Assembly (NCBI GenBank): GCA_041659045.1
Contig: JBAZZB010000004.1
Location: 28,129-92,128, forward strand
Source of the DNA: Patescibacteria group bacterium
Lineage (GTDB): Bacteria; Patescibacteriota; Patescibacteriia; SG8-24; DYFX01
Length of the DNA stretch: 64,000 bases
Reading direction: 5' to 3'
Shown: positions 1-64,000 of the stretch, piece after piece
Numbering within the stretch: position 1 is the stretch's first letter
How the letters are laid out: each line of letters opens with the position of its first letter
Position numbers and translations under genes: made by a program
Notes under the pieces: model-generated
Database searches by the model: none
What the model was told of the DNA's origin: nothing
The model's input: the letters and a program-made list of their open reading frames with translations, nothing else

Positions 1-157
1 TGACGGTAACAGGGAGTGAGCGCCAGCCCCGTGCGTTCGCGCCGAAGCGTTTCTTGATATCAGCCGCCTGTTTTTTCGACAGCGTGATGAAATGCCAAGC
101 GGCCTTGCCGTGATACGGCCAGATCTCCGCGCGCAGGGCGTAGACATTCGTTTTCAT
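1..157 (-). CDS. DUF1905-like protein, N-terminal part (gene continues beyond window start)
   Basis: Reverse-complement translation from ATG at 157 gives MKTNVYALRAEIWPYHGKAAWHFITLSKKQAADIKKRFGANARGWRSLPVTV. The W-H-F...V-P-V-T pattern is typical of DUF1905. No stop before the window edge. Confidence 0.4.
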   Translation of the reverse strand, partial: MKTNVYALRAEIWPYHGKAAWHFITLSKKQAADIKKRFGANARGWRSLPVTV

Positions 158-175
158 AGCATTCGCAGTATACAA

Positions 176-199
176 GAAAAGAGCCCCGAAGGGCTCTTT
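176..199. terminator. Rho-independent terminator hairpin (aaaagagccccgaagggctcttt) between convergent/tandem minus-strand genes
   Basis: GC stem gagccc/gggctc with gaag loop, flanked by A/T runs. Confidence 0.5.
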
Positions 200-202
200 A
201 TC

Positions 203-538
203 TTACTTCTTGCCTTTTTGTTCGACGAGCAAGTTCGTTTCCTTCAAGCGCTTCTTGGAGTCGCGCAGGAAGTAGAGCTTGGCCCTGCGAACCTTGGCTT
301 GCTTGGTCGGCTCGATTTTGTCGATCGACGGCATGTTCAGCGGGAAAATCTTTTCGACACCGATGCCGCCAGAGACCTTACGGACGGTGATCGTCTTGGA
401 GACGCCAGCGCCGCGGACCTTGAGCACCATGCCCTCGAAGATCTGGATGCGCTCCTTTTCTTCGCCCTTCGGGGTGGTTTCTTTGATTTTCTGGTGAACC
501 CGAACGGTCATTCCAGGCTTAATTTCCATAGGTGACAA
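203..538 (-). CDS. rplS: 50S ribosomal protein L19
   Basis: 111-aa [23 protein letters not shown]...[26 protein letters not shown]...[10 protein letters not shown]. These are canonical L19 motifs. Confidence 0.9.
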
Positions 539-1067
539 GTGATGCGATCAGGTCAGCCACCTCTTTGGGGGCGTACCGATCCGTTTGAATGACCGCATCA
601 TAGTATGCGGTCGATGAGGTGTCAAGGCCGTAGAGCGCCTTCAGGCGGTGGGCGACTTCCCGCTCCCGTTGGCGGCTGGCCTTGAGGGCGGCGGGGGCGG
701 AGATGCCGTCCCGTTTCGCGACGCGCCGCGCGCTCTCCTTGGGATCGACGGTCAGGAAGATTCTGGTCGCCTTGATGCGCATCTTTTTTGAAAGATAGGC
801 CGAGGCGCGGCCATCGAGGACGACTCCGCCTTTTTTCGCGGCGATCATCATGCGCTGGTCGAGTTCCTTGTCGAATTCCGGATGCTTGGCGGCGTAGCGA
901 CCAAGTTCGATCAGTGACTGTCCGCGTTCTTTGGCGATGGCGCGGAATTGATCGCCGGCGCTGACGTGCTTCAGCTTGAAGCGTTTGGCGATGGCAGTAG
1001 CAGCCGTCGATTTTCCAGAACCGGCCAAGCCACAAATGATGACGACGAGCTTCTTAGGCTTTGGCAT
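519..1067 (-). CDS. cmk: cytidylate (CMP) kinase, AAA-type
   Basis: The 182-aa product has a P-loop GLAGSGKST and an adenylate/cytidylate kinase-like fold signature. It overlaps rplS by 20 nt, so the two are probably operonic. Confidence 0.75.
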
Positions 1068-1995
1068 GTTTCTTTCTTAAGGTGTCTACGAGCGTTTCGA
1101 GTTCGGGCGGGAGCGCTGAGTGGTATTCGTGCCATTCCCCGGCGAGGTCTTTGAAGCCGAGCGTCGCGGCATGGAGGAAGAGGCGCGTGTTTCGAAGCGA
1201 GGGCGTCTCGTGCTTCGTGCCGGCGTAGAGATCGTCGCCGACGAGCGGGTGTCCGATCGATTTCATGTGGACGCGCACCTGGTGCATGCGCCCCGTCTCT
1301 GTGCGGACTTTGACGAACGCAGCCTGTGGGAAGCGCTCGAGAATGTCGTAGTGGGTGCGGGCTTCTTTGTCGCCTTCATGCGCCGCGGCGCGAGCCGACA
1401 TGCGGCCCTTACCCTTCTTGCGGCCAATCGGCGTTTCGATCAGATCGAAATCTTTGGACGGCTGGCCGTAGACGAGTGCCAAGTATTCCTTCTTGATTTC
1501 GTGCGCTTGGAATTGCTTTTTCAAATGCGTGTAGGCCTTTTTCGTTTTTGCGATGACCATGAGGCCAGAGGCTTCGCGGTCGAGGCGGTGCACGATACCG
1601 GGGCGCTCTTTGGCGTCGCCGACACCCTTGATTTTCGGATGGTGTTCGAGCAAGAAGTCGACAAGCGTCGATGTTTTCTGCGACGGCGCCGGATGCACGA
1701 GGAGGCCGGACGGCTTGTTGATGACGAGATACTCGTCCGTCTCGTCCACGATCGGCACGCTCGGGACTTCCATCTTTACCTTCTTGAGCGAGGCTTTCGA
1801 AGCCGCTTTTTCAATCTCAACCACGTCGTCCTTTTTCAGGATAAGGTGCGCTTTCGGCTTTTTTCCGTTCACCAAAATACCGCCTTCCTTAATTTGCTTC
1901 TGGAAAGCGCTGCGGGACTTTTCGGAAAATTGCTGGACGAGCCAGGCGTCGAGGCGTTCGCCGGCTTCGTATTCGGGGACGACGATCTTCTTCAT
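1054..1995 (-). CDS. rluD: RluA/RluD-family 23S rRNA pseudouridine synthase
   Basis: 313 aa with an N-terminal S4-like region and the catalytic motif HRLDREASGLMVIAKT. It overlaps the cmk start. Confidence 0.85.
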   Translation of the reverse strand: MKKIVVPEYEAGERLDAWLVQQFSEKSRSAFQKQIKEGGILVNGKKPKAHLILKKDDVVEIEKAASKASLKKVKMEVPSVPIVDETDEYLVINKPSGLLVHPAPSQKTSTLVDFLLEHHPKIKGVGDAKERPGIVHRLDREASGLMVIAKTKKAYTHLKKQFQAHEIKKEYLALVYGQPSKDFDLIETPIGRKKGKGRMSARAAAHEGDKEARTHYDILERFPQAAFVKVRTETGRMHQVRVHMKSIGHPLVGDDLYAGTKHETPSLRNTRLFLHAATLGFKDLAGEWHEYHSALPPELETLVDTLRKKHAKA

Positions 1996-2046
1996 AGAGG
2001 AAGGATAATGGAAGGAGGCGAAAAAAGAAAATCGTCCGGGCTGGAG

Positions 2047-2580
2047 TCATGTCGCGCGGACGAGCTTGGGTTCGAGACTGTTGGCGTTGAAGGGGCAGGG
2101 TGGAACGCGCGTGAGCCGTACGGTTCTGACGAGGTCGGTCACGGTTTGGTCGAAGGCATGCAGGGCCGCATCGTGCACCGGTGGAAGCGAGCGCGTCATG
2201 TCATCGACGGCATGTCGCGCGTTCCAGTACAGCCGATGCAGGTCGTAGCGCGCGCCTCGGAAGAGGATGTCAGCGGGGAACAAGCGAAGGAACTCTGCTT
2301 GTTCGTGGAGGATGGCGGCCTGGTCTAGCGGCGCCATTGTTCGCAGGCGGCCGTTGTCGTTGGCACTTCGTAGGTACAGTTCGTACACCATCGAGAACAG
2401 GCGCAAGAACCCGTAGACATGCTTGTTGCGTCCCAGTCCCTGCAGCCCCCCGGTGAGGAGCCGCTTGACCGGATGCCGGGCCGGAAGGCCCGCCGCGAAA
2501 AGCTTCGCGGGCTCGTTGTCTGGAAGCATTGAGCCTTCCATGACGTCAAACACATTCGGATCAATGAACAGCTCGCTCAT
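2047..2580 (-). CDS. hypothetical protein
   Basis: 177-aa ORF with high GC3 consistent with coding. The opposite-strand ORFs are Arg-rich shadows. No recognisable domain. Confidence 0.55.
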   Translation of the reverse strand: MSELFIDPNVFDVMEGSMLPDNEPAKLFAAGLPARHPVKRLLTGGLQGLGRNKHVYGFLRLFSMVYELYLRSANDNGRLRTMAPLDQAAILHEQAEFLRLFPADILFRGARYDLHRLYWNARHAVDDMTRSLPPVHDAALHAFDQTVTDLVRTVRLTRVPPCPFNANSLEPKLVRAT

Positions 2581-2698
2581 ATCTTCCCCTCACGTAACCC
2601 CTCGCGGGGATGCGTCCACCATGGACGACGTGCGACCTTAACCTAAAACACACCGACTGTCAAGGAAGATATTTTTAACGAAGACTTCACGGTCTTTG

Positions 2699-2733
2699 CT
2701 TGACAAAACCTCGAAAATATGCTAAATTATATA
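2699..2733 (+). promoter_or_regulatory. sigma70-like promoter (TTGACA-17 nt-TAAATT)
   Basis: ttgacaaaacctcgaaaatatgctaaatt lies in an AT-rich gap upstream of the 2756 gene. Confidence 0.5.
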
Positions 2734-2755
2734 GGTATTTAAGCTGACCAACCCT

Positions 2756-3307
2756 ATGAAAAACATGGCTGAATCCATGCCGAGTCACGAAGAAAAACCT
2801 AAGCTTCATGACGTGACGGATACGGAAATCGACCAGTTGATGAAGGGTTTTGAGGAAGTGGATGTGGACCTCGTTCAAGAGGACACGGCTCATGCCGAAA
2901 ACATCCAATCGCTCGCAAGCTCCCTTGAGGATCTTGGTAACGAACTTCATGAAGAGCAGCACCCCGAAGAGGTGCGCTTGAAGGAGTTCAAAGTTTTGCT
3001 CGCCAAGCAGCTCGATCAGGCCGTTGAAGAAGAAACGGCTTACTTGCTCGAAGGCCGCGAAACGATTGATGGCGCCGACATGATCTCTGTCGTGATCGAG
3101 CGCGCGCTCGAGCGAGGCGGCGTCACGAAGGACGCTTCGAAGGCCATTGTCGATCGCTTCATGGAAAACGAAGCTTTGCGCCACGGCGCCAAACAGCGTC
3201 TCTTGGACGCCATCGAAGGCAAGATGCAGGATTCTGAAGTCGGTAACGACGAGGAGAAAATTTCCAAGCTCGAAAAAGCGCTCGACGCGCTTGAGAGCGC
3301 TTCCTAA
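2756..3307 (+). CDS. acidic coiled-coil hypothetical protein
   Basis: 183 aa, E/D/K-rich. It has its own promoter and a downstream terminator. The antisense ORF 2687..3394 is a Leu/Phe-rich shadow. Confidence 0.65.
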   Translation: MKNMAESMPSHEEKPKLHDVTDTEIDQLMKGFEEVDVDLVQEDTAHAENIQSLASSLEDLGNELHEEQHPEEVRLKEFKVLLAKQLDQAVEEETAYLLEGRETIDGADMISVVIERALERGGVTKDASKAIVDRFMENEALRHGAKQRLLDAIEGKMQDSEVGNDEEKISKLEKALDALESAS

Positions 3308-3315
3308 AGAAGCAA

Positions 3316-3345
3316 TACAAAACCGCCCTTCGGGGCGGTTTTGCG
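3316..3345 (+). terminator. Rho-independent terminator (aaaaccgcccttcggggcggtttt)
   Basis: Perfect 8-bp GC stem with ttcg loop and a T-run. Confidence 0.7.
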
Positions 3346-3379
3346 TTCTTGGCTTCGGCAAGGTTAAATGGAGCAGCGT

Positions 3380-3455
3380 GGGCCCGTAGCTCAACGGTTA
3401 GAGCACCGAGCTTATATCTCGGCGGTCGATGGTTCAAATCCATCCGGGCCTACCA
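3380..3455 (+). tRNA. tRNA-Ile (anticodon TAT)
   Basis: Manual cloverleaf: acceptor GGGCCCG/CGGGCCT, D-arm GCTC...GAGC, anticodon stem CCGAG/CTCGG with loop CTTATAT, T-arm GATGG-TTCAAAT-CCATC, encoded CCA. Confidence 0.8.
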
Positions 3456-3518
3456 AATCGACCGCGGCGATGCCGGGGTCGATTTGTATAGCAAAGAAAG
3501 TTATACTGCAGGTGAAGT

Positions 3519-3764
3519 ATGAATGACTCTCGCCGAAAACTGATCCTCGCATGCGCGGCAGGTATCACGCTCGCGATCACTCTTTGGTTCGTGTGGTACC
3601 GACCCTGCGGTCGACTCTCCGGATTCGAGTCATACGCATGGGGTGGCAGCGCGCGGGCGTGCGAGCAGGCTGGTTGCCGTGTCATAAAAGGCAGAGAAGT
3701 GAAACCGCTTCCGCAGGCATTCGACACGGGAGGCTATCGCATTTGGTGTATTCCGAACATGTGA
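3519..3764 (+). CDS. small membrane-anchored Cys-containing hypothetical protein
   Basis: 81 aa, RBS aggtga 6 nt upstream, N-terminal TM helix, 4 Cys. Confidence 0.45.
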   Translation: MNDSRRKLILACAAGITLAITLWFVWYRPCGRLSGFESYAWGGSARACEQAGCRVIKGREVKPLPQAFDTGGYRIWCIPNM

Positions 3765-3797
3765 CGATCGAGGCGCGTTGATTTTGAATCGCAACGC

Positions 3798-4547
3798 ATG
3801 CATCTTCAAGAACCCTACGATCTCCTCGACCCCCTTTTTCTCGCGACGCGCGAGACATTCCCGGGGGAGAAAACTTTTCACGAATTAGCGAGAGGATTTT
3901 TCTCGCATGAGGCGGCAGAGCTGCGCGGTCGGAAAATTGCGGAGTTGCACGCCAGTACGGGCGTTCTCGTGCACATGGCCAACCCTGAGCAGCTCGACGA
4001 TTTGTTCGCGCACATTCATCGTCAGCACAAAGTGCGGTATCTTTCGACAACCTATCTGCACAAAGACATCCGTACATCGGTTTACGCGATCGGGCGCGGA
4101 ACTGGTATTTTGATCGATCCGGCGCAGGTGAAGATCGAACACGTGTCGCTCAACGATTCGAACAGCGAGACGGATCATGATGGTCGTCTGGTCGCAAGCG
4201 ACGACAAAAAAGTTTCAACGATCGAAGAATTGCACGCGGCGTTGCTCGCGGAAAAGCGCGATGATTGGAACGAGATCAACGCCAGTTTTGAAGGCGCATC
4301 ACCGATTCTCGGCTTTTTCGCGCTCGATGGCGTGATGTCGAAACTCTACGCTTCCGCGCTTTGGATCAAGGCTGGCGGACTCTTGCCGGTCTATACCTAT
4401 AATAGGGGAGCCAATCTTTTGGCGGAGTTTACGCCGACGCCCGAAGCGATCCGCGCGTTCGCCGATCAAACGACGAGCCCACATTTACGCGAAAAATATC
4501 GATCGCTGGCGCCTCTTTTGGAGCGGGTAGAGGCGCGTGTTTCTTGA
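3798..4547 (+). CDS. hypothetical protein
   Basis: 249-aa ORF with good GC3. No recognisable domain. Confidence 0.55.
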   Translation: MHLQEPYDLLDPLFLATRETFPGEKTFHELARGFFSHEAAELRGRKIAELHASTGVLVHMANPEQLDDLFAHIHRQHKVRYLSTTYLHKDIRTSVYAIGRGTGILIDPAQVKIEHVSLNDSNSETDHDGRLVASDDKKVSTIEELHAALLAEKRDDWNEINASFEGASPILGFFALDGVMSKLYASALWIKAGGLLPVYTYNRGANLLAEFTPTPEAIRAFADQTTSPHLREKYRSLAPLLERVEARVS

Positions 4548-4554
4548 AAAGAAA

Positions 4555-4582
4555 ACACCCAGCCCCGTGAGTGGGGATGGGT
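4555..4582. terminator. imperfect palindromic hairpin (cacccagccccgtgagtggggatgggtg), probable bidirectional terminator
   Basis: Sits between the convergent 3798 gene and the minus-strand tRNA-Val. Confidence 0.45.
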
Positions 4583-4588
4583 GCCTTC

Positions 4589-4665
4589 TGGTGCGCGCTG
4601 AAGGAGTCGAACCTTCGACCTTCTCGACGTCAACGAGACGCTCTAGCCAACTGAGCTAAGCGCGC
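4589..4665 (-). tRNA. tRNA-Val (anticodon GAC)
   Basis: Reverse complement GCGCGCT-TA-GCTC-AGTTGGCTA-GAGC-G-TCTCG-TTGACGT-CGAGA-AGGTC-GAAGG-TTCGACT-CCTTC-AGCGCGC-A-CCA. Confidence 0.85.
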
Positions 4666-4785
4666 TCATGGCTGCCCACACGTTATACGATTCAAAAGAT
4701 TTTGGCAAGACCCGTCCCCAAGGGGATTCTTCGGCCGGCTTGTCCACTTCGCAAGCGGCGCGCGGTGCTATACTTTCCTTATACT

Positions 4786-5859
4786 ATGCGCGCGTTCAAG
4801 CATTTCCTTTTTGTCCTCTTGGTACTCGGAGTCATCGCTGGGGCGGGTTTCGGCGTGCTGTGGGTCAAACATCGCGTCGAGGCGTATTCTTTGGAGAATG
4901 TTGTGGTTGAACCGGCGCCACCACAGCCGAAACTGCCAAAAGCAGAAACGCCGATCGACGAACGCTTGGAGGGATTTCTCCCACGTGAAGACGGTGCGCG
5001 TTTGGCGTACGCGCCTGTGGCAGGAACAAAAATTTTGTCTGCTTCGTTTATCGATAACGGCACGCTCATGCTGACGACCAGCATGACGAAGGGGAAGGAA
5101 ACGCGCTGGAGCCTGGAACGGTTTGAGATCGCATCCGCGACGTCCGTGAAACTGCTCGACGGAACCTCGGCGCGTCTTGCTTCGAGCCATCGCCCGGCGC
5201 ATCGTAACGTTAATCGCTTCTGCTATTCCGAGCGCGATGCCAAGCGCGGAGTTTTTGAAATTTGGTGCGCCGACCTTGATGGCAAAAATCCGAAACAAGT
5301 CACGATGCATGACGGCAAAGAAGACTTGCTCGCCCCTGCGATTTCCCCGGACGGTCTTTGGATCGCCTTTGGGGTCGTCGCCGATAAGCCAAAGCCTCAG
5401 GGTTCGGCGATTTGGAAAGTCCGTTTGGACGGCTCCGACCTGCAACAGCTCACCCGCGGCGCCGACGATCGCCGTCCGACCTGGTCGGATGACGGCCGCA
5501 AAATCTACTTTCAGCGGAAACCCGTCATTGGCGGCACGAGCTGGGACATGTACGGCATGGATGCCGATGGCAAGAACTCGGGGCCGATCCTGCGCACATA
5601 TGAAGAAGACGAAGAATTTCCGGCGCGGCGCGCGTCTAGCGATGAATTCGTCGTTGTTGAATCTGCCAGCGGTACGGGCGCGCGGCTCAAACGCATCGAC
5701 GCGATTACAAAAGCGGGGGAGTACCTGACATCGGGCGCGAATGGTTCTGAAACCTCGCCTTCGGTTTCGCCGGACGGGCACGTGGTTGCTTTTGTTGCGG
5801 CCATCGCCCCTGATCAGCCAAACGCGCTCGGTGTATGGCTCACGCAAATAGAGCCTTGA
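4786..5859 (+). CDS. TolB-like periplasmic beta-propeller (PD40/WD40-like repeat) protein with N-terminal TM anchor
   Basis: Repeated SPDG...AF, DG..I.F, G...lw motifs characteristic of PD40 repeats. Start chosen at ATG 4786, after a tatact -10-like box. The 4702 start would read through the tRNA region. Confidence 0.7.
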   Translation: MRAFKHFLFVLLVLGVIAGAGFGVLWVKHRVEAYSLENVVVEPAPPQPKLPKAETPIDERLEGFLPREDGARLAYAPVAGTKILSASFIDNGTLMLTTSMTKGKETRWSLERFEIASATSVKLLDGTSARLASSHRPAHRNVNRFCYSERDAKRGVFEIWCADLDGKNPKQVTMHDGKEDLLAPAISPDGLWIAFGVVADKPKPQGSAIWKVRLDGSDLQQLTRGADDRRPTWSDDGRKIYFQRKPVIGGTSWDMYGMDADGKNSGPILRTYEEDEEFPARRASSDEFVVVESASGTGARLKRIDAITKAGEYLTSGANGSETSPSVSPDGHVVAFVAAIAPDQPNALGVWLTQIEP

Positions 5860-5894
5860 AAAAAACGGTCGGACGTGCTACCCTCAGAACAGAT

Positions 5895-6248
5895 ATGCGC
5901 AAACTCGCGATGCTCCTCATGTTCACGCTTTTTGCCGCGGCTCTCCACTTCGGAGCCATGGCCGGCTTTCGCGTGATGACGGAGCTCGCCGCGGGTCACG
6001 CCGCGCACACGGAACATTCGATGCCGCTCGCGCCGACGTGTCCGGTCGGTTCGATCTGTCCCATGATTTCCAGCCCGCTTCTGAACTTGGACAAGAATGC
6101 GCCGCTTCTTGCGCTCGTGCTTTTTGTGGTGCTTCTCGCCGTCATTCGCCTGGCTTCACTCGCGACGTTTCCTCTTGCCTACGCAGGACCGCCGCGTTCC
6201 CGACCCAACAACGCCAATACGCTTTTGTCCGTCTTCAAGAGAGAGTAA
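5895..6248 (+). CDS. small membrane protein with His/Met/Cys-rich loop (possible metal-binding), hypothetical
   Basis: MRKLAMLLMF... TM, AAGHAAHTEHSMPLAPTCPVGSICPM, then a second TM. It sits immediately upstream of the copper locus. Confidence 0.45.
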   Translation: MRKLAMLLMFTLFAAALHFGAMAGFRVMTELAAGHAAHTEHSMPLAPTCPVGSICPMISSPLLNLDKNAPLLALVLFVVLLAVIRLASLATFPLAYAGPPRSRPNNANTLLSVFKRE

Positions 6249-6255
6249 GAGATTT

Positions 6256-6271
6256 CGATCGCTCGCGATCG
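6256..6271. promoter_or_regulatory. inverted repeat CGATCGC-tc-GCGATCG, candidate operator upstream of copper operon
   Basis: Near-perfect palindrome in the 48-nt gap before the HMA-domain gene. Confidence 0.3.
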
Positions 6272-6296
6272 GACGTTTCTTATTCTCTTTTGAATT

Positions 6297-7649
6297 ATGA
6301 AAACCTCACACAACTTCGCTGTTGACGGCATGCATTGCCGCAGCTGCGAACTCACCATCGAACGCAAACTTGGAAAAATTCCAGGCGTTTGCGGCGTCGA
6401 TGCGAACACGCCCAAAGGCGAGGTCTGCATTGAATGCGATGGCCCAGCACCCTCACTTGAAGCGTTAAATGCCGCTTTGAAGGGTGATGCCTACACGCTT
6501 CGTTGCCAGGGCTCGCCGTCCACTGAAAAGAAACCGAAGTTCGGACAGGTCTTCGGCGCCTTCGCCGCGGTCTTTCTGCTCGGCTGGTTCGCGTCAAAGA
6601 TCGGACTGCTCAAGATGAACTTCGCTATCGATGGCGCTTCCGGCTTCTGGCCGGTGTTCGTGATCGGCCTCCTCGCCGCTGCTTCATCTTGTATTGCGGT
6701 TTCTGGCGGTCTCCTGCTTTCCTCTTCCGCGAACTACAATCGCCGCTACGGTTCCGTCGACGGTGTCACGCGTATGACGCCGGTCTTGATGTTCGTTGCT
6801 GGACGCGTGCTTTCGTACGCGTTCTTCGGAGGACTCATCGCCGTGCTCGGCAAGATGCTCACGCCATCACCGTTCGTGACGGGCGGCATTATCGTGCTCG
6901 CTGCCGCCTACATGCTCATCATGGGTCTCGACATGCTGAAGATTGCGCCGTCATGGCTCAAGTCGATCCAGCCGCGTCTTCCGAAATGGGTCGCGCGCCG
7001 CATCGTCGATGCCGAAGGGCGCGAGCATCCGGCCATGCCCTTCCTGATGGGTGCGCTGACGTTCTTTATTCCCTGCGGTTTCACGCAGGCGCTTCAGGTG
7101 TACGCACTGACGGTCGGAAGCTTTGCGCAGGGCGGACTGATTCTCGCAGCCTTCGCGCTTGGTACCGCACCGTCGCTTCTTGCGCTTGGTTGGGCTTCGA
7201 CGTCTCTCAAAGGAACGACGGGCGAACGCTTCTTTCGCTTCGCTGGCGCACTCGTCGTCGTACTCGGCTTCTGGAATCTGCAGAACGGCCTGACAGCGAT
7301 GGGGTATCCGCTCTCGATGCCGACGTTCGCTGCACCTGCGGCAACCGCGCAGGCTGCGGACCCGAACGTGAAGGTTGTCGACGGTGTCCAAGTGATTCGC
7401 ATGAAGCTGTCAGTGAACCCTGCGTACAAGCCGAGTGATCGCTACACCGTGAAAGCCGGAATGCCCGTGCGTCTTGAAATTGCCGGCATCGGTACGGGTT
7501 GCCGTGGTCAGTTGATCGTGCCGAAAGCGCGTGCCAGCGTCACCTTGAACAAACAATTGAACGTCCTTGAATTCACTCCGAAAAAAGCCGGCGCGTACGC
7601 TTTCAGCTGCGCGATGGGAATGTTCCCCGGCGTCATTAACGCCATCTGA
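6297..7649 (+). CDS. heavy-metal-associated (HMA) domain / TauE-SafE-like permease fusion with C-terminal cupredoxin-like domain
   Basis: N-terminal GMHCRSCE (CxxC HMA motif), then 6-8 TM helices with the Gly-rich pattern of TauE/SafE/DsbD-like permeases. The C-terminal roughly 100 aa has plastocyanin-like ...AGAYAFSCAMGMFPG. Confidence 0.7.
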   Translation: MKTSHNFAVDGMHCRSCELTIERKLGKIPGVCGVDANTPKGEVCIECDGPAPSLEALNAALKGDAYTLRCQGSPSTEKKPKFGQVFGAFAAVFLLGWFASKIGLLKMNFAIDGASGFWPVFVIGLLAAASSCIAVSGGLLLSSSANYNRRYGSVDGVTRMTPVLMFVAGRVLSYAFFGGLIAVLGKMLTPSPFVTGGIIVLAAAYMLIMGLDMLKIAPSWLKSIQPRLPKWVARRIVDAEGREHPAMPFLMGALTFFIPCGFTQALQVYALTVGSFAQGGLILAAFALGTAPSLLALGWASTSLKGTTGERFFRFAGALVVVLGFWNLQNGLTAMGYPLSMPTFAAPAATAQAADPNVKVVDGVQVIRMKLSVNPAYKPSDRYTVKAGMPVRLEIAGIGTGCRGQLIVPKARASVTLNKQLNVLEFTPKKAGAYAFSCAMGMFPGVINAI

Positions 7650-7650
7650 T

Positions 7651-7863
7651 ATGAAAACCACCATCAAGATCGAAGGTATGCATTGCGGTTCTTGCAAGGC
7701 GTTGATTGAAGACGTCGCGAAAGATGTTCCGGGCATCGTCTCGTGCGACGTCGACGTCGCGCATGGCAAAGCGGATATCGAACATACCGCAGACTTTGAA
7801 GCTTCAGAATTCGTCGCCGAGATTGCGAACCTTGATGCGGGATATAAAGCCCACTTGGTATGA
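7651..7863 (+). CDS. copZ: copper chaperone CopZ (HMA domain)
   Basis: 70 aa, [22 protein letters not shown]... with the MxCxxC motif. Confidence 0.85.
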
Positions 7864-10505
7864 GCGACATTTTGAAGGATGAAGAAGTCGTTGCAACGCC
7901 GAAAGAAGGCTCGAATCGCGTCAGCTTTCGCGTGCACCAAGATGTGAGCGCGGAGGGTGTCGTTGTTGAAGGTACTGATGGCACACGGCGTTTCGAGGGA
8001 AAAGTCGATGTGCGTCGCCGTGGCGAAATCGACTATCCGGCGAGCGAGCAGCGGCCGGAGAGTTTGATCGCTTTGCTGCGCAAGGTCGTGAAGTTCGATA
8101 CCGCGCATGAGTCTGCTTCGCAGCCAGCGGTTGCTGCGTCGGTGCCGGCAGGCGATCAACGCGCTTTGCTCGCGCTCGGCGGCATGCATTGTTCATCCTG
8201 CGCCAACTTGATTGCGCGCGGATTGCGCAAAGTGAAAGGCGTGAAAGAAGCGAACGTGAACTTCGCTGCGGAAAAAGCGCGTATCGTTTTTGATCCGCGA
8301 TTGACCGACGAAGCGGCACTGATCGAAGCTGTCAAAAAAACCGGTTACCGCGCGGAGCTCGCATCCAAAGCCGACCCGGAAGCGGACCGCGCCCGCCGCG
8401 CCCTGGAAATGCGCACCTACAAACGCAAGTTCCTGCTTGGCGCGATTCTCAGCGTGCCGATGTTCTACTTCATGCTGCTCGACTTCCTGGCGTTTCTGCC
8501 TGGACGCTCGGCACTGCTGCCGCTTGTCGGCCTCGTTTCCTTTATCTTGGCGACGCCTGTGCAGATTGTGCTCGGTGCCGACTTCTACAAGGGTGCGTGG
8601 TCGAGTTTGCGGATGAAGACGTTCAACATGGATTCGCTGATCGCGATCGGTACGACCGCCGCGTTTGTGTACAGCGTTGTGAACTTCGTGGTGTACGCGT
8701 TCACCAACGGAACTGTTCTCGGCATGAACGGCGCGAAGATTCCTGAGCTGTACTTCGAAACATCGGCGTTTCTGATCACGTTTGTGCTGCTCGGCAAGTG
8801 GCTCGAGAGCAAGGCGAAAGGCGAAACATCCGAAGCAGTTAAGAAACTCATGGGGCTTCAAGCCAAGACCGCACGCGTGGTGCGTGAAGGTCGTGCGCTC
8901 GATGTACCGATTGAAGACGTCATGGCTGGCGACACGATCGTCGTGCGCCCAGGTGAAAAAATTCCAGTCGACGGAGAAATCACCAATGGGTCTTCAGCCG
9001 TCGATGAATCGATGTTGACCGGTGAAAGCTTGCCGGTTGAAAAGAAAGAAGGGGATAGGGTGATCGGTGCCACGATGAACAAGACGGGGAGTTTCGAATT
9101 CCGCGCGACGAACGTTGGTGCGGATACGGCGCTTTCGCAGATCGTGAAATTGATTGAAGACGCACAAGGTTCGCGCGCTCCGATTCAAGGCTTTGCCGAT
9201 CGGATCTCGGCCTGGTTCGTGCCAGCCGTGATCATTCTGGCGCTCCTGACGTTTGTCGTTTGGTACTTCGCGCTTGGTGCCACACTCAGCTTCGCGCTCA
9301 TGGCCTTCACCGCTGTGATCGTCATTGCCTGCCCGTGTGCGCTCGGTTTGGCGACGCCAACGGCGATTATGGTCGCGACAGGAAAGGGCGCCGCGCACGG
9401 CATTCTCATCAAAGGAGGTGAACCGCTTGAAGCGGCGTGCAAGATCAAAGCGATCGTCTTCGATAAAACTGGCACGCTCACCAAAGGTACCCCGGAAGTG
9501 ACGGATGTGATCGGTATCGGCTTGAGCGATGAGACGCGGATTCTTGAAATTGCCGCGGGTCTCGAAGCGAAATCGGAACATCCGTTGGCGGAAGCGATTT
9601 GCCGATACGCGGAGGAAGAGAATGTTGATCCGATCGATGTGACGGACTTCAAAGCGATCCCGGGACACGGCGTTCAAGCGACAGCTGAGGGTGTCGAGTA
9701 CTTCTTCGGAAATCGCCGCCTTGTGACGGAAACGCTCTCGCTTGAAATTTCTGGCTTTGATCGAAAGATGCGGAAATTGGAAGAAGCTGGCAAGACGGTC
9801 ATGATCTTGGCGACCAAAGGTAGCGTCATTGGCTTGATCGGCGTCGCTGATACCATTAAGGATACTTCGGCGCGCGCCGTGGCCGATCTCAAAAAGATGG
9901 GGCTTGCGGTCTTCATGATCACGGGCGACAATGAACGCACCGCGCGCGCGATCGCGAAACAGGCTGGCATTGAAAATGTGCTGGCGGAAGTGTTACCGGA
10001 ACACAAAGCGGACGAGGTCAAAAAACTGCAGGCAACAGGTATCAAGGTCGCGATGGTTGGTGACGGCATCAACGATGCTCCGGCACTCGCGCAAGCAGAT
10101 CTCGGCGTCGCCATGTCGAGCGGTACAGACGTCGCAATGGAAACCGGAGGCGTCGTGCTCATGAAGAACGACTTGAATGATGTTGTGACGGCAATCAAGC
10201 TCTCGCGCGAGACGCTTGGCAAGGTCCGGCAGAACCTGTTCTTCTCCCTCTTCTATAACGTCGCTGGTATTCCGATCGCGGCACGTGTTTTCGCCGGCTT
10301 TGGACTTGTGCTCAAACCGGAGTTGGCAGGACTCGCGATGGCTCTCAGTTCCGTTTCGGTCGTGGCGAACTCATTGCTCTTGCGCGGTTTCCGTCCCGAT
10401 CATCGTAACTGGCTCTCACTTGCCGCGCCGTTCGTCATGACCGCGCTCTTCCTCGCCGCGTTCATTGGATTCGCCCGCTTGAGCGGGGGAGTGATGGGCG
10501 TCTGA
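7860..10505 (+). CDS. copA: Cu(I)-translocating P1B-type ATPase
   Basis: 881 aa with [12 protein letters not shown], the CPC motif ([12 protein letters not shown]), DKTGTLT, and [10 protein letters not shown]. Confidence 0.9.
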
Positions 10506-10525
10506 TTCATTCACGTCTTGTTCCC

Positions 10526-12028
10526 ATGAATAAAATTTTCACGCTCGCCGCGCTCACGGTGCTTGTCGGAGCTGGTTGCGGGATCACCGCGACCCCCAAA
10601 GGATCGGCACCGGTGATCAAGGGAACGAATCCAACCGTTATCGAAACCGGTGTCGTGCGCGAATATACGCTGACGGCCGATGAGACGCGTTGGGAGCTGC
10701 GCCCAGATTTTTCGACGGAGGTCTTCGCCTACAACGGCCAAGTGCCTGGCCCCGAAATCCGGGTGAAGCGCGGCGATCGCGTGAAAGTGACGCTCGTGAA
10801 CAAGTTGGAGGATTCCACAACGATTCATTGGCATGGCATCCGCGTGCCCGCCAGCATGGATGGATTTCCGGGTATCAGCCAGGAACCCGTCGCGCCAGGT
10901 GGAACATTTGTCTACGAGTTCGTTGTGCCTGACGCGGGCACCTTCTTCTACCACTCGCACGTTGATACGGATGAGCAGGTTGATCGTGGTTTGTATGGTC
11001 CGTTTATCGTCGAACCATCCGAAGGCGCGGTCTCCGATGTTGTTGTTGCCTTGGACGACTGGCTCCTCGATGATTCCGGTAATCGCTTAGACACGGAGCG
11101 CACGTACGAAGAAACGCAAACCGATAACGTGCTCGACTCTGTGTCCGAGGCGACGCGTCCTTCGACGGGGGGAACGCAGCACATGATGGCTGATGGTTCG
11201 GTGATGGGCGGCATGCAGCATGAAGGGATGATGGATCATAATTTTGATCCGAGGATCAATGGCCGCTACGGCAACATCTTGGCTGTAAACGGCAAGATGG
11301 GTTCGGCAATCGCGAGGGTGGAAGTGCCGAAGGGAGGCACGCGCCTGCTTCGCTTCATCAACGCCTCGAACTCGATGACGCATGAATTGAAAGCGGACGA
11401 CGGACGCTTGCTCGAAATCGTCGCGGTCGACGGCACGTCGCTCGCAAAACCCGTGCGTACCGGCACGCTGACCATCTCGCCCGCCAAGAGATTCGACGTG
11501 CTGCTTCGCGATCAAGACGGGAAAGCTTGGAGCTTGGTCGAAAAGCGGGCGACGGGGGAACTGCGCATTCCGATCACGATTGGCGGAGAAGCGGGCGTTG
11601 AACCGTCGTTTACGACGGACGCTCCAACCCCGCCCGATCTTCTGGCGCGCAGGCCGGACGCGATCATTTCTGTCGGTACAGATCGCATGATGGATCCGAC
11701 GACCTGGACGGTGAACGGTCTGCCGTACGACATGATGGGCGACAATGATCCGCTCGCGACCTTCCGCGTCGGCACTTGGGTCAAGATGCGTTTCATGAAC
11801 GGCACGATGATGGCGCATCAGATGCATTTGCACGGCGTTTTCATGACGGTCATTGCGCGCGATGGCAAGCCGGTCACAGAGCAGTATCGCCAAGATGTCA
11901 TTGTCGTGCGCCCGAACGAATCGGTCGATATCGCCGTACTCGCCGACAACCTCGGTGACTGGGTGATGCACTGCCACAACCTTGAACATGAAGAGCACGG
12001 GCTGATGGCAAAAATTCGTGTTCAATAA
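10526..12028 (+). CDS. multicopper oxidase (CueO/CopA-like), lipoprotein-type signal
   Basis: HWHGIRVP, HSH, and HCHNLEHEEHGLM copper-binding motifs. N-terminal LVGAGCG lipobox. Confidence 0.85.
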   Translation: MNKIFTLAALTVLVGAGCGITATPKGSAPVIKGTNPTVIETGVVREYTLTADETRWELRPDFSTEVFAYNGQVPGPEIRVKRGDRVKVTLVNKLEDSTTIHWHGIRVPASMDGFPGISQEPVAPGGTFVYEFVVPDAGTFFYHSHVDTDEQVDRGLYGPFIVEPSEGAVSDVVVALDDWLLDDSGNRLDTERTYEETQTDNVLDSVSEATRPSTGGTQHMMADGSVMGGMQHEGMMDHNFDPRINGRYGNILAVNGKMGSAIARVEVPKGGTRLLRFINASNSMTHELKADDGRLLEIVAVDGTSLAKPVRTGTLTISPAKRFDVLLRDQDGKAWSLVEKRATGELRIPITIGGEAGVEPSFTTDAPTPPDLLARRPDAIISVGTDRMMDPTTWTVNGLPYDMMGDNDPLATFRVGTWVKMRFMNGTMMAHQMHLHGVFMTVIARDGKPVTEQYRQDVIVVRPNESVDIAVLADNLGDWVMHCHNLEHEEHGLMAKIRVQ

Positions 12029-12037
12029 AGAGACGCT

Positions 12038-12064
12038 TCAAAACCCGCTTCGGCGGGTTTTGTT
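12038..12064 (+). terminator. Rho-independent terminator (caaaacccgcttcggcgggttttg)
   Basis: GC stem with ttcg loop and a T-run, followed by a tatact -10-like box for the next gene. Confidence 0.7.
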
Positions 12065-12071
12065 ATACTGA

Positions 12072-14159
12072 TTGCATATGATGTACGTTTGCCCGATGCA
12101 TCCGGAAGTACAGCGCGACGCTCCGGGACGCTGCCCCGAATGCGGCATGGAACTCGTGCCAATGAAAGAAAAGAAGGAGCACGGAGCTCACGCCGCTTCG
12201 AACAAACACGAGGGTCACTCGACAATGCAGTTCGCTCGCAAGTTTTGGATCTGTCTTGTGCTGACGGCGCCAGTCGTTCTGTATTCCGAAATTGTTCCGA
12301 CGCTTTCCGGTTGGCGTCCGCCGGCGTTTCCGGGATCGATGTATATTCCAGCACTTCTCGCCTCGATCGTTTTCTTTTGGGGCGGAGGCGTGTTTTTGCT
12401 CGGTGCCTTCCGGGAGCTGCGCGGCCGTAAGCCCGGCATGATGACGCTCATCGCTTTGGCAGTCGTCGCGGCCTATACATTTAGCGTCTGGTCGACGTTC
12501 ACGGGTGGAATGGAGACTCTGTACTGGGAGCTGACGACGCTGATCACGGTCATGCTGCTCGGTCACTGGCTCGAGATGCGCGCCGTGAGTAGTACGAGCG
12601 GTGCTTTAAAAGAGCTGGCAAAACTTCTACCCGATGAGGTCGAGGTTTTAAGAAACGGCACGCCGACCAAGATCCCGCTTTCTGAATTGCGCGAGAATGA
12701 TTTTTTTATTGTGCGTCCAGGCGGCAAAATCGCCGCTGATGGCGTCATCGAAGACGGCGAGTCCGACGTGAACGAATCAATGGTCACGGGCGAGTCGCGT
12801 CCGGCGAAAAAAACGAAGGGAAACCCTGTCATCGCCGGTACGGTGAACGGAGACGGAGCGCTCACGATCCGCGTGTCCCAGCTTGGTGACAAGACGTTTC
12901 TTGCCGGCGTCATGCGCTTGGTTGCGGATGCTCAAGCTTCAAAATCCAAACTACAAATTTTGTCCGACCGCGCGGCGATGGTTCTGACCTATGTCGCTGT
13001 TGCTGTCGGCCTCACGACGCTCATCGCTTGGTGGATTGCCTCTGGCCCGGCACTTGCCGTCGAGCGCATGGTTTCGGTTCTGGTTATCGCCTGCCCGCAC
13101 GCGCTCGGTCTGGCCGTGCCGCTCGTCGCTTCGATCTCAACCATGATGGCGGCAAAAAACGGCTTCTTGGTGAAGCAGCGACTCGCTCTCGAGGCCGCAC
13201 GCAACGTCGACTTGGTGCTCTTTGATAAAACAGGAACCCTCACAAAAGGGGAGTATGGCGTCGATCGCGTCTGGGGACTCGAGATTTCCGAAGATGAAAC
13301 CTTGGCGCTCGCGGCGGCCGTCGACGCGTCATCCGAACATGTTGTTGCGCGAGCGATTGTCGCACGCGCCAAAGAACGCGGCCTCACGATTCCTGTGGCG
13401 GAAGCATTCCAGCGCGTGCCGGGGAAAGGTGTTGCAGCGCGCGTGGCCGGACGCGAGATCGCTGTCGGCGGCGAGACGGCCATTACGACTCAATCAAGAA
13501 CATCAGTAGCTTGGAATGACATCAAAGCGGAGAACGCCAAGGGTAAGACGATTGTCTATGTGCTCGAAGGCGAGAAAATTCTCGGAGCTTTCGCCTTAGC
13601 CGACGTGATTCGTCCGGAATCACGGGAAGCGATTGCTTCGTTGAAAGCGATGGGTGTGAACGTCGGCATGGTCACCGGCGATTCCGAAGATGTCGCGGCC
13701 TGGGTAGCAGCCGAACTCGGTATCGACGAGGTCTTCGCGCGCGTCCTGCCGGGTGACAAAGCCGGTAAGGTACAGATGTTGCAGGAGAAGGGGCACGTTG
13801 TCGCAATGGTTGGCGATGGTATCAACGACGCCCCCGCGCTTACGCAGGCCGATCTTGGTATTGCTATTGGCGCCGGCACAAACGTTGCTGTCGAATCCGC
13901 AGGCATCATCCTGGTCAAAAATGATCCACGCGACATTCCAAAAATCATCCGTCTTTCGCGCCTGACCTATTCCAAGATGATGCAAAATCTTTTTTGGGCG
14001 ACGGGGTACAACATTGTCGCGATGCCGCTCGCGGCCGGGGTCCTGGCTTCTCGCGGGATTTTGCTGCAACCGGCCTTGGCCGCCGTTTTCATGTCGCTGA
14101 GCACGGTCATCGTGGCGGTGAACGCCCTACTCTTGCGCAGAAAGAAGCTTTCGGCATGA
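12072..14159 (+). CDS. copB: CopB-like P1B-type ATPase (CPH motif) with N-terminal CPMHP/CxxC heavy-metal-binding domain
   Basis: 695 aa. N-terminus YVCPMHPEV...GRCPECGMELVP, TM motif IACPHALGLAVP (CPH, P1B-3 type), [17 protein letters not shown]. Confidence 0.85.
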   Translation: MHMMYVCPMHPEVQRDAPGRCPECGMELVPMKEKKEHGAHAASNKHEGHSTMQFARKFWICLVLTAPVVLYSEIVPTLSGWRPPAFPGSMYIPALLASIVFFWGGGVFLLGAFRELRGRKPGMMTLIALAVVAAYTFSVWSTFTGGMETLYWELTTLITVMLLGHWLEMRAVSSTSGALKELAKLLPDEVEVLRNGTPTKIPLSELRENDFFIVRPGGKIAADGVIEDGESDVNESMVTGESRPAKKTKGNPVIAGTVNGDGALTIRVSQLGDKTFLAGVMRLVADAQASKSKLQILSDRAAMVLTYVAVAVGLTTLIAWWIASGPALAVERMVSVLVIACPHALGLAVPLVASISTMMAAKNGFLVKQRLALEAARNVDLVLFDKTGTLTKGEYGVDRVWGLEISEDETLALAAAVDASSEHVVARAIVARAKERGLTIPVAEAFQRVPGKGVAARVAGREIAVGGETAITTQSRTSVAWNDIKAENAKGKTIVYVLEGEKILGAFALADVIRPESREAIASLKAMGVNVGMVTGDSEDVAAWVAAELGIDEVFARVLPGDKAGKVQMLQEKGHVVAMVGDGINDAPALTQADLGIAIGAGTNVAVESAGIILVKNDPRDIPKIIRLSRLTYSKMMQNLFWATGYNIVAMPLAAGVLASRGILLQPALAAVFMSLSTVIVAVNALLLRRKKLSA

Positions 14160-14181
14160 CGGTCGGGTATACTGTTTCGAC

Positions 14182-14814
14182 ATGCTACGCGGAACTTCCA
14201 CAGAATTGATCCGCACGACAGCGAAGCTTGTCTTCGGAGCTTTCCTGTTCTTGTTTGTGGCGTCCTTCTTGGCTTTGCCGTGCATGCAGAGTGATAGCGG
14301 ACTCTTCGTCTCGTTAACGAATGGCTCCTCGGCCGCGTTGAGTGTCGCGCGTTCGTCACAAGCTGTAAAAGCACTATCACTCCAAGGGCCGCTATCGAAG
14401 GTGGCGCTTGGTACACCCTTGTTCGTAACGCAGATGCCAGGAGCGACAGTCCCTACCGCTTCCGTACAATTCGCGAGCGCGTGGCGTACTACTTCAACGC
14501 TCACGGCTTCCGCGGAAATGCAGCCGTCGCCTCGTACCGTGTACCGACAACCGTTCGCGGCGGCCTCGTGCGTGGAACATAAGCTCTTCAAACCACGTTT
14601 GAATATCTTTAAAGCGTTCGAAGTGCCTGCTGCCGAGCACCCACTGCGTTTCGCTGTGGTGCTTGTCGTCACGCTCGGCTTCGGCATCGTTGCGACGTTC
14701 TCCCGTCATACGCCGGTTCGAGTACGCCCTGGTTGGATACGACTCAGATCCCTTCCGTTCGCGTGCTCCGATCCTCCGCGTCTGCCGTACTTCGCCGCAC
14801 AACGTGACGCCTGA
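14182..14814 (+). CDS. low-confidence hypothetical secreted/membrane protein (Ser/Thr/Ala-rich)
   Basis: 210-aa ORF with hydrophobic N-terminus, but weaker GC3 bias than neighbours. A competing minus ORF 14127..14687 exists. Coding status uncertain. Confidence 0.3.
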   Translation: MLRGTSTELIRTTAKLVFGAFLFLFVASFLALPCMQSDSGLFVSLTNGSSAALSVARSSQAVKALSLQGPLSKVALGTPLFVTQMPGATVPTASVQFASAWRTTSTLTASAEMQPSPRTVYRQPFAAASCVEHKLFKPRLNIFKAFEVPAAEHPLRFAVVLVVTLGFGIVATFSRHTPVRVRPGWIRLRSLPFACSDPPRLPYFAAQRDA

Positions 14815-14858
14815 CCGCCCTTTGGCTGTTTCCGCTCCGTATTATTCTGAATGATTCT

Positions 14859-15620
14859 ATGGATTCCAACGAAAAGTTTTCGATGACGCTCTCGGTTAAG
14901 CAGATCTTCCTCGCAGGTGTCGCCGCCGGCGTGCTCGGCGTGACCGCACTCGGTTTCATTCTCATGGTTTCCAAGGGCATCGACACGAGCTCTTGGTTCT
15001 CCGGTTCTGCGCGCGCTCCGCTCGCGGCCGCTCCGTCCGGCGCCGCTCCGACCGGTGACGACAACGGCCAGCAGGTTGGCGAAGTCGCTCCGATCAACGA
15101 CGAAGACCACATGCGCGGCGACAAGAACGCCGAGATCACGCTTCTCGAGTACTCGGACTTCGAGTGCCCCTTCTGCTCTCGCTTCCACCCGACGCTCGTT
15201 CAGGCGTTGAACGAATACAAGGGTAAGGTTCGCTGGGTCTACCGCCACTTCCCGTTGAACTCGATTCACCCGAACGCGCAGAAAGCAGCCGAAGCCTCCG
15301 AATGCGCCAGCGAACAGGGTAAGTTCTGGGAGATGGCCGACAAGATGTTCGAGAAGCAGGCTGCGGGCCTCTCTCTCACGCAGCTTTCCGCGCTTGCCAA
15401 GGAAGCGGGCGTGCGTGACATCAAGAAATTCGATTCATGCGTTTCGAGCGGCAAGTACGCCCAGCTCGTCGCAGCCGACCTCGCCAGTGGCGAAGCGGCC
15501 GGCGTGACCGGTACGCCGGGAACGATCGTGATCGGCAAAGACGGTTCGAAGCAGCTCATCCCGGGCGCGCTTCCGTACGACTCCGTCAAGCAGATCATCG
15601 ACTCGATGCTCGCGTCCTAA
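14859..15620 (+). CDS. DsbA-family thiol:disulfide oxidoreductase, membrane-anchored
   Basis: TM anchor, then the thioredoxin CxxC motif FECPFCSRFHP, and the DsbA-like pattern with cis-Pro region TGTPG. Confidence 0.75.
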   Translation: MDSNEKFSMTLSVKQIFLAGVAAGVLGVTALGFILMVSKGIDTSSWFSGSARAPLAAAPSGAAPTGDDNGQQVGEVAPINDEDHMRGDKNAEITLLEYSDFECPFCSRFHPTLVQALNEYKGKVRWVYRHFPLNSIHPNAQKAAEASECASEQGKFWEMADKMFEKQAAGLSLTQLSALAKEAGVRDIKKFDSCVSSGKYAQLVAADLASGEAAGVTGTPGTIVIGKDGSKQLIPGALPYDSVKQIIDSMLAS

Positions 15621-15631
15621 GCATCCGCAGA

Positions 15632-15672
15632 AAAGAAAAAGCCGCCTCGACGAGTCTCGTCGGGGCGGTTTG
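15632..15672. terminator. hairpin terminator (gccgcctcgacgagtctcgtcggggcggttt)
   Basis: Long GC stem-loop between convergent genes. Confidence 0.6.
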
Positions 15673-15676
15673 CGTT

Positions 15677-16351
15677 TCAGTTACCGGTCTGAGCTGCAAC
15701 GTCGTCAGTCTGGAGCGACGTCGTGTCGCCGAACTCGCAGAATGCGTCATCAACGCTTCGCAGGTAGTCTTCCAAAGAGCCAGTGTCCTCCATCTGCATG
15801 GAGCGGGGAACCGCGTCCCACACGGTCGAGACGTGCATCGTCTGCATCGGTTCGTAGTCCGGATTCTTGACCGTGCGCCGCTTCTTGATGCGGTGGAACG
15901 GATGATAGAAGCGAACGCGCGCCACTTGATTGCGCCAATCACGCTGCGTGCCGTCTCGTCGCATGTACTGCGCGGCCTCGTCGGAGAGCGTCAGGAATGC
16001 CGTGAGATGGCAGTCTTCCAGCGGGGTGGCCCGTGGCGCCGGTTCCAGCTGAAGGAGACAGCTCGGCTCCCTCGAGCAGACGGTCATCGCGTCGGTTACG
16101 ATGAAACTTGGGCAACGATACCCGATTCGCATGACGCCGGTTTCAGGAACGACTTCCGGTACCTCGATCATGAGCTCAAAGCGCAGGTTCAGCAGGAGCA
16201 CGTCTGGGACGACCTCCCTGAAGCGTAGGCGGATACCGATCGTCGGCTGCTCGCGATTGGTGAGGTTCCCTTTCTCTAGGGCAATGCGCAGCAGTCGCGA
16301 ACGGATCCACTCGGCGCTAAGTGCAGGAGCAATGAGCATCAATCCCTCCAA
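15677..16351 (-). CDS. hypothetical protein
   Basis: 224-aa ORF. The plus-strand alternative is an Arg-rich shadow. Confidence 0.5.
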   Translation of the reverse strand: MEGLMLIAPALSAEWIRSRLLRIALEKGNLTNREQPTIGIRLRFREVVPDVLLLNLRFELMIEVPEVVPETGVMRIGYRCPSFIVTDAMTVCSREPSCLLQLEPAPRATPLEDCHLTAFLTLSDEAAQYMRRDGTQRDWRNQVARVRFYHPFHRIKKRRTVKNPDYEPMQTMHVSTVWDAVPRSMQMEDTGSLEDYLRSVDDAFCEFGDTTSLQTDDVAAQTGN

Positions 16352-16511
16352 ACAGGCAGGTTGTGGGTTAACGATACGAGAGGTCGCACCATAGAGGAAA
16401 AACGTAAAGACGTCAAGGCCAGCGGGTCACGATCGACATATCAAGCGTAGGCCGCGACCGTCAGGGCAGCATCCTTGAAGCATGGGCACTCTTCCATTAG
16501 GATACCTTTAT

Positions 16512-19160
16512 ATGCAGAAGCCGGAATTGGAAAAAGCCTACGACGCCTCCAAAGTGGAGGATGCGATCTATCGCCGCTGGGAAGCGAGCGGCTTTTTCAA
16601 TCCCGACAAACTGCCGGGTGGCAAGAAGAAGAAACCGTTCACGATCGTTCTGCCACCGCCGAACGCCACGGGCGTTCTCCATGTTGGTCACGCCACGATG
16701 CTCGCGCTGGAAGATTTGATGATTCGTTACAAGCGCATGCGCGGCTTCGCTTCGCTTTGGATTCCCGGCACCGATCACGCTTCGATCGCCACCCAGAACA
16801 AAGTCGAAAAGCTGATTCAAGAGAGCGAAAAGAAATCGCGCCACGATCTCGGCCGCGCCGAATTTTTGAAGCGCGTCGAGACGTTCGTCAAAGGTTCTCA
16901 AAACACGATTCGCAATCAAATCCGCAAAATGGGCTCGTCGATCGATTGGTCGCGCGAAGCCTACACGCTCGACAAGCCCCGCTCCGAAGCGGTGATCGAA
17001 ATGTTCAACCGCATGTACGAAGATGGTCTCGTGTACCGCGGCGAGCGCGTCGTGAACTGGTGCGTACGTTGCACCTCAACACTCGCGGACGACGAAGTTG
17101 AATACAAGGCGCAAAAAGCCAAGCTCTACTTCCTGAAGTACGGCCCATTTAGTGTCGCGACCACGCGCCCAGAAACGAAACTCGGCGACACCGCCGTGGC
17201 CGCCAACCCTTCCGACGAACGCTACAAGAGCTGGATCGGAAAAACGTTTGAACTCAACTGGGGTGAGGGTACCAAGCCGCTCACGATCCGCGTTATTGGC
17301 GATCACGAAGTCGACATGAAGTTTGGTTCAGGCCTCATCGGCGTCACGCCCGCCCACTCCGCGGTCGACTTCCGTATGGCCGAGAAGAACAAGCTCCCGA
17401 TCATCAAAGTGATCGGTGAAGATGGTCGCATGCTTGCGTCGGCAGGAAAGTACAAGGACATGACCGTTCTCGAAGCGCGTCATGCCTTCGTGAAAGACCT
17501 CGAAGCTCAAGGCTTGATCGAGAAGATCGAAGAGATCGATAACAATCTTTCGGCGTGCTACCGCTGCTCGACCGCCATCGAACCGCTCACCTCGCTCCAA
17601 TGGTTCGTCGACGTGAACAAAAAGATCAAAGGCCGCGGCAAGTCGCTCAAGGAGCTGTCGCTCGACGCCGTCAAAAAGAGCGGGGTCAAGATCATTCCCG
17701 ATCGTTTTGAGAAGGTCTACTACCATTGGATGGAGAACCTTCGCGATTGGTGCGTCTCTCGCCAGATTTGGTTCGGCCACCGCATTCCGGCCTGGCACTG
17801 CGAGAACGGCCACGTAAGCGTCGCGCGCAAAATGCCGACGAAGTGCACTGCGAAAGGTTGTGCTTCGAAAAAACTCCGCCAGGACGAAGACACGTTCGAT
17901 ACGTGGTTCTCTTCCGGCACCTGGACGTTCTCGACGCTCGGTTGGCCCAAGAAGACGCCGGACCTGAAACGCTTCCATCCGACAGATGTGTTGGAGACGG
18001 GTTACGACATCCTGTTCTTCTGGGTCGCCCGCATGATTTTGATGACGGAGTATGCCATGAAGCAGGTGCCGTTCAAAACCGTCTACCTGCATGGCCTCGT
18101 CCGCGACGAGCAGGGAAGGAAGATGTCGAAGTCGCTTGGCAACGTGCTCGACCCGCTCGACGTCATTCCGAAATACGGCACCGACGCCGTCCGTTTGTCG
18201 CTGGTCCTCGGCACGGCGCCTGGCGCCGATGCCAAGGTTTGGGAAGACAAGATCGCCGGCTATCGCAACTTCACCAACAAGCTCTGGAACATCTCGCGCT
18301 TCGTACTGACGAGCGTTTCAAAAGTTTCGCGCGTCTCGAAGAAGCCAACAGCCAAGACGCTCTCGGATAAATGGATTCTCGCACGTCTTGATTCCGTGGC
18401 TGCGCAGGCGACGTCCTCGATTGAGAAATTTGATTTCTCACCGGCGGGCGAATTGCTGCGCGACTTCACCTGGACGGAATTCGCTGACTGGTATTTGGAG
18501 ATCGCCAAGATCCAGATGCAAGACGCGAAACTTAAGGCGTCCACGGAAAAGATCTTGCTCTACGCGCTTGAGACTATTCTGAAACTTTGGCATCCCTACA
18601 TGCCGTTCGTTACCGAAGCAATCTGGGACATTCTTTCGGGCAACGCCAAAGGCAAGAAATTCCTCATGATCGAAGCGTGGCCGAAAGCGAAAGCCGTTGC
18701 AGCTCCGAAAGAATTCGCCTTGCTTCAAGAAATCATCGGCGCGATCCGCAACGTGCGCAGCGAATACAAAGTTGAACCCGCCAAAAAAGTTGACGCGACG
18801 ATCGTGGCCGGAGCGAAAGCAAAACTTTTGAAGGAAAACGCCGCCGTGATCGCTACACTTGCCCGCATCGAAACGCTGACGATTCTCCCGAAAGGGGAGA
18901 AACCAAAAGACGCGGCTTCAACAATGGCTGGCGGCGTCGAAATCCACCTTCCGCTTGCCGGCATGGTGGATATGGCCAAGGAGAAAGCTCGACTCGAAAA
19001 GGAGAAGGAGAATCTCACGGGCTTCGTGAAGAACCTGGAAGCCAAACTCTCGAACCCCGGTTACACCGACAACGCGCCGAAAGAGGTGGTCGAGAAAACA
19101 CGTCAGATGCTCGCCGAGAAGAAAGAAGAATTGAAGAAAATTGAAACCGCCCTGGGTTGA
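16512..19160 (+). CDS. valS: valine--tRNA ligase
   Basis: HIGH-type PNATGVLHVGHA, KMSKS, and a C-terminal coiled-coil tail typical of ValRS. The start is taken at ATG 16512 (MQKPELEKAYD). Confidence 0.9.
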   Translation: MQKPELEKAYDASKVEDAIYRRWEASGFFNPDKLPGGKKKKPFTIVLPPPNATGVLHVGHATMLALEDLMIRYKRMRGFASLWIPGTDHASIATQNKVEKLIQESEKKSRHDLGRAEFLKRVETFVKGSQNTIRNQIRKMGSSIDWSREAYTLDKPRSEAVIEMFNRMYEDGLVYRGERVVNWCVRCTSTLADDEVEYKAQKAKLYFLKYGPFSVATTRPETKLGDTAVAANPSDERYKSWIGKTFELNWGEGTKPLTIRVIGDHEVDMKFGSGLIGVTPAHSAVDFRMAEKNKLPIIKVIGEDGRMLASAGKYKDMTVLEARHAFVKDLEAQGLIEKIEEIDNNLSACYRCSTAIEPLTSLQWFVDVNKKIKGRGKSLKELSLDAVKKSGVKIIPDRFEKVYYHWMENLRDWCVSRQIWFGHRIPAWHCENGHVSVARKMPTKCTAKGCASKKLRQDEDTFDTWFSSGTWTFSTLGWPKKTPDLKRFHPTDVLETGYDILFFWVARMILMTEYAMKQVPFKTVYLHGLVRDEQGRKMSKSLGNVLDPLDVIPKYGTDAVRLSLVLGTAPGADAKVWEDKIAGYRNFTNKLWNISRFVLTSVSKVSRVSKKPTAKTLSDKWILARLDSVAAQATSSIEKFDFSPAGELLRDFTWTEFADWYLEIAKIQMQDAKLKASTEKILLYALETILKLWHPYMPFVTEAIWDILSGNAKGKKFLMIEAWPKAKAVAAPKEFALLQEIIGAIRNVRSEYKVEPAKKVDATIVAGAKAKLLKENAAVIATLARIETLTILPKGEKPKDAASTMAGGVEIHLPLAGMVDMAKEKARLEKEKENLTGFVKNLEAKLSNPGYTDNAPKEVVEKTRQMLAEKKEELKKIETALG

Positions 19161-19195
19161 CACCAGGCGGTTTTTTTGTGTAGCGTTCCATTCAG
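19146..19195 (+). repeat. repeated hairpin element, copy 1 (ccgccctggGTTGACAccaggcgg + T7 + gtgTAGCGTtcc): terminator with embedded -35-like box
   Basis: GC stem CCGCC/GGCGG with TTGACA in the loop, a T-run, then TAGCGT 17-18 nt after TTGACA. This family recurs after each of the next genes. Confidence 0.6.
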
Positions 19196-19204
19196 GAGGT
19201 TCCA

Positions 19205-19765
19205 ATGCTGCTCTTTCTCATCGTGCTTGGGCTCGTTGCCATAGTCGTGCTCGTGGTCACGCTGCTCCGCCTCGGAGCTCGGAAGCGTACGTTCGAGCAC
19301 GCCGAGGAAACAAAGAAGAAGTTGAACGAACTGCTTCGTGCCGTCATGCAGTGGCAGGGCAGTGAATACGACTTCGTGCCGTACGACAGCGACCGTAAGT
19401 TCGACGATCGGAATCGTGGGTATCGTTCGCTCACACTGCGTCCCGACGACAAGGTGGCCTGGGACATCACGACCGATCCGCAGATGAAGTGCCGCGTGAA
19501 GCTTCGGTGGAAGGACGCGCAGGGTGAAGACAGAGAGTTCTGCTACCCGAGTGCCATGGGCTTTTCCGAGGAGCAGTGGCTGAAGACGATGGTCGACATC
19601 GTGCTCTGGTACGTACACGAGATGCCGCCGCCGCGCACGCATGAAGAGTGGATGGCCAAGCGCCGCCAGGAGACCGCGGCAACAATCGCTCGCGCCGAGG
19701 CTCGCAGCGTCGCAGAAGGCGACAGCTTCTCCTCGCTCGAAGATCCTTTGGATGACATGGACTAA
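19205..19765 (+). CDS. small bitopic hypothetical protein A (N-terminal TM + charged soluble domain)
   Basis: 186 aa, RBS aggagg, hydrophobic N-terminus LLFLIVLGLVAIVVLVVTLL. Confidence 0.6.
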   Translation: MLLFLIVLGLVAIVVLVVTLLRLGARKRTFEHAEETKKKLNELLRAVMQWQGSEYDFVPYDSDRKFDDRNRGYRSLTLRPDDKVAWDITTDPQMKCRVKLRWKDAQGEDREFCYPSAMGFSEEQWLKTMVDIVLWYVHEMPPPRTHEEWMAKRRQETAATIARAEARSVAEGDSFSSLEDPLDDMD

Positions 19766-19806
19766 CCGCCGGGATTGACCCTAGGCGGTTTTTTTGTTAT
19801 CGTCCC
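19766..19806 (+). repeat. repeated hairpin element, copy 2 (ccgccgggaTTGACCctaggcgg + T7 + gtTATCGTcc)
   Basis: Same architecture and near-identical flanks as copy 1. Confidence 0.6.
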
Positions 19807-19830
19807 CGCACGTTCATTGTGGAGGAGCTC

Positions 19831-20433
19831 ATGTCAAAATCGCGATTCGTGTGGCCGTCCTGGTTTTCTTCAGCGCTTTCCTGCGCGACGCTGCTCTGGT
19901 TGACCTACTTCTTCTGGCCCGCTTGGTACATCCCGGCAGCGGGCGCCGGACTCGCAATCGTCGTGGGCCTTGTCATGGATTGGCGCCGAGGTCAGAGGGC
20001 GAAGCAAGAAGGTTGGAAGCTGCTCGAGCCGATGTTCGATGAGTTGATCCGCGCCGTTGAATTCCGCACGCGGCCGCTCGATGCGATCGTTCTCTACAAC
20101 GCGCGTCGGCGGAACGGCAATCTTCTCACGCACCAGCTCCAAGTGCAGATCGAATCACGCATCTACGCGCTCCGGACGATGATGGAGGTTGAAGGGCGAC
20201 ACGCCGGGCACATCAATGTCCGTTTCACCGTGCAAGGCCCCGGCGATTTCAAAGCGCAGGCGTACTATCCAGACGTCTATCGCGCCGCACGGCCCTTGCC
20301 GCGCCTCGCCGAACAGCTGGAGAAACTTCAATCGCTCATTGGAAATGCCAGCGCGTACGAGAAACGTCGCAAACGCCTCAGCGCGCTCGGCATCGACATC
20401 CCCCTTCGCACCGACACGCCGCTCGATATTTGA
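19831..20433 (+). CDS. small bitopic hypothetical protein B
   Basis: Roughly 200 aa, RBS ggaggag with 4-nt spacer, Trp-rich TM region. Confidence 0.6.
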   Translation: MSKSRFVWPSWFSSALSCATLLWLTYFFWPAWYIPAAGAGLAIVVGLVMDWRRGQRAKQEGWKLLEPMFDELIRAVEFRTRPLDAIVLYNARRRNGNLLTHQLQVQIESRIYALRTMMEVEGRHAGHINVRFTVQGPGDFKAQAYYPDVYRAARPLPRLAEQLEKLQSLIGNASAYEKRRKRLSALGIDIPLRTDTPLDI

Positions 20434-20460
20434 CCTCGGGCGGTTTTTTCTTTAGGTTGA
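20418..20460 (+). repeat. repeated hairpin element, copy 3 (ccgctcgatatTTGACCtcgggcgg + T6 + ctttaggtt)
   Basis: More divergent family member. Confidence 0.45.
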
Positions 20461-20487
20461 ACCCACGTATCGAACAAAGGAGCCATC

Positions 20488-21003
20488 ATGCCGCCCGTGG
20501 TCCAATTGCTCATCGGCTTAGCCGTCCTTGCCGCCCTTTTCTTCCTCGGTCGTCGTCTCAGGCTGCATCTCGCCGAACGAGAATTCCGCGCGCCGCTTGG
20601 CACGAATCTCGATTGGCTGATCGGGCAGTTGAGATGTTACGACACGGTGCCGCTCCAGGATCTGTACATCACGCACGCGGGTGCGCATCCCGGCGTCGAC
20701 GATCCGAACGACGTTTCTACGCACTACGAAGTGTATCCTCGTGGAAACCACCGCTTCTCCTTTTCGCGCATCGGTCATGGTGAGAAGGTTTGGTATCGCG
20801 TCGATCGCTGGTGCAAGAATCCACTGGACGCCTCGAACTTTCCGCCGTGGGGTGTTGGCGCATGCCGCAGCTCCTGGTTCGTGGAACGAATGAAAACCCT
20901 CTGTGACCTGCTCGATCGCTATCCACGTGAGAGGACGCTCTCCTCGCGCGCTCAATGCGTCATGGACGGCAAACCTGATCCGTTTCCTCACACTCCGGCT
21001 TGA
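20488..21003 (+). CDS. small bitopic hypothetical protein C
   Basis: 171 aa, RBS aaaggag, N-terminal TM. Confidence 0.6.
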   Translation: MPPVVQLLIGLAVLAALFFLGRRLRLHLAEREFRAPLGTNLDWLIGQLRCYDTVPLQDLYITHAGAHPGVDDPNDVSTHYEVYPRGNHRFSFSRIGHGEKVWYRVDRWCKNPLDASNFPPWGVGACRSSWFVERMKTLCDLLDRYPRERTLSSRAQCVMDGKPDPFPHTPA

Positions 21004-21031
21004 CCTAAGCCGGTTTTTTTGTTAGCGTCCG
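20994..21031 (+). repeat. repeated hairpin element, copy 4 (ccggcTTGACCtaagccgg + T7 + gtTAGCGTcc)
   Basis: Perfect 7-bp stem with TTGACC spanning the loop. The tail is identical to copy 1. Confidence 0.6.
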
Positions 21032-21057
21032 AGCGACCACGTACGAAAGGATCGCGC

Positions 21058-21633
21058 ATGCGTTTCATCACGGCACTGCTCATTTTCCTCGGTGTCATCG
21101 GTCTGCCGATCATGCTTCTCTGGCAGCACCAGCGGCATGTGCACCGTGCGCATGAAGCGGCGGTCAAAGCGCTCCTGTCGCGCTATATCGATGGAATCAT
21201 CCGTCTGACGGTCGTCGGTCCGCCGGCCTTTCACGAGATTACGATGATCGAGAATACACTCGGCGGTAAGATCATACGTCGCCTGTATCGCATCTTCCTG
21301 AGGCCAGCTCTCGGTTTCACGATCGAGGCATGCTGGGAGAAGAATCGTTGGGAGTACTCGGCGCGTTTTTTCGACCCGCTCGAAGAACGCTATCAGGAAT
21401 TTCCGATCGTTCGGAACTACAGGTTTCACACGCCCTGGTTCGAAGCCAAGGCCGAGACGCTGATGCAAGTTCTTGAGGCCTACATGCGTCATCCGCTCGT
21501 GAAGTCGCGCGAAGGCGGGGCCTTTAGCAGCGACTTCGATCGCGTCGCAGCTCTTTTCAACGTCACAAAGTGGAATACCATCGACTACGAGGCTTTCTTC
21601 CAGTCCGCGCGAGACCTCCGACCGGCTGCTTGA
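21058..21633 (+). CDS. small bitopic hypothetical protein D
   Basis: 191 aa from ATG 21058, RBS aaagga, N-terminal TM. Confidence 0.6.
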   Translation: MRFITALLIFLGVIGLPIMLLWQHQRHVHRAHEAAVKALLSRYIDGIIRLTVVGPPAFHEITMIENTLGGKIIRRLYRIFLRPALGFTIEACWEKNRWEYSARFFDPLEERYQEFPIVRNYRFHTPWFEAKAETLMQVLEAYMRHPLVKSREGGAFSSDFDRVAALFNVTKWNTIDYEAFFQSARDLRPAA

Positions 21634-21660
21634 CGCAAGCCGGTTTTTTTGTTCAGATAA
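21621..21660 (+). repeat. repeated hairpin element, copy 5 (ccggctgcTTGACGcaagccgg + T7 + gttcagat)
   Basis: Same stem sequence as copy 4. Confidence 0.55.
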
Positions 21661-21673
21661 AAAAGGAAGGAGC

Positions 21674-22207
21674 GTGCGCCCCATGACGTTTTTCCACTGG
21701 TTCAAATGGTTGGTCATCGTCGTTTTCTTCGTTGCGTTCTTCATCGTGAGCGTGATTCTGTTGAGCCGTCGCCTCGAGAAAAAACGATTGGCGAAGGTCT
21801 CGACACCACCGGGGCAGGATCGGTTGCTCTACGACCGCCTCGCCGCAGAGATGTTGGCTTACGCGTCCGAGAGTGGCGTGGTCTATCACCAAGAGATCGA
21901 GTCTCGTTTTGGCGAGCACGCTTTCGTACGTACGACCTCCGATCGGTTTGGCAAGAAGCGCTACGTTGAGCGCCAACGCTGGTACAACGGACGAATTCAA
22001 TACACGATCTGTCGATACGACAACAGCTCGAGCACGCCGTCGGACTCCGCGATCTGCGAGCAAGCGGTGTCTTCGTCCGCTAGGGACGTGTACTACGACA
22101 GCATTCGCGATATTCGCGAACACGGCTCAAAGATCTCGTTTCGGGACGGTGATGGGCTGAACTGCCAGTTGCGCGTTCCGCCGAAGCCTGTCGAATCTCG
22201 CGTCTAA
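21674..22207 (+). CDS. small bitopic hypothetical protein E
   Basis: 177 aa, RBS aaggaagga, GTG 21674 or ATG 21683, N-terminal TM. Confidence 0.6.
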   Translation: MRPMTFFHWFKWLVIVVFFVAFFIVSVILLSRRLEKKRLAKVSTPPGQDRLLYDRLAAEMLAYASESGVVYHQEIESRFGEHAFVRTTSDRFGKKRYVERQRWYNGRIQYTICRYDNSSSTPSDSAICEQAVSSSARDVYYDSIRDIREHGSKISFRDGDGLNCQLRVPPKPVESRV

Positions 22208-22245
22208 CTCCTCCATGCTTCGCGCTGGAGGTTTTTTATTGACGC
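22208..22245 (+). terminator. terminator hairpin (cctccatgcttcgcgctggagg + T6) followed by TTGACG
   Basis: Different stem sequence but the same layout: hairpin, T-run, TTGAC(G). Confidence 0.5.
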
Positions 22246-22293
22246 GTCGCCCCGGCTCGTGAGAGGTTGGATGCAACCTGACGGGAGGTTCGT

Positions 22294-22677
22294 ATGCGTG
22301 TCCTGACCTGGTTGCTCGGTAGCCTCGTCGCTGCCGCGACGGCGGCCTATGTCGCGAAACAGCACACAAAGAAAAGCACCGTCGATCAGTTCTTGGGTGC
22401 TATCGAGGCCAAACGTGTCGCGGTGCATGCCGAGTGGGATAGCATTCCCGCTCGCAACATTCGCGAGCAGTGGTTCGAAGGCATTGCTGATGGCGAGCCG
22501 TTCCGTTTCAGTGCCCGCACCGACAAGTCCAGCACCGAATGGGGCTTCGCCCTCGACTGGAAGGGGGAGACGACGTTCGAACGTTGGAACATCTTAAAGC
22601 AAGGTCGTACGCGCACCCTCGCTGCCATTCATCTCGCCCTCAAGCGCCTGCCCGTCCAAGATCGGCAGGAGCACTGA
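22294..22677 (+). CDS. small bitopic hypothetical protein F
   Basis: 127 aa, RBS gggagg, N-terminal TM. Confidence 0.6.
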   Translation: MRVLTWLLGSLVAAATAAYVAKQHTKKSTVDQFLGAIEAKRVAVHAEWDSIPARNIREQWFEGIADGEPFRFSARTDKSSTEWGFALDWKGETTFERWNILKQGRTRTLAAIHLALKRLPVQDRQEH

Positions 22678-22679
22678 CA

Positions 22680-22720
22680 ACCCATGATGGGTTGCTTTTT
22701 TTGTCTTGACATGCGCGCTT
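22680..22720 (+). terminator. terminator hairpin (caacccatgatgggttg + T7) followed by TTGACA
   Basis: Perfect palindrome around ATGAT, a T-run, then ttgaca. Confidence 0.55.
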
Positions 22721-22779
22721 TTTTCTGCAAATGTGCTTGCGCGCCTTTCCACCGCTACCCTCCACAAGGAGCCGCTCTG

Positions 22780-23199
22780 ATGCCACAGATCTTCCTCGGC
22801 ATTTTCCTGATCCTGCTTATCGTCGTGCCCGTGTTCGTTTACGACCGCCGTCGCGCTGTCGAGGATGGGCGACGTCATCTGCTCGACATGCTCCGTCGCA
22901 CACCCGATGACAGTCTGCACCTTGTTCGCTTCGGGAAGTTCAGGGCCAACGACCGCATCAGTATGGTGCTCCTCGGCTTCTTCAAGAAGTCGTTCCATCA
23001 CTACCATCTGCGTATCGAGACGACTGGCGTGAAGAAGCGTTATCGTCTCCAACACTCGCTTGATTGGCCTGGTCCGGGATGGCTGACGAAAGAGCATCAA
23101 GGACAGATTGGCGACGAGGTCTGGACGGCCACGCTCGCGCTCATCTCCGCCGCGACCGATCTCCACAACCTCGTACGTGACGAACAGGCCGCTGCCTGA
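22780..23199 (+). CDS. small bitopic hypothetical protein G
   Basis: 139 aa from ATG 22780, RBS aaggag, N-terminal TM. Confidence 0.55.
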   Translation: MPQIFLGIFLILLIVVPVFVYDRRRAVEDGRRHLLDMLRRTPDDSLHLVRFGKFRANDRISMVLLGFFKKSFHHYHLRIETTGVKKRYRLQHSLDWPGPGWLTKEHQGQIGDEVWTATLALISAATDLHNLVRDEQAAA

Positions 23200-23211
23200 A
23201 TCGTCTCACGG

Positions 23212-23238
23212 ACAGCCCTTCGGGGTTGTTTTTTTATG
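23212..23238 (+). terminator. terminator hairpin (cagcccttcggggttg + T7)
   Basis: GC stem, ttcg loop, T-run, just before tyrS. Confidence 0.6.
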
Positions 23239-23262
23239 CCTTAAACGCTAAAGTCTCTCCAT

Positions 23263-24447
23263 ATGAAAGCCCCGTCTGACGCCGCAATTGAACGACTCTT
23301 GGGACATCAAGTCGCCGACGTAATCGTTCGTGAGAGCCTTGAGAAGAAGCTCCGCTCCGGCAAGAAACTCCGCATCAAGTTCGGAGCCGACCCGTCGCGC
23401 CCGGATCTCCACCTCGGACATGCTGTCGTGCTCCGCAAACTGCGCGAGTTCCAAGACCTCGGTCACACGGTCATCTTTTTGATCGGTGACTTTACGGCAC
23501 TGATCGGCGACCCGACGGGCAAATCCAAAACGCGCCCAATGCTCTCCTCGAAGGAGATCAAGGAAAACGCGAAAACCTACATGAAGCAGGTGGGCAAGGT
23601 TTTGAATGTGAAGAAAGGCGAGCTTCGCTACAACTCGGAATGGCTGGGCAAGATGAAGGCCGCCGATTTTGTCTCGCTCTGCGCCCAGTTCACCCTCGCC
23701 CGCATCACTGAGCGCGACGACTTCTCAAAGCGCTTGGCTGCCAAAACAGATGTGTACATGCACGAGCTGCTCTACCCCATGCTCCAAGCCTACGATTCGA
23801 TTGCCTTGAATGCCGATGTCGAACTCGGCGCGACCGATCAAACCTTCAACCTCCTCGCTGGGCGTGCGCTCATGAGTAAGAAGGAGCTCGTTCCTCAAGA
23901 TATTCTGACGACGCCGATTTTGGTCGGCACCGACGGCAAGGAAAAGATGTCGAAGTCGCTCGGCAACTACATCGGTCTGACGGACTCCGCCGAAGACATG
24001 TTCGGAAAAACGATGTCCGTGCCGGACTCCGCGCTGCCGAACTGGCTCGAACTCGCCGTGGATTACTCGAAAGAAGAGATCGCCGCCGAGAACGCCGCGC
24101 TCAAGAAGGGGGAGAATCCGCGCGACGTGAAGATGCGTCTCGCGAAGAGGCTCGTCTCCCTCTATCACGATAAGAAAGCGGCCGACAAAGCCGAAGAAGG
24201 TTTCAAGGCACGTTTCCAAAAGGGGGAGATGCCGACGGAGATGAAAAGCTGGAAGCTGCCGAAGCCGATGAAACTGTACGAAATCGTCGCTTCCGCGTTC
24301 GCTATGTCCAACTCGCAGGCACGCCGCGATATCGAAAGCGGTGGCGTGAAGATTGATGGCGCGGCCGTAAAAAATCCGATGCAGGAAATCGCCAAAGGCG
24401 GGGTTGTCCTTCAGAAGGGCAAGCTGCATTTCGTGAAGATTGTCTGA
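23263..24447 (+). CDS. tyrS: tyrosine--tRNA ligase (class I, with C-terminal S4-like domain)
   Basis: HIGH motif DLHLGH, KMSKS, 394 aa, C-terminal S4-like ARRDIESGGVKIDG. Confidence 0.8.
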   Translation: MKAPSDAAIERLLGHQVADVIVRESLEKKLRSGKKLRIKFGADPSRPDLHLGHAVVLRKLREFQDLGHTVIFLIGDFTALIGDPTGKSKTRPMLSSKEIKENAKTYMKQVGKVLNVKKGELRYNSEWLGKMKAADFVSLCAQFTLARITERDDFSKRLAAKTDVYMHELLYPMLQAYDSIALNADVELGATDQTFNLLAGRALMSKKELVPQDILTTPILVGTDGKEKMSKSLGNYIGLTDSAEDMFGKTMSVPDSALPNWLELAVDYSKEEIAAENAALKKGENPRDVKMRLAKRLVSLYHDKKAADKAEEGFKARFQKGEMPTEMKSWKLPKPMKLYEIVASAFAMSNSQARRDIESGGVKIDGAAVKNPMQEIAKGGVVLQKGKLHFVKIV

Positions 24448-24448
24448 C

Positions 24449-26161
24449 ATGTATTTGATTGAAGAACTGAAAGCCTCGCTTGCGAAGGCGCTTTCGAAGG
24501 CGACGGCTGAAGATATCACGGCAGATGCTCTGGAATACCCCGAGCTGTCCGAAAACGGTGACCTCGCGTTTCCGTGCTTTTCATTAGCAAAAAAACTGAA
24601 GTCCGCTCCGCCGAAGATCGCCACAGACCTCACGGCAGAAGTAAAACTTCCGGAGGGTTTCGAGCGTGTCGAAGCCAAGGGGCCGTATCTCAACTTTTTC
24701 TTTGACCGCTCCTCACTCGTTGAAGAGGTGGCCTCTGCCGTTCTCAAAGCCGGCGAAGCCTATGGCGACCGCAAGGGTGATCATGAAAAAGTCATGGTCG
24801 AATACATCAGCCCGAACAACAACAAGCCATTGCACCTTGGCCACGTGCGTAATGGCTTAGTTGGCGAGTCACTTTCGAATCTCTACGAATCGCAGGGAAA
24901 GAAAGTCACGCGCGCACTGCTCTTGAACGACCGCGGTCTCGCAATTGCCAAAGCCATGGTCGCCTACATGAAGTGGGGGAATGATGCGACGCCAGACACG
25001 CTCGGCAAAAAGGGCGATCACTATCTCGGCGACCTGTACGTCCTGTACGAACAGGAGGCGAAAAAGGACGAGAATTTGGAAAAAGCGGCCCACGAAATCA
25101 TTCGCAAGTGGGAAGCCGGCGACGCTGAGACGCGCGCTCTTTGGAAAACCATGAGCACCTGGTGCGAGGCCGGACAGCACGACACCTACAAACGCTTCGG
25201 CTTCCGTTTTGACGTCGAGTACAAGGAGTCGGAAATCTATCAAGAAGGAAAAGACATCGTCGAACTCGGTTTGAAAAAAGGCGTCTTCAAAAAAGACGAA
25301 ACAGGCGCCGTCTTCGCCGATCTTGAAGAGTACAAACTGCCGAACAAAATCGTGCTTCGGTCCGACGGCACCTCGCTCTACATCACGCAGGATCTCTACC
25401 TCGCCAAAAAGAAATTTGATGAGGAAGGAATCGATGCGTCGGTCTACGTTGTCGGCAACGAACAGAATTTGCACTTCCAGCAACTCTTCAAAATTTTGGA
25501 GCTGCTCGGTTTTGAGTGGGCGAGCAGGGCGAAACATCTTTCTTACGGCTACGTCACGTTGCCCGAAGGCCGCATGAAGTCGCGCGAAGGCACCGTCGTC
25601 GATGCGGACGACTTGCTTTCCGCGCTCGAAACGGACGCGGCGATGGAAATCAAGCAGCGCCACGCGACGTTGCCTGACGACGAGGTTGTCCGCCGTGCGC
25701 ACTCCGTTGCACTGGCCGCCGTGAAGTTTTATTTCCTCGAAGTCGATATTTCTTCGGACATGGTCTACGACCCGAAAGCCTCGCTTTCGTTCACGGGCAA
25801 GACGGGCCCGTATCTCCAGTACATGCACGCCCGCATCCAGTCGCTCATCAAGAAGGCTGAGTTGGAATCAAAGCCTGAGGGCGAAGGGCGCAATCTTGCC
25901 TCAGAGGAGTTCGCGCTGGCCTTCACGCTCGCGCGTTTCCCAGAGGCCGTCCATCGCGCCGCTGAACAGGACCGCCCATCGCTTGTGGCCGCCCATGTCT
26001 ACGAGACAGCCAAGGCGATCGCCGCGCTTTACGAGAATGCCCCCGTGCTTTCGGCCTCAAAAGAGGATCGCAAAGCACGTTTGAGCTTGCTTGAAGCCTC
26101 CGCCGTCGTCTTGAAACGGGGGACGGAACTCCTAGGTTTCTCGGTTCCTGATGAAATGTAG
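24449..26161 (+). CDS. argS: arginine--tRNA ligase
   Basis: PLHLGHVRN HIGH-type motif, roughly 570 aa with a C-terminal DALR-like anticodon-binding region. An alternative TTG start at 24440 overlaps the tyrS stop. Confidence 0.85.
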   Translation: MYLIEELKASLAKALSKATAEDITADALEYPELSENGDLAFPCFSLAKKLKSAPPKIATDLTAEVKLPEGFERVEAKGPYLNFFFDRSSLVEEVASAVLKAGEAYGDRKGDHEKVMVEYISPNNNKPLHLGHVRNGLVGESLSNLYESQGKKVTRALLLNDRGLAIAKAMVAYMKWGNDATPDTLGKKGDHYLGDLYVLYEQEAKKDENLEKAAHEIIRKWEAGDAETRALWKTMSTWCEAGQHDTYKRFGFRFDVEYKESEIYQEGKDIVELGLKKGVFKKDETGAVFADLEEYKLPNKIVLRSDGTSLYITQDLYLAKKKFDEEGIDASVYVVGNEQNLHFQQLFKILELLGFEWASRAKHLSYGYVTLPEGRMKSREGTVVDADDLLSALETDAAMEIKQRHATLPDDEVVRRAHSVALAAVKFYFLEVDISSDMVYDPKASLSFTGKTGPYLQYMHARIQSLIKKAELESKPEGEGRNLASEEFALAFTLARFPEAVHRAAEQDRPSLVAAHVYETAKAIAALYENAPVLSASKEDRKARLSLLEASAVVLKRGTELLGFSVPDEM

Positions 26162-26177
26162 ACAACGATATTGTTCA

Positions 26178-26210
26178 TCCCCTGAGGGCACTTTGCCCTC
26201 ATTTTTTTTA
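26178..26210 (+). terminator. Rho-independent terminator (tgagggcactttgccctca + T8)
   Basis: Perfect 7-bp stem and a long T-run. Confidence 0.7.
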
Positions 26211-26272
26211 CGGGGTACAATGGGGAAAGAAATTCACAGCCTGCTACAGGCGTTAACTATTTTCGTGGAGGT

Positions 26273-26734
26273 ATGTTCAAGAATGAACGGGACGTGGCCG
26301 CGGCAAACGAAACCGAAACCGTCATCGCGCCGTCCGTGCGCGTCGAAGGCGACTTCGTCAGCGAAGGTAACGTGCGCATTGAGGGCATGGTGACCGGTTC
26401 GATTGCTACGGAGCGCGACCTGATCGTCGGCGAAGCCGCCAAGATCACCGCGAACGTCCAGGCCCGCAACGGCACCATTGCCGGCGAGCTCCATGGCAAC
26501 CTCCGCGTCTTCGATCGCCTCGAACTTTCCTCGACCGCTCGCGTCTACGGTGACATCCAGGCGAAAGTCTTGTCGGTCGCTCCGGGCGCCGTCATGCGCG
26601 GACAGCTTGTGATCGGCATGGACGTCCAGCCGGTGAACAAGAAAGAAGAAATCATGGAAGAGCGGGCAGAAGGCGCAATGCGCCCCGTGCGCTCGGCTCG
26701 CGAGAAGAAGATCGAGGAAATCCTCCAGCAATAA
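26273..26734 (+). CDS. bactofilin-family cytoskeletal protein
   Basis: Repetitive beta-helical G-x-V/I-x-G pattern (VEGDFVSEGNVRIEGMVTGSI...RVYGDIQAKV) typical of DUF583/bactofilin. Confidence 0.7.
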   Translation: MFKNERDVAAANETETVIAPSVRVEGDFVSEGNVRIEGMVTGSIATERDLIVGEAAKITANVQARNGTIAGELHGNLRVFDRLELSSTARVYGDIQAKVLSVAPGAVMRGQLVIGMDVQPVNKKEEIMEERAEGAMRPVRSAREKKIEEILQQ

Positions 26735-26749
26735 TCAGCAGACAGCAGG

Positions 26750-27529
26750 ATGTACGCCTACGTCTACGACAGCTTCGTCACCGACAAGCGTCACGAGCGC
26801 GTCCTTTCGCGCGTCGAGACGCGTTTGACGGACCTCGGCATCAGCGGGCGCATCGAGCGCCTGACGATGTTCAAGAACATCGGCGAGATCGTGGCGGACG
26901 CTGCGGAGCAAGGTTGCGAAACGATTGTTGCCGTCGGTAACGACGAAACGATCGGCCGCCTGATCGACGCGGTGGGAGAGCACGAGATGGCCTTCGGCGT
27001 CATTCCGATCGGCGACGGACCGCACAACATCGCTAGTCTTCTCGGCGTCGAGGAAGGTGTCGAAGCCTGTAATATCCTGTCTCGCCGCGTGCTCCACACG
27101 GTCGACCTCGGACGCATCAACGGACACTATTTCCTGTCCTCGGTGCGCATCCCGCGCACGCGCGCCGCGATCTCTTGCAACGGCCAGTACAGCGTCATTC
27201 CGACGGAAGACAACGAGGTACAGGTCTGCAACCTCGCACCGATGACGATGACGGCGGAAGGGGAGCAGACGATCAGTTCTCCGCGCGACGGTTTTCTCGA
27301 AACGGTTTTCCAGCCGTCGCCGCGTCGCGGGTTCTTCTCAAACCTCTTCCGCAAAGTCGAGGCACCCGTCGCGCCGACCATCGTCCCGGTCCGCAAACTC
27401 ACGGTGCGCCACACGCAACCCGTTACCGTCATTCGCGACGGCCAACGTCTCTCATCGAGCGTTCTCGATATTGAGATCCTCCCGGACCGGTTGAAAGTCA
27501 TCACAGGCAAGACGAGAAAATTTGAATGA
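26750..27529 (+). CDS. diacylglycerol-kinase-catalytic-domain (YegS/BmrU-like) lipid kinase family protein
   Basis: IVAVGNDETIGRLIDAV resembles the DAGK_cat nucleotide-binding motif. 259 aa. Confidence 0.55.
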   Translation: MYAYVYDSFVTDKRHERVLSRVETRLTDLGISGRIERLTMFKNIGEIVADAAEQGCETIVAVGNDETIGRLIDAVGEHEMAFGVIPIGDGPHNIASLLGVEEGVEACNILSRRVLHTVDLGRINGHYFLSSVRIPRTRAAISCNGQYSVIPTEDNEVQVCNLAPMTMTAEGEQTISSPRDGFLETVFQPSPRRGFFSNLFRKVEAPVAPTIVPVRKLTVRHTQPVTVIRDGQRLSSSVLDIEILPDRLKVITGKTRKFE

Positions 27530-27532
27530 CAA

Positions 27533-27558
27533 AAGACCCAGGTATTACCTGGGTCTTT
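27533..27558. terminator. bidirectional terminator (aagacccaggtattacctgggtctt)
   Basis: Perfect 10-bp stem between the + CDS and the minus-strand tRNA. Confidence 0.7.
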
Positions 27559-27560
27559 TG

Positions 27561-27647
27561 TGGTGCGGTCGGAGAGACTTGAACTCTCAAGCCCTTGCGG
27601 GCGCTACCACCTCAAGGTAGTGCGTCTGCCAATTTCGCCACGACCGC
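27561..27647 (-). tRNA. tRNA-Leu (anticodon GAG), long variable arm
   Basis: Reverse complement GCGGTCG-TG-GCGA-AATTGGCAGA-CGC-A-CTACC-TTGAGGT-GGTAG-CGCCCGCAAGGGC-TTGAG-AGTTCAAGTCTCT..CGACCGC-A-CCA. Confidence 0.8.
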
Positions 27648-27709
27648 TCTCTTGGGAACGGGGGTACTATATGCCGCCCCGGCAGCTTTGGCAAGGCCAC
27701 CCTCTAATC

Positions 27710-27745
27710 TTGACAAAACAGCCTTTTTATGCTATATTTTCCAGT
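27710..27745 (+). promoter_or_regulatory. strong sigma70-like promoter (TTGACA-17-TATATT) with roughly 85-nt leader
   Basis: ttgacaaaacagcctttttatgctatatt; downstream ATG at 27826 with RBS ggaggt. Confidence 0.55.
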
Positions 27746-27825
27746 CATGTTGGACCCTCTTTCAGGGCAGCTGGCGCTTACGGCAGGAAACAGCCACCAC
27801 CTTCTCCTCAGACCTGGAGGTCGTC

Positions 27826-28329
27826 ATGTCTCTCGATCACCCGCTCGTTTGCGTCGGCCCTGACATCACCGTGACCGTCGGAGACGGTATCACGGCTCGA
27901 CAGATCCAGCTCATGCTGCGCCGCATCTACCATGGTGGCGTCAACTGCTACGGCTGGACACCGGAGGAACTCCCCTTCAGGGACAAGTCGATCAAGTTCG
28001 TTCGTTGCATCCGTCACGGGTTCGCGGCTTCCCTGAACCGGCCGATGGCCTCCGAGGTGATGAAGCACTTGCGGGACGCCGTCGAACCCATGACCTACGA
28101 GATCGGTTTGCGCTGGTTCCTGACCGCGCCTGGCTTGCACGTGTCCAGCCTCGGCGGTCTTCCGATCTACGTCCTGCCGAAAGTGCCCATTGTCAAGGAC
28201 GGCAAGCCGTACGCGCTAGTCTTCAAGCGCGGACCCGAGACACCCATCATCTGCCTCGTGGCGATCGATCCGGAACAGGAGTTTCCGCACGGTGACTTCC
28301 TGTACCCGTTGTGGCTCGACATGGACTAG
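27826..28329 (+). CDS. hypothetical protein
   Basis: 167 aa from ATG 27826 with RBS. The longer 27595 ORF would read through the tRNA-Leu. Confidence 0.55.
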   Translation: MSLDHPLVCVGPDITVTVGDGITARQIQLMLRRIYHGGVNCYGWTPEELPFRDKSIKFVRCIRHGFAASLNRPMASEVMKHLRDAVEPMTYEIGLRWFLTAPGLHVSSLGGLPIYVLPKVPIVKDGKPYALVFKRGPETPIICLVAIDPEQEFPHGDFLYPLWLDMD

Positions 28330-28426
28330 ATCGATCGTCACGACCGCTCGCGCATCCGCGCGGCAAAGAGCGCCACTCGCTCCTGCCGTCCGGGTGCGCT
28401 CTTTGTTTTCAAAAATTTTGAAAATC

Positions 28427-28452
28427 AAAACGTCCCTTGCGGGACGTTTTGA
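28427..28452. terminator. bidirectional terminator (aaaacgtcccttgcgggacgtttt)
   Basis: Perfect 10-bp stem with flanking A/T runs, between convergent genes. A second hairpin lies at roughly 28370-28418. Confidence 0.7.
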
Positions 28453-28461
28453 GAGTGCCAT

Positions 28462-28725
28462 TTACTGGCGCTCCGGGCGAGGCTGGGCTTCGTTCAGGGC
28501 GACGGGACGACCGACAATTTCCTTGCCGTTCATCTCAGCGATCGCCGCGGCGGCCTCCTCAGCGGAGGACATCTCGACGAAGCCGAAACCGCGCTTGCGG
28601 CCGGTCATACGGTCGACCGGGATGAACACGGAAACGACCGTACCGAACGGGCTGAAGGCTGCCTTGAGGTCATCCTCGGTGGCCTGAAAAGACAGGCTGC
28701 CGACGAAGATTTTGGCGCTGGCCAT
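28462..28725 (-). CDS. RRM-domain RNA-binding protein
   Basis: 87 aa. RNP2 KIFVGSLSF and RNP1 KRGFGFVEM are canonical RRM motifs. It is preceded on the minus strand by a roughly 150-nt leader. Confidence 0.8.
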   Translation of the reverse strand: MASAKIFVGSLSFQATEDDLKAAFSPFGTVVSVFIPVDRMTGRKRGFGFVEMSSAEEAAAAIAEMNGKEIVGRPVALNEAQPRPERQ

Positions 28726-29021
28726 ACTTGCGTTGGGCTTAGCGGGTGAGTTACAAAGGTTCGTAAACCTTTCACTCGTCTTTCGCACTGCGAGCTGGGT
28801 ATGGCTATCGCCGACCTCGTTCCTCGTGCTACGTACGCGTGTAAGGATAAGGTACACGAACCGGGGTAATTTGTCAATGAAAGCACCCTTGCCTGTCAAA
28901 CGCTCTGCAGGTAGGCTGAGGTAGCCCGTAACATCCGAGCCGCAGGCGAGGAAGAGGAGCGGCCGACAAGCGAGAGGGAGCGCAGAACCGCGCGACCGGC
29001 AGCTTGTCGGGTAAGCGACGA

Positions 29022-29101
29022 GGGCGCTTAGCTCAGTTGGTTAGAGCGACTCGCCCGGCATACGCCGGGCGCCCCGCGCATGCGGGGCGTTTACACCGAG
29101 T
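29022..29101 (+). pseudogene. disrupted tRNA-Val(TAC) 5' portion (positions 1-31, 36-nt palindromic insertion, then anticodon loop/stem 32-43)
   Basis: 29022-29053 is identical to the first 32 nt of the intact tRNA-Val at 29372. The insert is cccggcatacgccgggcgccccgcgcatgcggggcg. Then tttacaccgagt follows. Confidence 0.6.
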
Positions 29102-29136
29102 TGACAGAAAGTGGTGGTTTCCGTTCGACTCGCCTC

Positions 29137-29394
29137 ATGCATTATGTTTATGTGCTATGGAGCAAGAAGGATGGACGACGCTACGTCGGTTCCACCTCCG
29201 ATTTGCGAAGAAGATTTCGTGAACACACACTTGGTCGTGTTACCTCGACGAGACATCGACGCCCTCTCACACTACTTTGTTACGAAGCCTATCAGTCAAA
29301 GAATATTGCGTGTGCGAGAGAGCGGTATCTAAAAAGCAGCGACGGTCACAAGGATTTAAATAGGAGGTTTGGGGCGCTTAGCTCAGTTGGTTAG
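29137..29394 (+). CDS. GIY-YIG nuclease family protein (UPF0213/YhbQ-like)
   Basis: MHYVYVLWSKKDGRRYVGSTSDLRRRFREH...RRPLTLLCYEAYQS...ARERYLKS is the GIY-YIG core. The ORF frame extends 5' into the tRNA fragment, and the stop TAG lies inside the D-loop of the downstream tRNA. Confidence 0.7.
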   Translation: MHYVYVLWSKKDGRRYVGSTSDLRRRFREHTLGRVTSTRHRRPLTLLCYEAYQSKNIACARERYLKSSDGHKDLNRRFGALSSVG

Positions 29395-29448
29395 AGCGAC
29401 TCGTTTACACCGAGTAGGTCGTGGGTTCGAATCCTACAGCGCCCACCA
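29372..29448 (+). tRNA. tRNA-Val (anticodon TAC), intact copy
   Basis: GGGCGCT-TA-GCTC-AGTTGGTTA-GAGC-G-ACTCG-TTTACAC-CGAGT-AGGTC-GTGGG-TTCGAAT-CCTAC-AGCGCCC-A-CCA. Confidence 0.85.
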
Positions 29449-29472
29449 AAGAAAAAATGACACAGATGGATT

Positions 29473-29511
29473 TGCCCCGCGCATGCCGGGCGAATCCTAC
29501 AGCGCCCACCA
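29473..29511 (+). repeat. direct-repeat copy (tgccccgcgcatgccgggcg, matching 29070-29089) fused to a tRNA-Val 3' fragment (cgaatcctacagcgcccacca)
   Basis: 18 of 20 identical to the palindromic insert in the 5' fragment. The 3' fragment is identical to the T-arm/acceptor/CCA of the intact tRNA. Confidence 0.55.
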
Positions 29512-29688
29512 AAAGACGGTCCGAGAGGGTCGTTTTTTGTTTTGTGAAGCATCTTGACGTGACTCATCTTTTTTGCTACTTTATCTCGTCGTCGAGAGAT
29601 CGGCGCTTTCGGGGCAAACGTGCTCCGAATCGGCAAGGCGGGCGGTTCGTTTTGCCGAAAACCCAAAACCGCAACGTTGGAGGCTACG

Positions 29689-30534
29689 ATGGGTTACACC
29701 CTGGAGCAGACGGTGATCGAGATGGGGCAGGAGCAGAAGCGCCTGATCCCGGTCGAGGACGGCAAGTGGGTCGTGCCGCATGTCGGCACCGGCCACTCGT
29801 CCGATGAGGAGTGGGATGACGATCACACGCCCGTGTCCAGCGAGCGCACCACGCTCGACTACACGGTCATCGGGCCTGAGCCGGCCCGGCACGTGCTCAA
29901 CCGTGTCGGTTGGAACAACCACTACCACGGTGGGAAGAGCTCCCGCAGCTCGTGCAGCAACGCCCTCATCGGCGACCAGCCGTTCGGAGCGATCCTCACC
30001 GAGAAGGAGAACGGTCGCGAGCGCTTCGGCATGCTCTTCGTCTGCGCTCGCCAGGTCCACAAGGGTGAGCTCGGGCAGCGTCCGGTGATCAACCGTCCGC
30101 GGTTCGCGCGTGAAGCTCCTGTGAGCGATGCGGTCATGTCGACGCGAACGGATCGCCCGATCCCTCGGCGCGATCGTCGTCGCGGTCATGTCGGCTGGGC
30201 CCGCCTGGCGGATGTCGCCGCGCTGCTCGGCATGGACACGAAGGAGCTCGTCCTTCGGTACGTGCGCTTCGCCCACGCGGAGCACGCCATTCTCGACGTG
30301 CGCTTCGTGGAGGGCTTCGATGAGATCCACCGCAAGCCGGCGCGTGCGCCCGAGCGCTTCAGCGCGTACGCGCTCGAGAAGCTCTTCGCGCGCGATCTGA
30401 GCACGGCCTGGATCCGCAAAGGCTTCGCCTGCACGGCGCTGTACCTGCACCACCTCGGGCACATTCCGGAGCCGCACGTGAACGCGCCGCCGCGCGTGGA
30501 GATCCACAGCGACGCGGTTGCCGTCAGCCAGTAG
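29689..30534 (+). CDS. hypothetical protein (GC-rich gene)
   Basis: 281 aa from ATG 29689 with RBS ggaggc. Very high GC3. The antisense ORF 29581..30564 is an Arg-rich shadow. Confidence 0.55.
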   Translation: MGYTLEQTVIEMGQEQKRLIPVEDGKWVVPHVGTGHSSDEEWDDDHTPVSSERTTLDYTVIGPEPARHVLNRVGWNNHYHGGKSSRSSCSNALIGDQPFGAILTEKENGRERFGMLFVCARQVHKGELGQRPVINRPRFAREAPVSDAVMSTRTDRPIPRRDRRRGHVGWARLADVAALLGMDTKELVLRYVRFAHAEHAILDVRFVEGFDEIHRKPARAPERFSAYALEKLFARDLSTAWIRKGFACTALYLHHLGHIPEPHVNAPPRVEIHSDAVAVSQ

Positions 30535-30540
30535 TCTACT

Positions 30541-30575
30541 CGCCTCGTGAACCTCATCGTTCACGGGGCCTTTTC
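30541..30575 (+). terminator. Rho-independent terminator (cgtgaacctcatcgttcacg + gggccttttcttttt)
   Basis: 7-bp stem and a T-rich tail. Confidence 0.6.
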
Positions 30576-30580
30576 TTTTT

Positions 30581-30859
30581 ATGGTATACTTTCACTATAT
30601 GATTGGACGTATTCTTGGAGGATTAGCAGGTGCGGCGGTTGGCTTCGTTATGGTTTGGAAGTCGAACTTCTTCGCCGAAACCTTCGGCTCGCTTTCGAGT
30701 TGGGCCGACACGCATCTTGGTGGTATGCGCATGGTCTACAAGATGATCGGTCTTTTGATGATCTTCATCTCGTTCCTCGTTATCACGAATCTGCACTTCA
30801 TCTTCTTCCGCGCCGTTTTCGGAAGCCTGTTCGGAATTCCGGACGAAGCGACGCTTTAG
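30581..30859 (+). CDS. small two-TM membrane protein, hypothetical
   Basis: 92 aa (or 86 aa from ATG 30599), Gly-rich TM helices. Confidence 0.45.
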   Translation: MVYFHYMIGRILGGLAGAAVGFVMVWKSNFFAETFGSLSSWADTHLGGMRMVYKMIGLLMIFISFLVITNLHFIFFRAVFGSLFGIPDEATL

Positions 30860-30860
30860 T

Positions 30861-31412
30861 ATGAACTACCTGCCGACCGGCCGAGCACTCATCGATCCGT
30901 TCAACGCCTTGGCGAAGGCGGGTATTCGCGAAGAGATGCGCGTAGCGGATTTCGGCGTCGGCACGGTTGGTCATTTCCTTTTTCCGGCCGCGAAGCTCGT
31001 TGGCGCGAAAGGGCATGTGTATGGTGTCGACATTTTGAAGTCGGTGATCCAGGCCAACCAGAGCCGTATGAGGAGCGCAGGTTTCGATAACGTCGAGCTC
31101 GTCTGGGGTAACTTCGAACGACCAATGGGTTCGCGTCTCCCCGATGCCTCGATGGACATGGTGCTCATGGTGAACGTCCTGCACGTCGTCGATAAACTAC
31201 CAGCGTTGCAAGAGGCGAAGCGCGTGCTGCATACGGGAGGTATTCTGCTCATCGTCGAGTGGAACCCAGCGGGCGCCGCGCTCGGACCCGCACCTGAGAA
31301 GCGACTTTCAAAGGAGCAAACTTCAGCACTGGGTGCGCAGGCTGGGTATACGGCAACCGGACAATTCGAAGCCGGTCCCCATCACTACGGCGTGGTCCTC
31401 AAAAAACCCTGA
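30861..31412 (+). CDS. class I SAM-dependent methyltransferase
   Basis: Motif I VADFGVGTVG and overall Methyltransf_11/25-like layout. 183 aa. Confidence 0.7.
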   Translation: MNYLPTGRALIDPFNALAKAGIREEMRVADFGVGTVGHFLFPAAKLVGAKGHVYGVDILKSVIQANQSRMRSAGFDNVELVWGNFERPMGSRLPDASMDMVLMVNVLHVVDKLPALQEAKRVLHTGGILLIVEWNPAGAALGPAPEKRLSKEQTSALGAQAGYTATGQFEAGPHHYGVVLKKP

Positions 31413-31479
31413 GCTGCCGCCCACTTGCGTGAACGGCGGCTCTTTGTTTACTCTTTGAACGTAAACGACAATCCCAACT

Positions 31480-31881
31480 ATGCTTCTCCTCTCCTGGTCG
31501 TACTGGTTCAGCCTCCAAGCCCGCGAACTCATGCCGAACGTAAAGCTCGCGCTTCTCGTTCTCTTCGGTGCTCTTGTGGTGTTTGGCCTCGTTGCCGCGC
31601 GCCTCGCTAAGAAGAAGTCCAGCTCGATGCTTGTCGTCGAAGGTGGCAAGCGCTTCGCCTCGTTCGGTCTCTGGATGGGCATCACGGGCCTCATGCTCGT
31701 GTTCTTCACTCACGAGCTCATCTACTTCTTTGCCGCGCGCTTCTGGTATCTCGTCTGGCTCATCGCCGCCGTTTGGTGGCTCATCGCGATCGTCCGTTTC
31801 CTCCTGGTCGTCGTACCGGGGCAGTCGGCGAATCTTGCCGAGAAGGCACGCATCGATAAATGGCTGCCGAAAGGAAAGTAA
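31480..31881 (+). CDS. polytopic membrane protein, hypothetical
   Basis: 133 aa, 3-4 predicted TM helices. Confidence 0.5.
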   Translation: MLLLSWSYWFSLQARELMPNVKLALLVLFGALVVFGLVAARLAKKKSSSMLVVEGGKRFASFGLWMGITGLMLVFFTHELIYFFAARFWYLVWLIAAVWWLIAIVRFLLVVVPGQSANLAEKARIDKWLPKGK

Positions 31882-32222
31882 TCGGCAATCACGGAGAAGA
31901 CCTCGCGGCCGCTTTTCTGCGCTCGCGAGGTTTTCGTATTTTGGAGCGACAAGCGCGGGTGTCGAGAATAGGGGAAATCGATCTTGTCGCGCTTGATGGC
32001 GAAACGCTTGTCTTTGTTGAAGTGAAAACGCGCCACGATGTTTCGTTCGGTTCGCCGGAAGAAGCGGTGACGGCGTCAAAACTCCGCACGCTCGCGGCGT
32101 GTGCGGAGAGCTGGCGTGGCGCGAAGGGGTGGACGGCGCGTCCTTACCGCATTGATGTCATCGCGGTCGACCTCGTCGGCGACAAACCGGTCATTCGGCA
32201 TCTTGAAAGCGTCGGCGGTTGA
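31860..32222 (+). CDS. yraN: YraN-family (UPF0102) endonuclease
   Basis: GE.LAA.FL...GFRILERQAR...GEIDLVALDG.TLVFVEVKTR matches the UPF0102 signature. Confidence 0.75.
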   Translation: MAAERKVIGNHGEDLAAAFLRSRGFRILERQARVSRIGEIDLVALDGETLVFVEVKTRHDVSFGSPEEAVTASKLRTLAACAESWRGAKGWTARPYRIDVIAVDLVGDKPVIRHLESVGG

Positions 32223-32304
32223 CGCCGTGCCCGCAATCTGCTATGCTTCGACCGTTATATGCCAGCCTTTAAAAGAGGTTGGCATTCTTCATACCCAACA
32301 TTTT

Positions 32305-33588
32305 ATGTCCAGCCCCATTGTTCAAGCGATCCAGCAGATTTGCGAGGAGAAGAATATTCCGTACGAGGTCGTGATGGAAACCATCGAGGCTGCTCTTGCG
32401 GCTGCTTTCCGCAAAGACTTCGGTAATAAGAATCAGAACCTCAAAGTCGAGTTTGATCCGGAGACGATGAAAATCCGCGTCTTCGATGAGAAACTTGTCG
32501 TCGAGGATCAAGAGCTTCCGACGGAGGAAGAGCTCGCGGCGCTTGAAGCTGCACAGGCGCAAGGCGCCATCGAAGAGCCTCAGCTCGACGAGAACGGCAA
32601 TCCGATCAAGCGCTTCAACCCGAAGCTCGAGATCATGATTTCCGAAGCGAAGAAGATCAAGCCTGATGCCGACATGAACGAAACGCTTCGTATGGAACTC
32701 GACGTTCCGGGCGAATTCGGACGCATGGCCGCGCAAACCGCGAAGCAAGTCATCATCCAGAAGCTTCGCGAAGCCGAACGCGAAAACGTCTTCGGCGAAT
32801 TCAAGGGACGCGAAGGCGAAATCGTAAACGGTATCGTCTCTCGCAAGGAAGGCCGCCTCGTGCTGGTCGACCTCGGCCGCGTCATGGCCACCATGCCGCC
32901 GGAAGAGCAGATCCCGAGCGAAAACTACGCCTCCGGCGCGCGTCTCAAGGTGTATGTCAGCTCGGTTACGATGACGACTCGTGGACCGATGGTGATCGTT
33001 AGCCGCGCCCACTCGGACATTGTCCGCAAACTCTTCTCGACGGAAATTCCGGAAGTCGCTTCCGGCGCAGTGCAGATCCACTCGGTCGCCCGCGAAGCCG
33101 GTTCGCGCTCGAAAGTCGCTGTTTCTTCGGAAGACGCGAACATCGATCCGATCGGTTCTTGCATCGGCCAGCGCGGCACGCGTATCCAGACGATCATCAG
33201 CGAACTCGGCGGCACGGAAAAAGTCGACGTCATCTTGTTTGACGAAGACGCCGCTGTCTTCATCGGCAAGGCTTTGGCGCCCGCGAAGGTGAAGCACGTC
33301 GACCTCGACGAGTCGAACCGTATCGCCACGGTGCGTGCCGACGCCGATCAACTTTCACTCGCGATCGGTAAGGGCGGACAGAACGTTCGTCTCGCCTCGC
33401 GTCTCACGGGCTGGAAGATCAACGTCATGGACGCGAACGAGAACGCGGTCGTCGCCACGGCAGAAGAGACGACAGACGTGCCATCCGAAGCTCCGGCGAA
33501 AGAAGACGTCATCACCGAAGAGGTGACCGAAGAAATGGATTCGCTCGCGAAGGGGACGGAGGTTCCGTCCGACGAGAAAGGCGAGTAG
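32305..33588 (+). CDS. nusA: transcription termination/antitermination factor NusA
   Basis: N-terminal domain, S1 (GEIVNGIVSRKEGRLVLVDLG) and two KH domains (IGSCIGQRGTRIQ, IGKGGQNVRLASRLTGWKI). Start taken at ATG 32305. Confidence 0.85.
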   Translation: MSSPIVQAIQQICEEKNIPYEVVMETIEAALAAAFRKDFGNKNQNLKVEFDPETMKIRVFDEKLVVEDQELPTEEELAALEAAQAQGAIEEPQLDENGNPIKRFNPKLEIMISEAKKIKPDADMNETLRMELDVPGEFGRMAAQTAKQVIIQKLREAERENVFGEFKGREGEIVNGIVSRKEGRLVLVDLGRVMATMPPEEQIPSENYASGARLKVYVSSVTMTTRGPMVIVSRAHSDIVRKLFSTEIPEVASGAVQIHSVAREAGSRSKVAVSSEDANIDPIGSCIGQRGTRIQTIISELGGTEKVDVILFDEDAAVFIGKALAPAKVKHVDLDESNRIATVRADADQLSLAIGKGGQNVRLASRLTGWKINVMDANENAVVATAEETTDVPSEAPAKEDVITEEVTEEMDSLAKGTEVPSDEKGE

Positions 33589-33614
33589 AATACCGGCATA
33601 CGTAACCAACATTC

Positions 33615-34322
33615 ATGCTTGCGATCTATCACGCGGTGCTGTACCAGCCGATCCTGAACTTGCTCGTCGGCTTGTACAATGTGCTCTTCAGCGATTTCGG
33701 CTTGGCGATTCTGGCGCTCACGATACTTGTCCGCGGACTGCTTTGGCCGCTCACGCACAAGTCGCTCGCCAACCAGAAGGCGATGCTCGATATCCAACCC
33801 AAGATCAAGGAGATCCAAGCGAAGTACAAGGACAACAAGGAAGAGCAGGCCAAGGCGATGATGGCCGTGTACGCGGAGCATAAGGTCAGTCCGTTCTCCT
33901 CGTGCCTCCCGCTTCTGGTACAGCTCCCGCTGTTCATCGCGCTCTATCAGGTGTTGTCGGCCGGATTGAAATCGGAAAACCTAAACGCGCTCTACGCTTT
34001 CGTACCGAATCCCGGCACGATCTCGACGATGTCGCTCGGTTTCCTTGACCTCTCTCACCGCAGCATCGTGCTTGCACTTCTCGCCGCCGGCGCGCAGTTC
34101 GTCCAAGCGAAGATGATGAGCCGCAAGGACCCCGCCGTGCACAAGGACGAGAGCAAGGATGAAGATACGATGGCGATCATGAACAAGCAGATGCTGTACA
34201 TGATGCCGGCTATGACACTCTTCATCGGTTGGAACCTGCCGGCCGGCCTCACGCTCTACTGGCTGCTCACCAACCTGGCGATGATTCTCCAGCAGAAACT
34301 CGCCTTCGGGAAGAAGCCGTAA
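33615..34322 (+). CDS. yidC: YidC/Oxa1-family membrane protein insertase (short form)
   Basis: 235 aa. Conserved LLWPL..K.....KM, MMAVYAEHKVSPFSSCLP, and a TLYWLLTN tail. Confidence 0.8.
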   Translation: MLAIYHAVLYQPILNLLVGLYNVLFSDFGLAILALTILVRGLLWPLTHKSLANQKAMLDIQPKIKEIQAKYKDNKEEQAKAMMAVYAEHKVSPFSSCLPLLVQLPLFIALYQVLSAGLKSENLNALYAFVPNPGTISTMSLGFLDLSHRSIVLALLAAGAQFVQAKMMSRKDPAVHKDESKDEDTMAIMNKQMLYMMPAMTLFIGWNLPAGLTLYWLLTNLAMILQQKLAFGKKP

Positions 34323-34495
34323 AATCCCTCGATCTGCTTGGGCTTCGCTCGCTCAGCGTTCCGGCGTCCCGATGCGGACGCCTCACGCCTTCGCTTGCCC
34401 CAGCCCGGCGCATCTCGAGGAATTTTCCGGCTTCATATGAGTGACTAAGCCCACTGGAACAAACAACGCTTTCCGGCTATGCTGAAAGCGTTGTT

Positions 34496-34798
34496 TTGTA
34501 TTGTATGGCTGTCCTTGAAGAGAAAAAAATCCTGAAATTGCCGGTTGAAACCAAGAGCGGCACCAAACTCGGCCGCGTGCTCGGTTTTGACGTCGATGTC
34601 GATAATCAATCGATCCTGCGTTGGCGCGTGCGGCCGAACGGCCTGACCTCGCGCATGCTTTCTCATCCGCTTATTGTTTCGCGCGAGCAGGTGCTTTCGA
34701 TTGACGAAGAAAAAATGATCGTCGACGATAACGTCGAAAAGGAAATGGAATTGGCGAAGGCGAAAGCCATTGGCCTCGTCTCAAACGTCAAAGCATGA
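34496..34798 (+). CDS. PRC-barrel-like hypothetical protein
   Basis: Roughly 97-100 aa. KLGRVLGFDVDVDNQSILRWRV pattern. Confidence 0.4.
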   Translation: MYCMAVLEEKKILKLPVETKSGTKLGRVLGFDVDVDNQSILRWRVRPNGLTSRMLSHPLIVSREQVLSIDEEKMIVDDNVEKEMELAKAKAIGLVSNVKA

Positions 34799-35739
34799 AA
34801 AGCACCTTAGAGGGAATCTTGTCGACACTCGCGTATCACGACAGCTTCGACGTTCCGCTCACGGTGCAGGAAATTGTTTTCGCGTTGCCGGCAAACGAAG
34901 GCGCACGGCCCACGTTTGGAGAAGTGGAACTGGCGCTCGACCACGCACTTTCGCGCGGCCTTGTCGCTTCATCGGAAGGATTCTATTGCTTGCCGGGCCG
35001 CGCAGAGATCATTCCAGTGCGAAAATCTCGATACGCGCTAGCAGAAGGGAAGTACGCGCGCGTTCGCAAGTTTTTACGGCTCGCGCGTCACGCTCCCTAT
35101 TTGCGTGCGGCGTTCGTTTGCAATACGCTCGCGCGCTCCAACGCGCGCTCCGAAAGCGATATCGATCTTTATCTCGTCACCTCGCCGAAGCGCATTTGGC
35201 TGACTCGCTTGTTTGTGACTGGCTTGGCGACGCTTTTGCGCGTGCGTCCTACGGAAACGGAATCGGCAGATCGTATCTGTCTTAGTTTTTTCGTGACAAG
35301 TGACGCGCTGAACTTGCGTTCGCTCGCGATCGAAGATGACGTTTATCTCGCGCATTGGCTGCATGAGCTGTATCCCGTGTACGACGAAGCCGGCATTGCG
35401 CGGCGCGCCTATGTTGAAAACGGCTGGCTACGAGACGTGTTGCCGGGGACCCGCGTGCAGGCACCCTCGCAGCGTCGCGCGCTTCCGTTGTCTTGGCGTG
35501 CGGGAAAAAACTCCGTTGAGCGCGTGCTCGACGCCGTATTCGGTGATCGACTTGAGCGATGGGCAAAGCGCCGTCAACTTGCCTGGTTGCCGCCGGGACT
35601 CCGTGCCGCCGCAGGCACGCCGTCGTCCGATGTCGTGCTGACTGATACGGTTCTGAAATTCCACGACCACGACCGCCGCGCCGAAATTAGAGATTCGTAT
35701 CGCGAAAAAAACGCCCATGTCCTTCGCTCTCTGGCGTGA
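34795..35739 (+). CDS. hypothetical protein (possible nucleotidyltransferase-fold; SDIDLYLV motif)
   Basis: 314 aa. The motif SESDIDLYLVT resembles the Pol-beta-type NTase hG[GS]...D.D motif weakly. Confidence 0.45.
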   Translation: MKSTLEGILSTLAYHDSFDVPLTVQEIVFALPANEGARPTFGEVELALDHALSRGLVASSEGFYCLPGRAEIIPVRKSRYALAEGKYARVRKFLRLARHAPYLRAAFVCNTLARSNARSESDIDLYLVTSPKRIWLTRLFVTGLATLLRVRPTETESADRICLSFFVTSDALNLRSLAIEDDVYLAHWLHELYPVYDEAGIARRAYVENGWLRDVLPGTRVQAPSQRRALPLSWRAGKNSVERVLDAVFGDRLERWAKRRQLAWLPPGLRAAAGTPSSDVVLTDTVLKFHDHDRRAEIRDSYREKNAHVLRSLA

Positions 35740-37021
35740 CCGCCTCACACTTCTCCTTGTCGCGCTGTTGCCATGGCAAGCGCGCTATATCAAGGAAACA
35801 GCAGCGTTGTTCGGCGTTCCGTGGGAACAAGGAACCGCGGCACTTTTTGCGCTCGACGTGCTGCTCCTCGGCGCAATCACCTGTCATTTACTGGATGTCG
35901 CGGTGTCCTGCGAACCACGAAAGGCGAGCGCACCCCTTTGGCTTGAGCTTTCCGCGATCATTCCGGTGTATGCGTTCCTCTCGGTCTATTGGGCCTACGA
36001 TACAACAGGTGCGCTGTTCTCGCTGATCCGTCTGTGCGAAGGATATGCGCTGGCGTATCTGTTGTGGGTTTCGAAAACACCTCTCGCTTCAATGCTGCGC
36101 GCGTTCGTTGTCGGCACGACGCTTTCCGCGGCGCTTGGTCTCTGGCAATTTTTCACGCAAACATCGTTTGCTTCGACTTGGCTGGGAATTTCCGCGCACC
36201 ACGCGCGAGAGGCCGGAGTCGCTGTTGTCGAGAATTCCTACGGTCGATTCTTGCGCGCCTATGGAACGTTGCCGCATCCAAACGTGCTTGGCGGCTACGC
36301 AGCCGCTGGTCTCGTGGCAACGCTTGCGCTTTCCATGCAAGCGCGACGCTACCGCCCCGCCTTGTTTGTTGCCGCGCTCGTGCTCGGTGCCGGGCTTGTC
36401 GCTTCATTTTCGCGCGCGGCGTGGCTCGCGGCCGCTTTCGCTTTTGCAACGGCGCTCCTGTTTCCTCGAGCGACGCGTACGGCAGAAGCGCGTCGTCATG
36501 CTGCTCCCGTGCTGCTCGCCGCACTTGGGGGAGCGGTCTGTGTCGCCCTCTTTGCCTTGCCAATGCTCTCAACACGCCTGTCATTCGACGGTCGTTTAGA
36601 AGCACGCTCCGTCGCTGAGCGCACGTCGTCCGCCGTGGATGGCACGGAAATGCTGCTTCGTTATTTCGCGACGGGCGTCGGTATTGGCAACTATCTGCCG
36701 ACCGTGTTTCTTTCGCTCGGTGTTCCGGACGACGTCTATACGAGGCAGCCGCCGCACTTCGTACCGCTCTTGGTCGGCGCGGAACTTGGATTTTTCGGCC
36801 TTGCGATTCTTCTGGGTTTTGTTTTTGCTTGGTGGTATGCCGCGCTCTGGCTTTTGCGTAGAACGACCTCAGCGCTTGTCGCCGTCACGTCCACGCTCCC
36901 CATTGTTATCGTTCTTGTGAGCTGTTTTGATCACTATCCCTACGACCTTCTTGCCGGCACGCTGTTGACCGGCGCGTGTTTCGGATTTTTCCTCAAAGCA
37001 GGCGAGGAGGATGTGGGTTGA
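35717..37021 (+). CDS. O-antigen ligase/polymerase (Wzy_C)-like polytopic membrane protein
   Basis: 434 aa, 10 or more TM helices, with the Wzy_C-like loop SFSRAAWLAA. Confidence 0.7.
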   Translation: MSFALWRDRLTLLLVALLPWQARYIKETAALFGVPWEQGTAALFALDVLLLGAITCHLLDVAVSCEPRKASAPLWLELSAIIPVYAFLSVYWAYDTTGALFSLIRLCEGYALAYLLWVSKTPLASMLRAFVVGTTLSAALGLWQFFTQTSFASTWLGISAHHAREAGVAVVENSYGRFLRAYGTLPHPNVLGGYAAAGLVATLALSMQARRYRPALFVAALVLGAGLVASFSRAAWLAAAFAFATALLFPRATRTAEARRHAAPVLLAALGGAVCVALFALPMLSTRLSFDGRLEARSVAERTSSAVDGTEMLLRYFATGVGIGNYLPTVFLSLGVPDDVYTRQPPHFVPLLVGAELGFFGLAILLGFVFAWWYAALWLLRRTTSALVAVTSTLPIVIVLVSCFDHYPYDLLAGTLLTGACFGFFLKAGEEDVG

Positions 37022-37082
37022 CAGAACAGTTCGTTTCGACAAAGATATCCGTGGCCACGGCCAAAAAACCCAGGAGGCACGC

Positions 37083-37430
37083 GTGAAAACGAATCCAACG
37101 CATCAAATGTTCTACGAGGCCTTCGGTAGAACGTTCGGTTCTCTGGCGCTCTGGCCTGAGTTTCGAGAACAGCTTGTCGGCAAGATGTTCACCTTTGACC
37201 ACAAGGTCAATTCGCACGGCTCCCGACAGCTCTCTGGAACCATCACGGCGGTGGAAGTCTACGGCGACGTGCGCAACGCGGGGATTGTCCTGCACGTCTC
37301 GACCAGCCGGTTCTGGTCCTTCCACTTGATCAGCATTGAGTATCATGATGACCAGCGTTGCTGGTCGGCGAATGTTGAAAGTAGGGCTTCGAACTGTTGC
37401 GACTTGCCAGGAACGCTCACTCTGCACTGA
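37083..37430 (+). CDS. hypothetical protein
   Basis: GTG start 5 nt after RBS aggagg. 115 aa. Confidence 0.45.
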   Translation: MKTNPTHQMFYEAFGRTFGSLALWPEFREQLVGKMFTFDHKVNSHGSRQLSGTITAVEVYGDVRNAGIVLHVSTSRFWSFHLISIEYHDDQRCWSANVESRASNCCDLPGTLTLH

Positions 37431-37599
37431 TCGAATCCCGGTAGCTTCTGACAAGGCGAGTCGCAAGGCAAGCCTTTATTTTTTTTGCGCGATTCCGTTT
37501 CCTCGAAGCAGACGAGGAGGAAGGAGGTTGACGCGCGGGCCTTTTGAGACTAGAGTGGAACATCCGTGGCACTTTCGCCCCGGAGCCTAGGAGGTTCAC

Positions 37600-38007
37600 G
37601 TGCTCAAGCCATCGCTCCTTCCCGCCTCTCGTCGTTTCGCGTCGATCTGGTACGTGTCGCTGATCTTCACCCTCGGCATGGTGTTCGGCGCCTTCGTGGC
37701 CATGCAGCCGAACGCCGATCACACGGTCGAGGTCCGCGTCACGTCCGCGCCCGAGCAGGTCAGCGTTCCGGCCACGTACAACATCGAGCCGTACCGCGCT
37801 GCGAGCACGCTCGCCTGTCACCTGCACGGCAACGACTTCTGCACCGATCGCATGCTGTCGTACGGGTCGATCGAGATCACGCCCGAGCTCTACTGGTCGA
37901 CCTACTCGGCCTACAACGACTGCCCGCTGGGCTCGCTCCACGTCATCTGGGACAACGAGTCCTACTGCGAACCCCGGCTGCTCCGTCTGAGCCTCTCTCG
38001 ATGGTAG
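37600..38007 (+). CDS. membrane-anchored Cys-containing hypothetical protein (very GC-rich)
   Basis: GTG start after RBS aggagg. 135 aa. GC3 roughly 90%. Confidence 0.5.
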   Translation: MLKPSLLPASRRFASIWYVSLIFTLGMVFGAFVAMQPNADHTVEVRVTSAPEQVSVPATYNIEPYRAASTLACHLHGNDFCTDRMLSYGSIEITPELYWSTYSAYNDCPLGSLHVIWDNESYCEPRLLRLSLSRW

Positions 38008-38010
38008 CGG

Positions 38011-38355
38011 ATGCGTGATCACGCGCCCGCCATCGTCGTCTGCGTCGTCCTTGTCGTGTTGCTCATCGTGTACTTCTTCATCGGTCGTAGGCGCTGGGGC
38101 CTCGTCAAAGAGGGGATGTGTACGCACATCCTCCGTCGCGACTACGTTTGCTTCGCCGCGGTTTGTCCGTACACGTACGACGACCTCTACAGCGACGAAA
38201 CCGATACGGATTTCCACTTTGAGGACGGAACGTTCACTGTCGCTTGCAAAGCCGTGCACTACGACGGCCCGTTGCCCGCGCATATTCGTCTCGAGGTGAA
38301 CTGGCTCGGTTCATACCGCGTCGTCCCAACAACTCAAAAAGAAAAAGCCGCTTGA
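38011..38355 (+). CDS. membrane-anchored hypothetical protein (GC-rich)
   Basis: 114 aa, N-terminal TM. Confidence 0.5.
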   Translation: MRDHAPAIVVCVVLVVLLIVYFFIGRRRWGLVKEGMCTHILRRDYVCFAAVCPYTYDDLYSDETDTDFHFEDGTFTVACKAVHYDGPLPAHIRLEVNWLGSYRVVPTTQKEKAA

Positions 38356-38415
38356 TCACGTCGTCCACGAACGATGTGATCTTTTCATTTTATCGTAATA
38401 AAAAATCGCCGTGGG

Positions 38416-38757
38416 CTACACGACGATAGAGAACTGGAGAACCATGAAGACGGTCACCCAGGCGAAGAAGACGAGTGCAGCGGCCAGGACAAGGAATCCG
38501 AGCCCCTGACCGCCGTCCGAGACACCCACGGCCCAGATGAGTAGCACGATGGCAATAATCGTCCAGACGGCGAGCAGTACACCGACCCCGATCTGGACGC
38601 TCTGAGCGTCGCTCACGATGCTCATGACGCCGGCGGCGATGTTGAATCCTGCGAAGAGAACGTACAGCAGGATGCGGCGTCCGTAGTGTGAGCGGCCGGC
38701 TTGATAGAGAGAGAGTAGAGCGCAGACGAACAGGAGAATTCCGACGGCGATGGTCAT
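38416..38757 (-). CDS. DUF308/HdeD-like multi-TM membrane protein
   Basis: 113 aa from ATG 38757, RBS aaggggg, 4 TM helices with Gly/Ala-rich faces. Confidence 0.5.
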   Translation of the reverse strand: MTIAVGILLFVCALLSLYQAGRSHYGRRILLYVLFAGFNIAAGVMSIVSDAQSVQIGVGVLLAVWTIIAIVLLIWAVGVSDGGQGLGFLVLAAALVFFAWVTVFMVLQFSIVV

Positions 38758-38829
38758 TGCGAACCCCTTGAGTTGATCTGCCAGAAGGGTAGTAAAGCGA
38801 CGCTTCTGTGTCAACGAAGGGTGGGGGAT

Positions 38830-38890
38830 TTGACAGGAAAAACGGGCCTACCTACAATGCGGCTAGCAGCCGACAAGGCTGAGTGCTAAT
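38830..38890 (+). promoter_or_regulatory. groESL promoter (TTGACA-17-TACAAT) plus degenerate CIRCE operator (ctagcagcc-N9-gagtgctaa)
   Basis: The right half-site GAGTGCTAA is exact. The left half matches 6 of 9 to TTAGCACTC. 9-nt spacer. Confidence 0.6.
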
Positions 38891-38923
38891 ATCCAGTTTT
38901 TAATAGCATCACCGCGAACCTCT

Positions 38924-40896
<1,973 letters not shown>

Positions 40897-40925
40897 TACC
40901 CGTGTCATTCCCGCGAAAGCGGGAA

Positions 40926-40952
40926 CCCAGAAAACCGGCCGAGCGGCCGGTT
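40926..40952 (+). terminator. Rho-independent terminator (aaaaccggccgagcggccggttttt)
   Basis: GC stem and T-run. A second hairpin (ccgacggagttacgtcgg) at roughly 40958-40980 terminates the convergent minus gene. Confidence 0.7.
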
Positions 40953-40985
40953 TTTGGTATGAAAAAACCGACGGAGTTACGTCGG

Positions 40986-41327
40986 CTAGTAGATCGAGAT
41001 GCCGCGCTTGATACCCAACGCTTCGTCGTATCTTCGCGCGGCTTCGCGTACTTTTTCGAGTGCGTGCGGATGCTCGGTCATCCATTCCTGCCTGTTCGGC
41101 AGCGTACGGAAACCGGACGGGTCGTCGGCGAGCACGGTGTCGCCGCAGCTCGGGCAAAAGCAGAGCACCTTCTCAGCGGTCGCGCCGTCGTCGACAGGCA
41201 CCTTCTCGACGAACAGGTCGTCGTAACCGATCTCCAGCGTCGCGCCACAGCCGCCGCCGGCGTGCCGTCCGCAGGTCACGGCCTTCTTCCACGCGTAATC
41301 GTGCTTGCCGGGGATAATGACCTTCAT
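40986..41327 (-). CDS. Cys-cluster (zinc-ribbon-like) hypothetical protein
   Basis: 113 aa from ATG 41327, RBS ggaggaagg. C..C pairs TCGRHAGGGCG and CFCPSCG. Confidence 0.5.
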   Translation of the reverse strand: MKVIIPGKHDYAWKKAVTCGRHAGGGCGATLEIGYDDLFVEKVPVDDGATAEKVLCFCPSCGDTVLADDPSGFRTLPNRQEWMTEHPHALEKVREAARRYDEALGIKRGISIY

Positions 41328-41419
41328 GCGTGTTCCTTCCTCCCTTGAGGTGTGTGCGGAACGTAACAAAAGAGTGCCATCCGGTCAAGAGTGGAGTATG
41401 ATAGAGGAGAAAATATCTT

Positions 41420-42097
41420 ATGCGCAACGGTGCTCAAATCTTGGTGGTCTCTGGCTTGTTTGCCGCGACGGTGATTGCGGCGCTTGTCTTGTTTGTTTCG
41501 AATGCGCCGAAGGCACCTGTCGTGCAGCCGGTGACGCCACAGCCTGTTACACAACCGCAGCCTGCGCCATCAACAAGCCACAAAATTTACACGAACACGC
41601 TGTCCGGTTTTTCCGTGCAGTATCCTGACACGATTCTGCACACAGAGGATACGCAAGACATGCAACTCTCCGGCTACATTCCGGTGTGTGATCCTGACTA
41701 CGCCGTCGTCTGCTTCCCGATTCCGAAAGATGCGTATGCAGGCACCAATTTCGGTTCCGCGGCGTTCGCGGTGCATCTTCGTGATGATTTGAAGACAAGT
41801 TCCGCTTGCGAAACATGGCAGGGCGGTGAGTTGGTTGATGGCGATGCGACGATCAACGGGACATCCTACAAAAAATTCTCATATAGCGAAGGGGCGATGA
41901 GTCATCGTCTCGACGGTGAAAACTACCGTACCTTCCGCGATGGAACATGCTTCGAGCTTTCGACGCGCGTTGCGACGACGGTTTTTGAAGTCTACGAACC
42001 CGGCACGGTCAAACTCTTTTCGGATGCCAACCGCTCCGCTCTCCAGGCCGCGCTCGACGCCATGCTGACAAGTTTCCGCTTCGCGAGCGGCTCTTGA
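41420..42097 (+). CDS. secreted/membrane-anchored hypothetical protein with Pro/Gln-rich linker
   Basis: 225 aa. Good RBS, N-terminal TM, then (PVTPQPVTQPQPAP). Confidence 0.55.
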   Translation: MRNGAQILVVSGLFAATVIAALVLFVSNAPKAPVVQPVTPQPVTQPQPAPSTSHKIYTNTLSGFSVQYPDTILHTEDTQDMQLSGYIPVCDPDYAVVCFPIPKDAYAGTNFGSAAFAVHLRDDLKTSSACETWQGGELVDGDATINGTSYKKFSYSEGAMSHRLDGENYRTFRDGTCFELSTRVATTVFEVYEPGTVKLFSDANRSALQAALDAMLTSFRFASGS

Positions 42098-42158
42098 TCA
42101 ATCGTTCTTGAATGAGCGGGCTTGAAATAAGGCCTAAAAAATGGTAGACTGATCGTAT

Positions 42159-42455
42159 ATGGATCAGGACGCCAAGAACCATCGTACGACCGCCGCACTC
42201 TCCTATGTGCTGCTTTTGTTTATCGTTCCGATGACGAAGAAAGACAGCGCCTTCTGCCAGTTCCACGCCAAGCAGGGGATCGTGCTCTTTATTACTTGGG
42301 TCGTCGTTTCGTTCTTCGCCTGGATTCCGTTTGTCGGCTGGGCTGCCTGGCTCTCGCTCCTCATCGTCAATGTCATGGCGCTCGTCAAAACGCTGAATGG
42401 CGAGATGTGGGAGTTGCCAATCTTGGGAAAATACGCTACACAGATCAAGCTGTAA
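42159..42455 (+). CDS. DUF4870/Tic20-like small membrane protein
   Basis: SYVLLLFIVPM...CQFHAKQGIVLFI pattern typical of DUF4870. Confidence 0.55.
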   Translation: MDQDAKNHRTTAALSYVLLLFIVPMTKKDSAFCQFHAKQGIVLFITWVVVSFFAWIPFVGWAAWLSLLIVNVMALVKTLNGEMWELPILGKYATQIKL

Positions 42456-42481
42456 GTAAGGCATATCAACGTCGAAACGAT

Positions 42482-43625
42482 ATGAAGGATATTCTTGAAC
42501 GAGTCGGCGCGCTTTCCGAGCGCATCTCCTCCACACGGAGGTTACTTTGACGATGCTGCCACACGTGAAGAGCTGAAGAAGTACGAGGAGCAAATGCTCG
42601 ACCCGGCTTTTTGGAACACGCCGGACCGCGCAAAGGTTATCGCTCAACAGGTCAGCGAAATCCGCCGTGAACTCGAGACGTGGGATGTGATCGAGAAAGA
42701 CGCGGCAGATCTCAAGGAACTCGCTGCGGGCATGAAGCCGGAAGAGGAAAGCGAGTTCCGACCCGAAGTCGAAAAACAAATGGCCGAGCTCGAGAAGAAG
42801 TTTTCTGAGCTCGAGTTTTTAGTACTCTTTTCCGGACGCTACGACGCCTATAATGCGATTCTCACGTTCCATGCCGGGAGCGGAGGCACTGAAGCGCAGG
42901 ACTGGGCCGAGATGCTTTTCCGCATGATCACGCGGTTTTGCGAAAAGAAAGGTTGGACAGTGCGGATGCTGAACGAAAGCAAAGGCCAAGAAGCGGGGCT
43001 CAAGAGTGCGACGATCGAAGTCATCGGTCGCCACGCCTATGGCTATCTTCGCAGCGAGCACGGCGTCCACCGCCTCGTGCGCATCTCGCCGTTTGATGCC
43101 GCTAAAGCGCGCCACACGTCTTTTGCGTTGATTGAAGTGCTGCCCGACATCGGAGACACTGCGGACGTAAAGATCGATCCGAAGGATTTACGTATCGACA
43201 CGTTCCTCTCTGGTGGCCACGGTGGACAAGGCGTGCAGACGACCTACTCGGCCGTTCGTATCGTGCACATTCCGACCGGTATCATGACCACCTGCCAAAA
43301 CGAACGCTCGCAGCAGCAGAACCGCGAAAACGCCATGAAGATGCTGAAGGCCAAGCTCGCGGCCATCGAAGAAGAAAAGCATCAAAAAAATCTGCAGGGC
43401 ATCCGAGGCGAATATCACAGCGCCGAGTGGGGAAACCAGGCGCGTTCCTACGTGCTCCAGCCGTACCGCATGGTCAAAGACCACCGCACCAAGCATAAGA
43501 CGAGCGATACCGACGGCGTCTTGAACGGCAACTTTGACGAGTTCATCGAGGCCTACCTTAAATGGATGAAGGATCCAGAAGCCTATCTCAAATCCCATGC
43601 CCAAGACGACGAAGACGAAGAATAA
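42482..43625 (+). CDS. prfB: peptide chain release factor 2, with programmed +1 ribosomal frameshift at CTT-TGA-C (roughly 42545-42551)
   Basis: The 0-frame ORF ends ...ISSTRRLL-TGA, preceded by an SD-like GGAGG. The +1 frame continues DDAATREELKKYEEQ... through the SPF (ISPFDA) and GGQ (SGGHGGQG) motifs. Confidence 0.85.
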
Positions 43626-44541
43626 AACAGCGCTCGTCACCGGTGGTGCCGGTTTCATTGGCTCGCATCTTGTCGATCGTTTGATCGCCGAGGGTTTTAC
43701 GGTCGCGGTCGTCGATGACCTGACGAATGGACGACGCGAGTACCTTCACCCTGACGCGCACTTTTATAAGATCAGTATTACCGATCCGAAACTCGGTATC
43801 GTCTTTGCGGCAGAAAAACCGGAAACCGTCTTCCACCTCGCTGCACACATCGACGCGCGCGTCTCAGTGGAAGATCCGATTCATGACGCCGAAGTAAATG
43901 TGCACGGCTCTCTCCGCGTCTTGAAGGAATGCCTGAAGCACGGCGTGAAGAAAATTATCTTCTCCTCATCGGGCGGTGCGATCTATCACGACACCAAGAA
44001 ATTTCCGACGCCGGAAACCGAAGCGCCATCGCCGCTTACGCCCTACGGCGTTTCAAAGCTCGCCTTCGAATATTATTTGGAAACCGCGGCACATCACTAC
44101 GGTCTTTCCTACGTCGCGCTTCGCTACGCCAACGTCTACGGCCCGCGCCAAGATCAAAAAGGGGAGGGCGGCGTGATCGGTGTCTTTTGCAAGATGTTAA
44201 AAGACGGAAAAACACCCAAGATTTTTGGCGACGGCAAGCAGACGCGCGATTTTGTCTATGTCGGCGATGTCGTGGACGCCAACATGAAAGCGATGCGTGC
44301 CAAAGAATCCGGTGCCTACCACATCGCAACAGGCAAAGAAACAAACGTGAAGAATGTTGCCGCACTGATCGCCAAGGAATATGGCTGGAATGGCGTTTTT
44401 GGACGCGGTCCGACGCCAGCCGGCGACGTTCGTCGTAGTTGTTTGAAACCGCACCTCGCCAAGAAAAAACTCGGCTGGCAAGCGCGCGTGAAGATTCAAG
44501 ATGGAATCAAGCATACCGTCGCTTGGTTCAAGACGCGTTGA
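43597..44541 (+). CDS. NAD-dependent epimerase/dehydratase (GalE/UDP-sugar 4-epimerase-like)
   Basis: TGGAGFIGSHL Rossmann motif, and YxxxK (PYGVSKLAFEYY). It overlaps the prfB 3' end by 29 nt in another frame. Confidence 0.75.
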   Translation: MPKTTKTKNKTALVTGGAGFIGSHLVDRLIAEGFTVAVVDDLTNGRREYLHPDAHFYKISITDPKLGIVFAAEKPETVFHLAAHIDARVSVEDPIHDAEVNVHGSLRVLKECLKHGVKKIIFSSSGGAIYHDTKKFPTPETEAPSPLTPYGVSKLAFEYYLETAAHHYGLSYVALRYANVYGPRQDQKGEGGVIGVFCKMLKDGKTPKIFGDGKQTRDFVYVGDVVDANMKAMRAKESGAYHIATGKETNVKNVAALIAKEYGWNGVFGRGPTPAGDVRRSCLKPHLAKKKLGWQARVKIQDGIKHTVAWFKTR

Positions 44542-44542
44542 T

Positions 44543-45163
44543 ATGTGGATCGCCAAAATTGATTTGAAAAAGCCCGACGCAGCGACGCTTGAAAAAGCCT
44601 CCGCGGCCTTGCGGCAAGGAGGCATCATCGTCTATCCGACCGAGACGGCCTATGCGCTCGGTTGTGATCCGCGCAATCCAGTAGCACTCAAAAAAATATT
44701 TTCGATCAAGAATCGCGACGCCTCCAAATCGCTACCGCTCATCGCTGCGTCCATAACGATGGCTCGCAAGTTCGCCGTGCTCGACCGCTACGCTTCGATG
44801 CTCGCCGATGCTTTTTGGCCCGGCCCGCTCACGCTCGTCGCTCCTCGGGTACCTGGTACCAAAGGGACAGGTGAGATTGCGCTCAGGGTGAGCCCAGCGC
44901 CGTGGGCCAAAGCGCTTTCTTTGGCGATAGGGAAGCCGATTGTTTCGACTTCGGCCAATCTTTCTGGGAGAAAAACGAGGTATGACGTTGCTTCTGTTCT
45001 TCGGGATTTAGGCTCCTTGCCTGACATGGTTCTTGATGCGGGCGTGTTGAAGGCGGCTCCACCATCCACCATTGTTCGTGCACAGGGCGGCTTTGTTGAG
45101 ATTCTTCGCGAGGGCTCGATTTCCGAAGACGATCTGCACCGCGCGCTCATGAAGCGTCTTTGA
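44543..45163 (+). CDS. tsaC: L-threonylcarbamoyladenylate synthase (YrdC/TsaC)
   Basis: GGIIVYPTETAYALGCD and VSTSANLSG are YrdC motifs. 206 aa. Confidence 0.75.
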   Translation: MWIAKIDLKKPDAATLEKASAALRQGGIIVYPTETAYALGCDPRNPVALKKIFSIKNRDASKSLPLIAASITMARKFAVLDRYASMLADAFWPGPLTLVAPRVPGTKGTGEIALRVSPAPWAKALSLAIGKPIVSTSANLSGRKTRYDVASVLRDLGSLPDMVLDAGVLKAAPPSTIVRAQGGFVEILREGSISEDDLHRALMKRL

Positions 45164-45164
45164 T

Positions 45165-45944
45165 ATGCCGATTCGCCGCTACGGACAACATTTTCTGACC
45201 GACAAGACAATCATTGCGAAGATTGTCGCTGGTTCTGGTATTACAAAGGACGACTCGGTACTAGAAATCGGTCCTGGTCGAGGTGTTTTAACGCGCGCGC
45301 TCGCGGCTTCGGCTAAAAAAGTCCTGACCGTGGAGATCGATCGGCGGCTTCACGCGCTTTTGGAAGAAGAAGGGTTGCCAGCAAACGTCGAACTGCTTCG
45401 TGTCAACGCGCTTGAGCTTGATGAGGCCGCGCTCGAAGCCTCTCTCGGTGTCGATTGGAAGCTTGTCGCCAACCTGCCGTACGAAATTACGTCCAAAACG
45501 CTCGAAACATTTTTGCCGATGCGATCAAAAACCGGCAAGGGTCCCACGTCGGTCACACTCATGCTTCAAAAAGAAGTAGGGGAGCGCGTCACGGCCAAGC
45601 CAGGCGACATGAACCGTCTCGCGATCTTCTGTGGATATTATTCCGAACCGAAAATTCTCTTTAACGTCTCTGCTGGAGCCTTCTCTCCGCCGCCAAGGGT
45701 GCAGTCATGCGTCGTTCGTTTTGATATTCGGCCCTCGATAGCTCTTGATGGTCGACAAGAAGGTACGTTTTTTAAGCTGATTGCTCTTGGTTTCTCGGAA
45801 AAGCGCCGCCAACTCAAGAATACGTTGCGTTCGATGCTTGGTGACAACACTGCAGCTCTCCTTACGGCCGCCGGCATCTCACCGGAAGCGCGTCCTGAAG
45901 AAGTTCCGCCTGAAAAGTGGATAACGCTCGCACAAAAGATGTGA
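45165..45944 (+). CDS. rsmA: 16S rRNA (adenine1518/1519-N6)-dimethyltransferase
   Basis: YGQHFL, EIGPGRG.LT, NLPY motifs of KsgA/RsmA. Confidence 0.85.
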   Translation: MPIRRYGQHFLTDKTIIAKIVAGSGITKDDSVLEIGPGRGVLTRALAASAKKVLTVEIDRRLHALLEEEGLPANVELLRVNALELDEAALEASLGVDWKLVANLPYEITSKTLETFLPMRSKTGKGPTSVTLMLQKEVGERVTAKPGDMNRLAIFCGYYSEPKILFNVSAGAFSPPPRVQSCVVRFDIRPSIALDGRQEGTFFKLIALGFSEKRRQLKNTLRSMLGDNTAALLTAAGISPEARPEEVPPEKWITLAQKM

Positions 45945-45956
45945 TACTATGAGGCC

Positions 45957-46556
45957 ATGCCCGCTGATCTGCCGATCACGGACGAAAGGCCGGGGGAGCA
46001 CCGCGCTGGGGCGTGGGTTGTTTTGGTTATGGGCCTGATAGGTCTCGGTCTCGGAGCCTACCAATGGCGCGCTTCATTCCGCGCCGCGTTCGTCAGTCAG
46101 GCCGGAACGTTCAAAACTCCGGACCAAGTCGAACAGGAGGAGATCGAAGCGATGAAAACAAAAGATACCGACAACGACACGCTCAGTGACTTTGAAGAAA
46201 CCTACGTTTACAAAACGAGCCCGTACCTCAACGACTCCGACTCCGACGAAACGGATGATGCGACGGAGCTGAAGGCGGGGGAGGACCCAAATTGTCCCAA
46301 AGGAAAAAGTTGCATCGAATCTGGGCTGGCCGCGACATCGTCGTCGACGGGTGCGGTGGCTAGCTCAACTGCCCAGATTGAAGAAGATGCGATGAAACAG
46401 CTCCTTAATCCGACGCCTGCGCAGATTCGCGCGCTCCTCATCCAAAACGGTGTGAAGGAAAGCGATCTCTCGGGTATCGATGACACGACGTTGCTGACGC
46501 TCTATCAGCAGTCGCTCCAGGAAGTCCAAGCCAATGCCGACAAGAACTCCAACTAA
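45957..46556 (+). CDS. bitopic acidic hypothetical protein (first gene of T4SS-like operon)
   Basis: 199 aa, one TM, then a D/E/S/T-rich ectodomain. It overlaps the giant gene's start. Confidence 0.5.
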   Translation: MPADLPITDERPGEHRAGAWVVLVMGLIGLGLGAYQWRASFRAAFVSQAGTFKTPDQVEQEEIEAMKTKDTDNDTLSDFEETYVYKTSPYLNDSDSDETDDATELKAGEDPNCPKGKSCIESGLAATSSSTGAVASSTAQIEEDAMKQLLNPTPAQIRALLIQNGVKESDLSGIDDTTLLTLYQQSLQEVQANADKNSN

Positions 46557-49500
46557 GATCCTCGTCGCCGCCCTGATCGCGTTCTTTATTGTTGCCAAAC
46601 CAGCGGCAGCGCAGTTTGGAATCCCTCAAGTCGTGGTTGATCCTGGAGCAAATGCGCAACTCGGTATTGCGAATGCGAACTTGGCCGCGCAAACTGCACA
46701 AGGGACGGTACAAACGACTGATACCGTCAAGCAGTCGGCATGGCAGGTGCTCAAAACGTCGTTGACGAACACTGCGGCGCTCGCGCTTTTGAACGGTGCC
46801 AATTATTTTGCGCAAAAAGTAGCATACGACGCCGCTGTCTACCTTGCTTCCGGCGGCAGTGGTCAAAAACCATTCTTCACGACAGAAGGGCTTGGTAATT
46901 ATCTTCAAAACACCGCTGCGGACGCGGCTGGCGAAGTGCTTGGCACCCTGACGTCGGATCCTGCGAGCTTTGGAAAATACGGCATCAATCTTTGTGTTCC
47001 AAAAACACCGCAGCTTGCGTTGAATTTCAAAATCGGATTCTTGAACGGTTTGCCGGGTATTCTCGGTACAGGTGGCCCAACGCCACCGACGCCGAAGTGT
47101 TCATGGGACAGCATCTCTACCAACTGGGATTCGTTTGTCAGCCAGGATTCCTCAGAGGTTTTGGATCAGGTCGGTATCATGTTCACTCCCGGCGAAAGCT
47201 CTCTTTCGGCCGCGATCGAACTCAACAACATCGCGCTCCAGCAAATCGCCGAGAAGAACCTCGAATCGTACGGCGATTATTTGGCGAACAAAGGTTTTAA
47301 ACCGGTACGCGACTTCATTTCGCGCGACATCAAAACGCCTGCCTCGACCATTGAGAAACAGCTCGATATTTCGATGGAGCAGGGCTGGAAACAAGGAGAC
47401 CGCACCGTGGCTATTACGGGCAGTGCTTTCAATAATGCCGCGTTCGGCATTCTCCCTGCGGCGCTCCAGACCTTCGCAGGCGCGCTCTCGGAACAACTCC
47501 TGAAGAAAGTCTTCACGCAAGGCTTGATTTCGGTCAGCGACCTCATGGGCAGCAACGGCGATCAGGCGCTCAGCTTCGGTGCTTCGCCGCCCGCGGGTGG
47601 ACGCGCTTCCGCAGAGCTCGCCAACGCCTCTCTTTTGACACCGAAGATTTTGTCAATCACCAATTATAACGAATTGACGGATTTTGCGACCTGTCCGACG
47701 AGCGGCAATACGACCAATCATTGCGTGATCGATACGCAGTTCTATAACGCCGTCAGCCGTGCCGATCAAGGACAAGCCATGACCGTTCGCCAGGCCGTTC
47801 AGCAAGGATTCCTGAACCGCGGTTGGCAGTTGCTTCCGCTTTCGCACCGCAAAAACCTTGAGACAACCTGTTACGGAGAAGCGTTCTGCTATTCCAATCT
47901 CGTGAAGTTGCGCCTCGCGCGCGTTCTGCCGATCGGTTGGGAAATGGCGGCCAACTCGCCGTTCAATGATGTGAATCGTCCCGTCACGCTTGGCGAAGCG
48001 ATGGATCGTTTTGAAGACTGCCCGCGCGACCCCTCCGGAGGCGTCGACGAGACGAGATTGCCCGACCCGCTGCACCCGTGGTGCCACATGGTCGATCCGG
48101 AATGGGTCTTGAAGTACCCGTCCGCCATTTGCCGCCAGCAGGCACCCGGCCCGACGCTCCTCTCGCCGCAGTCCTCAGCACGTGCTGAAAGCTGTGTGGA
48201 CGTGACCTCGTGCATTTCTCAAGATGCGTCTGGAAACTGCGTGGGCGGCTACGGCTACTGCGTCCGTGAAAAGGGTGTGTGGAAGCTTGATGCCGACGCT
48301 TGCCCCGCCCAGTACTCAAGCTGCACTGTCTACAACCGCGCTGATGGCGCGACATTTGCGTTCCTTGCGAACACGCTCGATGCGGGTCCGTGCAATTTAC
48401 AAAATGCCGGTTGCCGCCAGTACAGCCTCTCCACGAACTCAGTACCAAACGGAAGTTTTGAAGATCTTTTGGCTGGTCAGCCTCGCGACTGGACGCTTTC
48501 CGCCGGTGCGCGCCTTCATCGTTCCGGCACGCTTTCTTCGCATGGTGTAAATGCGGTCGGAGTCCTTGCTGGCAATGGTGCGAGTGTGCGGATCCCGTCC
48601 TTGATGCCTGGGAAGAGCTATGCCATTTCCGCAGGCGTCGTCCAAGAACTCGAAGGAACTTCAGCCGTTGGAACGATCCGTCTTACGTTCTTCAAAGCTG
48701 ATGGTACCCCGGTTGATACGTCGACACTCTCAACGACGTGTGAAAGCGAAAACCTCGGTCGCGCTGTTTCGCTTGATATCGCAACGACGGTTCTTGGATA
48801 TCAGAATGGCTCTTGCACGGTTACGACCCCTCCCGGTACGAATTCGGCGCTCTTGGAAATCAGTTCAAGTGCTCCTGCTGCGGGTAACCGCACGTGGTTC
48901 GATGCGCTCGGTGTCTTCGGGGAAGGATTCTCCACTTCACCCTATGACGGCATCTTCTTGAACAGCCAAGCAACGACCTGTTCCTCAGACGATGCTGGTT
49001 GCACCGAATTTGTCCGTGTTTCGACGGGGACGTTGAACTTGGTGCGCAACTCAGGCTTCGAAGAAGCAAGCACTGCGACGAACCGCGCCTTGTTCTGGAA
49101 CCTGGATCCGGCACGGTACAACCACGACACGTTCGTTGGTTCGCAAGGTGCTTCGTCCGTCACGCTCTCGCCGACGCCGGTGAGCCAGGATGTCTACGGT
49201 GTGCTCTCTGACGCTTCGTATAGCTTCTCAGTCGCCACGCGTCACTCCGGAACGGGCGCGGCACCTAACGCGCTTGCGACGATTCAGTTGTACGACACGA
49301 GTCCGACGCCTCAGGCCGTTTCACCGGTTACGGTCGATGGCTGCACGCTTTCTGGCTCATCCATGCAGCTCAATTTGGCTGTGGGGAACGAGTTCCAGAA
49401 CACGACGTGCTCGTTTACGACACCTTCCGATATCGGATACGCCAGAATCATTCTCACATCCAACTCTCCGACCGAGGACGTGTTGGCAGACGCCGTGCAA

Positions 49501-52500
49501 CTTGAACTCTCCGTTGGTGCGACCGCCTATCATGACGGCTATGCAAGTTCGGCGCAGCACGTGAACTTGAAGAAGGCTCCTGTCGGGCTCGACTGCTCTG
49601 GCGATGATCGCTCCGCTGAGTGCAGCAAGTACGCCCCTTCCTGCCGTCGCGACGAAGTCGGTTGTAACGCATACAACCCGATTGATGGCGGTACGGCTAT
49701 TACGGCAGTCACCACATCAAACGATGCTTGCCCTGTCGCCTGCGCTGGCTACGACACGTTCCGCCAGGAGCCGACGCAGTTCAACGAGTCGCGTTTCCCG
49801 CTCTTCTTGATTCCGAAGAGTGCGGAAGTTTGCACGGCCAACGAAGCAGGCTGCACCGAATTCACCAATATTGAAAAGCTCGCGCAAGGCGGCGAGTCGC
49901 GCGAATATTTCACGTACCTGCGCCTCTGCACCAAGCCGGACGATCAATCCGGTACCTACTATACGTGGGAAGGCAACGATGTGCGCGGATACCAACTCCG
50001 TTCGTGGTCGTTGCGCCGCAGCAACAGCACGTCGGTCATCAACGACTCCGACCCGACGGGTGGAACAGCGCCGTGTACGAAGCTCGCGTATGACGCAGCG
50101 GGCCAACCGCGCTGCGCCGATGACGCAGCAAGCGTTTTGGCTGCTTCCTGTACCAGAACGGACATCTCCTACAATCCCGACTGCCGCGAATTCTACGATG
50201 TTGACGGTAATATTCACTACCGCCTCTACTCGAAGACGATTCTCTCGACGGACAGCTGCCGCGAATACCGCATCACCAAGAGTTCGGAGACGGAATGCCG
50301 CGACCATGGCGGTCGCTGGCAGAACAACGAATGCCGCTACCTCGCCTACGCGCCGGAGAGCGCCTCTTGCGCTGCGACTGCTAAGGACTGCCGCGCGTAT
50401 TCCGGCAATGCTTCTCGTAACGTGCGTGTGATCGTCACGAACACCTTTGAAGTCGGAACGACGGAAGGTTGGACGGCGGCTCCAGGCGGCGGAAGCACGT
50501 CCGATGTCGTGAACAGTAACGAAGCTGTTTCGGCTGGCGGTCACTCGCTGAAAGCGACACGTGCGAACGTGACGAGCAATGTTTCTGGTCAGATCCGCAA
50601 AGGAAAATCATACCTCCTCACGTTCTGGGCTAAGGGCACAGGTGATTTGTCGGCACACTTGAGCCAAGCCGGCGATGAAAGCTTTACGTTTAATCGCACG
50701 ACCTCCACAGAATCACCAGTCAACCTGACGACGGAATGGCGCCCGTACCAGATTGGTCCGGTCGAAGCGATTAATGCTCCAGAAACAACTGAACAATTGA
50801 TCTTCGAGCGCCTCGGTGGGGGAGCGCCACTCTTCTTCCTTGATAACATCGAGCTTCGTGAGATCACTGACGATGTCTACTTGATTGAAGAATCGTGGGA
50901 GACACCGCTTGTCTGCGATCAGACGCCTTCTGGCGCTTCTTCACCGCAGTACATGCTCGGCTGCCGCGCCTACAAAGACCGAAGCAACACACAGTCGACG
51001 TTCAAGTCGTTTGAAAAACTGTGCCGCCCTGAAGCGGTCGGTTGCGAAGCTCTGTATGACACGAGGAACTCGGCGTCTCCGTTCGCGCAGACCTTCCGAG
51101 CCGTCTGTACGATCGCGGCCTCCTGTGTGCCTGGCTCTGGTTTGACGTGTCCGTGCGCTGTTGATGGCGCGACGGTCTGTCAGGTAACGAGAGGGGAGAC
51201 GAGCTGCCGGTATGACATCAACGACGATGTTCCGGCTTCACGCGTGAGCCCTACTGGCGACACCGTTCGCGTTTCTCCTGACGGCGTTGAGTATCTCGTG
51301 AACGACCTTCGCTATCGCTGCGATTCCGATGCGATCGGTTGTACCGCGATGGGCGACAAGCATATGAACAGCGCGCGCGACGCCGTTGATACTTGGAGCA
51401 CGGTGTATCTCCGCAACGTGCCGTCCGACTACGCGCGCACCCTCTGCAACGCGCCGGAACAATACTGCCAGGCCTACACGAAAAAAGCCGACGCATCGCC
51501 GGTCTTCTTCAAGGATCCTGAAGCGCGCATTTGTGAATTCCGTGATGGTGCCGCTGCGGGAAGCCGTGGTTGGTTCAAGAAGGGGACAAGCGATCCGTGC
51601 GATCCGACCTACCTTGAATCGGGTGACCGCTACGGCATCTGGAAGAACTCCGACGCGGCCTACGACGGCTGGGCGGGTGTCTGTTCTCCGCAGCACGACA
51701 TGTGTAAAGAGTTCATTGATCCGGTCGCAACGTCGTCCTCCTTCCCGAACGGAACGCCGTATTACGCGATTTTCAACGATCGCCTGGACACCAAGACGTG
51801 TCAGAACCGCGTGAGCTTGAATGAGTCGCCGTCGGGCGCGAACGCCGCTTCTGCCTGCGTCCTCTTCTGGCAGACAGATAACCTGACCAAGATCTACAGC
51901 GCTACGGCGACGTACGCCCTCTCCGATTCTCAGCGCGGTGCGCTCGTCGCTCCGCAACCAGGCGGTGCACTCAGTGATTCCAACACCATCATCCGCGTGC
52001 AACGTGATCGCCAGTGCGGCGAATGGCTTGATTGCCGCTCGCGCCGAACCGTCTTCAATGCTTCGACGGGTCAGTATCAAAACGTCTGCACGTCCTACAG
52101 CTTGTGCGCCGAATTCGAGCGTATCGGCAATACGACGCGCTGTGTCCGTTATGTCGAAAGCAGCTATTCGGGCACGACGCTCACGCCGGATATTTACTCG
52201 GCGCGCACGGTCGGATCGAAAGGTATGGATTACTCCGGTCTCGCGATTCCGAACCGCTATCCGGTGGACGAACTCGTGACCGTGAACGTTGGAGCGAGCG
52301 TTACGAAGCCGGATCTGCGACTCGTCTACGTCGGAGGCACGTGTAACGGTGCTTACGGAACATTCTGCGGTCCGGCTGATGACCAAGGCAGTTGCTTGGG
52401 TCCGGCTGGCAGCAGATTGTGTGTGCACCCGATCGACGGAGGTCGCCTCATTACATCAGAAGCACAGCTCAACCAACCGCAAATCGTCTCCGGTTATCCC

Positions 52501-55401
52501 GGTGCTTCTTGCCGCGCGTATCCGCAGGAGAACGCGCCGTTCCCGTCAAAAGTTGCCGATCCGAATGGCTGGGATTACGAGGCGGCTGAACTCAATGGCG
52601 GTAACCCCGTCCTGATCAGCCCGAGTCCGAGCTTCGCTGGCGCGAATGTCTGTCAGCGCCGTTTGGTGAACGGTGTCGAAGTATCGAGTTGTGAATGCAA
52701 CTACTTGGTCGCGAACTACGGTTCCGATAAGAAATATTTCCCAGCGGGCAGTTCGGATATCCCGAGCGGGTACTGCACTGGCGGCTTGTATGCCGGATAT
52801 GAGTGCGATCCTCTTGCTTCGGGTGCACGTTCACTCAACAATCCTTCCTGCTGCAGCAAGACCGCTGACAGTTCTTCTGGATTGCTTGCGAGCGGTTGCA
52901 ATGACGGCGCGCAGTGTATTCGTGTCAAAAAAGTGGATCGCGTGGTCGGCTATGAGGGTCAGTGTCTTGAGCGCGACATGACGCGCCCGATTAATGGCAC
53001 GTCCGACCAGTACGCGTGTTTGACCTGGCGCCCAGTTGGTCTGATCGGCGGCTCTCGCGACATCTACAACCAGAATCAGTCTGCGGGTTACTTCGCTTCC
53101 GCTGACCGCCGCTTCTACTGCGTTGGTGACCAACCGGCTTGGACGACGCATCTGGACATCAATACGACAGAGGACTTCGACAGCCGTGACAACATTGATG
53201 GCACGCTTGTTGGTCCGTACGACCAGTACACCAATAAGTTCTTTGGCACCGGTAAGGTCACGAATGGTTCATCGTCTGCAACTTGGCGCGCCGATTGTCA
53301 GAAAGCCGGTCCGGGGCAGTGGTGCCAGTGGCCGGGTATTTCTCGAGGTTCGCACGCGCCGCAATTGCGAGGTGACGGAACTGCGGTGAATTGTACGAGT
53401 GATAGCGATTGCTCGACGAACTACTACTGTAACGGGGACGCGACGACGTCTGATCGCAGCTGTGTTGCAGTCGCGGCGACGTATCACATCAATACGGAGG
53501 CCGTTGGTATTCTTGGTTGCTATGAAGTGGCCGACGAAGGTTCGGTCGACATGACCTACATCGACTTCCCATACATCGGCCCTCCGCTCTATCAGCAGCA
53601 GCTGAAGAGCATCTACTTCCAGGTTACTGACGATATCTACGACTACATCGCTCCGTTGCAGCCGGGCGAAATTCAGGTTCCGGATGACGCTACTGGCTCG
53701 ACGTATGATTTGTCGAAGATCGCTACGAACCCACACCAGAACATTATTGGCGACTGCAACGACGAAACTGACGACAACATTGATAATGAGGATAACGACG
53801 GTATCGATTCGGCCCCCGTTTCAGAGGCAGAAGTGGTCAGTTCGGATGCCGCGCGCAGTAAGAGTGTTTTCCACCTGAACGACACGAACAGCTGGAAAGT
53901 CGATCCTTCTGATGGCGAAGGAACTATTCTGCTTGCAGCCGCGTTCGACTCGAACGGTCTTCTGAAAACCATTCGCGTCGCCGCAAGCGATTCGGGCGAT
54001 GAAGGATCCTTCGGTATCAAGAGTATGGGCTTCCAGTTCAAGCCCGGTTGCGAACAGATCGCGCAGGTCGATCAACCTGGCGAGTTTGGCGCGACGGCGG
54101 CTTTCACGGATGTGGTCAATAACTTCCGAACCTTTGGAGGCTTTGGAGGAGAAACTGATATGTCTGGTCAAGCGTGGCAGCATGAATACGCTTGCAAGCC
54201 GTATGGTGCGATCGGTGCGATCTCGCAACCTCCTCCGAATAAACCGTGGACGTATGTTGCGGCGCGTCTCGCGACTGATGCTGAGCAGTGCACGGTGACG
54301 GACTTCACGAGGGGTGCAAATTACTCACTCGATATCCCCGCGGATTTCCTCGACACAGACTCGTTGCGACGACTCTTCCGCAAGGTCTACGCCGTGTGGG
54401 ACTACGTAAAGCTGAACTTCACGGCGGGCGGCAACACGTACACGTCGGTACCAAACCTGGCTGGCGACGCGTACTACAACGAAACGGGCACGGTTGATCC
54501 TACGACGCTCATGAACCGCAATGGTGCGGGAGCAATCTTCGGCAAAGTCTGGTATCCGCCGATCGTGGCTGCCGTCGATACGAGTAACTGCGATTCGAAC
54601 GGACGCTGTAAGATCTCGCGTACCAACGCATTGACGGTCAATGGCAAGTCGCAAGGTCTCTTGCTCGGCGCGGACGGCTCACTCAGCGTAACGGCCAAGT
54701 TCTACGCTTGGGCCTCGCACAACTCGATGCCGATTCTCCAGCGCACGGTGCTCTGGGGCGACTACACTGCGAAAGAACCGCCTGCGAAGGGCTGGTACAA
54801 AAACCAGAAACCGTTCTGCTCGCCGGATATTTCCGACGCGAACGCGGTAGGCGAGTGTTCGACCAACGGTATGACTTGCGATACGGACGCTGATTGTCTC
54901 GGTTCCGGCACGTGTGGCAAGGGTATCGGCAATCACTTCGGCAATACCCCGGGTGCCTGTAACGCGGGTACGTTCCAGTTCGACCATACCTACACCTGCA
55001 CGCTCCGTGATCTGCAAACGATGGCAGCGTGCACGGGTCCTGGCGATGCCGCTGACAACGCGCCGTGCTATCGCGTGCTCGACGGCGCTCCGACCTGCGT
55101 CTACCGACCGAAAGTTCAGGTCGTCGACAACTGGGGTTGGTGCAACTGTACTGGTGATGGTTGCGCGTACACGCTTAGCAACAACGGCGCGTATCGCGAA
55201 GGTTGCTCGTTGACGAACCCTCCGGCAAACGCAAAACCGTGGACCGAGTATGTCGGCGAAATCCGTCTTGCGCCTCGCGCCCAGGACGCGGCTGCCTTCG
55301 TTCCTGGTGGCGGCGGTCCTGGCGGGGGAGGAGGCGGCGGCTCGTTCGATCCTAGCGTCCTTGAACAGATCTTGAGCGGTGGCGGAATGTTCAGTCTTTG
55401 A
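46534..55401 (+). CDS. giant (2955 aa) secreted Cys-rich surface protein with at least three CBM4/9-like carbohydrate-binding modules and a Gly-rich C-terminus
   Basis: Signal peptide ILVAALIAFFIVAKPAAAQ. Three recurrences of the N-G-S-F-E...W...G-K-S-Y...(F/S)-W-A pattern, at roughly 48430, 49040 and 50440. More than 100 Cys. C-terminal PGGGGPGGGGGGGSF. Confidence 0.7.
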   Translation: MPTRTPTKILVAALIAFFIVAKPAAAQFGIPQVVVDPGANAQLGIANANLAAQTAQGTVQTTDTVKQSAWQVLKTSLTNTAALALLNGANYFAQKVAYDAAVYLASGGSGQKPFFTTEGLGNYLQNTAADAAGEVLGTLTSDPASFGKYGINLCVPKTPQLALNFKIGFLNGLPGILGTGGPTPPTPKCSWDSISTNWDSFVSQDSSEVLDQVGIMFTPGESSLSAAIELNNIALQQIAEKNLESYGDYLANKGFKPVRDFISRDIKTPASTIEKQLDISMEQGWKQGDRTVAITGSAFNNAAFGILPAALQTFAGALSEQLLKKVFTQGLISVSDLMGSNGDQALSFGASPPAGGRASAELANASLLTPKILSITNYNELTDFATCPTSGNTTNHCVIDTQFYNAVSRADQGQAMTVRQAVQQGFLNRGWQLLPLSHRKNLETTCYGEAFCYSNLVKLRLARVLPIGWEMAANSPFNDVNRPVTLGEAMDRFEDCPRDPSGGVDETRLPDPLHPWCHMVDPEWVLKYPSAICRQQAPGPTLLSPQSSARAESCVDVTSCISQDASGNCVGGYGYCVREKGVWKLDADACPAQYSSCTVYNRADGATFAFLANTLDAGPCNLQNAGCRQYSLSTNSVPNGSFEDLLAGQPRDWTLSAGARLHRSGTLSSHGVNAVGVLAGNGASVRIPSLMPGKSYAISAGVVQELEGTSAVGTIRLTFFKADGTPVDTSTLSTTCESENLGRAVSLDIATTVLGYQNGSCTVTTPPGTNSALLEISSSAPAAGNRTWFDALGVFGEGFSTSPYDGIFLNSQATTCSSDDAGCTEFVRVSTGTLNLVRNSGFEEASTATNRALFWNLDPARYNHDTFVGSQGASSVTLSPTPVSQDVYGVLSDASYSFSVATRHSGTGAAPNALATIQLYDTSPTPQAVSPVTVDGCTLSGSSMQLNLAVGNEFQNTTCSFTTPSDIGYARIILTSNSPTEDVLADAVQLELSVGATAYHDGYASSAQHVNLKKAPVGLDCSGDDRSAECSKYAPSCRRDEVGCNAYNPIDGGTAITAVTTSNDACPVACAGYDTFRQEPTQFNESRFPLFLIPKSAEVCTANEAGCTEFTNIEKLAQGGESREYFTYLRLCTKPDDQSGTYYTWEGNDVRGYQLRSWSLRRSNSTSVINDSDPTGGTAPCTKLAYDAAGQPRCADDAASVLAASCTRTDISYNPDCREFYDVDGNIHYRLYSKTILSTDSCREYRITKSSETECRDHGGRWQNNECRYLAYAPESASCAATAKDCRAYSGNASRNVRVIVTNTFEVGTTEGWTAAPGGGSTSDVVNSNEAVSAGGHSLKATRANVTSNVSGQIRKGKSYLLTFWAKGTGDLSAHLSQAGDESFTFNRTTSTESPVNLTTEWRPYQIGPVEAINAPETTEQLIFERLGGGAPLFFLDNIELREITDDVYLIEESWETPLVCDQTPSGASSPQYMLGCRAYKDRSNTQSTFKSFEKLCRPEAVGCEALYDTRNSASPFAQTFRAVCTIAASCVPGSGLTCPCAVDGATVCQVTRGETSCRYDINDDVPASRVSPTGDTVRVSPDGVEYLVNDLRYRCDSDAIGCTAMGDKHMNSARDAVDTWSTVYLRNVPSDYARTLCNAPEQYCQAYTKKADASPVFFKDPEARICEFRDGAAAGSRGWFKKGTSDPCDPTYLESGDRYGIWKNSDAAYDGWAGVCSPQHDMCKEFIDPVATSSSFPNGTPYYAIFNDRLDTKTCQNRVSLNESPSGANAASACVLFWQTDNLTKIYSATATYALSDSQRGALVAPQPGGALSDSNTIIRVQRDRQCGEWLDCRSRRTVFNASTGQYQNVCTSYSLCAEFERIGNTTRCVRYVESSYSGTTLTPDIYSARTVGSKGMDYSGLAIPNRYPVDELVTVNVGASVTKPDLRLVYVGGTCNGAYGTFCGPADDQGSCLGPAGSRLCVHPIDGGRLITSEAQLNQPQIVSGYPGASCRAYPQENAPFPSKVADPNGWDYEAAELNGGNPVLISPSPSFAGANVCQRRLVNGVEVSSCECNYLVANYGSDKKYFPAGSSDIPSGYCTGGLYAGYECDPLASGARSLNNPSCCSKTADSSSGLLASGCNDGAQCIRVKKVDRVVGYEGQCLERDMTRPINGTSDQYACLTWRPVGLIGGSRDIYNQNQSAGYFASADRRFYCVGDQPAWTTHLDINTTEDFDSRDNIDGTLVGPYDQYTNKFFGTGKVTNGSSSATWRADCQKAGPGQWCQWPGISRGSHAPQLRGDGTAVNCTSDSDCSTNYYCNGDATTSDRSCVAVAATYHINTEAVGILGCYEVADEGSVDMTYIDFPYIGPPLYQQQLKSIYFQVTDDIYDYIAPLQPGEIQVPDDATGSTYDLSKIATNPHQNIIGDCNDETDDNIDNEDNDGIDSAPVSEAEVVSSDAARSKSVFHLNDTNSWKVDPSDGEGTILLAAAFDSNGLLKTIRVAASDSGDEGSFGIKSMGFQFKPGCEQIAQVDQPGEFGATAAFTDVVNNFRTFGGFGGETDMSGQAWQHEYACKPYGAIGAISQPPPNKPWTYVAARLATDAEQCTVTDFTRGANYSLDIPADFLDTDSLRRLFRKVYAVWDYVKLNFTAGGNTYTSVPNLAGDAYYNETGTVDPTTLMNRNGAGAIFGKVWYPPIVAAVDTSNCDSNGRCKISRTNALTVNGKSQGLLLGADGSLSVTAKFYAWASHNSMPILQRTVLWGDYTAKEPPAKGWYKNQKPFCSPDISDANAVGECSTNGMTCDTDADCLGSGTCGKGIGNHFGNTPGACNAGTFQFDHTYTCTLRDLQTMAACTGPGDAADNAPCYRVLDGAPTCVYRPKVQVVDNWGWCNCTGDGCAYTLSNNGAYREGCSLTNPPANAKPWTEYVGEIRLAPRAQDAAAFVPGGGGPGGGGGGGSFDPSVLEQILSGGGMFSL

Positions 55402-55405
55402 TTCT

Positions 55406-58288
55406 ATGAATTTTTTCCAGCGCCTTCACGTCAAACTTAACCTCCTCTTCTCCGGGAAGAGGAGGATTTGGCGTCTGATGGCGCTCGGTGCATTGGCTGT
55501 CGTTGGCTTCGCGCTCCCTGGTGTTGTACAAGCGGCTGGCTGTGGCTTGAGCAGTCCTGAAATCTGTATCGCGACGATCTTCGTCTGGATCTTCCAGAGA
55601 CTCACGGCGCTCATGGGGTTCATTTTGATCATGGAGGTGGACGCGTTGATCCGTGTGGCGGGGTACTTCAACTTCGTCTCACCGGGTCCGACGGCTGTCC
55701 GTATTGGTTGGGTCGTGACGCGCGACTTGGCGAACATGTTCTTCATCGTGTTCCTCATGATCATCGCCTTCAGCACGGTCATCGGGTACTCCAAGTACCA
55801 CTATGAGCAGACGTTGAAGAAACTTCTGATCATGGCGGTTATCATCAACTTTTCGAAGACGATCGTTGGTTTGATGATCGATATCAGCCAGGTGGTGATG
55901 CTCTCGTTCGTGAACGGTTTCCGTGCTGCGGCGGCGGGTAACTTCATGAACGCATTCCAAATCAATAAGCTGCTCGCGCTTGGCGACGGTCCAGCCGAGT
56001 ACAATTTCGGTTTGGTGCTCGCCATGATGCTGGCCTTCATTTTGGCCGCCATCGCCGCGTGCGTCGTGCTCGTCATGCTCGTCATGCTCGTTTTCCGCGT
56101 CATCATGCTGTGGGTACTGATCATTCTCTCTCCCATCGCGTTTTTGACAGCGGCATTTCCTTTGAGCGGCGGCTACTACGCGCAATGGTGGGGCGAACTC
56201 AAAAAATACCTTATCGGCGGTCCTGTTGTCGCTTTCTTCTTGTGGTTGGCGCTGGCAACGGCGCAACAAACGGCGGGAAACCTTTCGTCTCCGCAAGAAG
56301 GCTGGGGCGTGCAATCGGCGGCCTCTGCTCAGGAAGTCGAAGGCCAAGCCACAAAGTCGCAAATCCCAAGCGAAGCCGGACGCACCGACACGATTCTCAG
56401 CATGGTGATTGTTTGCTGCATCATGTTCGCGGGTTTGAAGTTCGCGGCTGATCCGGCCATCAGCGGCTTGGCATCAGGCTTCGCTGGTAAGGTGAAAGGA
56501 AAAGCTGTTTCCGCATTGCGCGCTGGTACCGTTGGCGTTGCCGGGTATGGTTTGAAGCGCGCCGCGGAGCCTGTGATGACGACCGTCGGCAAGGGATTGG
56601 CGCGCGTGCCGCTGGTTGGTGCCGCGGGCCGCTACATGGCGCTGAAGGGAGAGGGGATGAAGAAGGCGCGTCTTGCTGGGCGTGAGAAGATGTTTGGCGG
56701 CGCGGAAGATATGGCGCGTCTCAGCCCCGGAGCCTTTACGAGGAAACTTGGCGGCTTGAAAGACCCTAGGGAGATCGACAAGTACATGAAGATCGCGAGC
56801 GCGAATCCTGATTTGATGGCGAGTCTCGCCCCAAAGGAATCAATTAATCCGCTGACAGGCAAGCGAGAGATAAAGGGTGTTGGCCGTGATGTGATGAAGC
56901 AATGGGCTTCGAGCGACAGCCCAGCTGCCGCGAAGTTCATGATGGGCGACGCGCGTTCGAAAGCTTGGTTGAAGAATGATCCGGAGCTTCTCAAGCAGAC
57001 GTATGACGGTCTGAAAGATACGGCCGAGAAGGATCCGAATCGCAAAAAAGATCTTAGTGAGTTCGAGCAGAAAATGGCTGTTCCGTTGCAGAAGAACGGC
57101 ATGTTCGGAAATATCCCGTCTGTTGTCAAAGAAAAACTCGCAGGACTTGTTCCGAAGATGTCCGCTGATGACTTTAAGGATGTCGCGGGCTCTGACATGG
57201 GCACGTTCATGGAGCACATGACGGGCAAACAGTTCCGGGAAATGGCCGTGGACGGAAAGACCGACCAGCAACTCGGCATGTCTTCTGAGCTGGCCAAAAT
57301 GCCGAAGGACAAGGCCCTCGAATTCATGCGTGAACGCGGTTTGAACGCCACCGAAGTTCCTGATTCTTGGTATTCCAACGAGCACGTTGCGGATTACGTC
57401 TTGGCCTCCACGTCCGGCAAGGCTGAAGCACGCGGCAAAATCATGGCAGATGAGACGCGTGCGAAAGCGCTGCAAGATGCTGCGAAGCGCGGACTGTCCG
57501 GCCCGAACGCACCGACTGACGATAACAAGCGCGCGGCCGCGGCTGTGCAGGCGATGTCGGTTGGGGCTCTTAAGGTCAGCGACCTGGATGTTGGTGATGC
57601 CAGCGGCAAGACGCTTCGAGACGTGCTTAGCCGTAGTGGAGACACGGCAGCGATCGCTCGCAATATCGACAAGGACGATCCTGATCAGTTGGCTGTCGGA
57701 CGCGAAATCTTCAAGACGATCATGGGTCAAGATCCGACTCGTGCTCGCAACTTGAGCAAGAATGATCTCTATAACAAGCTCCTGCCTTCAAAAGCAGAAA
57801 TTGACGCCGCTGTCACGGCCGCCGCTGCCGCGCAAGCGGCTGGAGTAGCCCAAGTCAAAACGACTGAAAGGGAAGTTGAACGTAGGGGATTGGCGGGAGA
57901 TGCGGTGAACGTGAAGGCCGACCTTTCTGGACAACTGAAGGCGTTGCAAGACGCGATTCATGAGGATCGCCTGGCTGGACGTCCTACGGCTACAAAAGAA
58001 CAGCAGGCAGATCAGGTCGCGAAAGCGATGCAGGACCTCACGCGCGCGACAGAACAGCGTGCGAACGCTGAACAAGAATTGGCGCAGGAGATGCAGAGGC
58101 TTTCCGTTGCCAGCTCTACTGGCGGTGATGCGGCAGCGATTCAAAGCGCCGTCGACCGCTTGAAGAAAGGTATTCAAGACCTGGATTCAACGTTGGCCAA
58201 GCAGGTCGCGACAATTAAAGGTATTAAGTTCGATGAAGGTGGTGGCGGCGGTCGCAAGAACCGCGGCGGCGGGGGAGGACGCGTATGA
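55406..58288 (+). CDS. VirB6/TrbL-like polytopic membrane protein with roughly 550-aa hydrophilic coiled-coil C-terminal extension
   Basis: Signal-like N-terminus, then 6 or more TM helices with the Gly/Ala-rich VirB6/TrbL pattern (MLAFILAAIAACVVLVMLVML, SPIAFLTAAFPL). Long Ala/Lys/Glu-rich tail ending GGGGGRKNRGGGGGRV. Confidence 0.6.
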   Translation: MNFFQRLHVKLNLLFSGKRRIWRLMALGALAVVGFALPGVVQAAGCGLSSPEICIATIFVWIFQRLTALMGFILIMEVDALIRVAGYFNFVSPGPTAVRIGWVVTRDLANMFFIVFLMIIAFSTVIGYSKYHYEQTLKKLLIMAVIINFSKTIVGLMIDISQVVMLSFVNGFRAAAAGNFMNAFQINKLLALGDGPAEYNFGLVLAMMLAFILAAIAACVVLVMLVMLVFRVIMLWVLIILSPIAFLTAAFPLSGGYYAQWWGELKKYLIGGPVVAFFLWLALATAQQTAGNLSSPQEGWGVQSAASAQEVEGQATKSQIPSEAGRTDTILSMVIVCCIMFAGLKFAADPAISGLASGFAGKVKGKAVSALRAGTVGVAGYGLKRAAEPVMTTVGKGLARVPLVGAAGRYMALKGEGMKKARLAGREKMFGGAEDMARLSPGAFTRKLGGLKDPREIDKYMKIASANPDLMASLAPKESINPLTGKREIKGVGRDVMKQWASSDSPAAAKFMMGDARSKAWLKNDPELLKQTYDGLKDTAEKDPNRKKDLSEFEQKMAVPLQKNGMFGNIPSVVKEKLAGLVPKMSADDFKDVAGSDMGTFMEHMTGKQFREMAVDGKTDQQLGMSSELAKMPKDKALEFMRERGLNATEVPDSWYSNEHVADYVLASTSGKAEARGKIMADETRAKALQDAAKRGLSGPNAPTDDNKRAAAAVQAMSVGALKVSDLDVGDASGKTLRDVLSRSGDTAAIARNIDKDDPDQLAVGREIFKTIMGQDPTRARNLSKNDLYNKLLPSKAEIDAAVTAAAAAQAAGVAQVKTTEREVERRGLAGDAVNVKADLSGQLKALQDAIHEDRLAGRPTATKEQQADQVAKAMQDLTRATEQRANAEQELAQEMQRLSVASSTGGDAAAIQSAVDRLKKGIQDLDSTLAKQVATIKGIKFDEGGGGGRKNRGGGGGRV

Positions 58289-60036
58289 TCGCCACTGACG
58301 TCCTGCAGCGGAAAATCGATGCGCTGCCGGAGCCGGTACTCGACTACCTGTATTCGGAGCGCGCTGGCGAACTCAACTTGCAGGTGATTGAGAAGCATCA
58401 GCTGACGGAGAAGCAGGAGGAGACGTATTTTCAGATCCTGCGCGAGCTGTTCGTCAAAGATTTGCCGCTTGAACGCTTGATCATCGAGCTCAAAGAGCGG
58501 CTCGAGCTTGATGATACGAAAGCGAAAGCACTCGCGATTGATATCGCTGGGTTTCGCTTGTTGCCGCTCGACAAGTGGCTTGCGGATATCAGCACGTTTT
58601 TGCGAGCGCTTGGTGCTGACCCGAAAACATTCCCAAATCTGCGCGTTGCGATCGCGCGCCGCACGGTTGATGAGGCGGCTGCGGAGATCGCGACGTCCGT
58701 GGCCTCGACGCCGGACGACCACTTGCACAACAGATTAGAGAACGTCGTTGAATCGGTGTTGGCTGGTGTACGCACCGAAGCGCAAGCGGCGGATGTGTTG
58801 ACGCGCCCGGAAAAAATTGGCGGCGTCGGTCTTGAACCGAAAGAAGCCGAGCGCGTTCTTGAAGAAATTCGCGAAGAATCGCGCAGTGTCATTTTGGATC
58901 AAAGTGTTCCGGAAGTTGAAAAAAAAGAAGAAGAAGCGCCAGTCGCCGCGGTTTCCGCTCCCGTCAAAGCGAAAGACGAAGGTCTTACGCTGACGCCAGA
59001 GGACGCAGTTGAACTCGCTCAATTCAAAAAAACCGCACCATCAAAAGATATTGATACGATGGTGCAGGAGATTTATTTTGCCTCCGGCCTCGCGACAGAA
59101 GACGAAGCGATGGCGAAACGCGTCAAAACGGTTATTGGCAACCGCTTGCGCGATGTGCGCGATCAAATGGAAACGCTCGAGATCATGACCCAGCCGAAGG
59201 AGCTGGGTGGCTTGAGCATGAGTCAAGACTCAGCGCGCGCTTTGCTCAACACGATTCAATCGCGGTTGCGAAAAACGGATGCGGTCGCGCAGGCCAAGGT
59301 GCAGACGGAAAAAGCGAAATGGGTTGAAACCGAGCGCGTGCAAAAGGCGCAGAACGAAACGCAAACCAACGTCGATCAAAAGACGGAGCTTGAGCGTTTG
59401 TATCAGAGCATTGTCACGAAATCGAAGAAGGCGACGGCTAACGCGCCTACGCAGCCAACTGTCGTGGCGCCGGTACTCGATACCAAATCTGCCGCTCCGG
59501 CTAATCTTCCGATTTCTGCAGCGAGCCCTGTTCCACCCGACTTCAGAGCACCCGCTTCTCCGCCTGAGCCGCCAGCTCCCGTGGTCGCGCGTCCGCCGCT
59601 TCCACCCCCCGCCACAATAGTGAAACCGACCCCGGCTGTCCCAACCGCCCCGACTTTTAGTGCGACGAGCTTTGCTCAGCGACCCAAGCTTGAAGACGTT
59701 AAAGCTGCGCCAAAGTTGACGGGGCCTGTCGAAGAGCTGCGTGCGATCACAATCGTCGATTTCCGTCGCCTTTCCAAGGATCCGAAGGAAGCGTGCATGA
59801 AGATCAAGGATAAAATTGATCTTCTGGGCGATCAGTCCTATACCCGCCGTAGCGAAGGGATTTCCGCGTGGACCACGTCGGAAGTAACGCGTACGTACCT
59901 TGAATTGATGCGCGAAAGCTTAAACGGCACGCCTCTCCCCGAGGCAATTTCAGCCCGAGAAGCCGCTAAAAAACCGGTGCTGACGGCTGATGAGTTCCGA
60001 GCCGTGGCCGAGCTGAGCCGTCAGATGCGGTATTAA
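58285..60036 (+). CDS. soluble Pro-rich hypothetical protein of T4SS-like operon
   Basis: 583 aa, no TM. Central PPDFRAPASPPEPPAPVVARPPLPPP. It overlaps the upstream stop (ATGA). Confidence 0.55.
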   Translation: MIATDVLQRKIDALPEPVLDYLYSERAGELNLQVIEKHQLTEKQEETYFQILRELFVKDLPLERLIIELKERLELDDTKAKALAIDIAGFRLLPLDKWLADISTFLRALGADPKTFPNLRVAIARRTVDEAAAEIATSVASTPDDHLHNRLENVVESVLAGVRTEAQAADVLTRPEKIGGVGLEPKEAERVLEEIREESRSVILDQSVPEVEKKEEEAPVAAVSAPVKAKDEGLTLTPEDAVELAQFKKTAPSKDIDTMVQEIYFASGLATEDEAMAKRVKTVIGNRLRDVRDQMETLEIMTQPKELGGLSMSQDSARALLNTIQSRLRKTDAVAQAKVQTEKAKWVETERVQKAQNETQTNVDQKTELERLYQSIVTKSKKATANAPTQPTVVAPVLDTKSAAPANLPISAASPVPPDFRAPASPPEPPAPVVARPPLPPPATIVKPTPAVPTAPTFSATSFAQRPKLEDVKAAPKLTGPVEELRAITIVDFRRLSKDPKEACMKIKDKIDLLGDQSYTRRSEGISAWTTSEVTRTYLELMRESLNGTPLPEAISAREAAKKPVLTADEFRAVAELSRQMRY

Positions 60037-60072
60037 GGGGCGGTGCTAGGCAAACTGTGGTAAAATAAAGCC

Positions 60073-60501
60073 ATGTCCCAGTTCGTCGTTCCGCAATTCA
60101 TCGACGTCGAGGATAAGATCCTCGGCCCTATCACGACGCGCCAATTCGCCATCTTGATGGTCGATGGCCTCGTGATGTTTATCTTGTACAAGCTGCTCAG
60201 CTTGCCGTTCGCAATCTTGTTTGATGTGTTGCTGCTGACGTCGGGTATTGTCTTGGCCTTCGTACGCATTAACGGTCAGCCGTTCCACTATTTCCTGCTG
60301 AACGTCTTTCAAACGTGGAAGCGCCCTCATGTGCGCGTGTGGAACAAGGAAATGAGCGACGCGGAAATTATCGCGTTGTCCAAAGTCGAATTGCCGCCCC
60401 CACCCGTCGCCAAGCCGTATAAGGAAGCGCTGACGACGTCGCGTCTTTCCGAATTGGCCCTGATCGTGAACACGGGAGGCGTCTACAAACCCGAGGATTG
60501 A
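60073..60501 (+). CDS. PrgI-family (VirB3-like) small membrane protein
   Basis: MSQFVVPQFIDVEDKILGPITTRQFAILMVDGLVMFILY matches the PrgI/VirB3 N-terminal motif. Two TM helices. Confidence 0.65.
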   Translation: MSQFVVPQFIDVEDKILGPITTRQFAILMVDGLVMFILYKLLSLPFAILFDVLLLTSGIVLAFVRINGQPFHYFLLNVFQTWKRPHVRVWNKEMSDAEIIALSKVELPPPPVAKPYKEALTTSRLSELALIVNTGGVYKPED

Positions 60502-60520
60502 CCGTCTTCCAGGAGGATCT

Positions 60521-61225
60521 ATGGCGCAGAAACAAGAACAACTGATGCAGAGTAAAAAACTCGCGGGTGGCAAGCCAGCCAACTCCACCCAGCGGTTTTT
60601 GGACGTCGCCGAAATCCGCGAAGACGTCGTCGTCATGAAGGACGGCACGATGCGCGTCGTGCTTCTCGTTTCAAGCCTGAACTTCTCTTTGAAATCAGAA
60701 GACGAACAGGAGGCGATTATTCAGGGATACATTTCGTTCCTGAATTCGCTCGACGCGCCGATCCAAATTCAAATCCAATCGCGCAAACTGAACGTCGACG
60801 ACTATTTGAACCGACTCAAGGAGCAGGAGAAGACACAAACCAACGAATTGCTGCGCTCCCAGATCAACGACTACCGACAGTTCGTCAAAGAGCTGGTCGA
60901 GCTCGGCGAGATCATGCAAAAAAAGTTTTTCGTGATCGTGCCGTACAATCCGGCGTCTTCGAAGCGCAAGGGGTTCTTCTCTCGCATGTCGGAAGTCCTG
61001 ACGCCGCTCGTTTCGGCGCGTTTGCGCGAAGAGCAGTTCCGCCAGCGCAAGAAGGACGTCATGGTGAAGGTCGATTCAGTCCGGGCCGGCCTCAACTCGA
61101 TGGGGCTGACCAGCGTCATGCTTGATACGCAAGGGCTGATCGAGCTGTACTACACCGCCTACAATCCGCAATCGATGGAGACGCAGAAGCTCGAAAAAAT
61201 GGACGCGTTACGCGTCGAAGCCTGA
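60521..61225 (+). CDS. VirB4-type ATPase, N-terminal domain (CagE_TrbE_VirB-like), terminated by in-frame TGA
   Basis: TQRFLDVAEIREDVVVMKDGTMRVVLLVSSLNFSLKSEDEQEAIIQGYISFL matches the conserved N-terminus of Gram-positive-type VirB4 (PrgJ/TcpF-like). Same reading frame as the next ORF. Confidence 0.65.
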   Translation: MAQKQEQLMQSKKLAGGKPANSTQRFLDVAEIREDVVVMKDGTMRVVLLVSSLNFSLKSEDEQEAIIQGYISFLNSLDAPIQIQIQSRKLNVDDYLNRLKEQEKTQTNELLRSQINDYRQFVKELVELGEIMQKKFFVIVPYNPASSKRKGFFSRMSEVLTPLVSARLREEQFRQRKKDVMVKVDSVRAGLNSMGLTSVMLDTQGLIELYYTAYNPQSMETQKLEKMDALRVEA

Positions 61226-61228
61226 CCT

Positions 61229-63154
61229 ATGGCCTTCAATCCCACCACGGCCACGCGTGAAGCTGCTGCTCCGAAAGAGGAGAAGCAGAAAATGTCGGCT
61301 GAAGAAAAAAAACGCCTCGCGCAGGAAGAGCGCATCAAGCTTGAAGAGGAGCGCATCTACCGCAAGGGTGTCGTCACGCTGCGCGACTTGATCGCGCCGG
61401 CGGCCTTTGAGGTCAAATCAAACCTGGTGCGCTTGGGCGATCTCTACGCGCGCACGGTCTTCGTCGTCACCTATCCGAGATATCTTTCACTTGGCTGGTT
61501 CACGCCGATCATCAACTTTTCGGCAACGATGGACGTCGGCATGTTCTTCTATCCCGTCCAGCCGGAAATCATTTTGAAACAATTGAAGAACAAGGTCGGT
61601 ATTTTGGAGGCGCAAATTTTGGGTGACGCTGAAAAAGGCGCCGCGCGCGATCCGCTTCGTGAAACGGCGCTGCGCGACATCGAAAAACTGCGCGACGACC
61701 TGACGCAGGGGATCGAGCATTTTTTCCAATTCGCGCTGTACGTCACGGTGTTCGCGCCTTCGGAAAAGGAACTCGATGATCTGACCAACCAGGTTGAGGG
61801 CATGTTCGGTTCGAAGCTGATCTACACCAAGCGCGTGCTCTACCAGTCGGAGCAGGGTTTCAACTCGACGCTGCCGTCCGGCAATGACGAGCTCATGATC
61901 ACCTTCAACATGAACACGAGCCCGATCGCTTCGGGTTTCCCGTTCGTGTCCGCCGACCTGACATCCGACAACGGCATTCTTTACGGCATCAACCGCCACA
62001 ACAACAGCCTGATTCTCTTCGATCGTTTTTCGCTGCAAAACGCCAACGCTGTCGTTTTCGCAACGTCCGGTGCTGGTAAAAGCTACACCGTGAAGCTTGA
62101 AGTGTTGCGTTCGCTCATGATCGGCACCGAGGTCATCATCATCGACCCGGAAATGGAATATAAGCACCTCTCCGACGCGGTCGGCGGTACGTATATCAAC
62201 ATTTCGCTGGCTTCCGAATCGAAGCTCAACATTTTCGATCTACCGCGCCCGATGGGGGAGGAAGTACGCTCCGAAGACATCATCCGCTCCGCCGTCATTA
62301 CGGTGAAAGGCCTCATGCGCATCATGTTCGGAAGCGTTACGACGTCCGAAGACTCGATCATCGACCGCGCTCTGCTCGAAACGTACGCCAAGAAAGATAT
62401 TGTTCCCGGTGTCGACCTCGCGACGATCGAGCCGCCGATTCTTTCCGACTTCCAACAGGTGCTCGAGGGTATCACTGGTACGGAAGATTTGCAGATCAAG
62501 CTTCGCAAATACACCGAAGGCACCTTCTCCGGACTCCTCAACTCGCCGACGACGATCGAGATGAAGAACAAGCTCGTGGTCTTCAGCGTGCGCGATCTTG
62601 AGGACGAACTGCGCCCACTCGGCGTCTACACCATCGTCAACTACATCTGGAACGTCGTCCGCTCGGAACGCAAAAAGCGTATTCTTGTGATCGATGAAGC
62701 ATGGTGGCTCATGCAAAACGACGACTCGGCGAAGTTCATTTTCGCCCTGGTCAAGCGCTGCCGAAAATACTTCCTCGGTGTCACAACGATCACACAGGAC
62801 GTCAACGACTTCTTGCGCTCGCCCTATGGTCAAGCCATCGTCACCAACTCCGCGCTCCAGGTGCTCCTCAAGCAGTCTCCAGCCTCAATCGATCTCGTTC
62901 AAAAGACATTCTTGCTGACAGAAGGCGAGAAGTACCTGCTGCTTGAAGCGGGCGTCGGTGAAGGTATCTTCTTTGCTGGGTCGAGACACGCCGCCATCAA
63001 AGTGGTCGCCTCCTACTCAGAAGATCAGATCATCACGTCTGACCCGCGGCAATTGCTCGAAATCGAGAACGCCAAGAAAGAACTCGATGAGCAACTGCTC
63101 CAGGCCTCCGAGAATTCTGGGACGACCGCGAATCCTGCTCAGCAACCCGCATAA
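61229..63154 (+). CDS. VirB4-type ATPase, central and C-terminal ATPase domain
   Basis: YPRYLSLGWFTPIIN, Walker A FATSGAGKSYTV, Walker B ILVIDEAWWLM. ATG lies 1 codon after the in-frame TGA of the previous ORF. Confidence 0.8.
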   Translation: MAFNPTTATREAAAPKEEKQKMSAEEKKRLAQEERIKLEEERIYRKGVVTLRDLIAPAAFEVKSNLVRLGDLYARTVFVVTYPRYLSLGWFTPIINFSATMDVGMFFYPVQPEIILKQLKNKVGILEAQILGDAEKGAARDPLRETALRDIEKLRDDLTQGIEHFFQFALYVTVFAPSEKELDDLTNQVEGMFGSKLIYTKRVLYQSEQGFNSTLPSGNDELMITFNMNTSPIASGFPFVSADLTSDNGILYGINRHNNSLILFDRFSLQNANAVVFATSGAGKSYTVKLEVLRSLMIGTEVIIIDPEMEYKHLSDAVGGTYINISLASESKLNIFDLPRPMGEEVRSEDIIRSAVITVKGLMRIMFGSVTTSEDSIIDRALLETYAKKDIVPGVDLATIEPPILSDFQQVLEGITGTEDLQIKLRKYTEGTFSGLLNSPTTIEMKNKLVVFSVRDLEDELRPLGVYTIVNYIWNVVRSERKKRILVIDEAWWLMQNDDSAKFIFALVKRCRKYFLGVTTITQDVNDFLRSPYGQAIVTNSALQVLLKQSPASIDLVQKTFLLTEGEKYLLLEAGVGEGIFFAGSRHAAIKVVASYSEDQIITSDPRQLLEIENAKKELDEQLLQASENSGTTANPAQQPA

Positions 63155-63159
63155 CGCCT

Positions 63160-63762
63160 ATGACCCCACGCCGCCGCGCCATTCTGATCATCACGCTCGC
63201 CGTGCTCCTGCTCGGCGTGATTATCGTTGCCGTTATTCTCGTGACGCGCGCTCTTCCGAAAAAAACAACGCCGATTCCCGTTGGGCAAGATACGAGCGTG
63301 CCGACACCGGAGCAGGAAGCGGCAGCGTCAATCATTAAAAATCCTCTGGTTCCCGCCGTGACGCAGCCTGTCGGCCGAACGGCTGCTGCGCAGATGGGCG
63401 AACTGTTTGCCGAACGCTATGGCAGCTATTCGAATCAGGGCGATTTCCAGAACTTGCGCGACCTCTTGCCCGTCATGACCGCCAAGTATCGTTTGCAGAC
63501 GGAAACCTCGCTCGCCGCCGCCAAGCCGCAGCAGGGACAGACGTTCGAAGGTGTGACGAGCGTGAAAATTTCCAGCGAAGTGCGCACCTATAATGAAGCA
63601 GGTGGAACCGCGGTTGTGGCCGTGACACTTCAGCAGGAAAAAGTTTCCGGCACGTCAACCGTCGTCGGTTACCGTACGCTCCGCATGGAGTTGAAGAAAG
63701 TCGGCGAAGACTGGCGTGTTGACTCCTCGCGCTGGGAAAACGAATTGACACCCGCAAGCTGA
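63160..63762 (+). CDS. bitopic hypothetical protein (possible VirB8-like periplasmic component)
   Basis: 200 aa, N-terminal TM, then a roughly 165-aa soluble domain. Position and topology resemble VirB8/TcpC-like proteins, but no motif was recognised. Confidence 0.45.
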   Translation: MTPRRRAILIITLAVLLLGVIIVAVILVTRALPKKTTPIPVGQDTSVPTPEQEAAASIIKNPLVPAVTQPVGRTAAAQMGELFAERYGSYSNQGDFQNLRDLLPVMTAKYRLQTETSLAAAKPQQGQTFEGVTSVKISSEVRTYNEAGGTAVVAVTLQQEKVSGTSTVVGYRTLRMELKKVGEDWRVDSSRWENELTPAS

Positions 63763-63770
63763 ATCCCGTA

Positions 63771-63800
63771 GGACGCGCCCGTATGATCGGGCGCGTTTTT
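63771..63800 (+). terminator. Rho-independent terminator (cgcgcccgtatgatcgggcgcg + T5)
   Basis: 8-bp GC stem and a T-run at the end of the T4SS-like operon. Confidence 0.65.
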
Positions 63801-64000
63801 GATTTTATTTTTCCTCTTGAATGCATCGCTTGCGGCGCGTCGGGTTCGCATTGTTGCGAAAGCTGCTTGTCCTCCGTGCCGATGTTGCCAAGATTTTGGA
63901 AAGAACCGGAGCTACGCGCCTCGGCGGCTTTTGCCTACGGGCATCCACTTGTACGTCGCTTGTTGCATGATCTGAAATTCGAACAATGGTCGTGTGCCGA
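63783..64000 (+). CDS. comF: ComF(C)-family competence protein, N-terminal part (continues beyond window end)
   Basis: In the frame starting at ATG 63783: ...FPLECIACGASGSHCCESCLSSVP...AAFAYGHPLVRRLLHDLKFEQ. The double CxxC zinc finger and LKF motif match ComFC/amidophosphoribosyltransferase-like competence proteins. Confidence 0.55.
   Translation, partial: MIGRVFDFIFPLECIACGASGSHCCESCLSSVPMLPRFWKEPELRASAAFAYGHPLVRRLLHDLKFEQWSCA

Follow-up and report, generated by a model that had tools for sequence, protein, structure and literature searches.

The valS-tyrS interval in the DNA analysed here (the window, a stretch of 64,000 nucleotides from a member of the Patescibacteria) holds seven co-directional ORFs on the plus strand, A to G. 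They form a fast-evolving and apparently dispensable array of membrane-protein genes with an essential gene on either side, in an ultra-small bacterium (Patescibacteria/CPR). For most of the array genes, transcription would begin at a promoter embedded in the stop signal of the preceding gene. We are confident in this architectural and evolutionary account of the array, and we lean towards viewing the interval as a clade-specific accessory island of Patescibacteria (Minisyncoccota, Paceibacter-like). Its units, consisting of promoter, Shine-Dalgarno (SD) sequence, gene and terminator, would have been inserted at what was ancestrally a direct valS-tyrS junction.

Genes and hairpins of the valS-tyrS interval

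The array and its flanks comprise the following genes.

valS: 16482-19160, plus strand; upstream flank, stop TGA 19158-19160 in the loop of the first hairpin
gene A: 19205-19765, plus strand; 186 aa, SD-supported start
gene B: 19831-20433, plus strand; 200 aa, SD-supported start
gene C: 20488-21003, plus strand; 171 aa, SD-supported start
gene D: 21058-21633, plus strand; 191 aa, SD-supported start
gene E: 21683-22207, plus strand; 174 aa, SD-supported start
gene F: 22294-22677, plus strand; 127 aa, SD-supported start
gene G: 22780-23199, plus strand; 139 aa, SD-supported start
tyrS: 23263-24447, plus strand; downstream flank

The NCBI annotation contains the same seven genes with equal lengths, as hypothetical proteins WC866_06110-06140. 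These identical calls, together with dN/dS ratios well below 1 (see below), indicate that the ORFs are real genes. The number and direction of the ORFs had been correctly given in an earlier, sequence-only reading of this DNA, while its size range of 127-204 aa becomes 127-200 aa with SD-supported starts; the former range derived from the longest ORFs. The strong ribosome binding site and N-terminal transmembrane (TM) helix which it had assigned to each ORF were both recovered, as SD sites of the AGGAGG, GGAGG or AAGGAG type ahead of all seven genes and as a single N-terminal hydrophobic window in each product (Kyte-Doolittle 19-mer, 1.78-3.38). The GC content of the array is native.

Eight hairpins abutting a T6-T7 run, one after valS and one after each of A-G, were found within 4.1 kb, all on the coding strand (dG -10.6 to -13.1), in agreement with the GC hairpin and T run previously described behind each ORF. 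Counted by eye, comparable sites in the other 60 kb amounted to only a handful. A loose generic hairpin scan alone was not significant (10 found, 6.5 +/- 2.7 expected), so that the weight rests on stop-codon proximity, orientation and conservation. Every array hairpin lies at a stop codon or 0-13 nt from it; for valS, B, C and D the stop falls within the hairpin itself, and A, E and F end 0-2 nt ahead of theirs. The repeated hairpin element, also reported earlier, was recovered objectively as a family of five direct 34-nt copies (at 19154, 19772, 20427, 20997 and 21627), 570-655 nt apart and 62-85% identical to the reference copy.

Predicted terminators and promoters at the junctions

The repeated element reads as a predicted composite of an intrinsic terminator with TTGAC in its loop and a TAnnnT -10 box 17 nt further on. 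By sequence, the conserved TTGAC and "GTTAGCGT" form a -35/-10 pair, which the sequence-only reading had overlooked. Five of the eight junctions use the compact composite element. The predicted signals are listed below.

composite element 1: 19147-19186, plus strand; hairpin 19147-19170, T7 19171-19177; -35 TTGACA 19157-19162 in the loop, 18-nt spacer, TG, then -10 TAGCGT 19181-19186
composite element 2: 19766-19803, plus strand; hairpin 19766-19788, T7 19789-19795; -35 TTGACC 19775-19780, 17-nt spacer, -10 TATCGT 19798-19803
composite element 3: 20419-20458, plus strand; hairpin 20419-20443 with the B stop TGA 20431-20433 in the loop, T6 20444-20449; -35 TTGACC 20430-20435, 17-nt spacer, -10 TAGGTT 20453-20458
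composite element 4: 20995-21028, plus strand; hairpin 20995-21013 containing the C stop, T7 21014-21020; -35 TTGACC 21000-21005, 17-nt spacer, TGT and -10 TAGCGT 21023-21028
composite element 5: 21622-21658, plus strand; hairpin 21622-21643 with the D stop in the loop, T7 21644-21650; -35 TTGACG 21630-21635, 17-nt spacer, weak -10 TCAGAT 21653-21658
E terminator: 22210-22237, plus strand; hairpin 22210-22231, T6 22232-22237
F promoter: 22239-22268, plus strand; TTGACG 22239-22244, TG 22260-22261, hexamer GAGGTT 22263-22268
F terminator: 22678-22702, plus strand; hairpin 22678-22694, T7 22696-22702
G promoter: 22706-22733, plus strand; TTGACA 22706-22711, 16-nt spacer, TGC and AAATGT 22728-22733
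G terminator: 23213-23235, plus strand; hairpin 23213-23228, T7 23229-23235
tyrS promoter: 23226-23254, plus strand; TTGTTT 23226-23231, 17-nt spacer, TAAAGT 23249-23254; overlaps the G terminator

In the composite element, the 5' arm and loop of the terminator would be the last codons and stop codon of the upstream gene, the loop would hold the -35 TTGAC of the next gene, and the 17-nt spacer would correspond to the 3' arm and T-run, followed by the (extended) -10 TAnnnT. At other junctions TTGAC would lie just past the T-run; tyrS would instead use TTGTTT, overlapping the 3' arm and T-run. The F arrangement, TTGAC...TGAGAG/A, is conserved in relatives. Only 8 nt separate TAAAGT from the ATG of tyrS and no SD is present there, which makes a leaderless tyrS mRNA probable.

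The possibility that the hairpin is simply the generic terminator of the genome was tested by counting TTGAC-in-hairpin sites followed by a T-run in 12 related genomes: 33 were found in 41 kb of arrays versus 2 in 516 kb of flanks (about 200-fold), and the element is thus array-specific. A narrower alternative is that the hairpin is a mere terminator, or a REP-like palindrome spread by duplication, in a single operon with attenuating hairpins and no internal promoters, TTGAC being present because TGA is the stop codon. The TGA stop is indeed the core of TTGAC in valS, B, C and D, a ribosome at an in-hairpin stop could suppress termination, and the element upstream of E, like those identified by sequence upstream of E-family genes in relatives, has no TAnnnT. 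However, TTGAC is kept where the stop lies elsewhere, namely after A and, just past the T-run, after E and F. TAnnnT occurs at 17-18 nt in 25 of the 33 elements (exactly 17 nt in 23 of these 25), for a chance of about 1% at a fixed position as estimated from base composition, and each -10 has an SD and a start codon 12-40 nt downstream. TTGACN-N16-18-TANNNT is found at 16 sites in the window against 2 +/- 1.3 expected, so that the pair with its 17-nt spacing (TTGACN-N17-TAnnnT) marks other intergenic regions too. We therefore judge the terminator-only explanation highly improbable. The stems themselves vary and stay complementary, with 15 different complementary arm pairs around a fixed TTGAC.

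Under the composite reading, for which promoters and terminators are predicted from sequence and conservation, the presence of promoter signals at all junctions suggests that every array gene could be transcribed on its own. The earlier claim of one transcription unit per gene stands as far as promoter-like and terminator-like signals accompany each unit. According to one report (PMC4824070), E. coli ribosomes almost completely mask terminators situated at such a short distance from a stop codon. With stop codons in or at the array hairpins, read-through, and hence polycistronic RNA, is possible.

Predicted topology, folds and family relationships of the products

The sequence-only reading was also right about a basic stretch behind the TM helix: the 15 residues that follow it contain 2-6 K+R in the seven proteins. 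K+R averaged 0.76 in the N flank versus 4.5 in the C flank, with C exceeding N in 39/42 proteins. On the positive-inside rule, the sole basis of this assignment, the soluble domains are predicted to be cytoplasmic (N-out/C-in), not the ectodomains proposed earlier. The product of gene B probably has two TM segments. Conserved features include an acidic C-terminal tail in A (SLEDPLDDMD), the motif CRSPWFVERM in C and the polar motif T..D.FG...Y.E in E. F is the most conserved member of the array, and its TM helix is conserved and rich in small residues on one face. Nearly all invariant positions of A-D and F are hydrophobic or aromatic, which suggests that these domains are non-enzymatic.

AF2 models of medium confidence were obtained for two products. 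The C model (pLDDT 67.5) has a helix at 3-49, then four strands and a helix at 129-144; the F model (pLDDT 80) has a helix at 3-38, a five-strand antiparallel meander and a helix at 108-118. No known fold matching this alpha, beta-meander, alpha arrangement was found, and a fold common to the whole array is an idea suggested by these two models. The shared architecture noted earlier is real: each gene would encode a small protein with an N-terminal TM anchor, whose basic juxtamembrane helix and small, non-enzymatic alpha + beta-meander + alpha domain would face the cytoplasm.

The soluble domains had been called mutually dissimilar. This holds by BLASTP but not by profiles, since A-B, A-C, B-C and C-D align over 110-140 columns with hhalign probabilities of 95.6%, 86.7%, 96.0% and 98.0%. 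By sequence comparison A-D are paralogs that have diverged, and at least these four would stem from tandem duplication. F has a paralog family, I, in relatives (F-I, 89.5%). E, a separate family, and G are orphans with no sequence link to A-D; no relatives of G were detectable and it is present only in this genome. The family HMMs cross-match inside the array and nowhere else within the 64 kb. An exhaustive search of 1.84 billion representatives returned 20 relatives of C/D at E <= 1e-3.

Evolution, possible roles and closest known systems

The valS-tyrS interval proved polymorphic for presence of the array, and comparison with relatives bears out an insertion between the two synthetase genes. 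In more distantly related Patescibacteria (L010, L013, L021 and L076) the two are immediate neighbours, the L012 interval holds unrelated genes, and that of a close relative, L003 (valS 93% identical), contains only a 35-aa TM mini-ORF. The array can thus be lost entire, as in L003, and by this comparison is dispensable. Where arrays are present, the order A-B-C-D-E-F is kept in genomes with valS identities of 59-96%, and family content varies among the 13 arrays. Almost every array has E and F, D is missing from L002, L008 and L083, A2 can take the place of A, H and I are restricted to one subclade, and B of L082 is truncated by a premature stop.

Unusually fast divergence, as claimed earlier, was borne out: array dN is 2-24 times that of the flanking synthetases. 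The dN/dS of array genes was 0.09-0.25 for W versus L082, and 0.13-0.41 for C-E in L085 versus L087, where F is identical at the protein level, compared with 0.046-0.055 for valS and tyrS. The array genes are under purifying but relaxed selection. In the L085/L087 pair the dS values suggest a mosaic (F 0.10, tyrS 0.20, C-E 0.43-0.62), and the two L007 synthetase genes differ in identity, with 93% for tyrS and, for valS, 68% by tblastn or 71% in codon alignment. Families would have been gained, lost, truncated, internally duplicated and exchanged by recombination.

Our best guess is that the products are accessory, non-enzymatic binding modules at the inner membrane face, which would act as membrane-tethered binding, adaptor or sensor modules in a dispensable niche- or conflict-related role. 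A role in conflict, such as phage exclusion/abortive infection or immunity, is a tentative suggestion at most. Stable order and content down to 59% valS identity fits lineage-specific housekeeping as well as an accessory role. A-F might then be parts of a conserved membrane machine of the clade (envelope, division, pilus or host-attachment), their fast divergence reflecting high CPR rates and small non-catalytic proteins. The constant order, purifying selection throughout, the near-ubiquity of E and F, the native GC content and the TM helix of F, whose small-residue face suggests a specific membrane partner, agree with such a module. It is nevertheless unlikely given the disappearance of the whole array from L003, the frequent losses and replacements (including the unique G), the truncated B, the elevated dN and mosaic dS, and the separate promoters and terminators, unusual for stoichiometric subunits.

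The sequence-only reading had favoured immunity, polymorphic-toxin or surface-variation cassettes with hypervariable domains outside the cell. Tandem small genes of one architecture with very divergent soluble parts, expression signals for each gene, presence/absence polymorphism at a fixed hotspot and alleles that appear older than the flanks speak for cassettes, as does the T-run inside every promoter spacer, a formal parallel to the phase-variable promoters that drive Mycoplasma vlp genes. Against them, the charge bias predicts cytoplasmic domains, and neither a lipoprotein signature nor, in a motif scan, a lipobox or prepilin motif was found in the seven window proteins (across all arrays, 3/63 proteins have an incidental, non-conserved lipobox-like match). 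No toxin gene, toxin fragment, remnant or domain was found in the array, no known immunity or defence family among its proteins, and no phage relative in PHROGs, PADLOC, IMG/VR or GenBank-phage. Families A-F are orthologous and show a constant order throughout the clade instead of being shuffled, with gene-wide dN/dS well below 1. Phase variation left no sign, promoter spacing being constant and T-runs identical in four of four contig pairs (100% identical, from different samples or assemblies). We consider the cassette interpretation improbable.

Several known systems resemble the array that we prefer to see as an accessory island. Like intrinsic terminators overlapping sigma70-type promoters in compact genomes, its junctions combine a GC-rich stem, T6-7, a TTGACN -35, a 17-nt spacer and a TAnnnT -10, often with an upstream TGn, and two neighbouring genes share a single stretch of 35-40 nt. 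Unlike those overlaps, the -35 lies in the terminator loop and the stop often within TTGAC, putting three signals in about 40 nt; the arrangement is also restricted to a single gene array and maintained throughout a clade. Our literature search found no published description of a -35-in-terminator-loop design for Patescibacteria.

The vlp genes of Mycoplasma hyorhinis, one of the tandem arrays that encode variable membrane or surface proteins in reduced genomes, are small and co-directional; each has its own promoter, whose -35/-10 spacer contains a homopolymer tract. They share with the array these promoters and tracts, a common N-terminal region with a divergent remainder, and gain and loss between strains; the array differs in its lack of lipoprotein signal and coding repeats, its predicted cytoplasmic topology, and a T-run that forms the tail of a terminator, showed no variation in length and leaves the promoter spacing constant. 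Orphan immunity islands and polymorphic-toxin (CDI/Rhs) orphan arrays are likewise built from small genes that diverge fast, are expressed individually and occupy a constant place in the chromosome. Fixed site, strain-level presence/absence and recombination are common to both, but the array has no toxin gene, toxin C-terminal fragment or known immunity family, and consists of ordered orthologs, partly paralogs, versus unrelated cassettes. Lactococcal Sie and T4 Imm and Sp are small membrane-anchored superinfection-exclusion or abortive-infection proteins, similar in size (about 100-200 aa), N-terminal anchor, extreme divergence, own promoters and dispensability; the array differs in its non-prophage context, the lack of relatives in the phage and defence collections named above, its vertical inheritance and its conserved order. 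In topology the array proteins resemble ZipA, EzrA and HIV-1 Vpu, which are bitopic proteins of the N-out/C-in (type III) class. In all of these the N-tail is very short or missing, a single TM helix leads into a basic juxtamembrane segment, and the soluble domain is cytoplasmic.

Seven small membrane-protein genes between valS and tyrS

The window derives from a MAG of Patescibacteria (Minisyncoccota). Between the end of valS at 19160 and the start of tyrS at 23263, it holds only seven genes, A to G, all on the plus strand and all encoding proteins with transmembrane (TM) segments.

Genes of the valS-tyrS interval
19205-19765, plus strand, gene A, SD-supported start
19831-20433, plus strand, gene B, SD-supported start
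20488-21003, plus strand, gene C, SD-supported start
21058-21633, plus strand, gene D, SD-supported start
21683-22207, plus strand, gene E, SD-supported start
22294-22677, plus strand, gene F, SD-supported start
22780-23199, plus strand, gene G, SD-supported start

The public NCBI annotation has identical boundaries (WC866_06110-06140) and names all the products "hypothetical proteins". The open reading frames, their SD-supported starts and the NCBI calls thus confirm the tandem array of seven TM genes that had been noticed from the sequence alone. In 7/7 array proteins, an N-terminal hydrophobic helix is followed by 2-6 K/R residues.

Downstream of the array, tyrS and argS, which starts with TTG, overlap by 8 nt (24440-24447), an arrangement that suggests translational coupling; by contrast, the array genes appear individually insulated. 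tyrS has no SD, and a conserved TTGTTT-N17-TAAAGT promoter stops 8 nt ahead of its ATG (23226-23265), which would imply a leaderless tyrS mRNA. The same arrangement was found at L083, L008, L016 and L022 (L numbers denote valS loci of related genomes). Upstream, a membrane-anchored DsbA/thioredoxin-like protein is encoded at 14859-15620, about 0.9 kb before valS, with a 224-aa minus-strand ORF in between; the order P-type ATPase, DsbA, 224-aa ORF, valS is kept in L085. ARAGORN detected a tRNA-Ile with anticodon TAT at 3380-3455, so that AUA would be read by a UAU anticodon and not by a lysidine-modified CAU tRNA. A second array at 58-61 kb, considered on account of minus-strand T-runs, was rejected because these runs lie within plus-strand genes of a type IV secretion/conjugation-like cluster (55379-63154, plus strand).

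Genes of the type IV secretion/conjugation-like cluster
55379-58288, plus strand, 969-aa polytopic membrane protein, no Pfam match
60073-60501, plus strand, PrgI-family protein
61229-63154, plus strand, TraG/VirB4-type P-loop ATPase

The hairpin element shared by the array genes

RNAfold was run on the 34 nt preceding every T6+ run of the window. Eight canonical hairpin and T-run sites were found between 19171 and 23229, all on the plus strand: valS and the seven genes A to G are each followed by one. Their folding energies ranged from -10.6 to -13.1, their T-runs were T6-T7, and they lay -15 to +13 nt from the stop codons, whereas only a handful of comparable sites were counted by eye in the other 60 kb. 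Each of the eight is a GC-rich stem-loop with a T tract and lies at a gene's 3' end on the coding strand, as expected for an intrinsic terminator, and among relatives the stems differ yet stay complementary. No Rfam family was found in the array. For valS, B, C and D, the stop codon falls within the hairpin; for A, E and F, it sits 0-2 nt ahead of it. In E. coli, a terminator a few bp past a stop codon was almost fully repressed by the ribosome (PMC4824070). By analogy, stop-codon proximity may lower terminator efficiency here, and termination at the array hairpins may be conditional.

A repeat search of the window recovered the element described in the sequence-only reading as five 34-nt copies, spaced 570-655 nt apart. 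In four of these five copies, TAGCGT, TATCGT or TAGGTT follows the TTGAC of the repeat at 17-18 nt, mostly after TGT. The window has 16 matches to the pattern TTGACN-N16-18-TANNNT, where Markov shuffles gave 2 +/- 1.3, and several of the sites outside the array read TTGACA-N17-TGCTAnnnT. Extending the count to the arrays of 12 genomes gave 33 hairpin and T-run elements with TTGAC in 41 kb, against only two on both strands of 516 kb of flanks, a confinement of about 200-fold. TAnnnT stood at 17 nt in 23 of the 33 elements and at 18 nt in two more (25/33). Among the eight others, those identifiable by sequence precede E-family genes. TTGAC was unpaired or mostly unpaired in the majority of the 33 elements, and the arms comprised 15 different complementary combinations. 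Ahead of F and G, TTGAC lies directly past the T-run and not in the loop, and the F promoter, TTGAC...TGAGAG/A, is kept in relatives. As regards a phase-variable homopolymer like those of vlp/vsa-type arrays, a T-run does occupy the promoter spacer, whose length is fixed at 17 nt; in all four pairs of contigs that came from different samples or assemblies and matched at 100%, the T-runs were identical.

These sites have the form of a sigma70-type promoter (TTGACA-like and TAnnnT boxes, 17 +/- 1 nt apart, above chance and upstream of genes), from which the identified E-upstream elements deviate. We infer that the TTGAC of the repeat is a -35 box, and that the element is a nested terminator-promoter, in which the terminator of the upstream gene encloses the promoter of the downstream gene; this conclusion comes from sequence statistics and conservation. 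The repeated hairpin element, as first described, stands; its reading has to be corrected to a nested terminator-promoter, and its specificity is greater than had been supposed. Dispersal of the REP/MITE type was rejected for the sequence scanned, since the 64-kb window has no copy beyond the array and the 516 kb of flanks from 12 genomes have only two.

Overlap of terminator and promoter also occurs outside the array, without a TTGAC loop: the terminator after argS (hairpin 26183-26201, T8) nests a promoter-like TTGCCC-N17-TACAAT (26183-26232). In the majority of close relatives, the final codons of C and D (CCG GCT GCT TGA) double as 5' arm and loop of the terminator, which gives both proteins a (P/S)-A-A ending; the C protein of the window ends in T-P-A (20995-21003, 21622-21633). 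An -AA C-terminus resembles the ssrA-type LAA degron.

Protein families, topology and turnover

BLASTP revealed no similarity among the seven proteins, in agreement with the soluble domains having been called mutually dissimilar. Profile-profile comparison, however, linked A-B (95.6%), A-C (86.7%), B-C (96.0%) and C-D (98.0%) along the greater part of the soluble domain, so that A to D are related. By eye, they share the core (Y/F)P - loop - PW(F/L)xxR(M/L)xxLxxLL, corresponding to the last strand and C-terminal helix. F was linked to family I (89.5%), and E, G and H remained unlinked; H and I are further families of the interval in relatives. Family HMMs detected no other member in the 64 kb. 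A word-indexed search returned 3-12 relatives per family, and an exhaustive HMMER search with the C+D profile against 1.84 billion representatives returned 20 proteins of 61-191 aa. Against PDB sequence profiles, the C/D, E and F families had no match with E under 0.2.

AlphaFold2 models were obtained for C (7 sequences; pLDDT 67.5, pTM 0.61; helix 3-49, four strands, helix 129-144) and for F (13 sequences; pLDDT 80, pTM 0.70; helix 3-38, five-strand antiparallel meander, helix 108-118, final strand). Both have an alpha (TM and juxtamembrane), beta-meander, alpha layout. A BFVD structure search gave no meaningful match, only TM-scores of 0.4-0.5 to uncharacterised phage proteins. Nearly all invariant positions of A-D and F hold hydrophobic or aromatic residues, which makes a catalytic role unlikely for these families; E has a conserved polar motif, T..D.FG...Y.E. 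Among 42 array proteins, the TM helix carried on average 0.76 K+R in its N-terminal flank against 4.5 in its C-terminal flank, with the excess on the C-terminal side in 39; B-type proteins, with two TM segments, are positively charged at both ends. The positive-inside rule predicts a cytoplasmic (C-in) location for the soluble domains, which would not be the ectodomains originally proposed. Lipoproteins with an exported variable domain, as in the surface-variation arrays of Mycoplasma (vlp/vsa type), were rejected on this predicted topology and because a lipobox is absent from all seven proteins of the window. Pilins were also rejected, the prepilin peptidase motif G/(F,M)TL(I,L)E being absent from 63/63 array proteins.

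The proteins ValS, A-G, TyrS and ArgS were compared by tblastn with 80 valS loci; the best relatives of valS belong to MAGs of Minisyncoccota, Paceibacter and 'Patescibacteria group'. Small TM genes, 3-8 per array, were found at L002, L005-L009, L016, L022, L082, L083, L085 and L088. The order A-B-C-D-E-F is preserved across the clade and the content is variable: the first position is taken by A or by an unrelated gene, A2, D is often absent, H and I are confined to one subclade, and G occurs only in the window genome. In more distant Patescibacteria, valS directly adjoins tyrS (L010, L013, L021, L076), and in L012 the interval carries unrelated genes, including one for a YunG-family protein. 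In L003, whose valS is 93% identical, the interval is 246 bp long. There, a 35-aa TM+basic mini-ORF with a good SD (12693-12800) replaces the whole array, flanked by the terminator-promoter of valS and the promoter of tyrS; as it has no similarity to array genes, it was ruled out as a recognisable remnant of one. A lineage-specific housekeeping machine, the main rival explanation, would fit the preserved order, whereas this replacement speaks against it, and we consider it unlikely. A metagenome scan with tyrS returned only distant relatives (<= 54%), without valS synteny. A foreign origin of the array was considered and dropped, GC content being uniform.

Besides the YunG-family protein, another interval product among relatives is a conserved secreted protein, about 380 aa long, in which a signal peptide precedes two prealbumin-like SpaA_2 domains; it occurs in one subclade and is not present in the window.

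SpaA_2 surface protein
L005 12791-13936
L009 12738-13874
L016 14202-15416
L022 13420-14562
L088 1279-2421

The first gene of many arrays encodes a conserved acidic tail, F-(S/P/T)-SL(D/E)DP(M/L/C)DDM(D/E). A-family proteins carry it, as does the A2 protein of L006, which is otherwise unrelated to them; the tail looks like a portable short linear docking motif. In L085, A is 273 aa long, with an internal duplication of the soluble domain (6673-7494).

Acidic tail of first array genes
window 19730-19765
L006 8216-8839
L008 12780-13352
L016 12805-13353
L082 1145-1693

Between the window and L082, valS is 96% identical with a dN/dS of 0.046, and A-F are 75-92% identical with dN/dS of 0.09-0.25. 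B of L082 (1758-2357) has a premature stop at codon 176 (176 vs 200 aa), and its downstream codons are still alignable. Against L002, valS (94%) and tyrS (91%) are far more similar than C (34%), E (56%) and F (56%). Between L085 and L087, dS was 0.20 for tyrS, 0.10 for F (protein identical) and 0.43-0.62 for C-E, with C 72% identical. L007 (complete genome CP129476) has a divergent valS (68% by tblastn, 71% by codon alignment) next to a similar tyrS (93%) and argS (90%), implying a recombination or replacement breakpoint at the array; this mosaic spans L007 10001-16790 and window 16482-24447. Together, these rates indicate that the array genes are real and selected, that their constraint is relaxed and that the locus is a recombination mosaic. 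As read from these sequences, fast, mosaic and dispensable yet selected genes are a measurable evolutionary signature. The picture of hypervariable cassettes is not supported, the families being ordered, partly paralogous and under purifying selection.

Possible roles of the array

Pfam, NCBIfam, PADLOC and PHROGs searches with all seven proteins gave only sub-threshold, TM-driven matches; no Pfam, NCBIfam or PADLOC match reached a curated cutoff and none was to a known immunity family. The sole toxin-named match, Cpta_toxin on B (E = 0.091, 13 bits vs a cutoff of 27), covered the TM region, and the interval contained no adjacent toxin gene or toxin C-terminal fragment. Membership of the polymorphic toxin/immunity cassette arrays (CDI, Rhs, orphan immunity islands), to which a likeness in layout had first been seen, is thus not supported. 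Known anti-phage defence and phage families were rejected as well (best PADLOC E = 0.024; best PHROGs E = 0.0015, on the TM region of A), and neither IMG/VR scans (C/D, F, E) nor tblastn against GenBank phages (A, E, F) revealed relatives.

The reading favoured here, with low confidence, is that the array proteins are dispensable modules for binding or sensing, non-enzymatic and tethered to the membrane, whose role may be linked to conflict or to the niche. A more specific proposal, which we regard as improbable, is that the array forms a self-expanding repertoire of membrane-tethered intracellular receptors, resembling innate immunity or serving partner recognition, and particular to one lineage of ultra-small CPR bacteria. 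The nested hairpin would then act both as an insulator for the expression of each cassette and as a recombination substrate through which cassettes could be duplicated, deleted or swapped. Such a double role would explain the roughly 200-fold confinement of the hairpin, the mosaic dS values and the clean loss in L003.

About 4 kb is devoted here to seven small membrane proteins, whose expression appears individually wired and whose regulatory layout is unusually economical. Should its promoters and terminators be confirmed, the composite element would provide a compact natural insulator part and a usable marker for delimiting transcription units when genomes of uncultured CPR bacteria are annotated. 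In CPR/Patescibacteria, genomes of about 1 Mb encode many unannotated small membrane proteins, and known defence systems are reportedly scarce in this lineage. If the array proteins are conflict or recognition modules, they would represent a new family of such factors in it.

Follow-up and report, generated by a model that had tools for sequence, protein, structure and literature searches.

Between valS and tyrS, in the 64-kb window (the whole stretch of DNA that was analysed), a short GC-rich hairpin recurs at the end of one gene after another. The question that this locus raises is whether these elements end the transcript of the gene upstream, begin that of the gene downstream, do both at once, or are something else, such as the mobile or recombinogenic repeat that the first-pass annotation considered.

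The five elements and the array

The five repeated copies proposed earlier are real; all lie where they had been placed and align in register (Table 1). In each, as had also been described, a GC hairpin containing TTGAC is followed by a T-tract, of six residues in copy 3 and seven elsewhere. A TAnnnT hexamer had been claimed for all five. We find it 17-18 nt past TTGACN in four of them, with the form TAGGTT in copy 3, while copy 5 has no TAnnnT at 16-18 nt and continues with GTTCAGATAAAA.

Table 1. Coordinates and predicted signals of the genes and junctions
Feature	Coordinates	Strand	Details
valS	16482..19160	+	valyl-tRNA synthetase; from ORF, translation and orthologues; TGA stop 19158-19160 inside copy 1 TTGACA box
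Copy 1	19147..19186	+	hairpin 19147-19170; T7 19171-19177; -35 TTGACA 19157-19162, in loop; -10 TAGCGT 19181-19186; spacer 18; downstream Shine-Dalgarno AGGAGG 19194-19199 and ATG 19205
P1	19205..19765	+	186 aa; family F1; TAA stop
Copy 2	19766..19803	+	hairpin 19766-19788; T7 19789-19795; -35 TTGACC 19775-19780; extended -10 TGT-TATCGT 19798-19803; spacer 17
P2	19831..20433	+	200 aa membrane protein; family F2; TGA stop within copy 3 TTGACC
Copy 3	20419..20458	+	hairpin 20419-20443; T6 20444-20449; -35 TTGACC 20430-20435; -10 TAGGTT 20453-20458; spacer 17
P3	20488..21003	+	171 aa; family F3; TGA stop within copy 4 TTGACC
Copy 4	20995..21028	+	hairpin 20995-21013; T7 21014-21020; -35 TTGACC 21000-21005 (stem TT, loop GAC); extended -10 TGT-TAGCGT 21023-21028; spacer 17
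P4	21058..21633	+	191 aa; family F4, F3 paralogue; TGA stop within copy 5 TTGACG
Copy 5	21622..21650	+	hairpin 21622-21643; TTGACG 21630-21635; T7 21644-21650
P5	21683..22207	+	174 aa membrane protein; family F5
P5-P6 junction	22210..22268	+	terminator hairpin 22210-22231 and T6; TTGACG 22239-22244; 18-nt spacer; TGa-GAGGTT 22263-22268; conserved in L002, L007, L008
Pre-tyrS junction	23210..23254	+	hairpin 23210-23228; T7 23229-23235; -35 TTGTTT 23226-23231, across stem end and T-tract; -10 TAAAGT 23249-23254, ending 8 nt before tyrS ATG 23263; conserved in seven relatives
argS-bactofilin junction	26184..26221	+	hairpin 26184-26201; T8; -35 TTGCCC 26193-26198, in loop and 3' arm; -10 TACAAT 26216-26221; spacer 17; conserved in L002, L007

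The valS-tyrS interval is a putative lineage-specific, fast-evolving array of paralogous orphan genes for membrane-anchored proteins. ValS itself has orthologues at 84-94% identity in metagenome-assembled genomes of Patescibacteria/Minisyncoccota, yet between close relatives with 93% identical ValS the cassettes of the array differ or are absent. P1 has a transmembrane helix at its N-terminus and an acidic C-terminus (EDPLDDMD). The ten flanking genes scanned are housekeeping or unannotated, and the array genes include no regulator.

An arrangement missed by the first-pass annotation is that in copies 1, 3, 4 and 5 the upstream ORF ends, in frame, at the TGA within TTGAC, copy 2 being preceded by a TAA stop instead. 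In copy 1 the final valS codons make up the 5' arm of the hairpin. Among the copies of the window and its relatives this use of TGA was confirmed against the gene list in 16, the automated count of 19/34 including spurious long open frames.

Predicted terminator and promoter signals

The hairpins (19-25 nt) resemble canonical Rho-independent terminators in their GC-rich stems of 7-9 bp, short loops, position at the gene end and U6-7 immediately 3'; unlike these, they begin inside the coding sequence and may carry its stop codon in the loop. In E. coli a terminator a few bp past a gene is reported to be almost fully repressed by the terminating ribosome (PMC4824070). In B. subtilis close spacing of gene and terminator occurs often and has been interpreted as marking uncoupled, 'runaway' transcription (PMC7858274). 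With flanking sequence included, the copies have folding energies of -11.2 to -17.9 kcal/mol (z about -3.0 to -3.4), equalled by 0-3 of 200 shuffled sequences, and the hairpins alone reach -10.5 to -12.6. For TTGAC-N8-10-T6 the window has seven occurrences where 0.22 would be expected; five of them are the five copies.

For comparison we aligned 34 copies on their TTGAC, taken from the window and 10 relatives without regard to the hexamer. At least 30 of them have a compact hairpin ending beside the T-tract. The copies differ freely in inner-stem sequence, stem length and loop size without losing pairing, and several stem positions are occupied by more than one type of pair (GC, CG, TA, AT), that is, by compensatory changes. 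Between the window and L007 the elements are 76-83% identical, the flanking coding sequence 62-65% and the leaders 45-64%, and in the region of copy 4 (20993-21023) 31 nt are 97% identical to L002 amid coding sequence that cannot be aligned.

The same alignment contains evidence for a promoter. Counting from TTGAC, position +23 is T in 30/34 copies, +24 is A in 24/34 and +28 is T in 31/34, with +25 to +27 free to vary; a -10 box would be expected to retain T-12, A-11 and T-7 around variable middle bases in just this way. The hexamer spacing is conserved in additional copies, 27 of 33 array copies having TAnnnT at a spacer of 17-18. Within the hairpin TTGAC may lie in the loop, the 5' arm or the 3' arm, yet it keeps a constant distance from the T-tract and hexamer. 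This argues for a constraint at the DNA level and against a loop motif in RNA. In the window as a whole, TTGACN-N17-TAnnnT occurs at 15 sites against 0.64 expected, and it is the predicted promoter consensus of this genome; judged by eye, the 15 sites lie upstream of start codons, several with a Shine-Dalgarno sequence and many with a TGn extended -10. Within copies 1-5 the TGn extension is found only in copies 2 and 4. A spacer with T4-6 is found also in about half of the window's promoters that lack a hairpin, so a T-tract alone is no proof of a terminator.

We consider it quite likely that the repeats are promoter-coupled Rho-independent terminators, each overlapping the promoter of the next gene, and that the family results mainly from tandem duplication and selection. 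At the RNA level, the GC hairpin and U6-7 would end the transcript of the upstream gene. At the DNA level, the -35 box would be the TTGACN of the loop or 3' arm and the -10 box the TAnnnT right after the T-tract; between them, 8 nt of 3' arm, the T-tract and 2-3 further bases would add up to the 17-nt spacer. Transcription would then start about 15 nt (15-16 bp) past the predicted transcript end, giving short leaders of about 11-30 nt with a Shine-Dalgarno sequence, and valS and P1-P4 would be separate, monocistronic transcription units within spacers of 44-65 nt. The anatomy of the elements, the enrichment and conservation of their motifs, the compensatory changes in the stems and the paralogy are what the sequences show; termination, initiation and any interference between polymerases are what we infer from them. 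The earlier proposal of a single cassette that terminates one gene and re-initiates the next thus finds comparative support for copies 1-4, which this composite reading would cover, and does not extend to copy 5, which has no -10 box. Copy 5 is probably a terminator only, with a vestigial -35; the -10 is absent also from its counterparts before F5-family genes in L002, L006, L007 and L008.

Similar arrangements are found at other junctions. At the P5-P6 junction the predicted promoter adjoins the terminator without overlap, the pre-tyrS junction is a predicted coupled element in a different register, and the argS-bactofilin junction, which lies outside the array, has the same predicted architecture as the copies.

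Alternative readings and the origin of the family

It is possible to read the elements as terminators or attenuators only, with the array transcribed through partial read-through from a promoter upstream of valS, TTGAC and TAnnnT unused as promoters, and TTGAC kept for its TGA or by descent. The hexamers TAGCGT, TATCGT and TAGGTT would indeed rank as weak -10 boxes in E. coli, TTGAC occurs without a -10 in copy 5 and its counterparts, and in about half of the copies the TGA of TTGAC provides the stop codon. However, TTGAC is retained also in the remaining half or so, where it is not a stop codon, and this reading does not account for the three hexamer positions conserved at fixed spacing or for the enrichment of the motif across the window, at sites that by eye precede start codons; we regard it as unlikely. 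Another reading makes the inverted repeat over the -35 an operator at which a repressor co-regulates the array genes. A LexA site can coincide with the palindrome of a terminator (Fletcher et al., 10.64898/2026.08.19.745784), and the outer stem pairs nearest the T-tract are fairly conserved here (CCGCC/GGCGG or CCGGC/GCCGG). The freedom of the inner stem, stem length and loop size under retained pairing indicates RNA structure rather than contact between protein and DNA, and the array is without a regulator gene, so that an operator appears highly improbable.

A mobile repeat that assembled the array had been suggested as the source of the locus; in such a reading a repeat like REP, MITE or BIME, mobile or dispersed, would have inserted between genes, its signal-like features being incidental. 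The copies do form a recognisable sequence family (cTTGAC-N4-GSCGG-T5-7-GTT), they share with REP/BIME and other intergenic palindromic repeats the form of short GC-rich palindromic units between co-directional genes, and near-identical copies stand beside unrelated genes in L005 (75 nt), L007 (36 nt) and L016 (26 nt). Our searches nevertheless speak against mobility, which we think very unlikely. A profile built from the 34 copies matches only these five in the 64-kb window, its matches in the flanks of relatives are weak promoter sites only, and the valS loci of other taxa, 946 kb in all, contain zero copies; no terminal inverted repeats or target duplications were seen, and no transposase or integrase was found among the ten flanking genes scanned. 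Unlike REP/BIME, the copies are confined to one array, correspond position for position between genomes where counterparts are clear, and each take a precise position with respect to stop codon, Shine-Dalgarno sequence and ATG, their predicted promoter boxes keeping a constant register to the start codon. Copies 4 and 5 and the valS-end element, the elements with clear counterparts, each match best the copy at the equivalent place in another genome. Similarity within genomes is not significantly higher than between them (0.42 vs 0.40; permutation p = 0.085). An integron-like cassette array, with the hairpins as attC-like recombination sites, would fit the variable content of short co-directional genes between relatives with 93% identical ValS, the imperfect palindrome after each gene, and a hybrid junction that coincides with the absence of P4. 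We give this reading almost no credence. Sites of the attC type are about 57-141 nt long and have R''/L''/L'/R' boxes and extrahelical bases. The hairpins here are far shorter, the conserved parts are TTGAC, T-tract and TAnnnT with no GTTRRRY core, no integrase was found among the ten flanking genes scanned, the cassettes are paralogous with a predicted promoter for each gene, and the hybrid junction could equally well have arisen by ordinary homologous recombination within about 30 nt of common sequence.

For the promoter-coupled terminators, we propose instead that the copies are alike through tandem duplication of gene-plus-element units, the elements then having been kept by selection, with occasional recombination or conversion between neighbouring copies. 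In hhalign comparisons F3 and F4 match with 96.7% probability over 133 columns and F2 and F3 with 94.6% over 44 columns, and in L005 a gene pair has 72-82% nucleotide identity. At least P2, P3 and P4 are, as far as these shallow alignments can be read, diverged tandem paralogues, and P5 lies outside this evidence. Duplication of whole gene-plus-element units would, given this paralogy, explain the family. The term 'recombinogenic' used earlier is partly borne out. At the single F3-to-F5 junction in L002 and L008, exactly where P4 is absent, the element resembles a hybrid of the 5' half of window copy 4 and the 3' half of window copy 5, and the two corresponding copies in L007 share a hairpin sequence private to L007. 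In these few cases the copies seem to have exchanged sequence by recombination or gene conversion.

Comparison with promoter-coupled terminators

Promoter-coupled terminators were described by Fletcher, Forrest, Cooper, Adams, Kapanidis and Grainger (bioRxiv 10.64898/2026.08.19.745784, Aug 2026) in Acinetobacter, E. coli and B. subtilis, with predictions for six other species and no Patescibacteria. In these the -10 lies directly past the T-tract, which enhances the promoter, and the -35 falls within the DNA of the stem-loop; the arrangement is enriched between tandem related genes with shorter spacers, and the description was validated in vitro and in vivo. The elements described here are alike in that a predicted intrinsic terminator lies between tandem related genes at short intergenic distances, with its T-tract in the promoter spacer and the predicted -10 and -35 in the same places. 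One DNA segment would carry both signals, and in a likely working model the promoter-bound polymerase may enhance termination. The published systems have been characterised experimentally, whereas the present elements are known from their sequence. The published distance from transcript end to start has its mode at about 10 bp, against the 15-16 bp or so predicted here, which is within the 35-bp definition. The elements here differ also in forming a local sequence family, with four or five consecutive members in an array of paralogues, in having as -35 a near-consensus TTGAC inside the loop, and in embedding the upstream stop codon in the -35 in 4/5 copies. The mechanism that we propose is therefore one already described in other bacteria in 2026, of which this array would be a clear new example rather than a new mechanism.

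Hairpins, T-tracts and stop codons of the five copies

The first-pass annotation described five intergenic repeats, each combining an intrinsic terminator with a promoter-like TTGAC element, and all five are present between valS and tyrS, with verified coordinates and in register (Table). The hexamer that it placed downstream of each TTGAC is found in copies 1-4, where TAnnnT starts 2-3 nt past the T-tract, but not in copy 5, which has no TAnnnT at 16-18 nt. Folded with their flanks the copies have energies of -11.2 to -17.9 kcal/mol (z about -3), and the hairpins alone -10.5 to -12.6 kcal/mol, with a T6-7 tract directly 3' in every case. At all five, the stem-loop and T-tract lie at the upstream gene's 3' end and share the strand of the downstream gene, as in an intrinsic terminator. 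The array genes are separated by 44-65 nt at the copies, and the predicted starts give predicted leaders of 11-30 nt with a Shine-Dalgarno sequence. Of the arrangement TTGAC-N8-10-T6 the window has seven occurrences where 0.22 would be expected, and the copies account for five of them. Covariance models of Rfam 15 had no match in the window at gathering threshold except tRNAs, and none at E <= 1 in 19100-23300.

Features of the window and elements before F5-family genes in related loci (positions in nt)
Feature	Position	T-tract	-35 element	Hexamer	Spacer (nt)	Remark
Copy 1, hairpin	19147-19170	T7 (19171-19177)	TTGACA	TAGCGT	18	
Copy 2, hairpin	19766-19788	T7 (19789-19795)	TTGACC	TATCGT	17	
Copy 3, hairpin	20419-20443	T6 (20444-20449)	TTGACC	TAGGTT	17	
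Copy 4, hairpin	20995-21013	T7 (21014-21020)	TTGACC	TAGCGT	17	
Copy 5, hairpin	21622-21643	T7 (21644-21650)	TTGACG			-35 putatively vestigial
valS	16482-19160					upstream gene of array
P1	19205-19765					
P2	19831-20433					
P3	20488-21003					
P4	21058-21633					
P5	21683-22207					
P6	22294-22677					
P7	22780-23199					
tyrS	starts 23263					after seven small genes (Pfam)
Pre-tyrS junction	23210-23254		TTGTTT			-35 straddles stem end and T-tract
argS-bactofilin junction	26184-26221	T8	TTGCCC	TACAAT	17	hairpin; -35 in loop and 3' arm
Predicted consensus promoters, examples	625(-), 2663(-)/2700(+), 16416(-), 27710(+), 29554(+), 32219(+), 38814(-)/38830(+), 41388(-)					
Element before F5-family gene, window	21622-21685					
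Element before F5-family gene, L002	12113-12186					
Element before F5-family gene, L006	about 9444-9525					
Element before F5-family gene, L007	12505-12576					
Element before F5-family gene, L008	12510-12575					

For comparison, 34 copies were gathered from the window's array and those of ten relatives, chosen only by TTGAC, a following T-run and a hairpin. TTGACN lies within the loop or an arm of the hairpin in all 34, as in the five copies of the window. The hairpins are located at the ends of open reading frames with T5-7 directly after them, and in per-copy folding at least 30 of the 34 form a compact hairpin ending beside the T-tract. At stem positions 3, 4, 6, 7 and 8 several pair types occur, with changes on both sides that preserve pairing. 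No consensus structure came from RNAalifold for 32 copies aligned with MAFFT, since the copies vary in the length of loop and arms and were aligned without gaps; per-copy folding and counts of pair types by stem position were used in place of a consensus. Between the window and L007, a locus from a related genome, the elements are 76-83% identical, the flanking coding sequence 62-65% and the leaders 45-64%; one element is 97% identical to its match in a second relative, L002, over 31 nt.

A feature that the first-pass annotation missed is that in copies 1, 3, 4 and 5 the upstream gene stops, in frame, at the TGA of TTGAC, so that its coding sequence includes the hairpin's 5' arm. The same is true of about half of the clade copies, 16 of them confirmed against the gene list, while an automated count of 19 of 34 includes spurious long open frames. 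Some 40 nt hold the end of a coding sequence, its stop and the terminator hairpin, plus the next gene's predicted -35, spacer and -10, which makes the copies an extreme case of signal packing. A ribosome on this TGA would cover the 3' arm of the hairpin. In E. coli a terminator a few bp past a gene is reported to be almost fully repressed (PMC4824070), and in B. subtilis and other bacteria a short distance from stop to terminator has been used as an indicator of uncoupled 'runaway' transcription (PMC7858274); a paper on purine bias and runaway transcription (PMC13323073) contains nothing on stop-overlapping terminators or Patescibacteria. The stop codon in the hairpin loop suggests that transcription and translation may be uncoupled in this lineage, because a terminating ribosome would otherwise block termination.

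The promoter motif and its conservation

The window has 15 sites of the motif TTGACN-N17-TAnnnT, where 0.64 would be expected. Inspected by eye, the sites precede start codons, several with a Shine-Dalgarno sequence and many with a TGn extension. This is the predicted promoter consensus of this genome, and in the form TTGACN-17-(TGn)TAnnnT it is now usable for these genomes. Two divergent, back-to-back promoter pairs are seen in the window, at about 2650 and about 38820. A run of T4-6 in the spacer is frequent among the consensus promoters, and it is also found at about half of the promoters in the window that have no hairpin, which calls for caution in taking a T-tract by itself as the sign of a terminator. 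The T-tract appears to be a promoter feature here as well, as in the coupled elements of Fletcher et al. (bioRxiv 10.64898/2026.08.19.745784).

Across the 34 copies, T is found at +23 in 30, A at +24 in 24 and T at +28 in 31, while positions +25 to +27 vary. In the -10 box of sigma-70 promoters T-12, A-11 and T-7 are conserved and the middle bases are free. Judged from these alignments, the pattern at the hexamer is that predicted for a -10 box. The spacing also recurs in additional copies, with TAnnnT at a spacer of 17-18 nt in 27 of 33 array copies from relatives. TTGAC itself may form the whole loop, the 5' arm and loop, or the loop and 3' arm, but its distances to the T-tract and to the hexamer are fixed across copies, which places the constraint on the DNA and not on an RNA loop. 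We also considered the stop codon as the cause of TTGAC conservation and rejected it, since TTGAC is also kept where the stop codon lies upstream, in roughly half of the copies.

Two other readings of the hairpins can be weighed against these data. The copies could be terminators only, without promoter function; the conserved -10 signature and the enrichment of the motif argue against it and make it unlikely. The hairpin could instead be an operator palindrome, a highly improbable reading given that the stems vary through compensatory changes. The comparative evidence bears out the annotated combination of terminator and promoter in one cassette for copies 1-4, and for these four of the five copies we regard the predicted double function as well supported. 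Copy 5 is most simply read as a terminator with a vestigial -35: before the genes of the family of P5 (F5) in L002, L006, L007 and L008 the -10 hexamer is likewise missing, and the hairpin, TTGAC and T7 are kept.

Array genes and the origin of the copies

An array between valS and tyrS was seen in the window (19205-23199) and in L002-L009, L016 and L022. In L003 (ValS 93% identical) a remnant of 35 codons is all that lies between the two genes, other relatives have one to seven small genes, and valS and tyrS are direct neighbours in Patescibacteria that are more distant. The closest relatives of ValS are from metagenome-assembled genomes of Patescibacteria/Minisyncoccota (Paceibacter-like), at 84-94% protein identity. 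Where ValS is this similar the array genes are 25-55% identical, and array DNA is at most 69% identical or unalignable against 78-88% for the flanks, which marks the array as a fast-evolving, lineage-specific island. Each of the seven orphan proteins (P1-P7) starts with a hydrophobic helix, after which come basic residues, and family F1 has a conserved acidic C-terminal motif, DDPxDDMD. They have no significant Pfam match, PADLOC returned nothing for them, and PHROGs gave only one marginal match, to a family of unknown function (E = 0.0015). Among 5.8 billion proteins P3 has just three homologues, and its AlphaFold model is of low confidence (pLDDT 58.7).

Elsewhere in the window, a multicopper oxidase, a copper P-type ATPase with a heavy-metal-binding domain and a DsbA-like thioredoxin are encoded upstream of valS (10526-15620). 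A tRNA-Ile with anticodon TAT (UAU), uncommon in bacteria, lies at 3380-3455, and an ORF of 2955 aa is followed on the same strand by ORFs of 969 and 583 aa (46534-60036).

Profile comparison relates families F3 and F4 (96.7% probability over 133 columns), F2 and F3 (94.6% over 44 columns) and F1 and F2 (66%), and L005 has a gene pair at 72-82% nucleotide identity. Tandem duplication therefore built at least part of the array. Copies 4 and 5 and the element at the end of valS have clear counterparts in other genomes, and each is matched best by its counterpart. Copies of one genome have a mean similarity of 0.42 at unconstrained positions, and copies of different genomes one of 0.40 (permutation p = 0.085), so we rejected concerted evolution as a general explanation and retain it only for L007, L005 and L016. 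Since counterparts match across genomes and similarity within genomes is not significantly raised, the copy family is best explained, from these comparisons, if gene-plus-element units were duplicated and selection then acted on the element, which would not need mobility.

The annotation had proposed that the repeat may be mobile or recombinogenic. A mobile repeat is very unlikely, because the copies are undispersed in the 64-kb window and track neighbouring genes where they have clear counterparts. A profile built from the 34 copies matches only the five there, and composites of the family signature (cTTGAC-N4-GSCGG-T5-7-GTT) are absent from 946 kb of valS loci from other taxa. The many copies at unrelated loci that mark REP or MITE elements were not seen in either set; copies with clear counterparts are not independent of their neighbours in presence, and no terminal repeats or target duplications were seen. 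Integron-like attC sites, which could also punctuate an array of small genes, are the least probable of the rivals and close to negligible. Such sites measure about 57-141 nt and have R''/L''/L'/R' boxes and extrahelical bases, whereas the hairpins here are 19-25 nt and have no GTTRRRY core. No integrase or transposase was found among the ten flanking genes scanned, and the annotated genes around the array (Cu-oxidase, Cu-ATPase, DsbA, ValS, TyrS, ArgS and bactofilin) include no integron integrase with an attI site.

The recombinogenic part of the proposal holds in a few cases but not as a general rule. On either side of P4 in L007, the two copies have a hairpin sequence in common that is private to L007 (94% over 36 nt); a 75-nt repeat is present in L005, and in L016 two copies are identical over 26 nt. 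In L002 and L008, which lack P4, the one junction from F3 to F5 looks like the 5' half of window copy 4 fused to the 3' half of copy 5; unequal crossing-over between copies, or duplication in reverse, would produce such a hybrid. The flanks are also mosaic in their relatedness. valS DNA (16470-19144) is 88% identical to L002 and 73-79% to L007, the tyrS-argS side (23208-27698) 84-85% to L002 and 86% to L007, and relative to L007 ValS is 68% and TyrS 93% identical as protein. This suggests past recombination with a breakpoint in or near the array. We speculate, with little confidence, that the elements might be standardised boundaries of promoter-gene-terminator units, whose roughly 30 shared nt would serve as a substrate for integrase-free gain, loss and exchange of units by short-homology recombination, driving rapid array turnover, and that the stop in the loop and -35 would let ribosome occupancy choose between termination and read-through.

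Relation to promoter-coupled terminators

The coupled design also appears outside the array. It is found at the argS-bactofilin junction, where it is conserved in L002 and L007, and in another register at the pre-tyrS junction, an arrangement (23210-23265) kept in seven relatives. There TAAAGT ends 8 nt ahead of the ATG, and tyrS is predicted to be leaderless. The P5-P6, P6-P7 and tRNA-Val junctions have a terminator and then a separate promoter. Together the array, argS-bactofilin and pre-tyrS junctions indicate that coupling is apparently common at same-strand junctions of this genome. A metagenome scan with the pattern TTGACNNNNGSCGGTTTTTNNNTTANNNT gave, among the matches listed, mostly ordinary promoters of unrelated bacteria, with a hairpin in 16 of 81; such matches show that the architecture occurs in other bacteria and are uninformative on its distribution within this clade. 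A promoter-like sequence, gcgTTGACatccggcggtttttaagTTATTATATA, is nearly unchanged in L085, L086, L090, L092 and more than 40 other metagenome loci, many labelled as human gut, and has no connection to this clade.

Fletcher et al. mapped coupled elements in A. baumannii, E. coli and B. subtilis and predicted them in six more species, none of them Patescibacteria; a literature search turned up no paper that brings mapping of promoters or transcription starts together with the Candidate Phyla Radiation or Saccharibacteria. If confirmed, the copies would extend promoter-terminator coupling to Patescibacteria (Candidate Phyla Radiation), with practical value for annotation and the choice of test cases. 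In the published elements the 3' end lies at most 35 bp upstream of a same-strand start (mode about 10 bp), the -10 adjoins the T-tract, and the -35 falls within the DNA that encodes the stem-loop; the promoter is strengthened by the T-tract, and termination is improved by promoter-bound polymerase. Such elements are enriched between functionally related genes in tandem, and their spacers are shorter. All five copies share the TTGACN in stem-loop DNA, and copies 1-4, but not copy 5, the -10 immediately past the T-tract. Tandem related genes and short spacers are shared as well, F2, F3 and F4 being paralogues with a common N-terminal transmembrane architecture. The predicted end-to-start distance is about 15-16 bp, compared with the mapped mode of about 10 bp. 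By these features the copies are predicted to be of the kind described in 2026, from a phylum new to it and unusually tightly laid out, and not a new mechanism.

Follow-up and report, generated by a model that had tools for sequence, protein, structure and literature searches.

A GIY-YIG nuclease and hairpin cassette, apparently of a widespread kind, in a tRNA-Val gene of a Patescibacteria group bacterium

INTRODUCTION

The Ssn family of GIY-YIG nucleases (CDD cd10448) comprises enzymes that bind the hairpin repeats (NTS/SRM) flanking their own genes and cut single-stranded DNA site-specifically beside them, dsDNA and RNA being left uncut; the paper describing them makes no mention of tRNA (Chenal et al. 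2025, PMC11893778). The stand-alone UPF0213, YhbQ and SLX1-like proteins have not been described in connection with tRNA or hairpins (PMC1564403). On our comparison, the Ssn family can be taken as the closest precedent to the tRNA-resident cassette presented here.

Other mobile DNA also bears comparison. Free-standing homing endonuclease genes include the seg genes of phage T4 and the mobile ORF of Allomyces mitochondrial atp6, which is accompanied by a duplicated gene end; T4 SegB, a GIY-YIG homing enzyme, is itself free-standing and encoded within a tRNA gene cluster, and 2-nt staggered cuts are made by GIY-YIG restriction and homing enzymes. Hairpin elements are known as REP/BIME sequences with their RAYT proteins (IS200/IS605-like Y1 transposases) and as the double-hairpin elements and GC clusters of mitochondria. 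Integrases are said to prefer the anticodon-loop and T-loop sublocations of tRNA genes, a preference attributed to work by Williams in 2002.

We describe a tRNA-Val(TAC) locus in a contig stretch of 64,000 nucleotides (hereafter the window), where a small GIY-YIG gene and hairpins lie among an intact tRNA gene and partial copies of it. A literature search for a bacterial architecture combining GIY-YIG, tRNA and hairpins found no description, and the locus holds one member of what is apparently a widespread, hitherto undescribed class of selfish cassettes in tRNA genes. Our main reading, to which we assign a probability of roughly 0.55, is that a mobile unit of a GIY-YIG gene and a double-hairpin element (DHE) occupies tRNA units, with conserved tRNA sequence serving as both target and homology arms.

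RESULTS

The tRNA-Val locus

All parts of the locus lie on the + strand, the DHE and its half copy being given without strand. An intact tRNA-Val(TAC) gene with encoded CCA (29372-29448) was identified by ARAGORN and by Rfam (RF00005, 72.8 bits) and is presumably functional. Upstream lies a 5' partial copy (29022-29053) containing the acceptor 5' strand, the D-arm and the anticodon-stem 5' strand; it represents nt 1-32 of the tRNA and is identical at 32 of 32 positions to 29372-29403. The 36-nt DHE (29054-29089) interrupts this copy, which resumes with an exact repeat of tRNA nt 33-44, the anticodon loop and 3' stem strand (29090-29101); with the last CG of the DHE this makes a 14-nt exact repeat (29088-29101). 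The DHE consists of hairpin cccggcATACgccggg (29054-29069), CG, hairpin ccccgcGCATgcgggg (29072-29087) and again CG, and on folding the two hairpins are closed by the anticodon stem.

An ORF leader follows (29102-29136), whose gapped alignment to tRNA nt 45-60 shows a degenerate remnant of the variable region and T-arm: GTGG...GTTCGA at 29111-29128, its GTTCGA (29123-29128) being a T-loop remnant. The GIY-YIG gene (29137-29394; 85 aa plus stop; PF01541, E = 4.5e-16) runs into the intact tRNA gene, and its TAG stop codon (29392-29394) falls within the D-loop. Beyond the tRNA gene an A-rich spacer (29449-29472) ends in GGATT, which pairs in the predicted fold with the AATCC after the next hairpin. 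The half DHE (29473-29492) is made up of TG, one 16-nt hairpin CCCCGCGCATGCCGGG (29475-29490; 15/16 identity to 29072-29087) and CG, and leads into a 3' partial tRNA copy (29491-29513). This copy is a 23-nt exact repeat of 29428-29450, in the order CG, T-loop 3' half, T-stem 3' strand, acceptor 3' strand, CCA, AA. A hairpin and T tract that fold like an intrinsic terminator (29510-29539) follow, probably the original terminator of the tRNA.

The preliminary description had listed the same parts: a 5' fragment of tRNA-Val, a 36-nt double palindrome exactly between anticodon stem and loop, the resumed anticodon loop and stem, a GIY-YIG ORF ending in the D-loop of a complete tRNA-Val(TAC), a near-copy of the palindrome fused to the tRNA 3' end, and a terminator. 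Each is present, and the exact repeats bear out its derivation of both flanking fragments from the tRNA-Val gene. It also saw an ancestral gene split by the insertion of a small cassette. A nuclease and tRNA unit that moves horizontally agrees with the recurrence, cassette-limited homology and GC3 reported below; a single clean insertion does not, since the layout looks composite. The copy may combine an ORF-bearing form with a 5' duplication and an ORF-less form with a 3' duplication and half DHE. The anticodon-loop DHE would be a later, secondary insertion into the 5'-duplication form, and the composite would be aged, the whole unit still being flanked by the original promoter region and terminator of the tRNA.

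Elsewhere in the 64 kb the hairpin motif gave only chance-level matches with 3 mismatches. A sigma-70 promoter scan upstream of the locus found none, and a scan of the locus against Rfam matched the tRNA alone, with no family for the hairpins. For an empty site, we used a diagnostic junction pattern of intact T-loop, 3' end and native downstream flank, which had 0 matches in metagenome contigs.

A minimal GIY-YIG protein

PF01541 matches the window protein with 59.3 bits against a cut-off of 22.6, over residues 1-69 or more, and the family-invariant residues Y5, Y16, R26, H30, E62 and K66 are all present. Its AlphaFold model (pLDDT 93) has the GIY-YIG fold with E-E-H-E-H-H topology, so that both the catalytic residues and the beta-beta-alpha-beta-alpha fold of the superfamily are found. 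The nearest solved structures are UPF0213 BH0048 and SLX1; the best sequence and fold matches are 1zg2 (4.6e-11), 1ywl and SLX1, at only ~30-34% identity, and the fold matches include I-TevI (E = 0.1 by fold, 0.9 by sequence). Sequence similarity to the UPF0213 structures (a family that we take to be cd10456 in CDD) is still the best available. A profile of the clade matches 16,853 clusters at 50% identity.

No extra DNA-binding module (NUMOD, zinc finger or HTH) was found in the 85 aa. Homing-endonuclease, defence and NCBIfam profiles gave only sub-threshold matches to the N-terminal motif: TIGR01453 reached 24 bits (cut-off 56) over residues 3-31 only, and the homing-endonuclease profiles of PHROG and PADLOC matched residues 1-37 only. 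From these comparisons the protein is best classed as a minimal single-domain GIY-YIG protein, SLX1-, UPF0213- or Ssn-like and not of the I-TevI homing type. We rejected an I-TevI/Seg-type identity, those enzymes typically exceeding 200 aa, as against 85 aa and no second domain here. The earlier suggestion that the nuclease has a homing or mobility function is thus retained as regards a mobile cassette and dropped as regards an I-TevI-like homing endonuclease. With Ssn proteins it shares a tiny bare GIY-YIG domain, of 85 aa against 94 aa, and falls within their range of single-domain proteins of at most 150 aa.

Recurrence in tRNA units of many phyla

The same architecture recurs widely. At 56 of 70 related loci, from many phyla, a same-strand tRNA gene lies -15 to +80 nt after the GIY-YIG ORF, and most loci have partial copies of the adjoining tRNA on one or both sides; the 5' copies span nt 1 to about 37 or about 71, the 3' copies the last about 21 nt. 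The commonest hosts are tRNA-Ser isoacceptors, and Tyr, Gln, Glu, Asp, Arg, Pro, Thr, Lys and Asn tRNA genes are also used, the window being the sole Val case among 96 related loci. The ORF may lie in the 3' spacer (L079) or the units may form tandem arrays (L014, L027, L080); elsewhere the ORF is decayed or truncated (L059, L064, L065, L069, L070, L081, L083). In two cases one metagenome-assembled genome (MAG) holds two copies at different tRNA-Ser genes (L006/L009, L022/L034). This recurrence across many phyla speaks against the alternative, raised in the preliminary description, of a one-off old decay product.

The double-hairpin element

The same 36-nt DHE, a pair of inverted 16-nt hairpins with CG after each, is present in more than 45 related loci. 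At least 34 loci have a strict DHE in the 30-120 nt upstream of the ORF, and the DHE-to-ORF distance is 14-39 nt (median 21.5 nt from the ATG). Its usual site is the T-loop of a dead tRNA copy, with GGTTCG before and AATCC after it; of 31 strict DHEs, about 27 have a T-loop or near-T-loop context. The site in the window is not this usual one: it is the anticodon loop, between CTCG and TTT, and is T-loop-like.

Covariation was measured on 15 DHEs from a search that placed no constraint on four stem pairs. In these, 58 of 60 stem cells are paired, each position has 3-4 pair types and there are 19 both-sided changes; the stems score 0.297 for covariation, a value reached by 0 of 500 shuffles, which score 0.083. 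Because the stems covary, the hairpin structure itself is under selection. A search of metagenomes for the DHE only gave 22 loci, of which 21 adjoin a same-strand tRNA gene and the 22nd duplicates another; the ORF is absent at 12 of them. The palindrome, first taken for an incidental insert or a direct repeat at the cassette ends, is hence better seen as a conserved, covarying element, usually in the T-loop and found also where there is no ORF.

The hairpins are variable in number. Single-hairpin states occur also in Smithella SCADC, and between near-identical Smithella strains there is a difference of 41 nt, one hairpin plus CG. Hairpins are present in anticodon and D loops without any duplication, also as single units, and one locus (L042) has a 36-nt insert without CG duplication. 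A simple target-site-duplication model was rejected as a general rule on account of L042 and of partial copies that run 5-12 nt past the hairpin.

The resemblance to Ssn systems extends to this arrangement: a gene flanked by GC-rich hairpin repeats, solo hairpin copies elsewhere, and a layout of gene and hairpins resembling an insertion sequence. The hairpins here are of another sequence class, however, DHE rather than SRM, and form an inverted pair; the SRM pattern HGTCWYN(0-2)YYVSBRHN(0-5)WNVSBRGN(0-2)RNCYNB had 0 matches around 71 ORFs (-400 to +600 nt) and 5 in all over 547 kb. They differ further in being embedded in tRNA loops with partial tRNA duplications and in that the ORF is fused to the tRNA transcription unit. 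With REP/BIME-RAYT systems and the mitochondrial elements, the DHE shares short, GC-rich, covarying hairpins that are multiplied, one small nuclease-type gene and insertion with little or no target duplication. Unlike RAYT, the enzyme is a GIY-YIG (hydrolytic) rather than an HUH protein, and copies are apparently few per genome and tied to tRNA genes, not dispersed between genes.

These data bear on whether the repeats could be integration and excision scars (att duplications) of an integrase beside an unrelated GIY-YIG gene, or a decaying tandem tRNA duplication. Integrated elements classically leave partial 3' tRNA copies (for example, bioRxiv 10.1101/2022.07.05.498093), and tandem tRNA duplications are common. 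We nevertheless consider both versions very improbable: the unit has no recombinase or integrase ORF, the repeats are only 40-400 nt apart where integrative elements span many kilobases, dozens of independent loci in different phyla have one and the same conserved DHE at the junction, the spacing of ORF and DHE is tight, and the fragment ends are stereotyped. An integrase-type tRNA-targeting element was rejected for the window locus, which has neither a tyrosine or serine recombinase gene nor a multi-kb att-flanked unit, its repeats being separated by 63-350 nt.

Horizontal spread and vertical retention

Comparison of distant hosts shows homology over the cassette only, from the first pseudo-tRNA to the 3' end of the intact tRNA. 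Cassettes are 82-89% identical in nucleotides while their flanks have no similarity (L005/L006, L040/L049, L040/L047) or, in one pair (L004/L008), only 36-60% amino-acid identity. Horizontal spread of this kind, into a conserved target and with only the cassette and its exon-like flanks homologous, is a trait of homing-type elements. The window ORF has a GC3 of 46%, against 66-71% in neighbouring host genes, and is foreign in composition. A neighbour-joining protein tree, built with the window protein left out, mixes host taxa and tRNA identities. Viral contigs gave 0 DHE matches and 0 protein relatives, and a plasmid collection gave a single weak protein match (38% identity).

The check on affinity proposed in the preliminary description thus has a divided answer. 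The protein is indeed nearest to UPF0213/SLX1 in sequence; we rejected a vertically inherited UPF0213/YhbQ housekeeping orthologue in view of MAGs with two copies, patchy distribution, foreign GC3 and unrelated contexts.

Some lineages nonetheless retain the cassette by vertical descent, and there it is under strong purifying selection. The dN/dS of the ORF is 0.02-0.10, even where dS is near saturation, and synteny around the cassette extends over kilobases in Syntrophaceae/Smithella and in some Moraniibacteriota. Together with the invariant residues and the pLDDT of 93, the dN/dS values point to an intact nuclease in the window.

Such retention is what a host-serving or domesticated system might also show, the nuclease and hairpins forming a stable accessory of tRNA operons that restricts incoming single-stranded DNA or, at tRNA loci, recombination (roles proposed for SsnA/NTS), or that guards tRNA genes against integrating elements; the tRNA fragments would then be by-products of past recombination. 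Besides the selection and synteny, it is favoured by the modulation of Neisseria transformation by SsnA (PMC11893778) and by the coincidence of DHE sites (anticodon loop, T-loop) with the sublocations in tRNA genes that integrases prefer. We think it improbable all the same, given the patchy distribution, the decayed and truncated ORFs, the foreign GC of the window ORF, the unrelated contexts of the cassettes and the absence of any link to defence profiles.

DISCUSSION

The architecture and its recurrence, the covarying hairpins, the homology limited to cassettes, the foreign composition and the selection on the ORF are observed; to them we add an inferred scheme of cleavage and integration for the mobile cassette. 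Its autonomous form would be a single-domain GIY-YIG gene of ~85 aa with its cognate 36-nt DHE, and ORF-less DHE forms would be non-autonomous partners; the DHE occupies a loop of a tRNA copy that is truncated and disabled, always accompanied by an intact copy of the same tRNA. By analogy with the Ssn nucleases we infer both the cut site and the cleaved strand or nucleic acid form: the enzyme would recognise a hairpin/loop structure and cut beside the DHE at CG, the substrate being most likely single-stranded or extruded DNA. The break in a tRNA gene would then be repaired by homologous recombination with a cassette-bearing copy. Highly conserved tRNA sequence alone would supply the homology arms, its 5' part from upstream and its 3' part from within the intact tRNA or after it.

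This scheme would explain several regularities: partial copies start and stop at tRNA termini, the tRNA is never lost, and tRNA-Ser isoacceptors, whose ends are common to them, predominate. Other observations go against it. If plain duplex TTCGAA were what the enzyme cuts, the intact tRNA beside the cassette, with its uninterrupted T-loop, should still be open to cleavage. Homology-limited recombination does not account for the inner ends of the partial copies, which lie 5-12 nt beyond the DHE. The move to a new tRNA species is a further difficulty, the window having the only Val case among 96 related loci. The empty-site pattern for the window locus had no match in metagenome contigs, and viral contigs gave neither the DHE nor protein relatives. 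Purifying selection and the Syntrophaceae/Smithella synteny fit long vertical retention better than constant homing.

Classical intronless homing would place the cut differently: a duplex-DNA endonuclease would cleave the T-loop TTCGAA, one insertion would have delivered ORF, intact tRNA and hairpins together, and the hairpins would merely disrupt the recognition site of the dead copy. The two-fold symmetry of both TTCGAA and DHE is in keeping with this, as are the CG flanking the insert, which a 2-nt staggered cut would leave, and the cassette-limited homology. Like free-standing homing genes, the cassette pairs a nuclease gene with a conserved target, of which a part is duplicated and the function kept, and seems to spread between hosts by recombination through flanking homology. 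It differs from them in having no phage or organelle context, a structured hairpin partner, hairpin-only derivatives and, as target, the loop of a structural RNA gene. The protein moreover has no DNA-binding domain and lies closest to UPF0213/SLX1, with homing-endonuclease profiles matching only about its first 30 residues. The intact tRNA of every cassette retains a cleavable T-loop, the stems covary as if selected for structure, hairpins enter anticodon and D loops singly and without duplication, and L042 has no duplicated CG. Classical homing is for these reasons an unlikely account.

A more speculative extension of the mobile-cassette reading, which we also hold to be unlikely, is a transposon-like system with a hydrolytic nuclease only. 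It would recognise folded tRNA genes, as cloverleaf or single-stranded DNA, insert hairpin units into their loops and give rise to the stereotyped partial copies of tRNA through a defined mechanism, not through chance rescue. If true, a mobile element guided by tRNA structure would be common to the candidate phyla radiation (CPR), Deltaproteobacteria-like lineages and Bacteroidota.

To our knowledge, Ssn is the only group with known activity among the small stand-alone GIY-YIG proteins. For one part of this very large family the gene, its cognate hairpin and its target, the loops of tRNA, can be read from sequence, giving it a concrete and testable role. The cassette accounts for a class of partial tRNA genes and of over-extended ORF calls in metagenome-assembled genomes, and the family may yield novel nucleases that are specific to hairpins and have defined sites. 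With tRNA sequence, conserved almost universally, as its portable homology arms, the cassette seems to open a route of gene transfer between phyla.

The tRNA-Val locus

The intact tRNA-Val(TAC) gene at 29372-29448 (ARAGORN; Rfam tRNA 72.8 bits) is preceded by a partial copy whose nt 1-32 (29022-29053) repeat it exactly. There the copy is interrupted by a 36-nt insert (29054-29089), two 16-nt hairpins with a CG after each, here termed the double-hairpin element (DHE). A repeat of CG and tRNA nt 33-44 comes next (29088-29101), and in a gapped alignment the degenerate remainder of the copy ends in a GTTCGA T-loop remnant (29123-29128). The GIY-YIG ORF occupies 29137-29394 (PF01541, 4.5e-16), its TAG stop falling within the D-loop of the intact tRNA. 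Directly 3' of the intact gene lies a 24-nt spacer, followed by a single hairpin (29475-29490; 15/16 identical to the upstream hairpin), an exact 23-nt repeat of the tRNA 3' end (29491-29513) and a terminator-like hairpin (29510-29539).

Direct reading, the repeats and alignment of the fragments to the intact tRNA thus confirm the preliminary description, in which tRNA-Val fragments flank a nuclease gene and a replacement tRNA. Its further proposal, insertion of a small mobile cassette, was broadly right but incomplete, the locus being one instance of a recurrent tRNA-targeted system of GIY-YIG gene and hairpins. An empty site for this locus was looked for in metagenome contigs and none was found.

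With the stop codon 20 nt into the tRNA, a message cut by RNase P at the tRNA 5' end would have lost it; judging from this overlap, full-length nuclease could then be produced solely from unprocessed precursor.

Directly upstream is a small RRM_1 RNA-binding protein gene (28462-28899, - strand; PF00076, 4.7e-22), likely starting at a Met near 28725. Elsewhere in the window a tRNA-Ile gene (3380-3455, + strand) has TAT, a rare anticodon; in most bacteria AUA is decoded by a lysidine-modified CAT tRNA. A 2955-aa ORF (46534-55401, + strand) is directly followed by an overlapping 969-aa ORF (55379-58288, + strand), such giant proteins being characteristic of surface or attachment systems in Patescibacteria.

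The nuclease

The window comes from a Patescibacteria metagenome-assembled genome, the name under which a 100% identical protein is recorded. The window protein (85 aa) is a single GIY-YIG domain with every family-invariant residue present, and AlphaFold models it with confidence (pLDDT 93). Among solved structures the closest in sequence are UPF0213 BH0048 (E = 4.6e-11) and EF2693, then the SLX1 nuclease domain, with a marginal match to I-TevI; a fold search ranked relatives in the same way. Matches to homing-endonuclease, phage and defence profiles were confined to the first ~30 residues. Searching a library of 1.8 billion proteins with the clade profile yields 16,853 matching clusters, of which 3,586 reach E <= 1e-10.

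Recurrence across genomes

A search built on an alignment of close homologues found 70 loci in species-representative genomes, the hosts being many Patescibacteria lineages, Syntrophaceae/Smithella, Gammaproteobacteria-labelled MAGs, Chryseobacterium and one Methanoregula-binned contig. In 56 of the 70, the start of a same-strand tRNA falls between -15 and +80 nt relative to the ORF end, and 3 further loci are truncated at a contig boundary. tRNA-Ser isoacceptors are commonest (45 loci), with Tyr, Glu, Gln, Asp and Arg also found; among these loci, Val is represented by the window alone. Most loci have a 5' partial copy of the linked tRNA 60-250 nt upstream of the ORF, and many have a 3' partial copy (last ~21 nt) 40-120 nt past the intact tRNA. 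The four proteins nearest to that of the window (65-72% identity) are encoded in loci with the same layout, at Ser-tga, Ser-gga, Ser-gct and Arg(GCG), the last gene being read by eye, as it is cut by the contig end and uncalled by ARAGORN.

The contig binned with the archaeon Methanoregula sp. (L030) carries a canonical cassette at tRNA-Ser(gct), which reflects cross-domain transfer or else mis-binning. In L043 (~4620-4720) and L057, loci 96-97% identical, the cassette has downstream of it an SRP-RNA-like sequence and two 80-95 nt indels resembling REP elements.

The element occurs in several forms. In Form 1 the order is tRNA nt 1 to the loop, DHE, 5-12 further tRNA nt, leader, ORF and intact tRNA (L009, L029, L019, L038, L093, L094); an ORF-less version has 5-60 nt replacing the ORF (L085 Pro, L092 Gln, L080 Thr, L072, L087). 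In Form 2 the intact tRNA is followed by a spacer, the T-stem 5' strand with TTCG, the DHE, and AATCC to the 3' end (L013, L034, L077 Asn, L078 Lys), with the ORF inside the spacer in one variant (L079). At the window locus a Form 1 unit, its T-arm decayed and its DHE in the anticodon loop, is joined to an ORF-less Form 2 bearing half a DHE. Tandem arrays comprise three units in L027, two in L080 and two identical ORF units in L014, where a second DHE lies in the anticodon loop of an older pseudo-tRNA.

In L017 (1205-1224) and L010 the 10-nt AAATCGATTT, which is the loop 3' half plus the stem 3' strand, is tandemly duplicated right before the ATG, past an anticodon-loop DHE. In L072/L084 (~1115-1205 versus 1296-1384) the two tRNA-Ser(gga) copies, pseudo and intact, are distinguished by one acceptor-stem base and, in the stem of the variable arm, by a compensatory change from G-C to A-T; this one example hints that the copies may derive from different functional tRNA lineages.

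The double-hairpin element

The window's 36-nt insert recurs near-verbatim in distant genomes, with the form CG-[xCCxGC-ATNC-GCxGGx]-CG-[xCCxGC-GNAT-GCxGGx]-CG, an inverted dimer of one 16-nt hairpin. It is inserted in tRNA loops: ~27 of 31 strictly defined DHEs have a T-loop or near-T-loop context, 23 of the 31 fitting the strict pattern GGTTCG|DHE|AATCC, and the remainder lie in T-loop-like sequences within anticodon or D loops, such as CTCG|TTT (window), CTCG|AAA (tRNA-Ser(CGA)) and CCCG|GTT (a tRNA-Asp). The ORF starts a median of 21.5 nt (range 14-39) after the DHE.

For an ascertainment-free test, metagenomes were searched with a pattern leaving four stem pairs unspecified, yielding 15 distinct DHEs. 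In these, pairing holds in 58/60 free stem cells, each position shows 3-4 pair types, and 19 changes are both-sided; the covariation score is 0.297 against 0.083 in shuffles (0/500 reach the observed value), and sliding the stem partners drops pairing to 36-46%. The hairpin structure itself is therefore under selection. In a search with the DHE only, 21 of 22 loci adjoin a same-strand tRNA, the 22nd being a truncated duplicate of another; 12 of the 22 have no GIY-YIG ORF.

Other hairpins and ORF calls

Three Chryseobacterium loci (L066-L068, ~3890-3950) share this architecture but carry a different 20-nt hairpin, CCTGTCTGCCGACAGGCAGG (doubled in L067), which sits in a pseudo-tRNA-Glu at the anticodon loop; these genomes are isolate or near-isolate and so usable for experiments. 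A third class, GCCCCGAGATAGACTCGGGGC paired with GTCCCGGGTTTATCCCGGGAC, takes the DHE's position 50-70 nt upstream of the ORF in L055, L058, L060 and L062, which suggests co-evolving nuclease/hairpin pairs.

ORF calls run through the stop-free, GC-rich DHE in proteins P0014, P0020, P0022 and P0100 and in the window (29004-29222), giving spurious N-termini such as RRMPGES and AGRPAxAGRI; this over-extension is a systematic annotation artefact. N-terminal read-through peptides of library proteins P0038, P0163 and P0192 repeat an NP(T/A)WFMGT motif, probably translated from yet further cognate repeats that precede the GIY-YIG genes of different subfamilies.

Signs of mobility

The window ORF has a GC content of 47.5% and GC3 of 45.9%, against GC3 of 66-71% in neighbouring genes. 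Homology between distant hosts is limited to the cassette: it starts at the first pseudo-tRNA and stops where the intact tRNA ends (3'). Cassettes 82-89% identical in nucleotides have flanks without nucleotide or translated similarity (L005/L006, L040/L049, L040/L047) or, in L004/L008, with encoded proteins only 36-60% identical. tRNA identities and host taxa are intermixed in the protein tree, two MAGs each have two copies at different tRNA-Ser genes, and ORFs have decayed in seven loci (L059, L064, L065, L069, L070, L081, L083). Hairpins turn over between strains: of two Smithella strains with ~99% identical flanks, one has an extra 41 nt within a T-loop fragment, made up of exactly one nested hairpin and CG. 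No copies were found in the viral contigs searched.

Comparison with described systems

Of described systems, the Ssn family comes closest: single-domain GIY-YIG proteins of ~94 aa that bind NTS/SRM hairpin repeats flanking their own gene and cut ssDNA beside them, a layout likened by its authors to an insertion sequence (PMC11893778). The cassette, however, sits in tRNA genes, whereas the word tRNA is absent from that paper, and none of 71 ORFs examined has a match to the Ssn SRM search pattern nearby. A 2006 GIY-YIG survey grouped stand-alone prokaryotic proteins with SLX1 and reported no tRNA-gene linkage (PMC1564403), and our full-text literature search found the GIY-YIG/tRNA/hairpin architecture nowhere described. 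The window locus belongs to a widespread tRNA-targeted variant of small-GIY-YIG-plus-hairpin systems, undescribed as far as we found.

Proposed mechanism

We propose that the nuclease recognises the hairpin or the loop and cuts at the adjoining CG, the substrate probably being single-stranded or extruded DNA by analogy with Ssn. The broken tRNA gene would then be repaired from a cassette-bearing copy, with the tRNA sequence as the sole common homology. Partial copies begin 0-7 nt before nt 1 in 23 of 28 cases and terminate 0-2 nt past CCA, and one intact tRNA is retained alongside. Such repair would explain why the outer ends lie near the tRNA termini, why the tRNA is never lost and, as tRNA-Ser isoacceptors have common termini, why tRNA-Ser genes dominate. 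The inner ends of the partial copies, the first colonisation of a new tRNA species (e.g. Val) and the escape of the intact T-loop from cutting would fall outside this account.

Vertical retention

The dN/dS of ORF pairs is 0.02-0.10, including pairs with dS ~1-2, and synteny extends over kilobases among Syntrophaceae/Smithella and some Moraniibacteriota loci. In these groups the cassette has therefore long been passed on vertically with a working protein. A purely selfish homing gene is not usually kept in this way, which allows for a host-serving or addictive role of the cassette.
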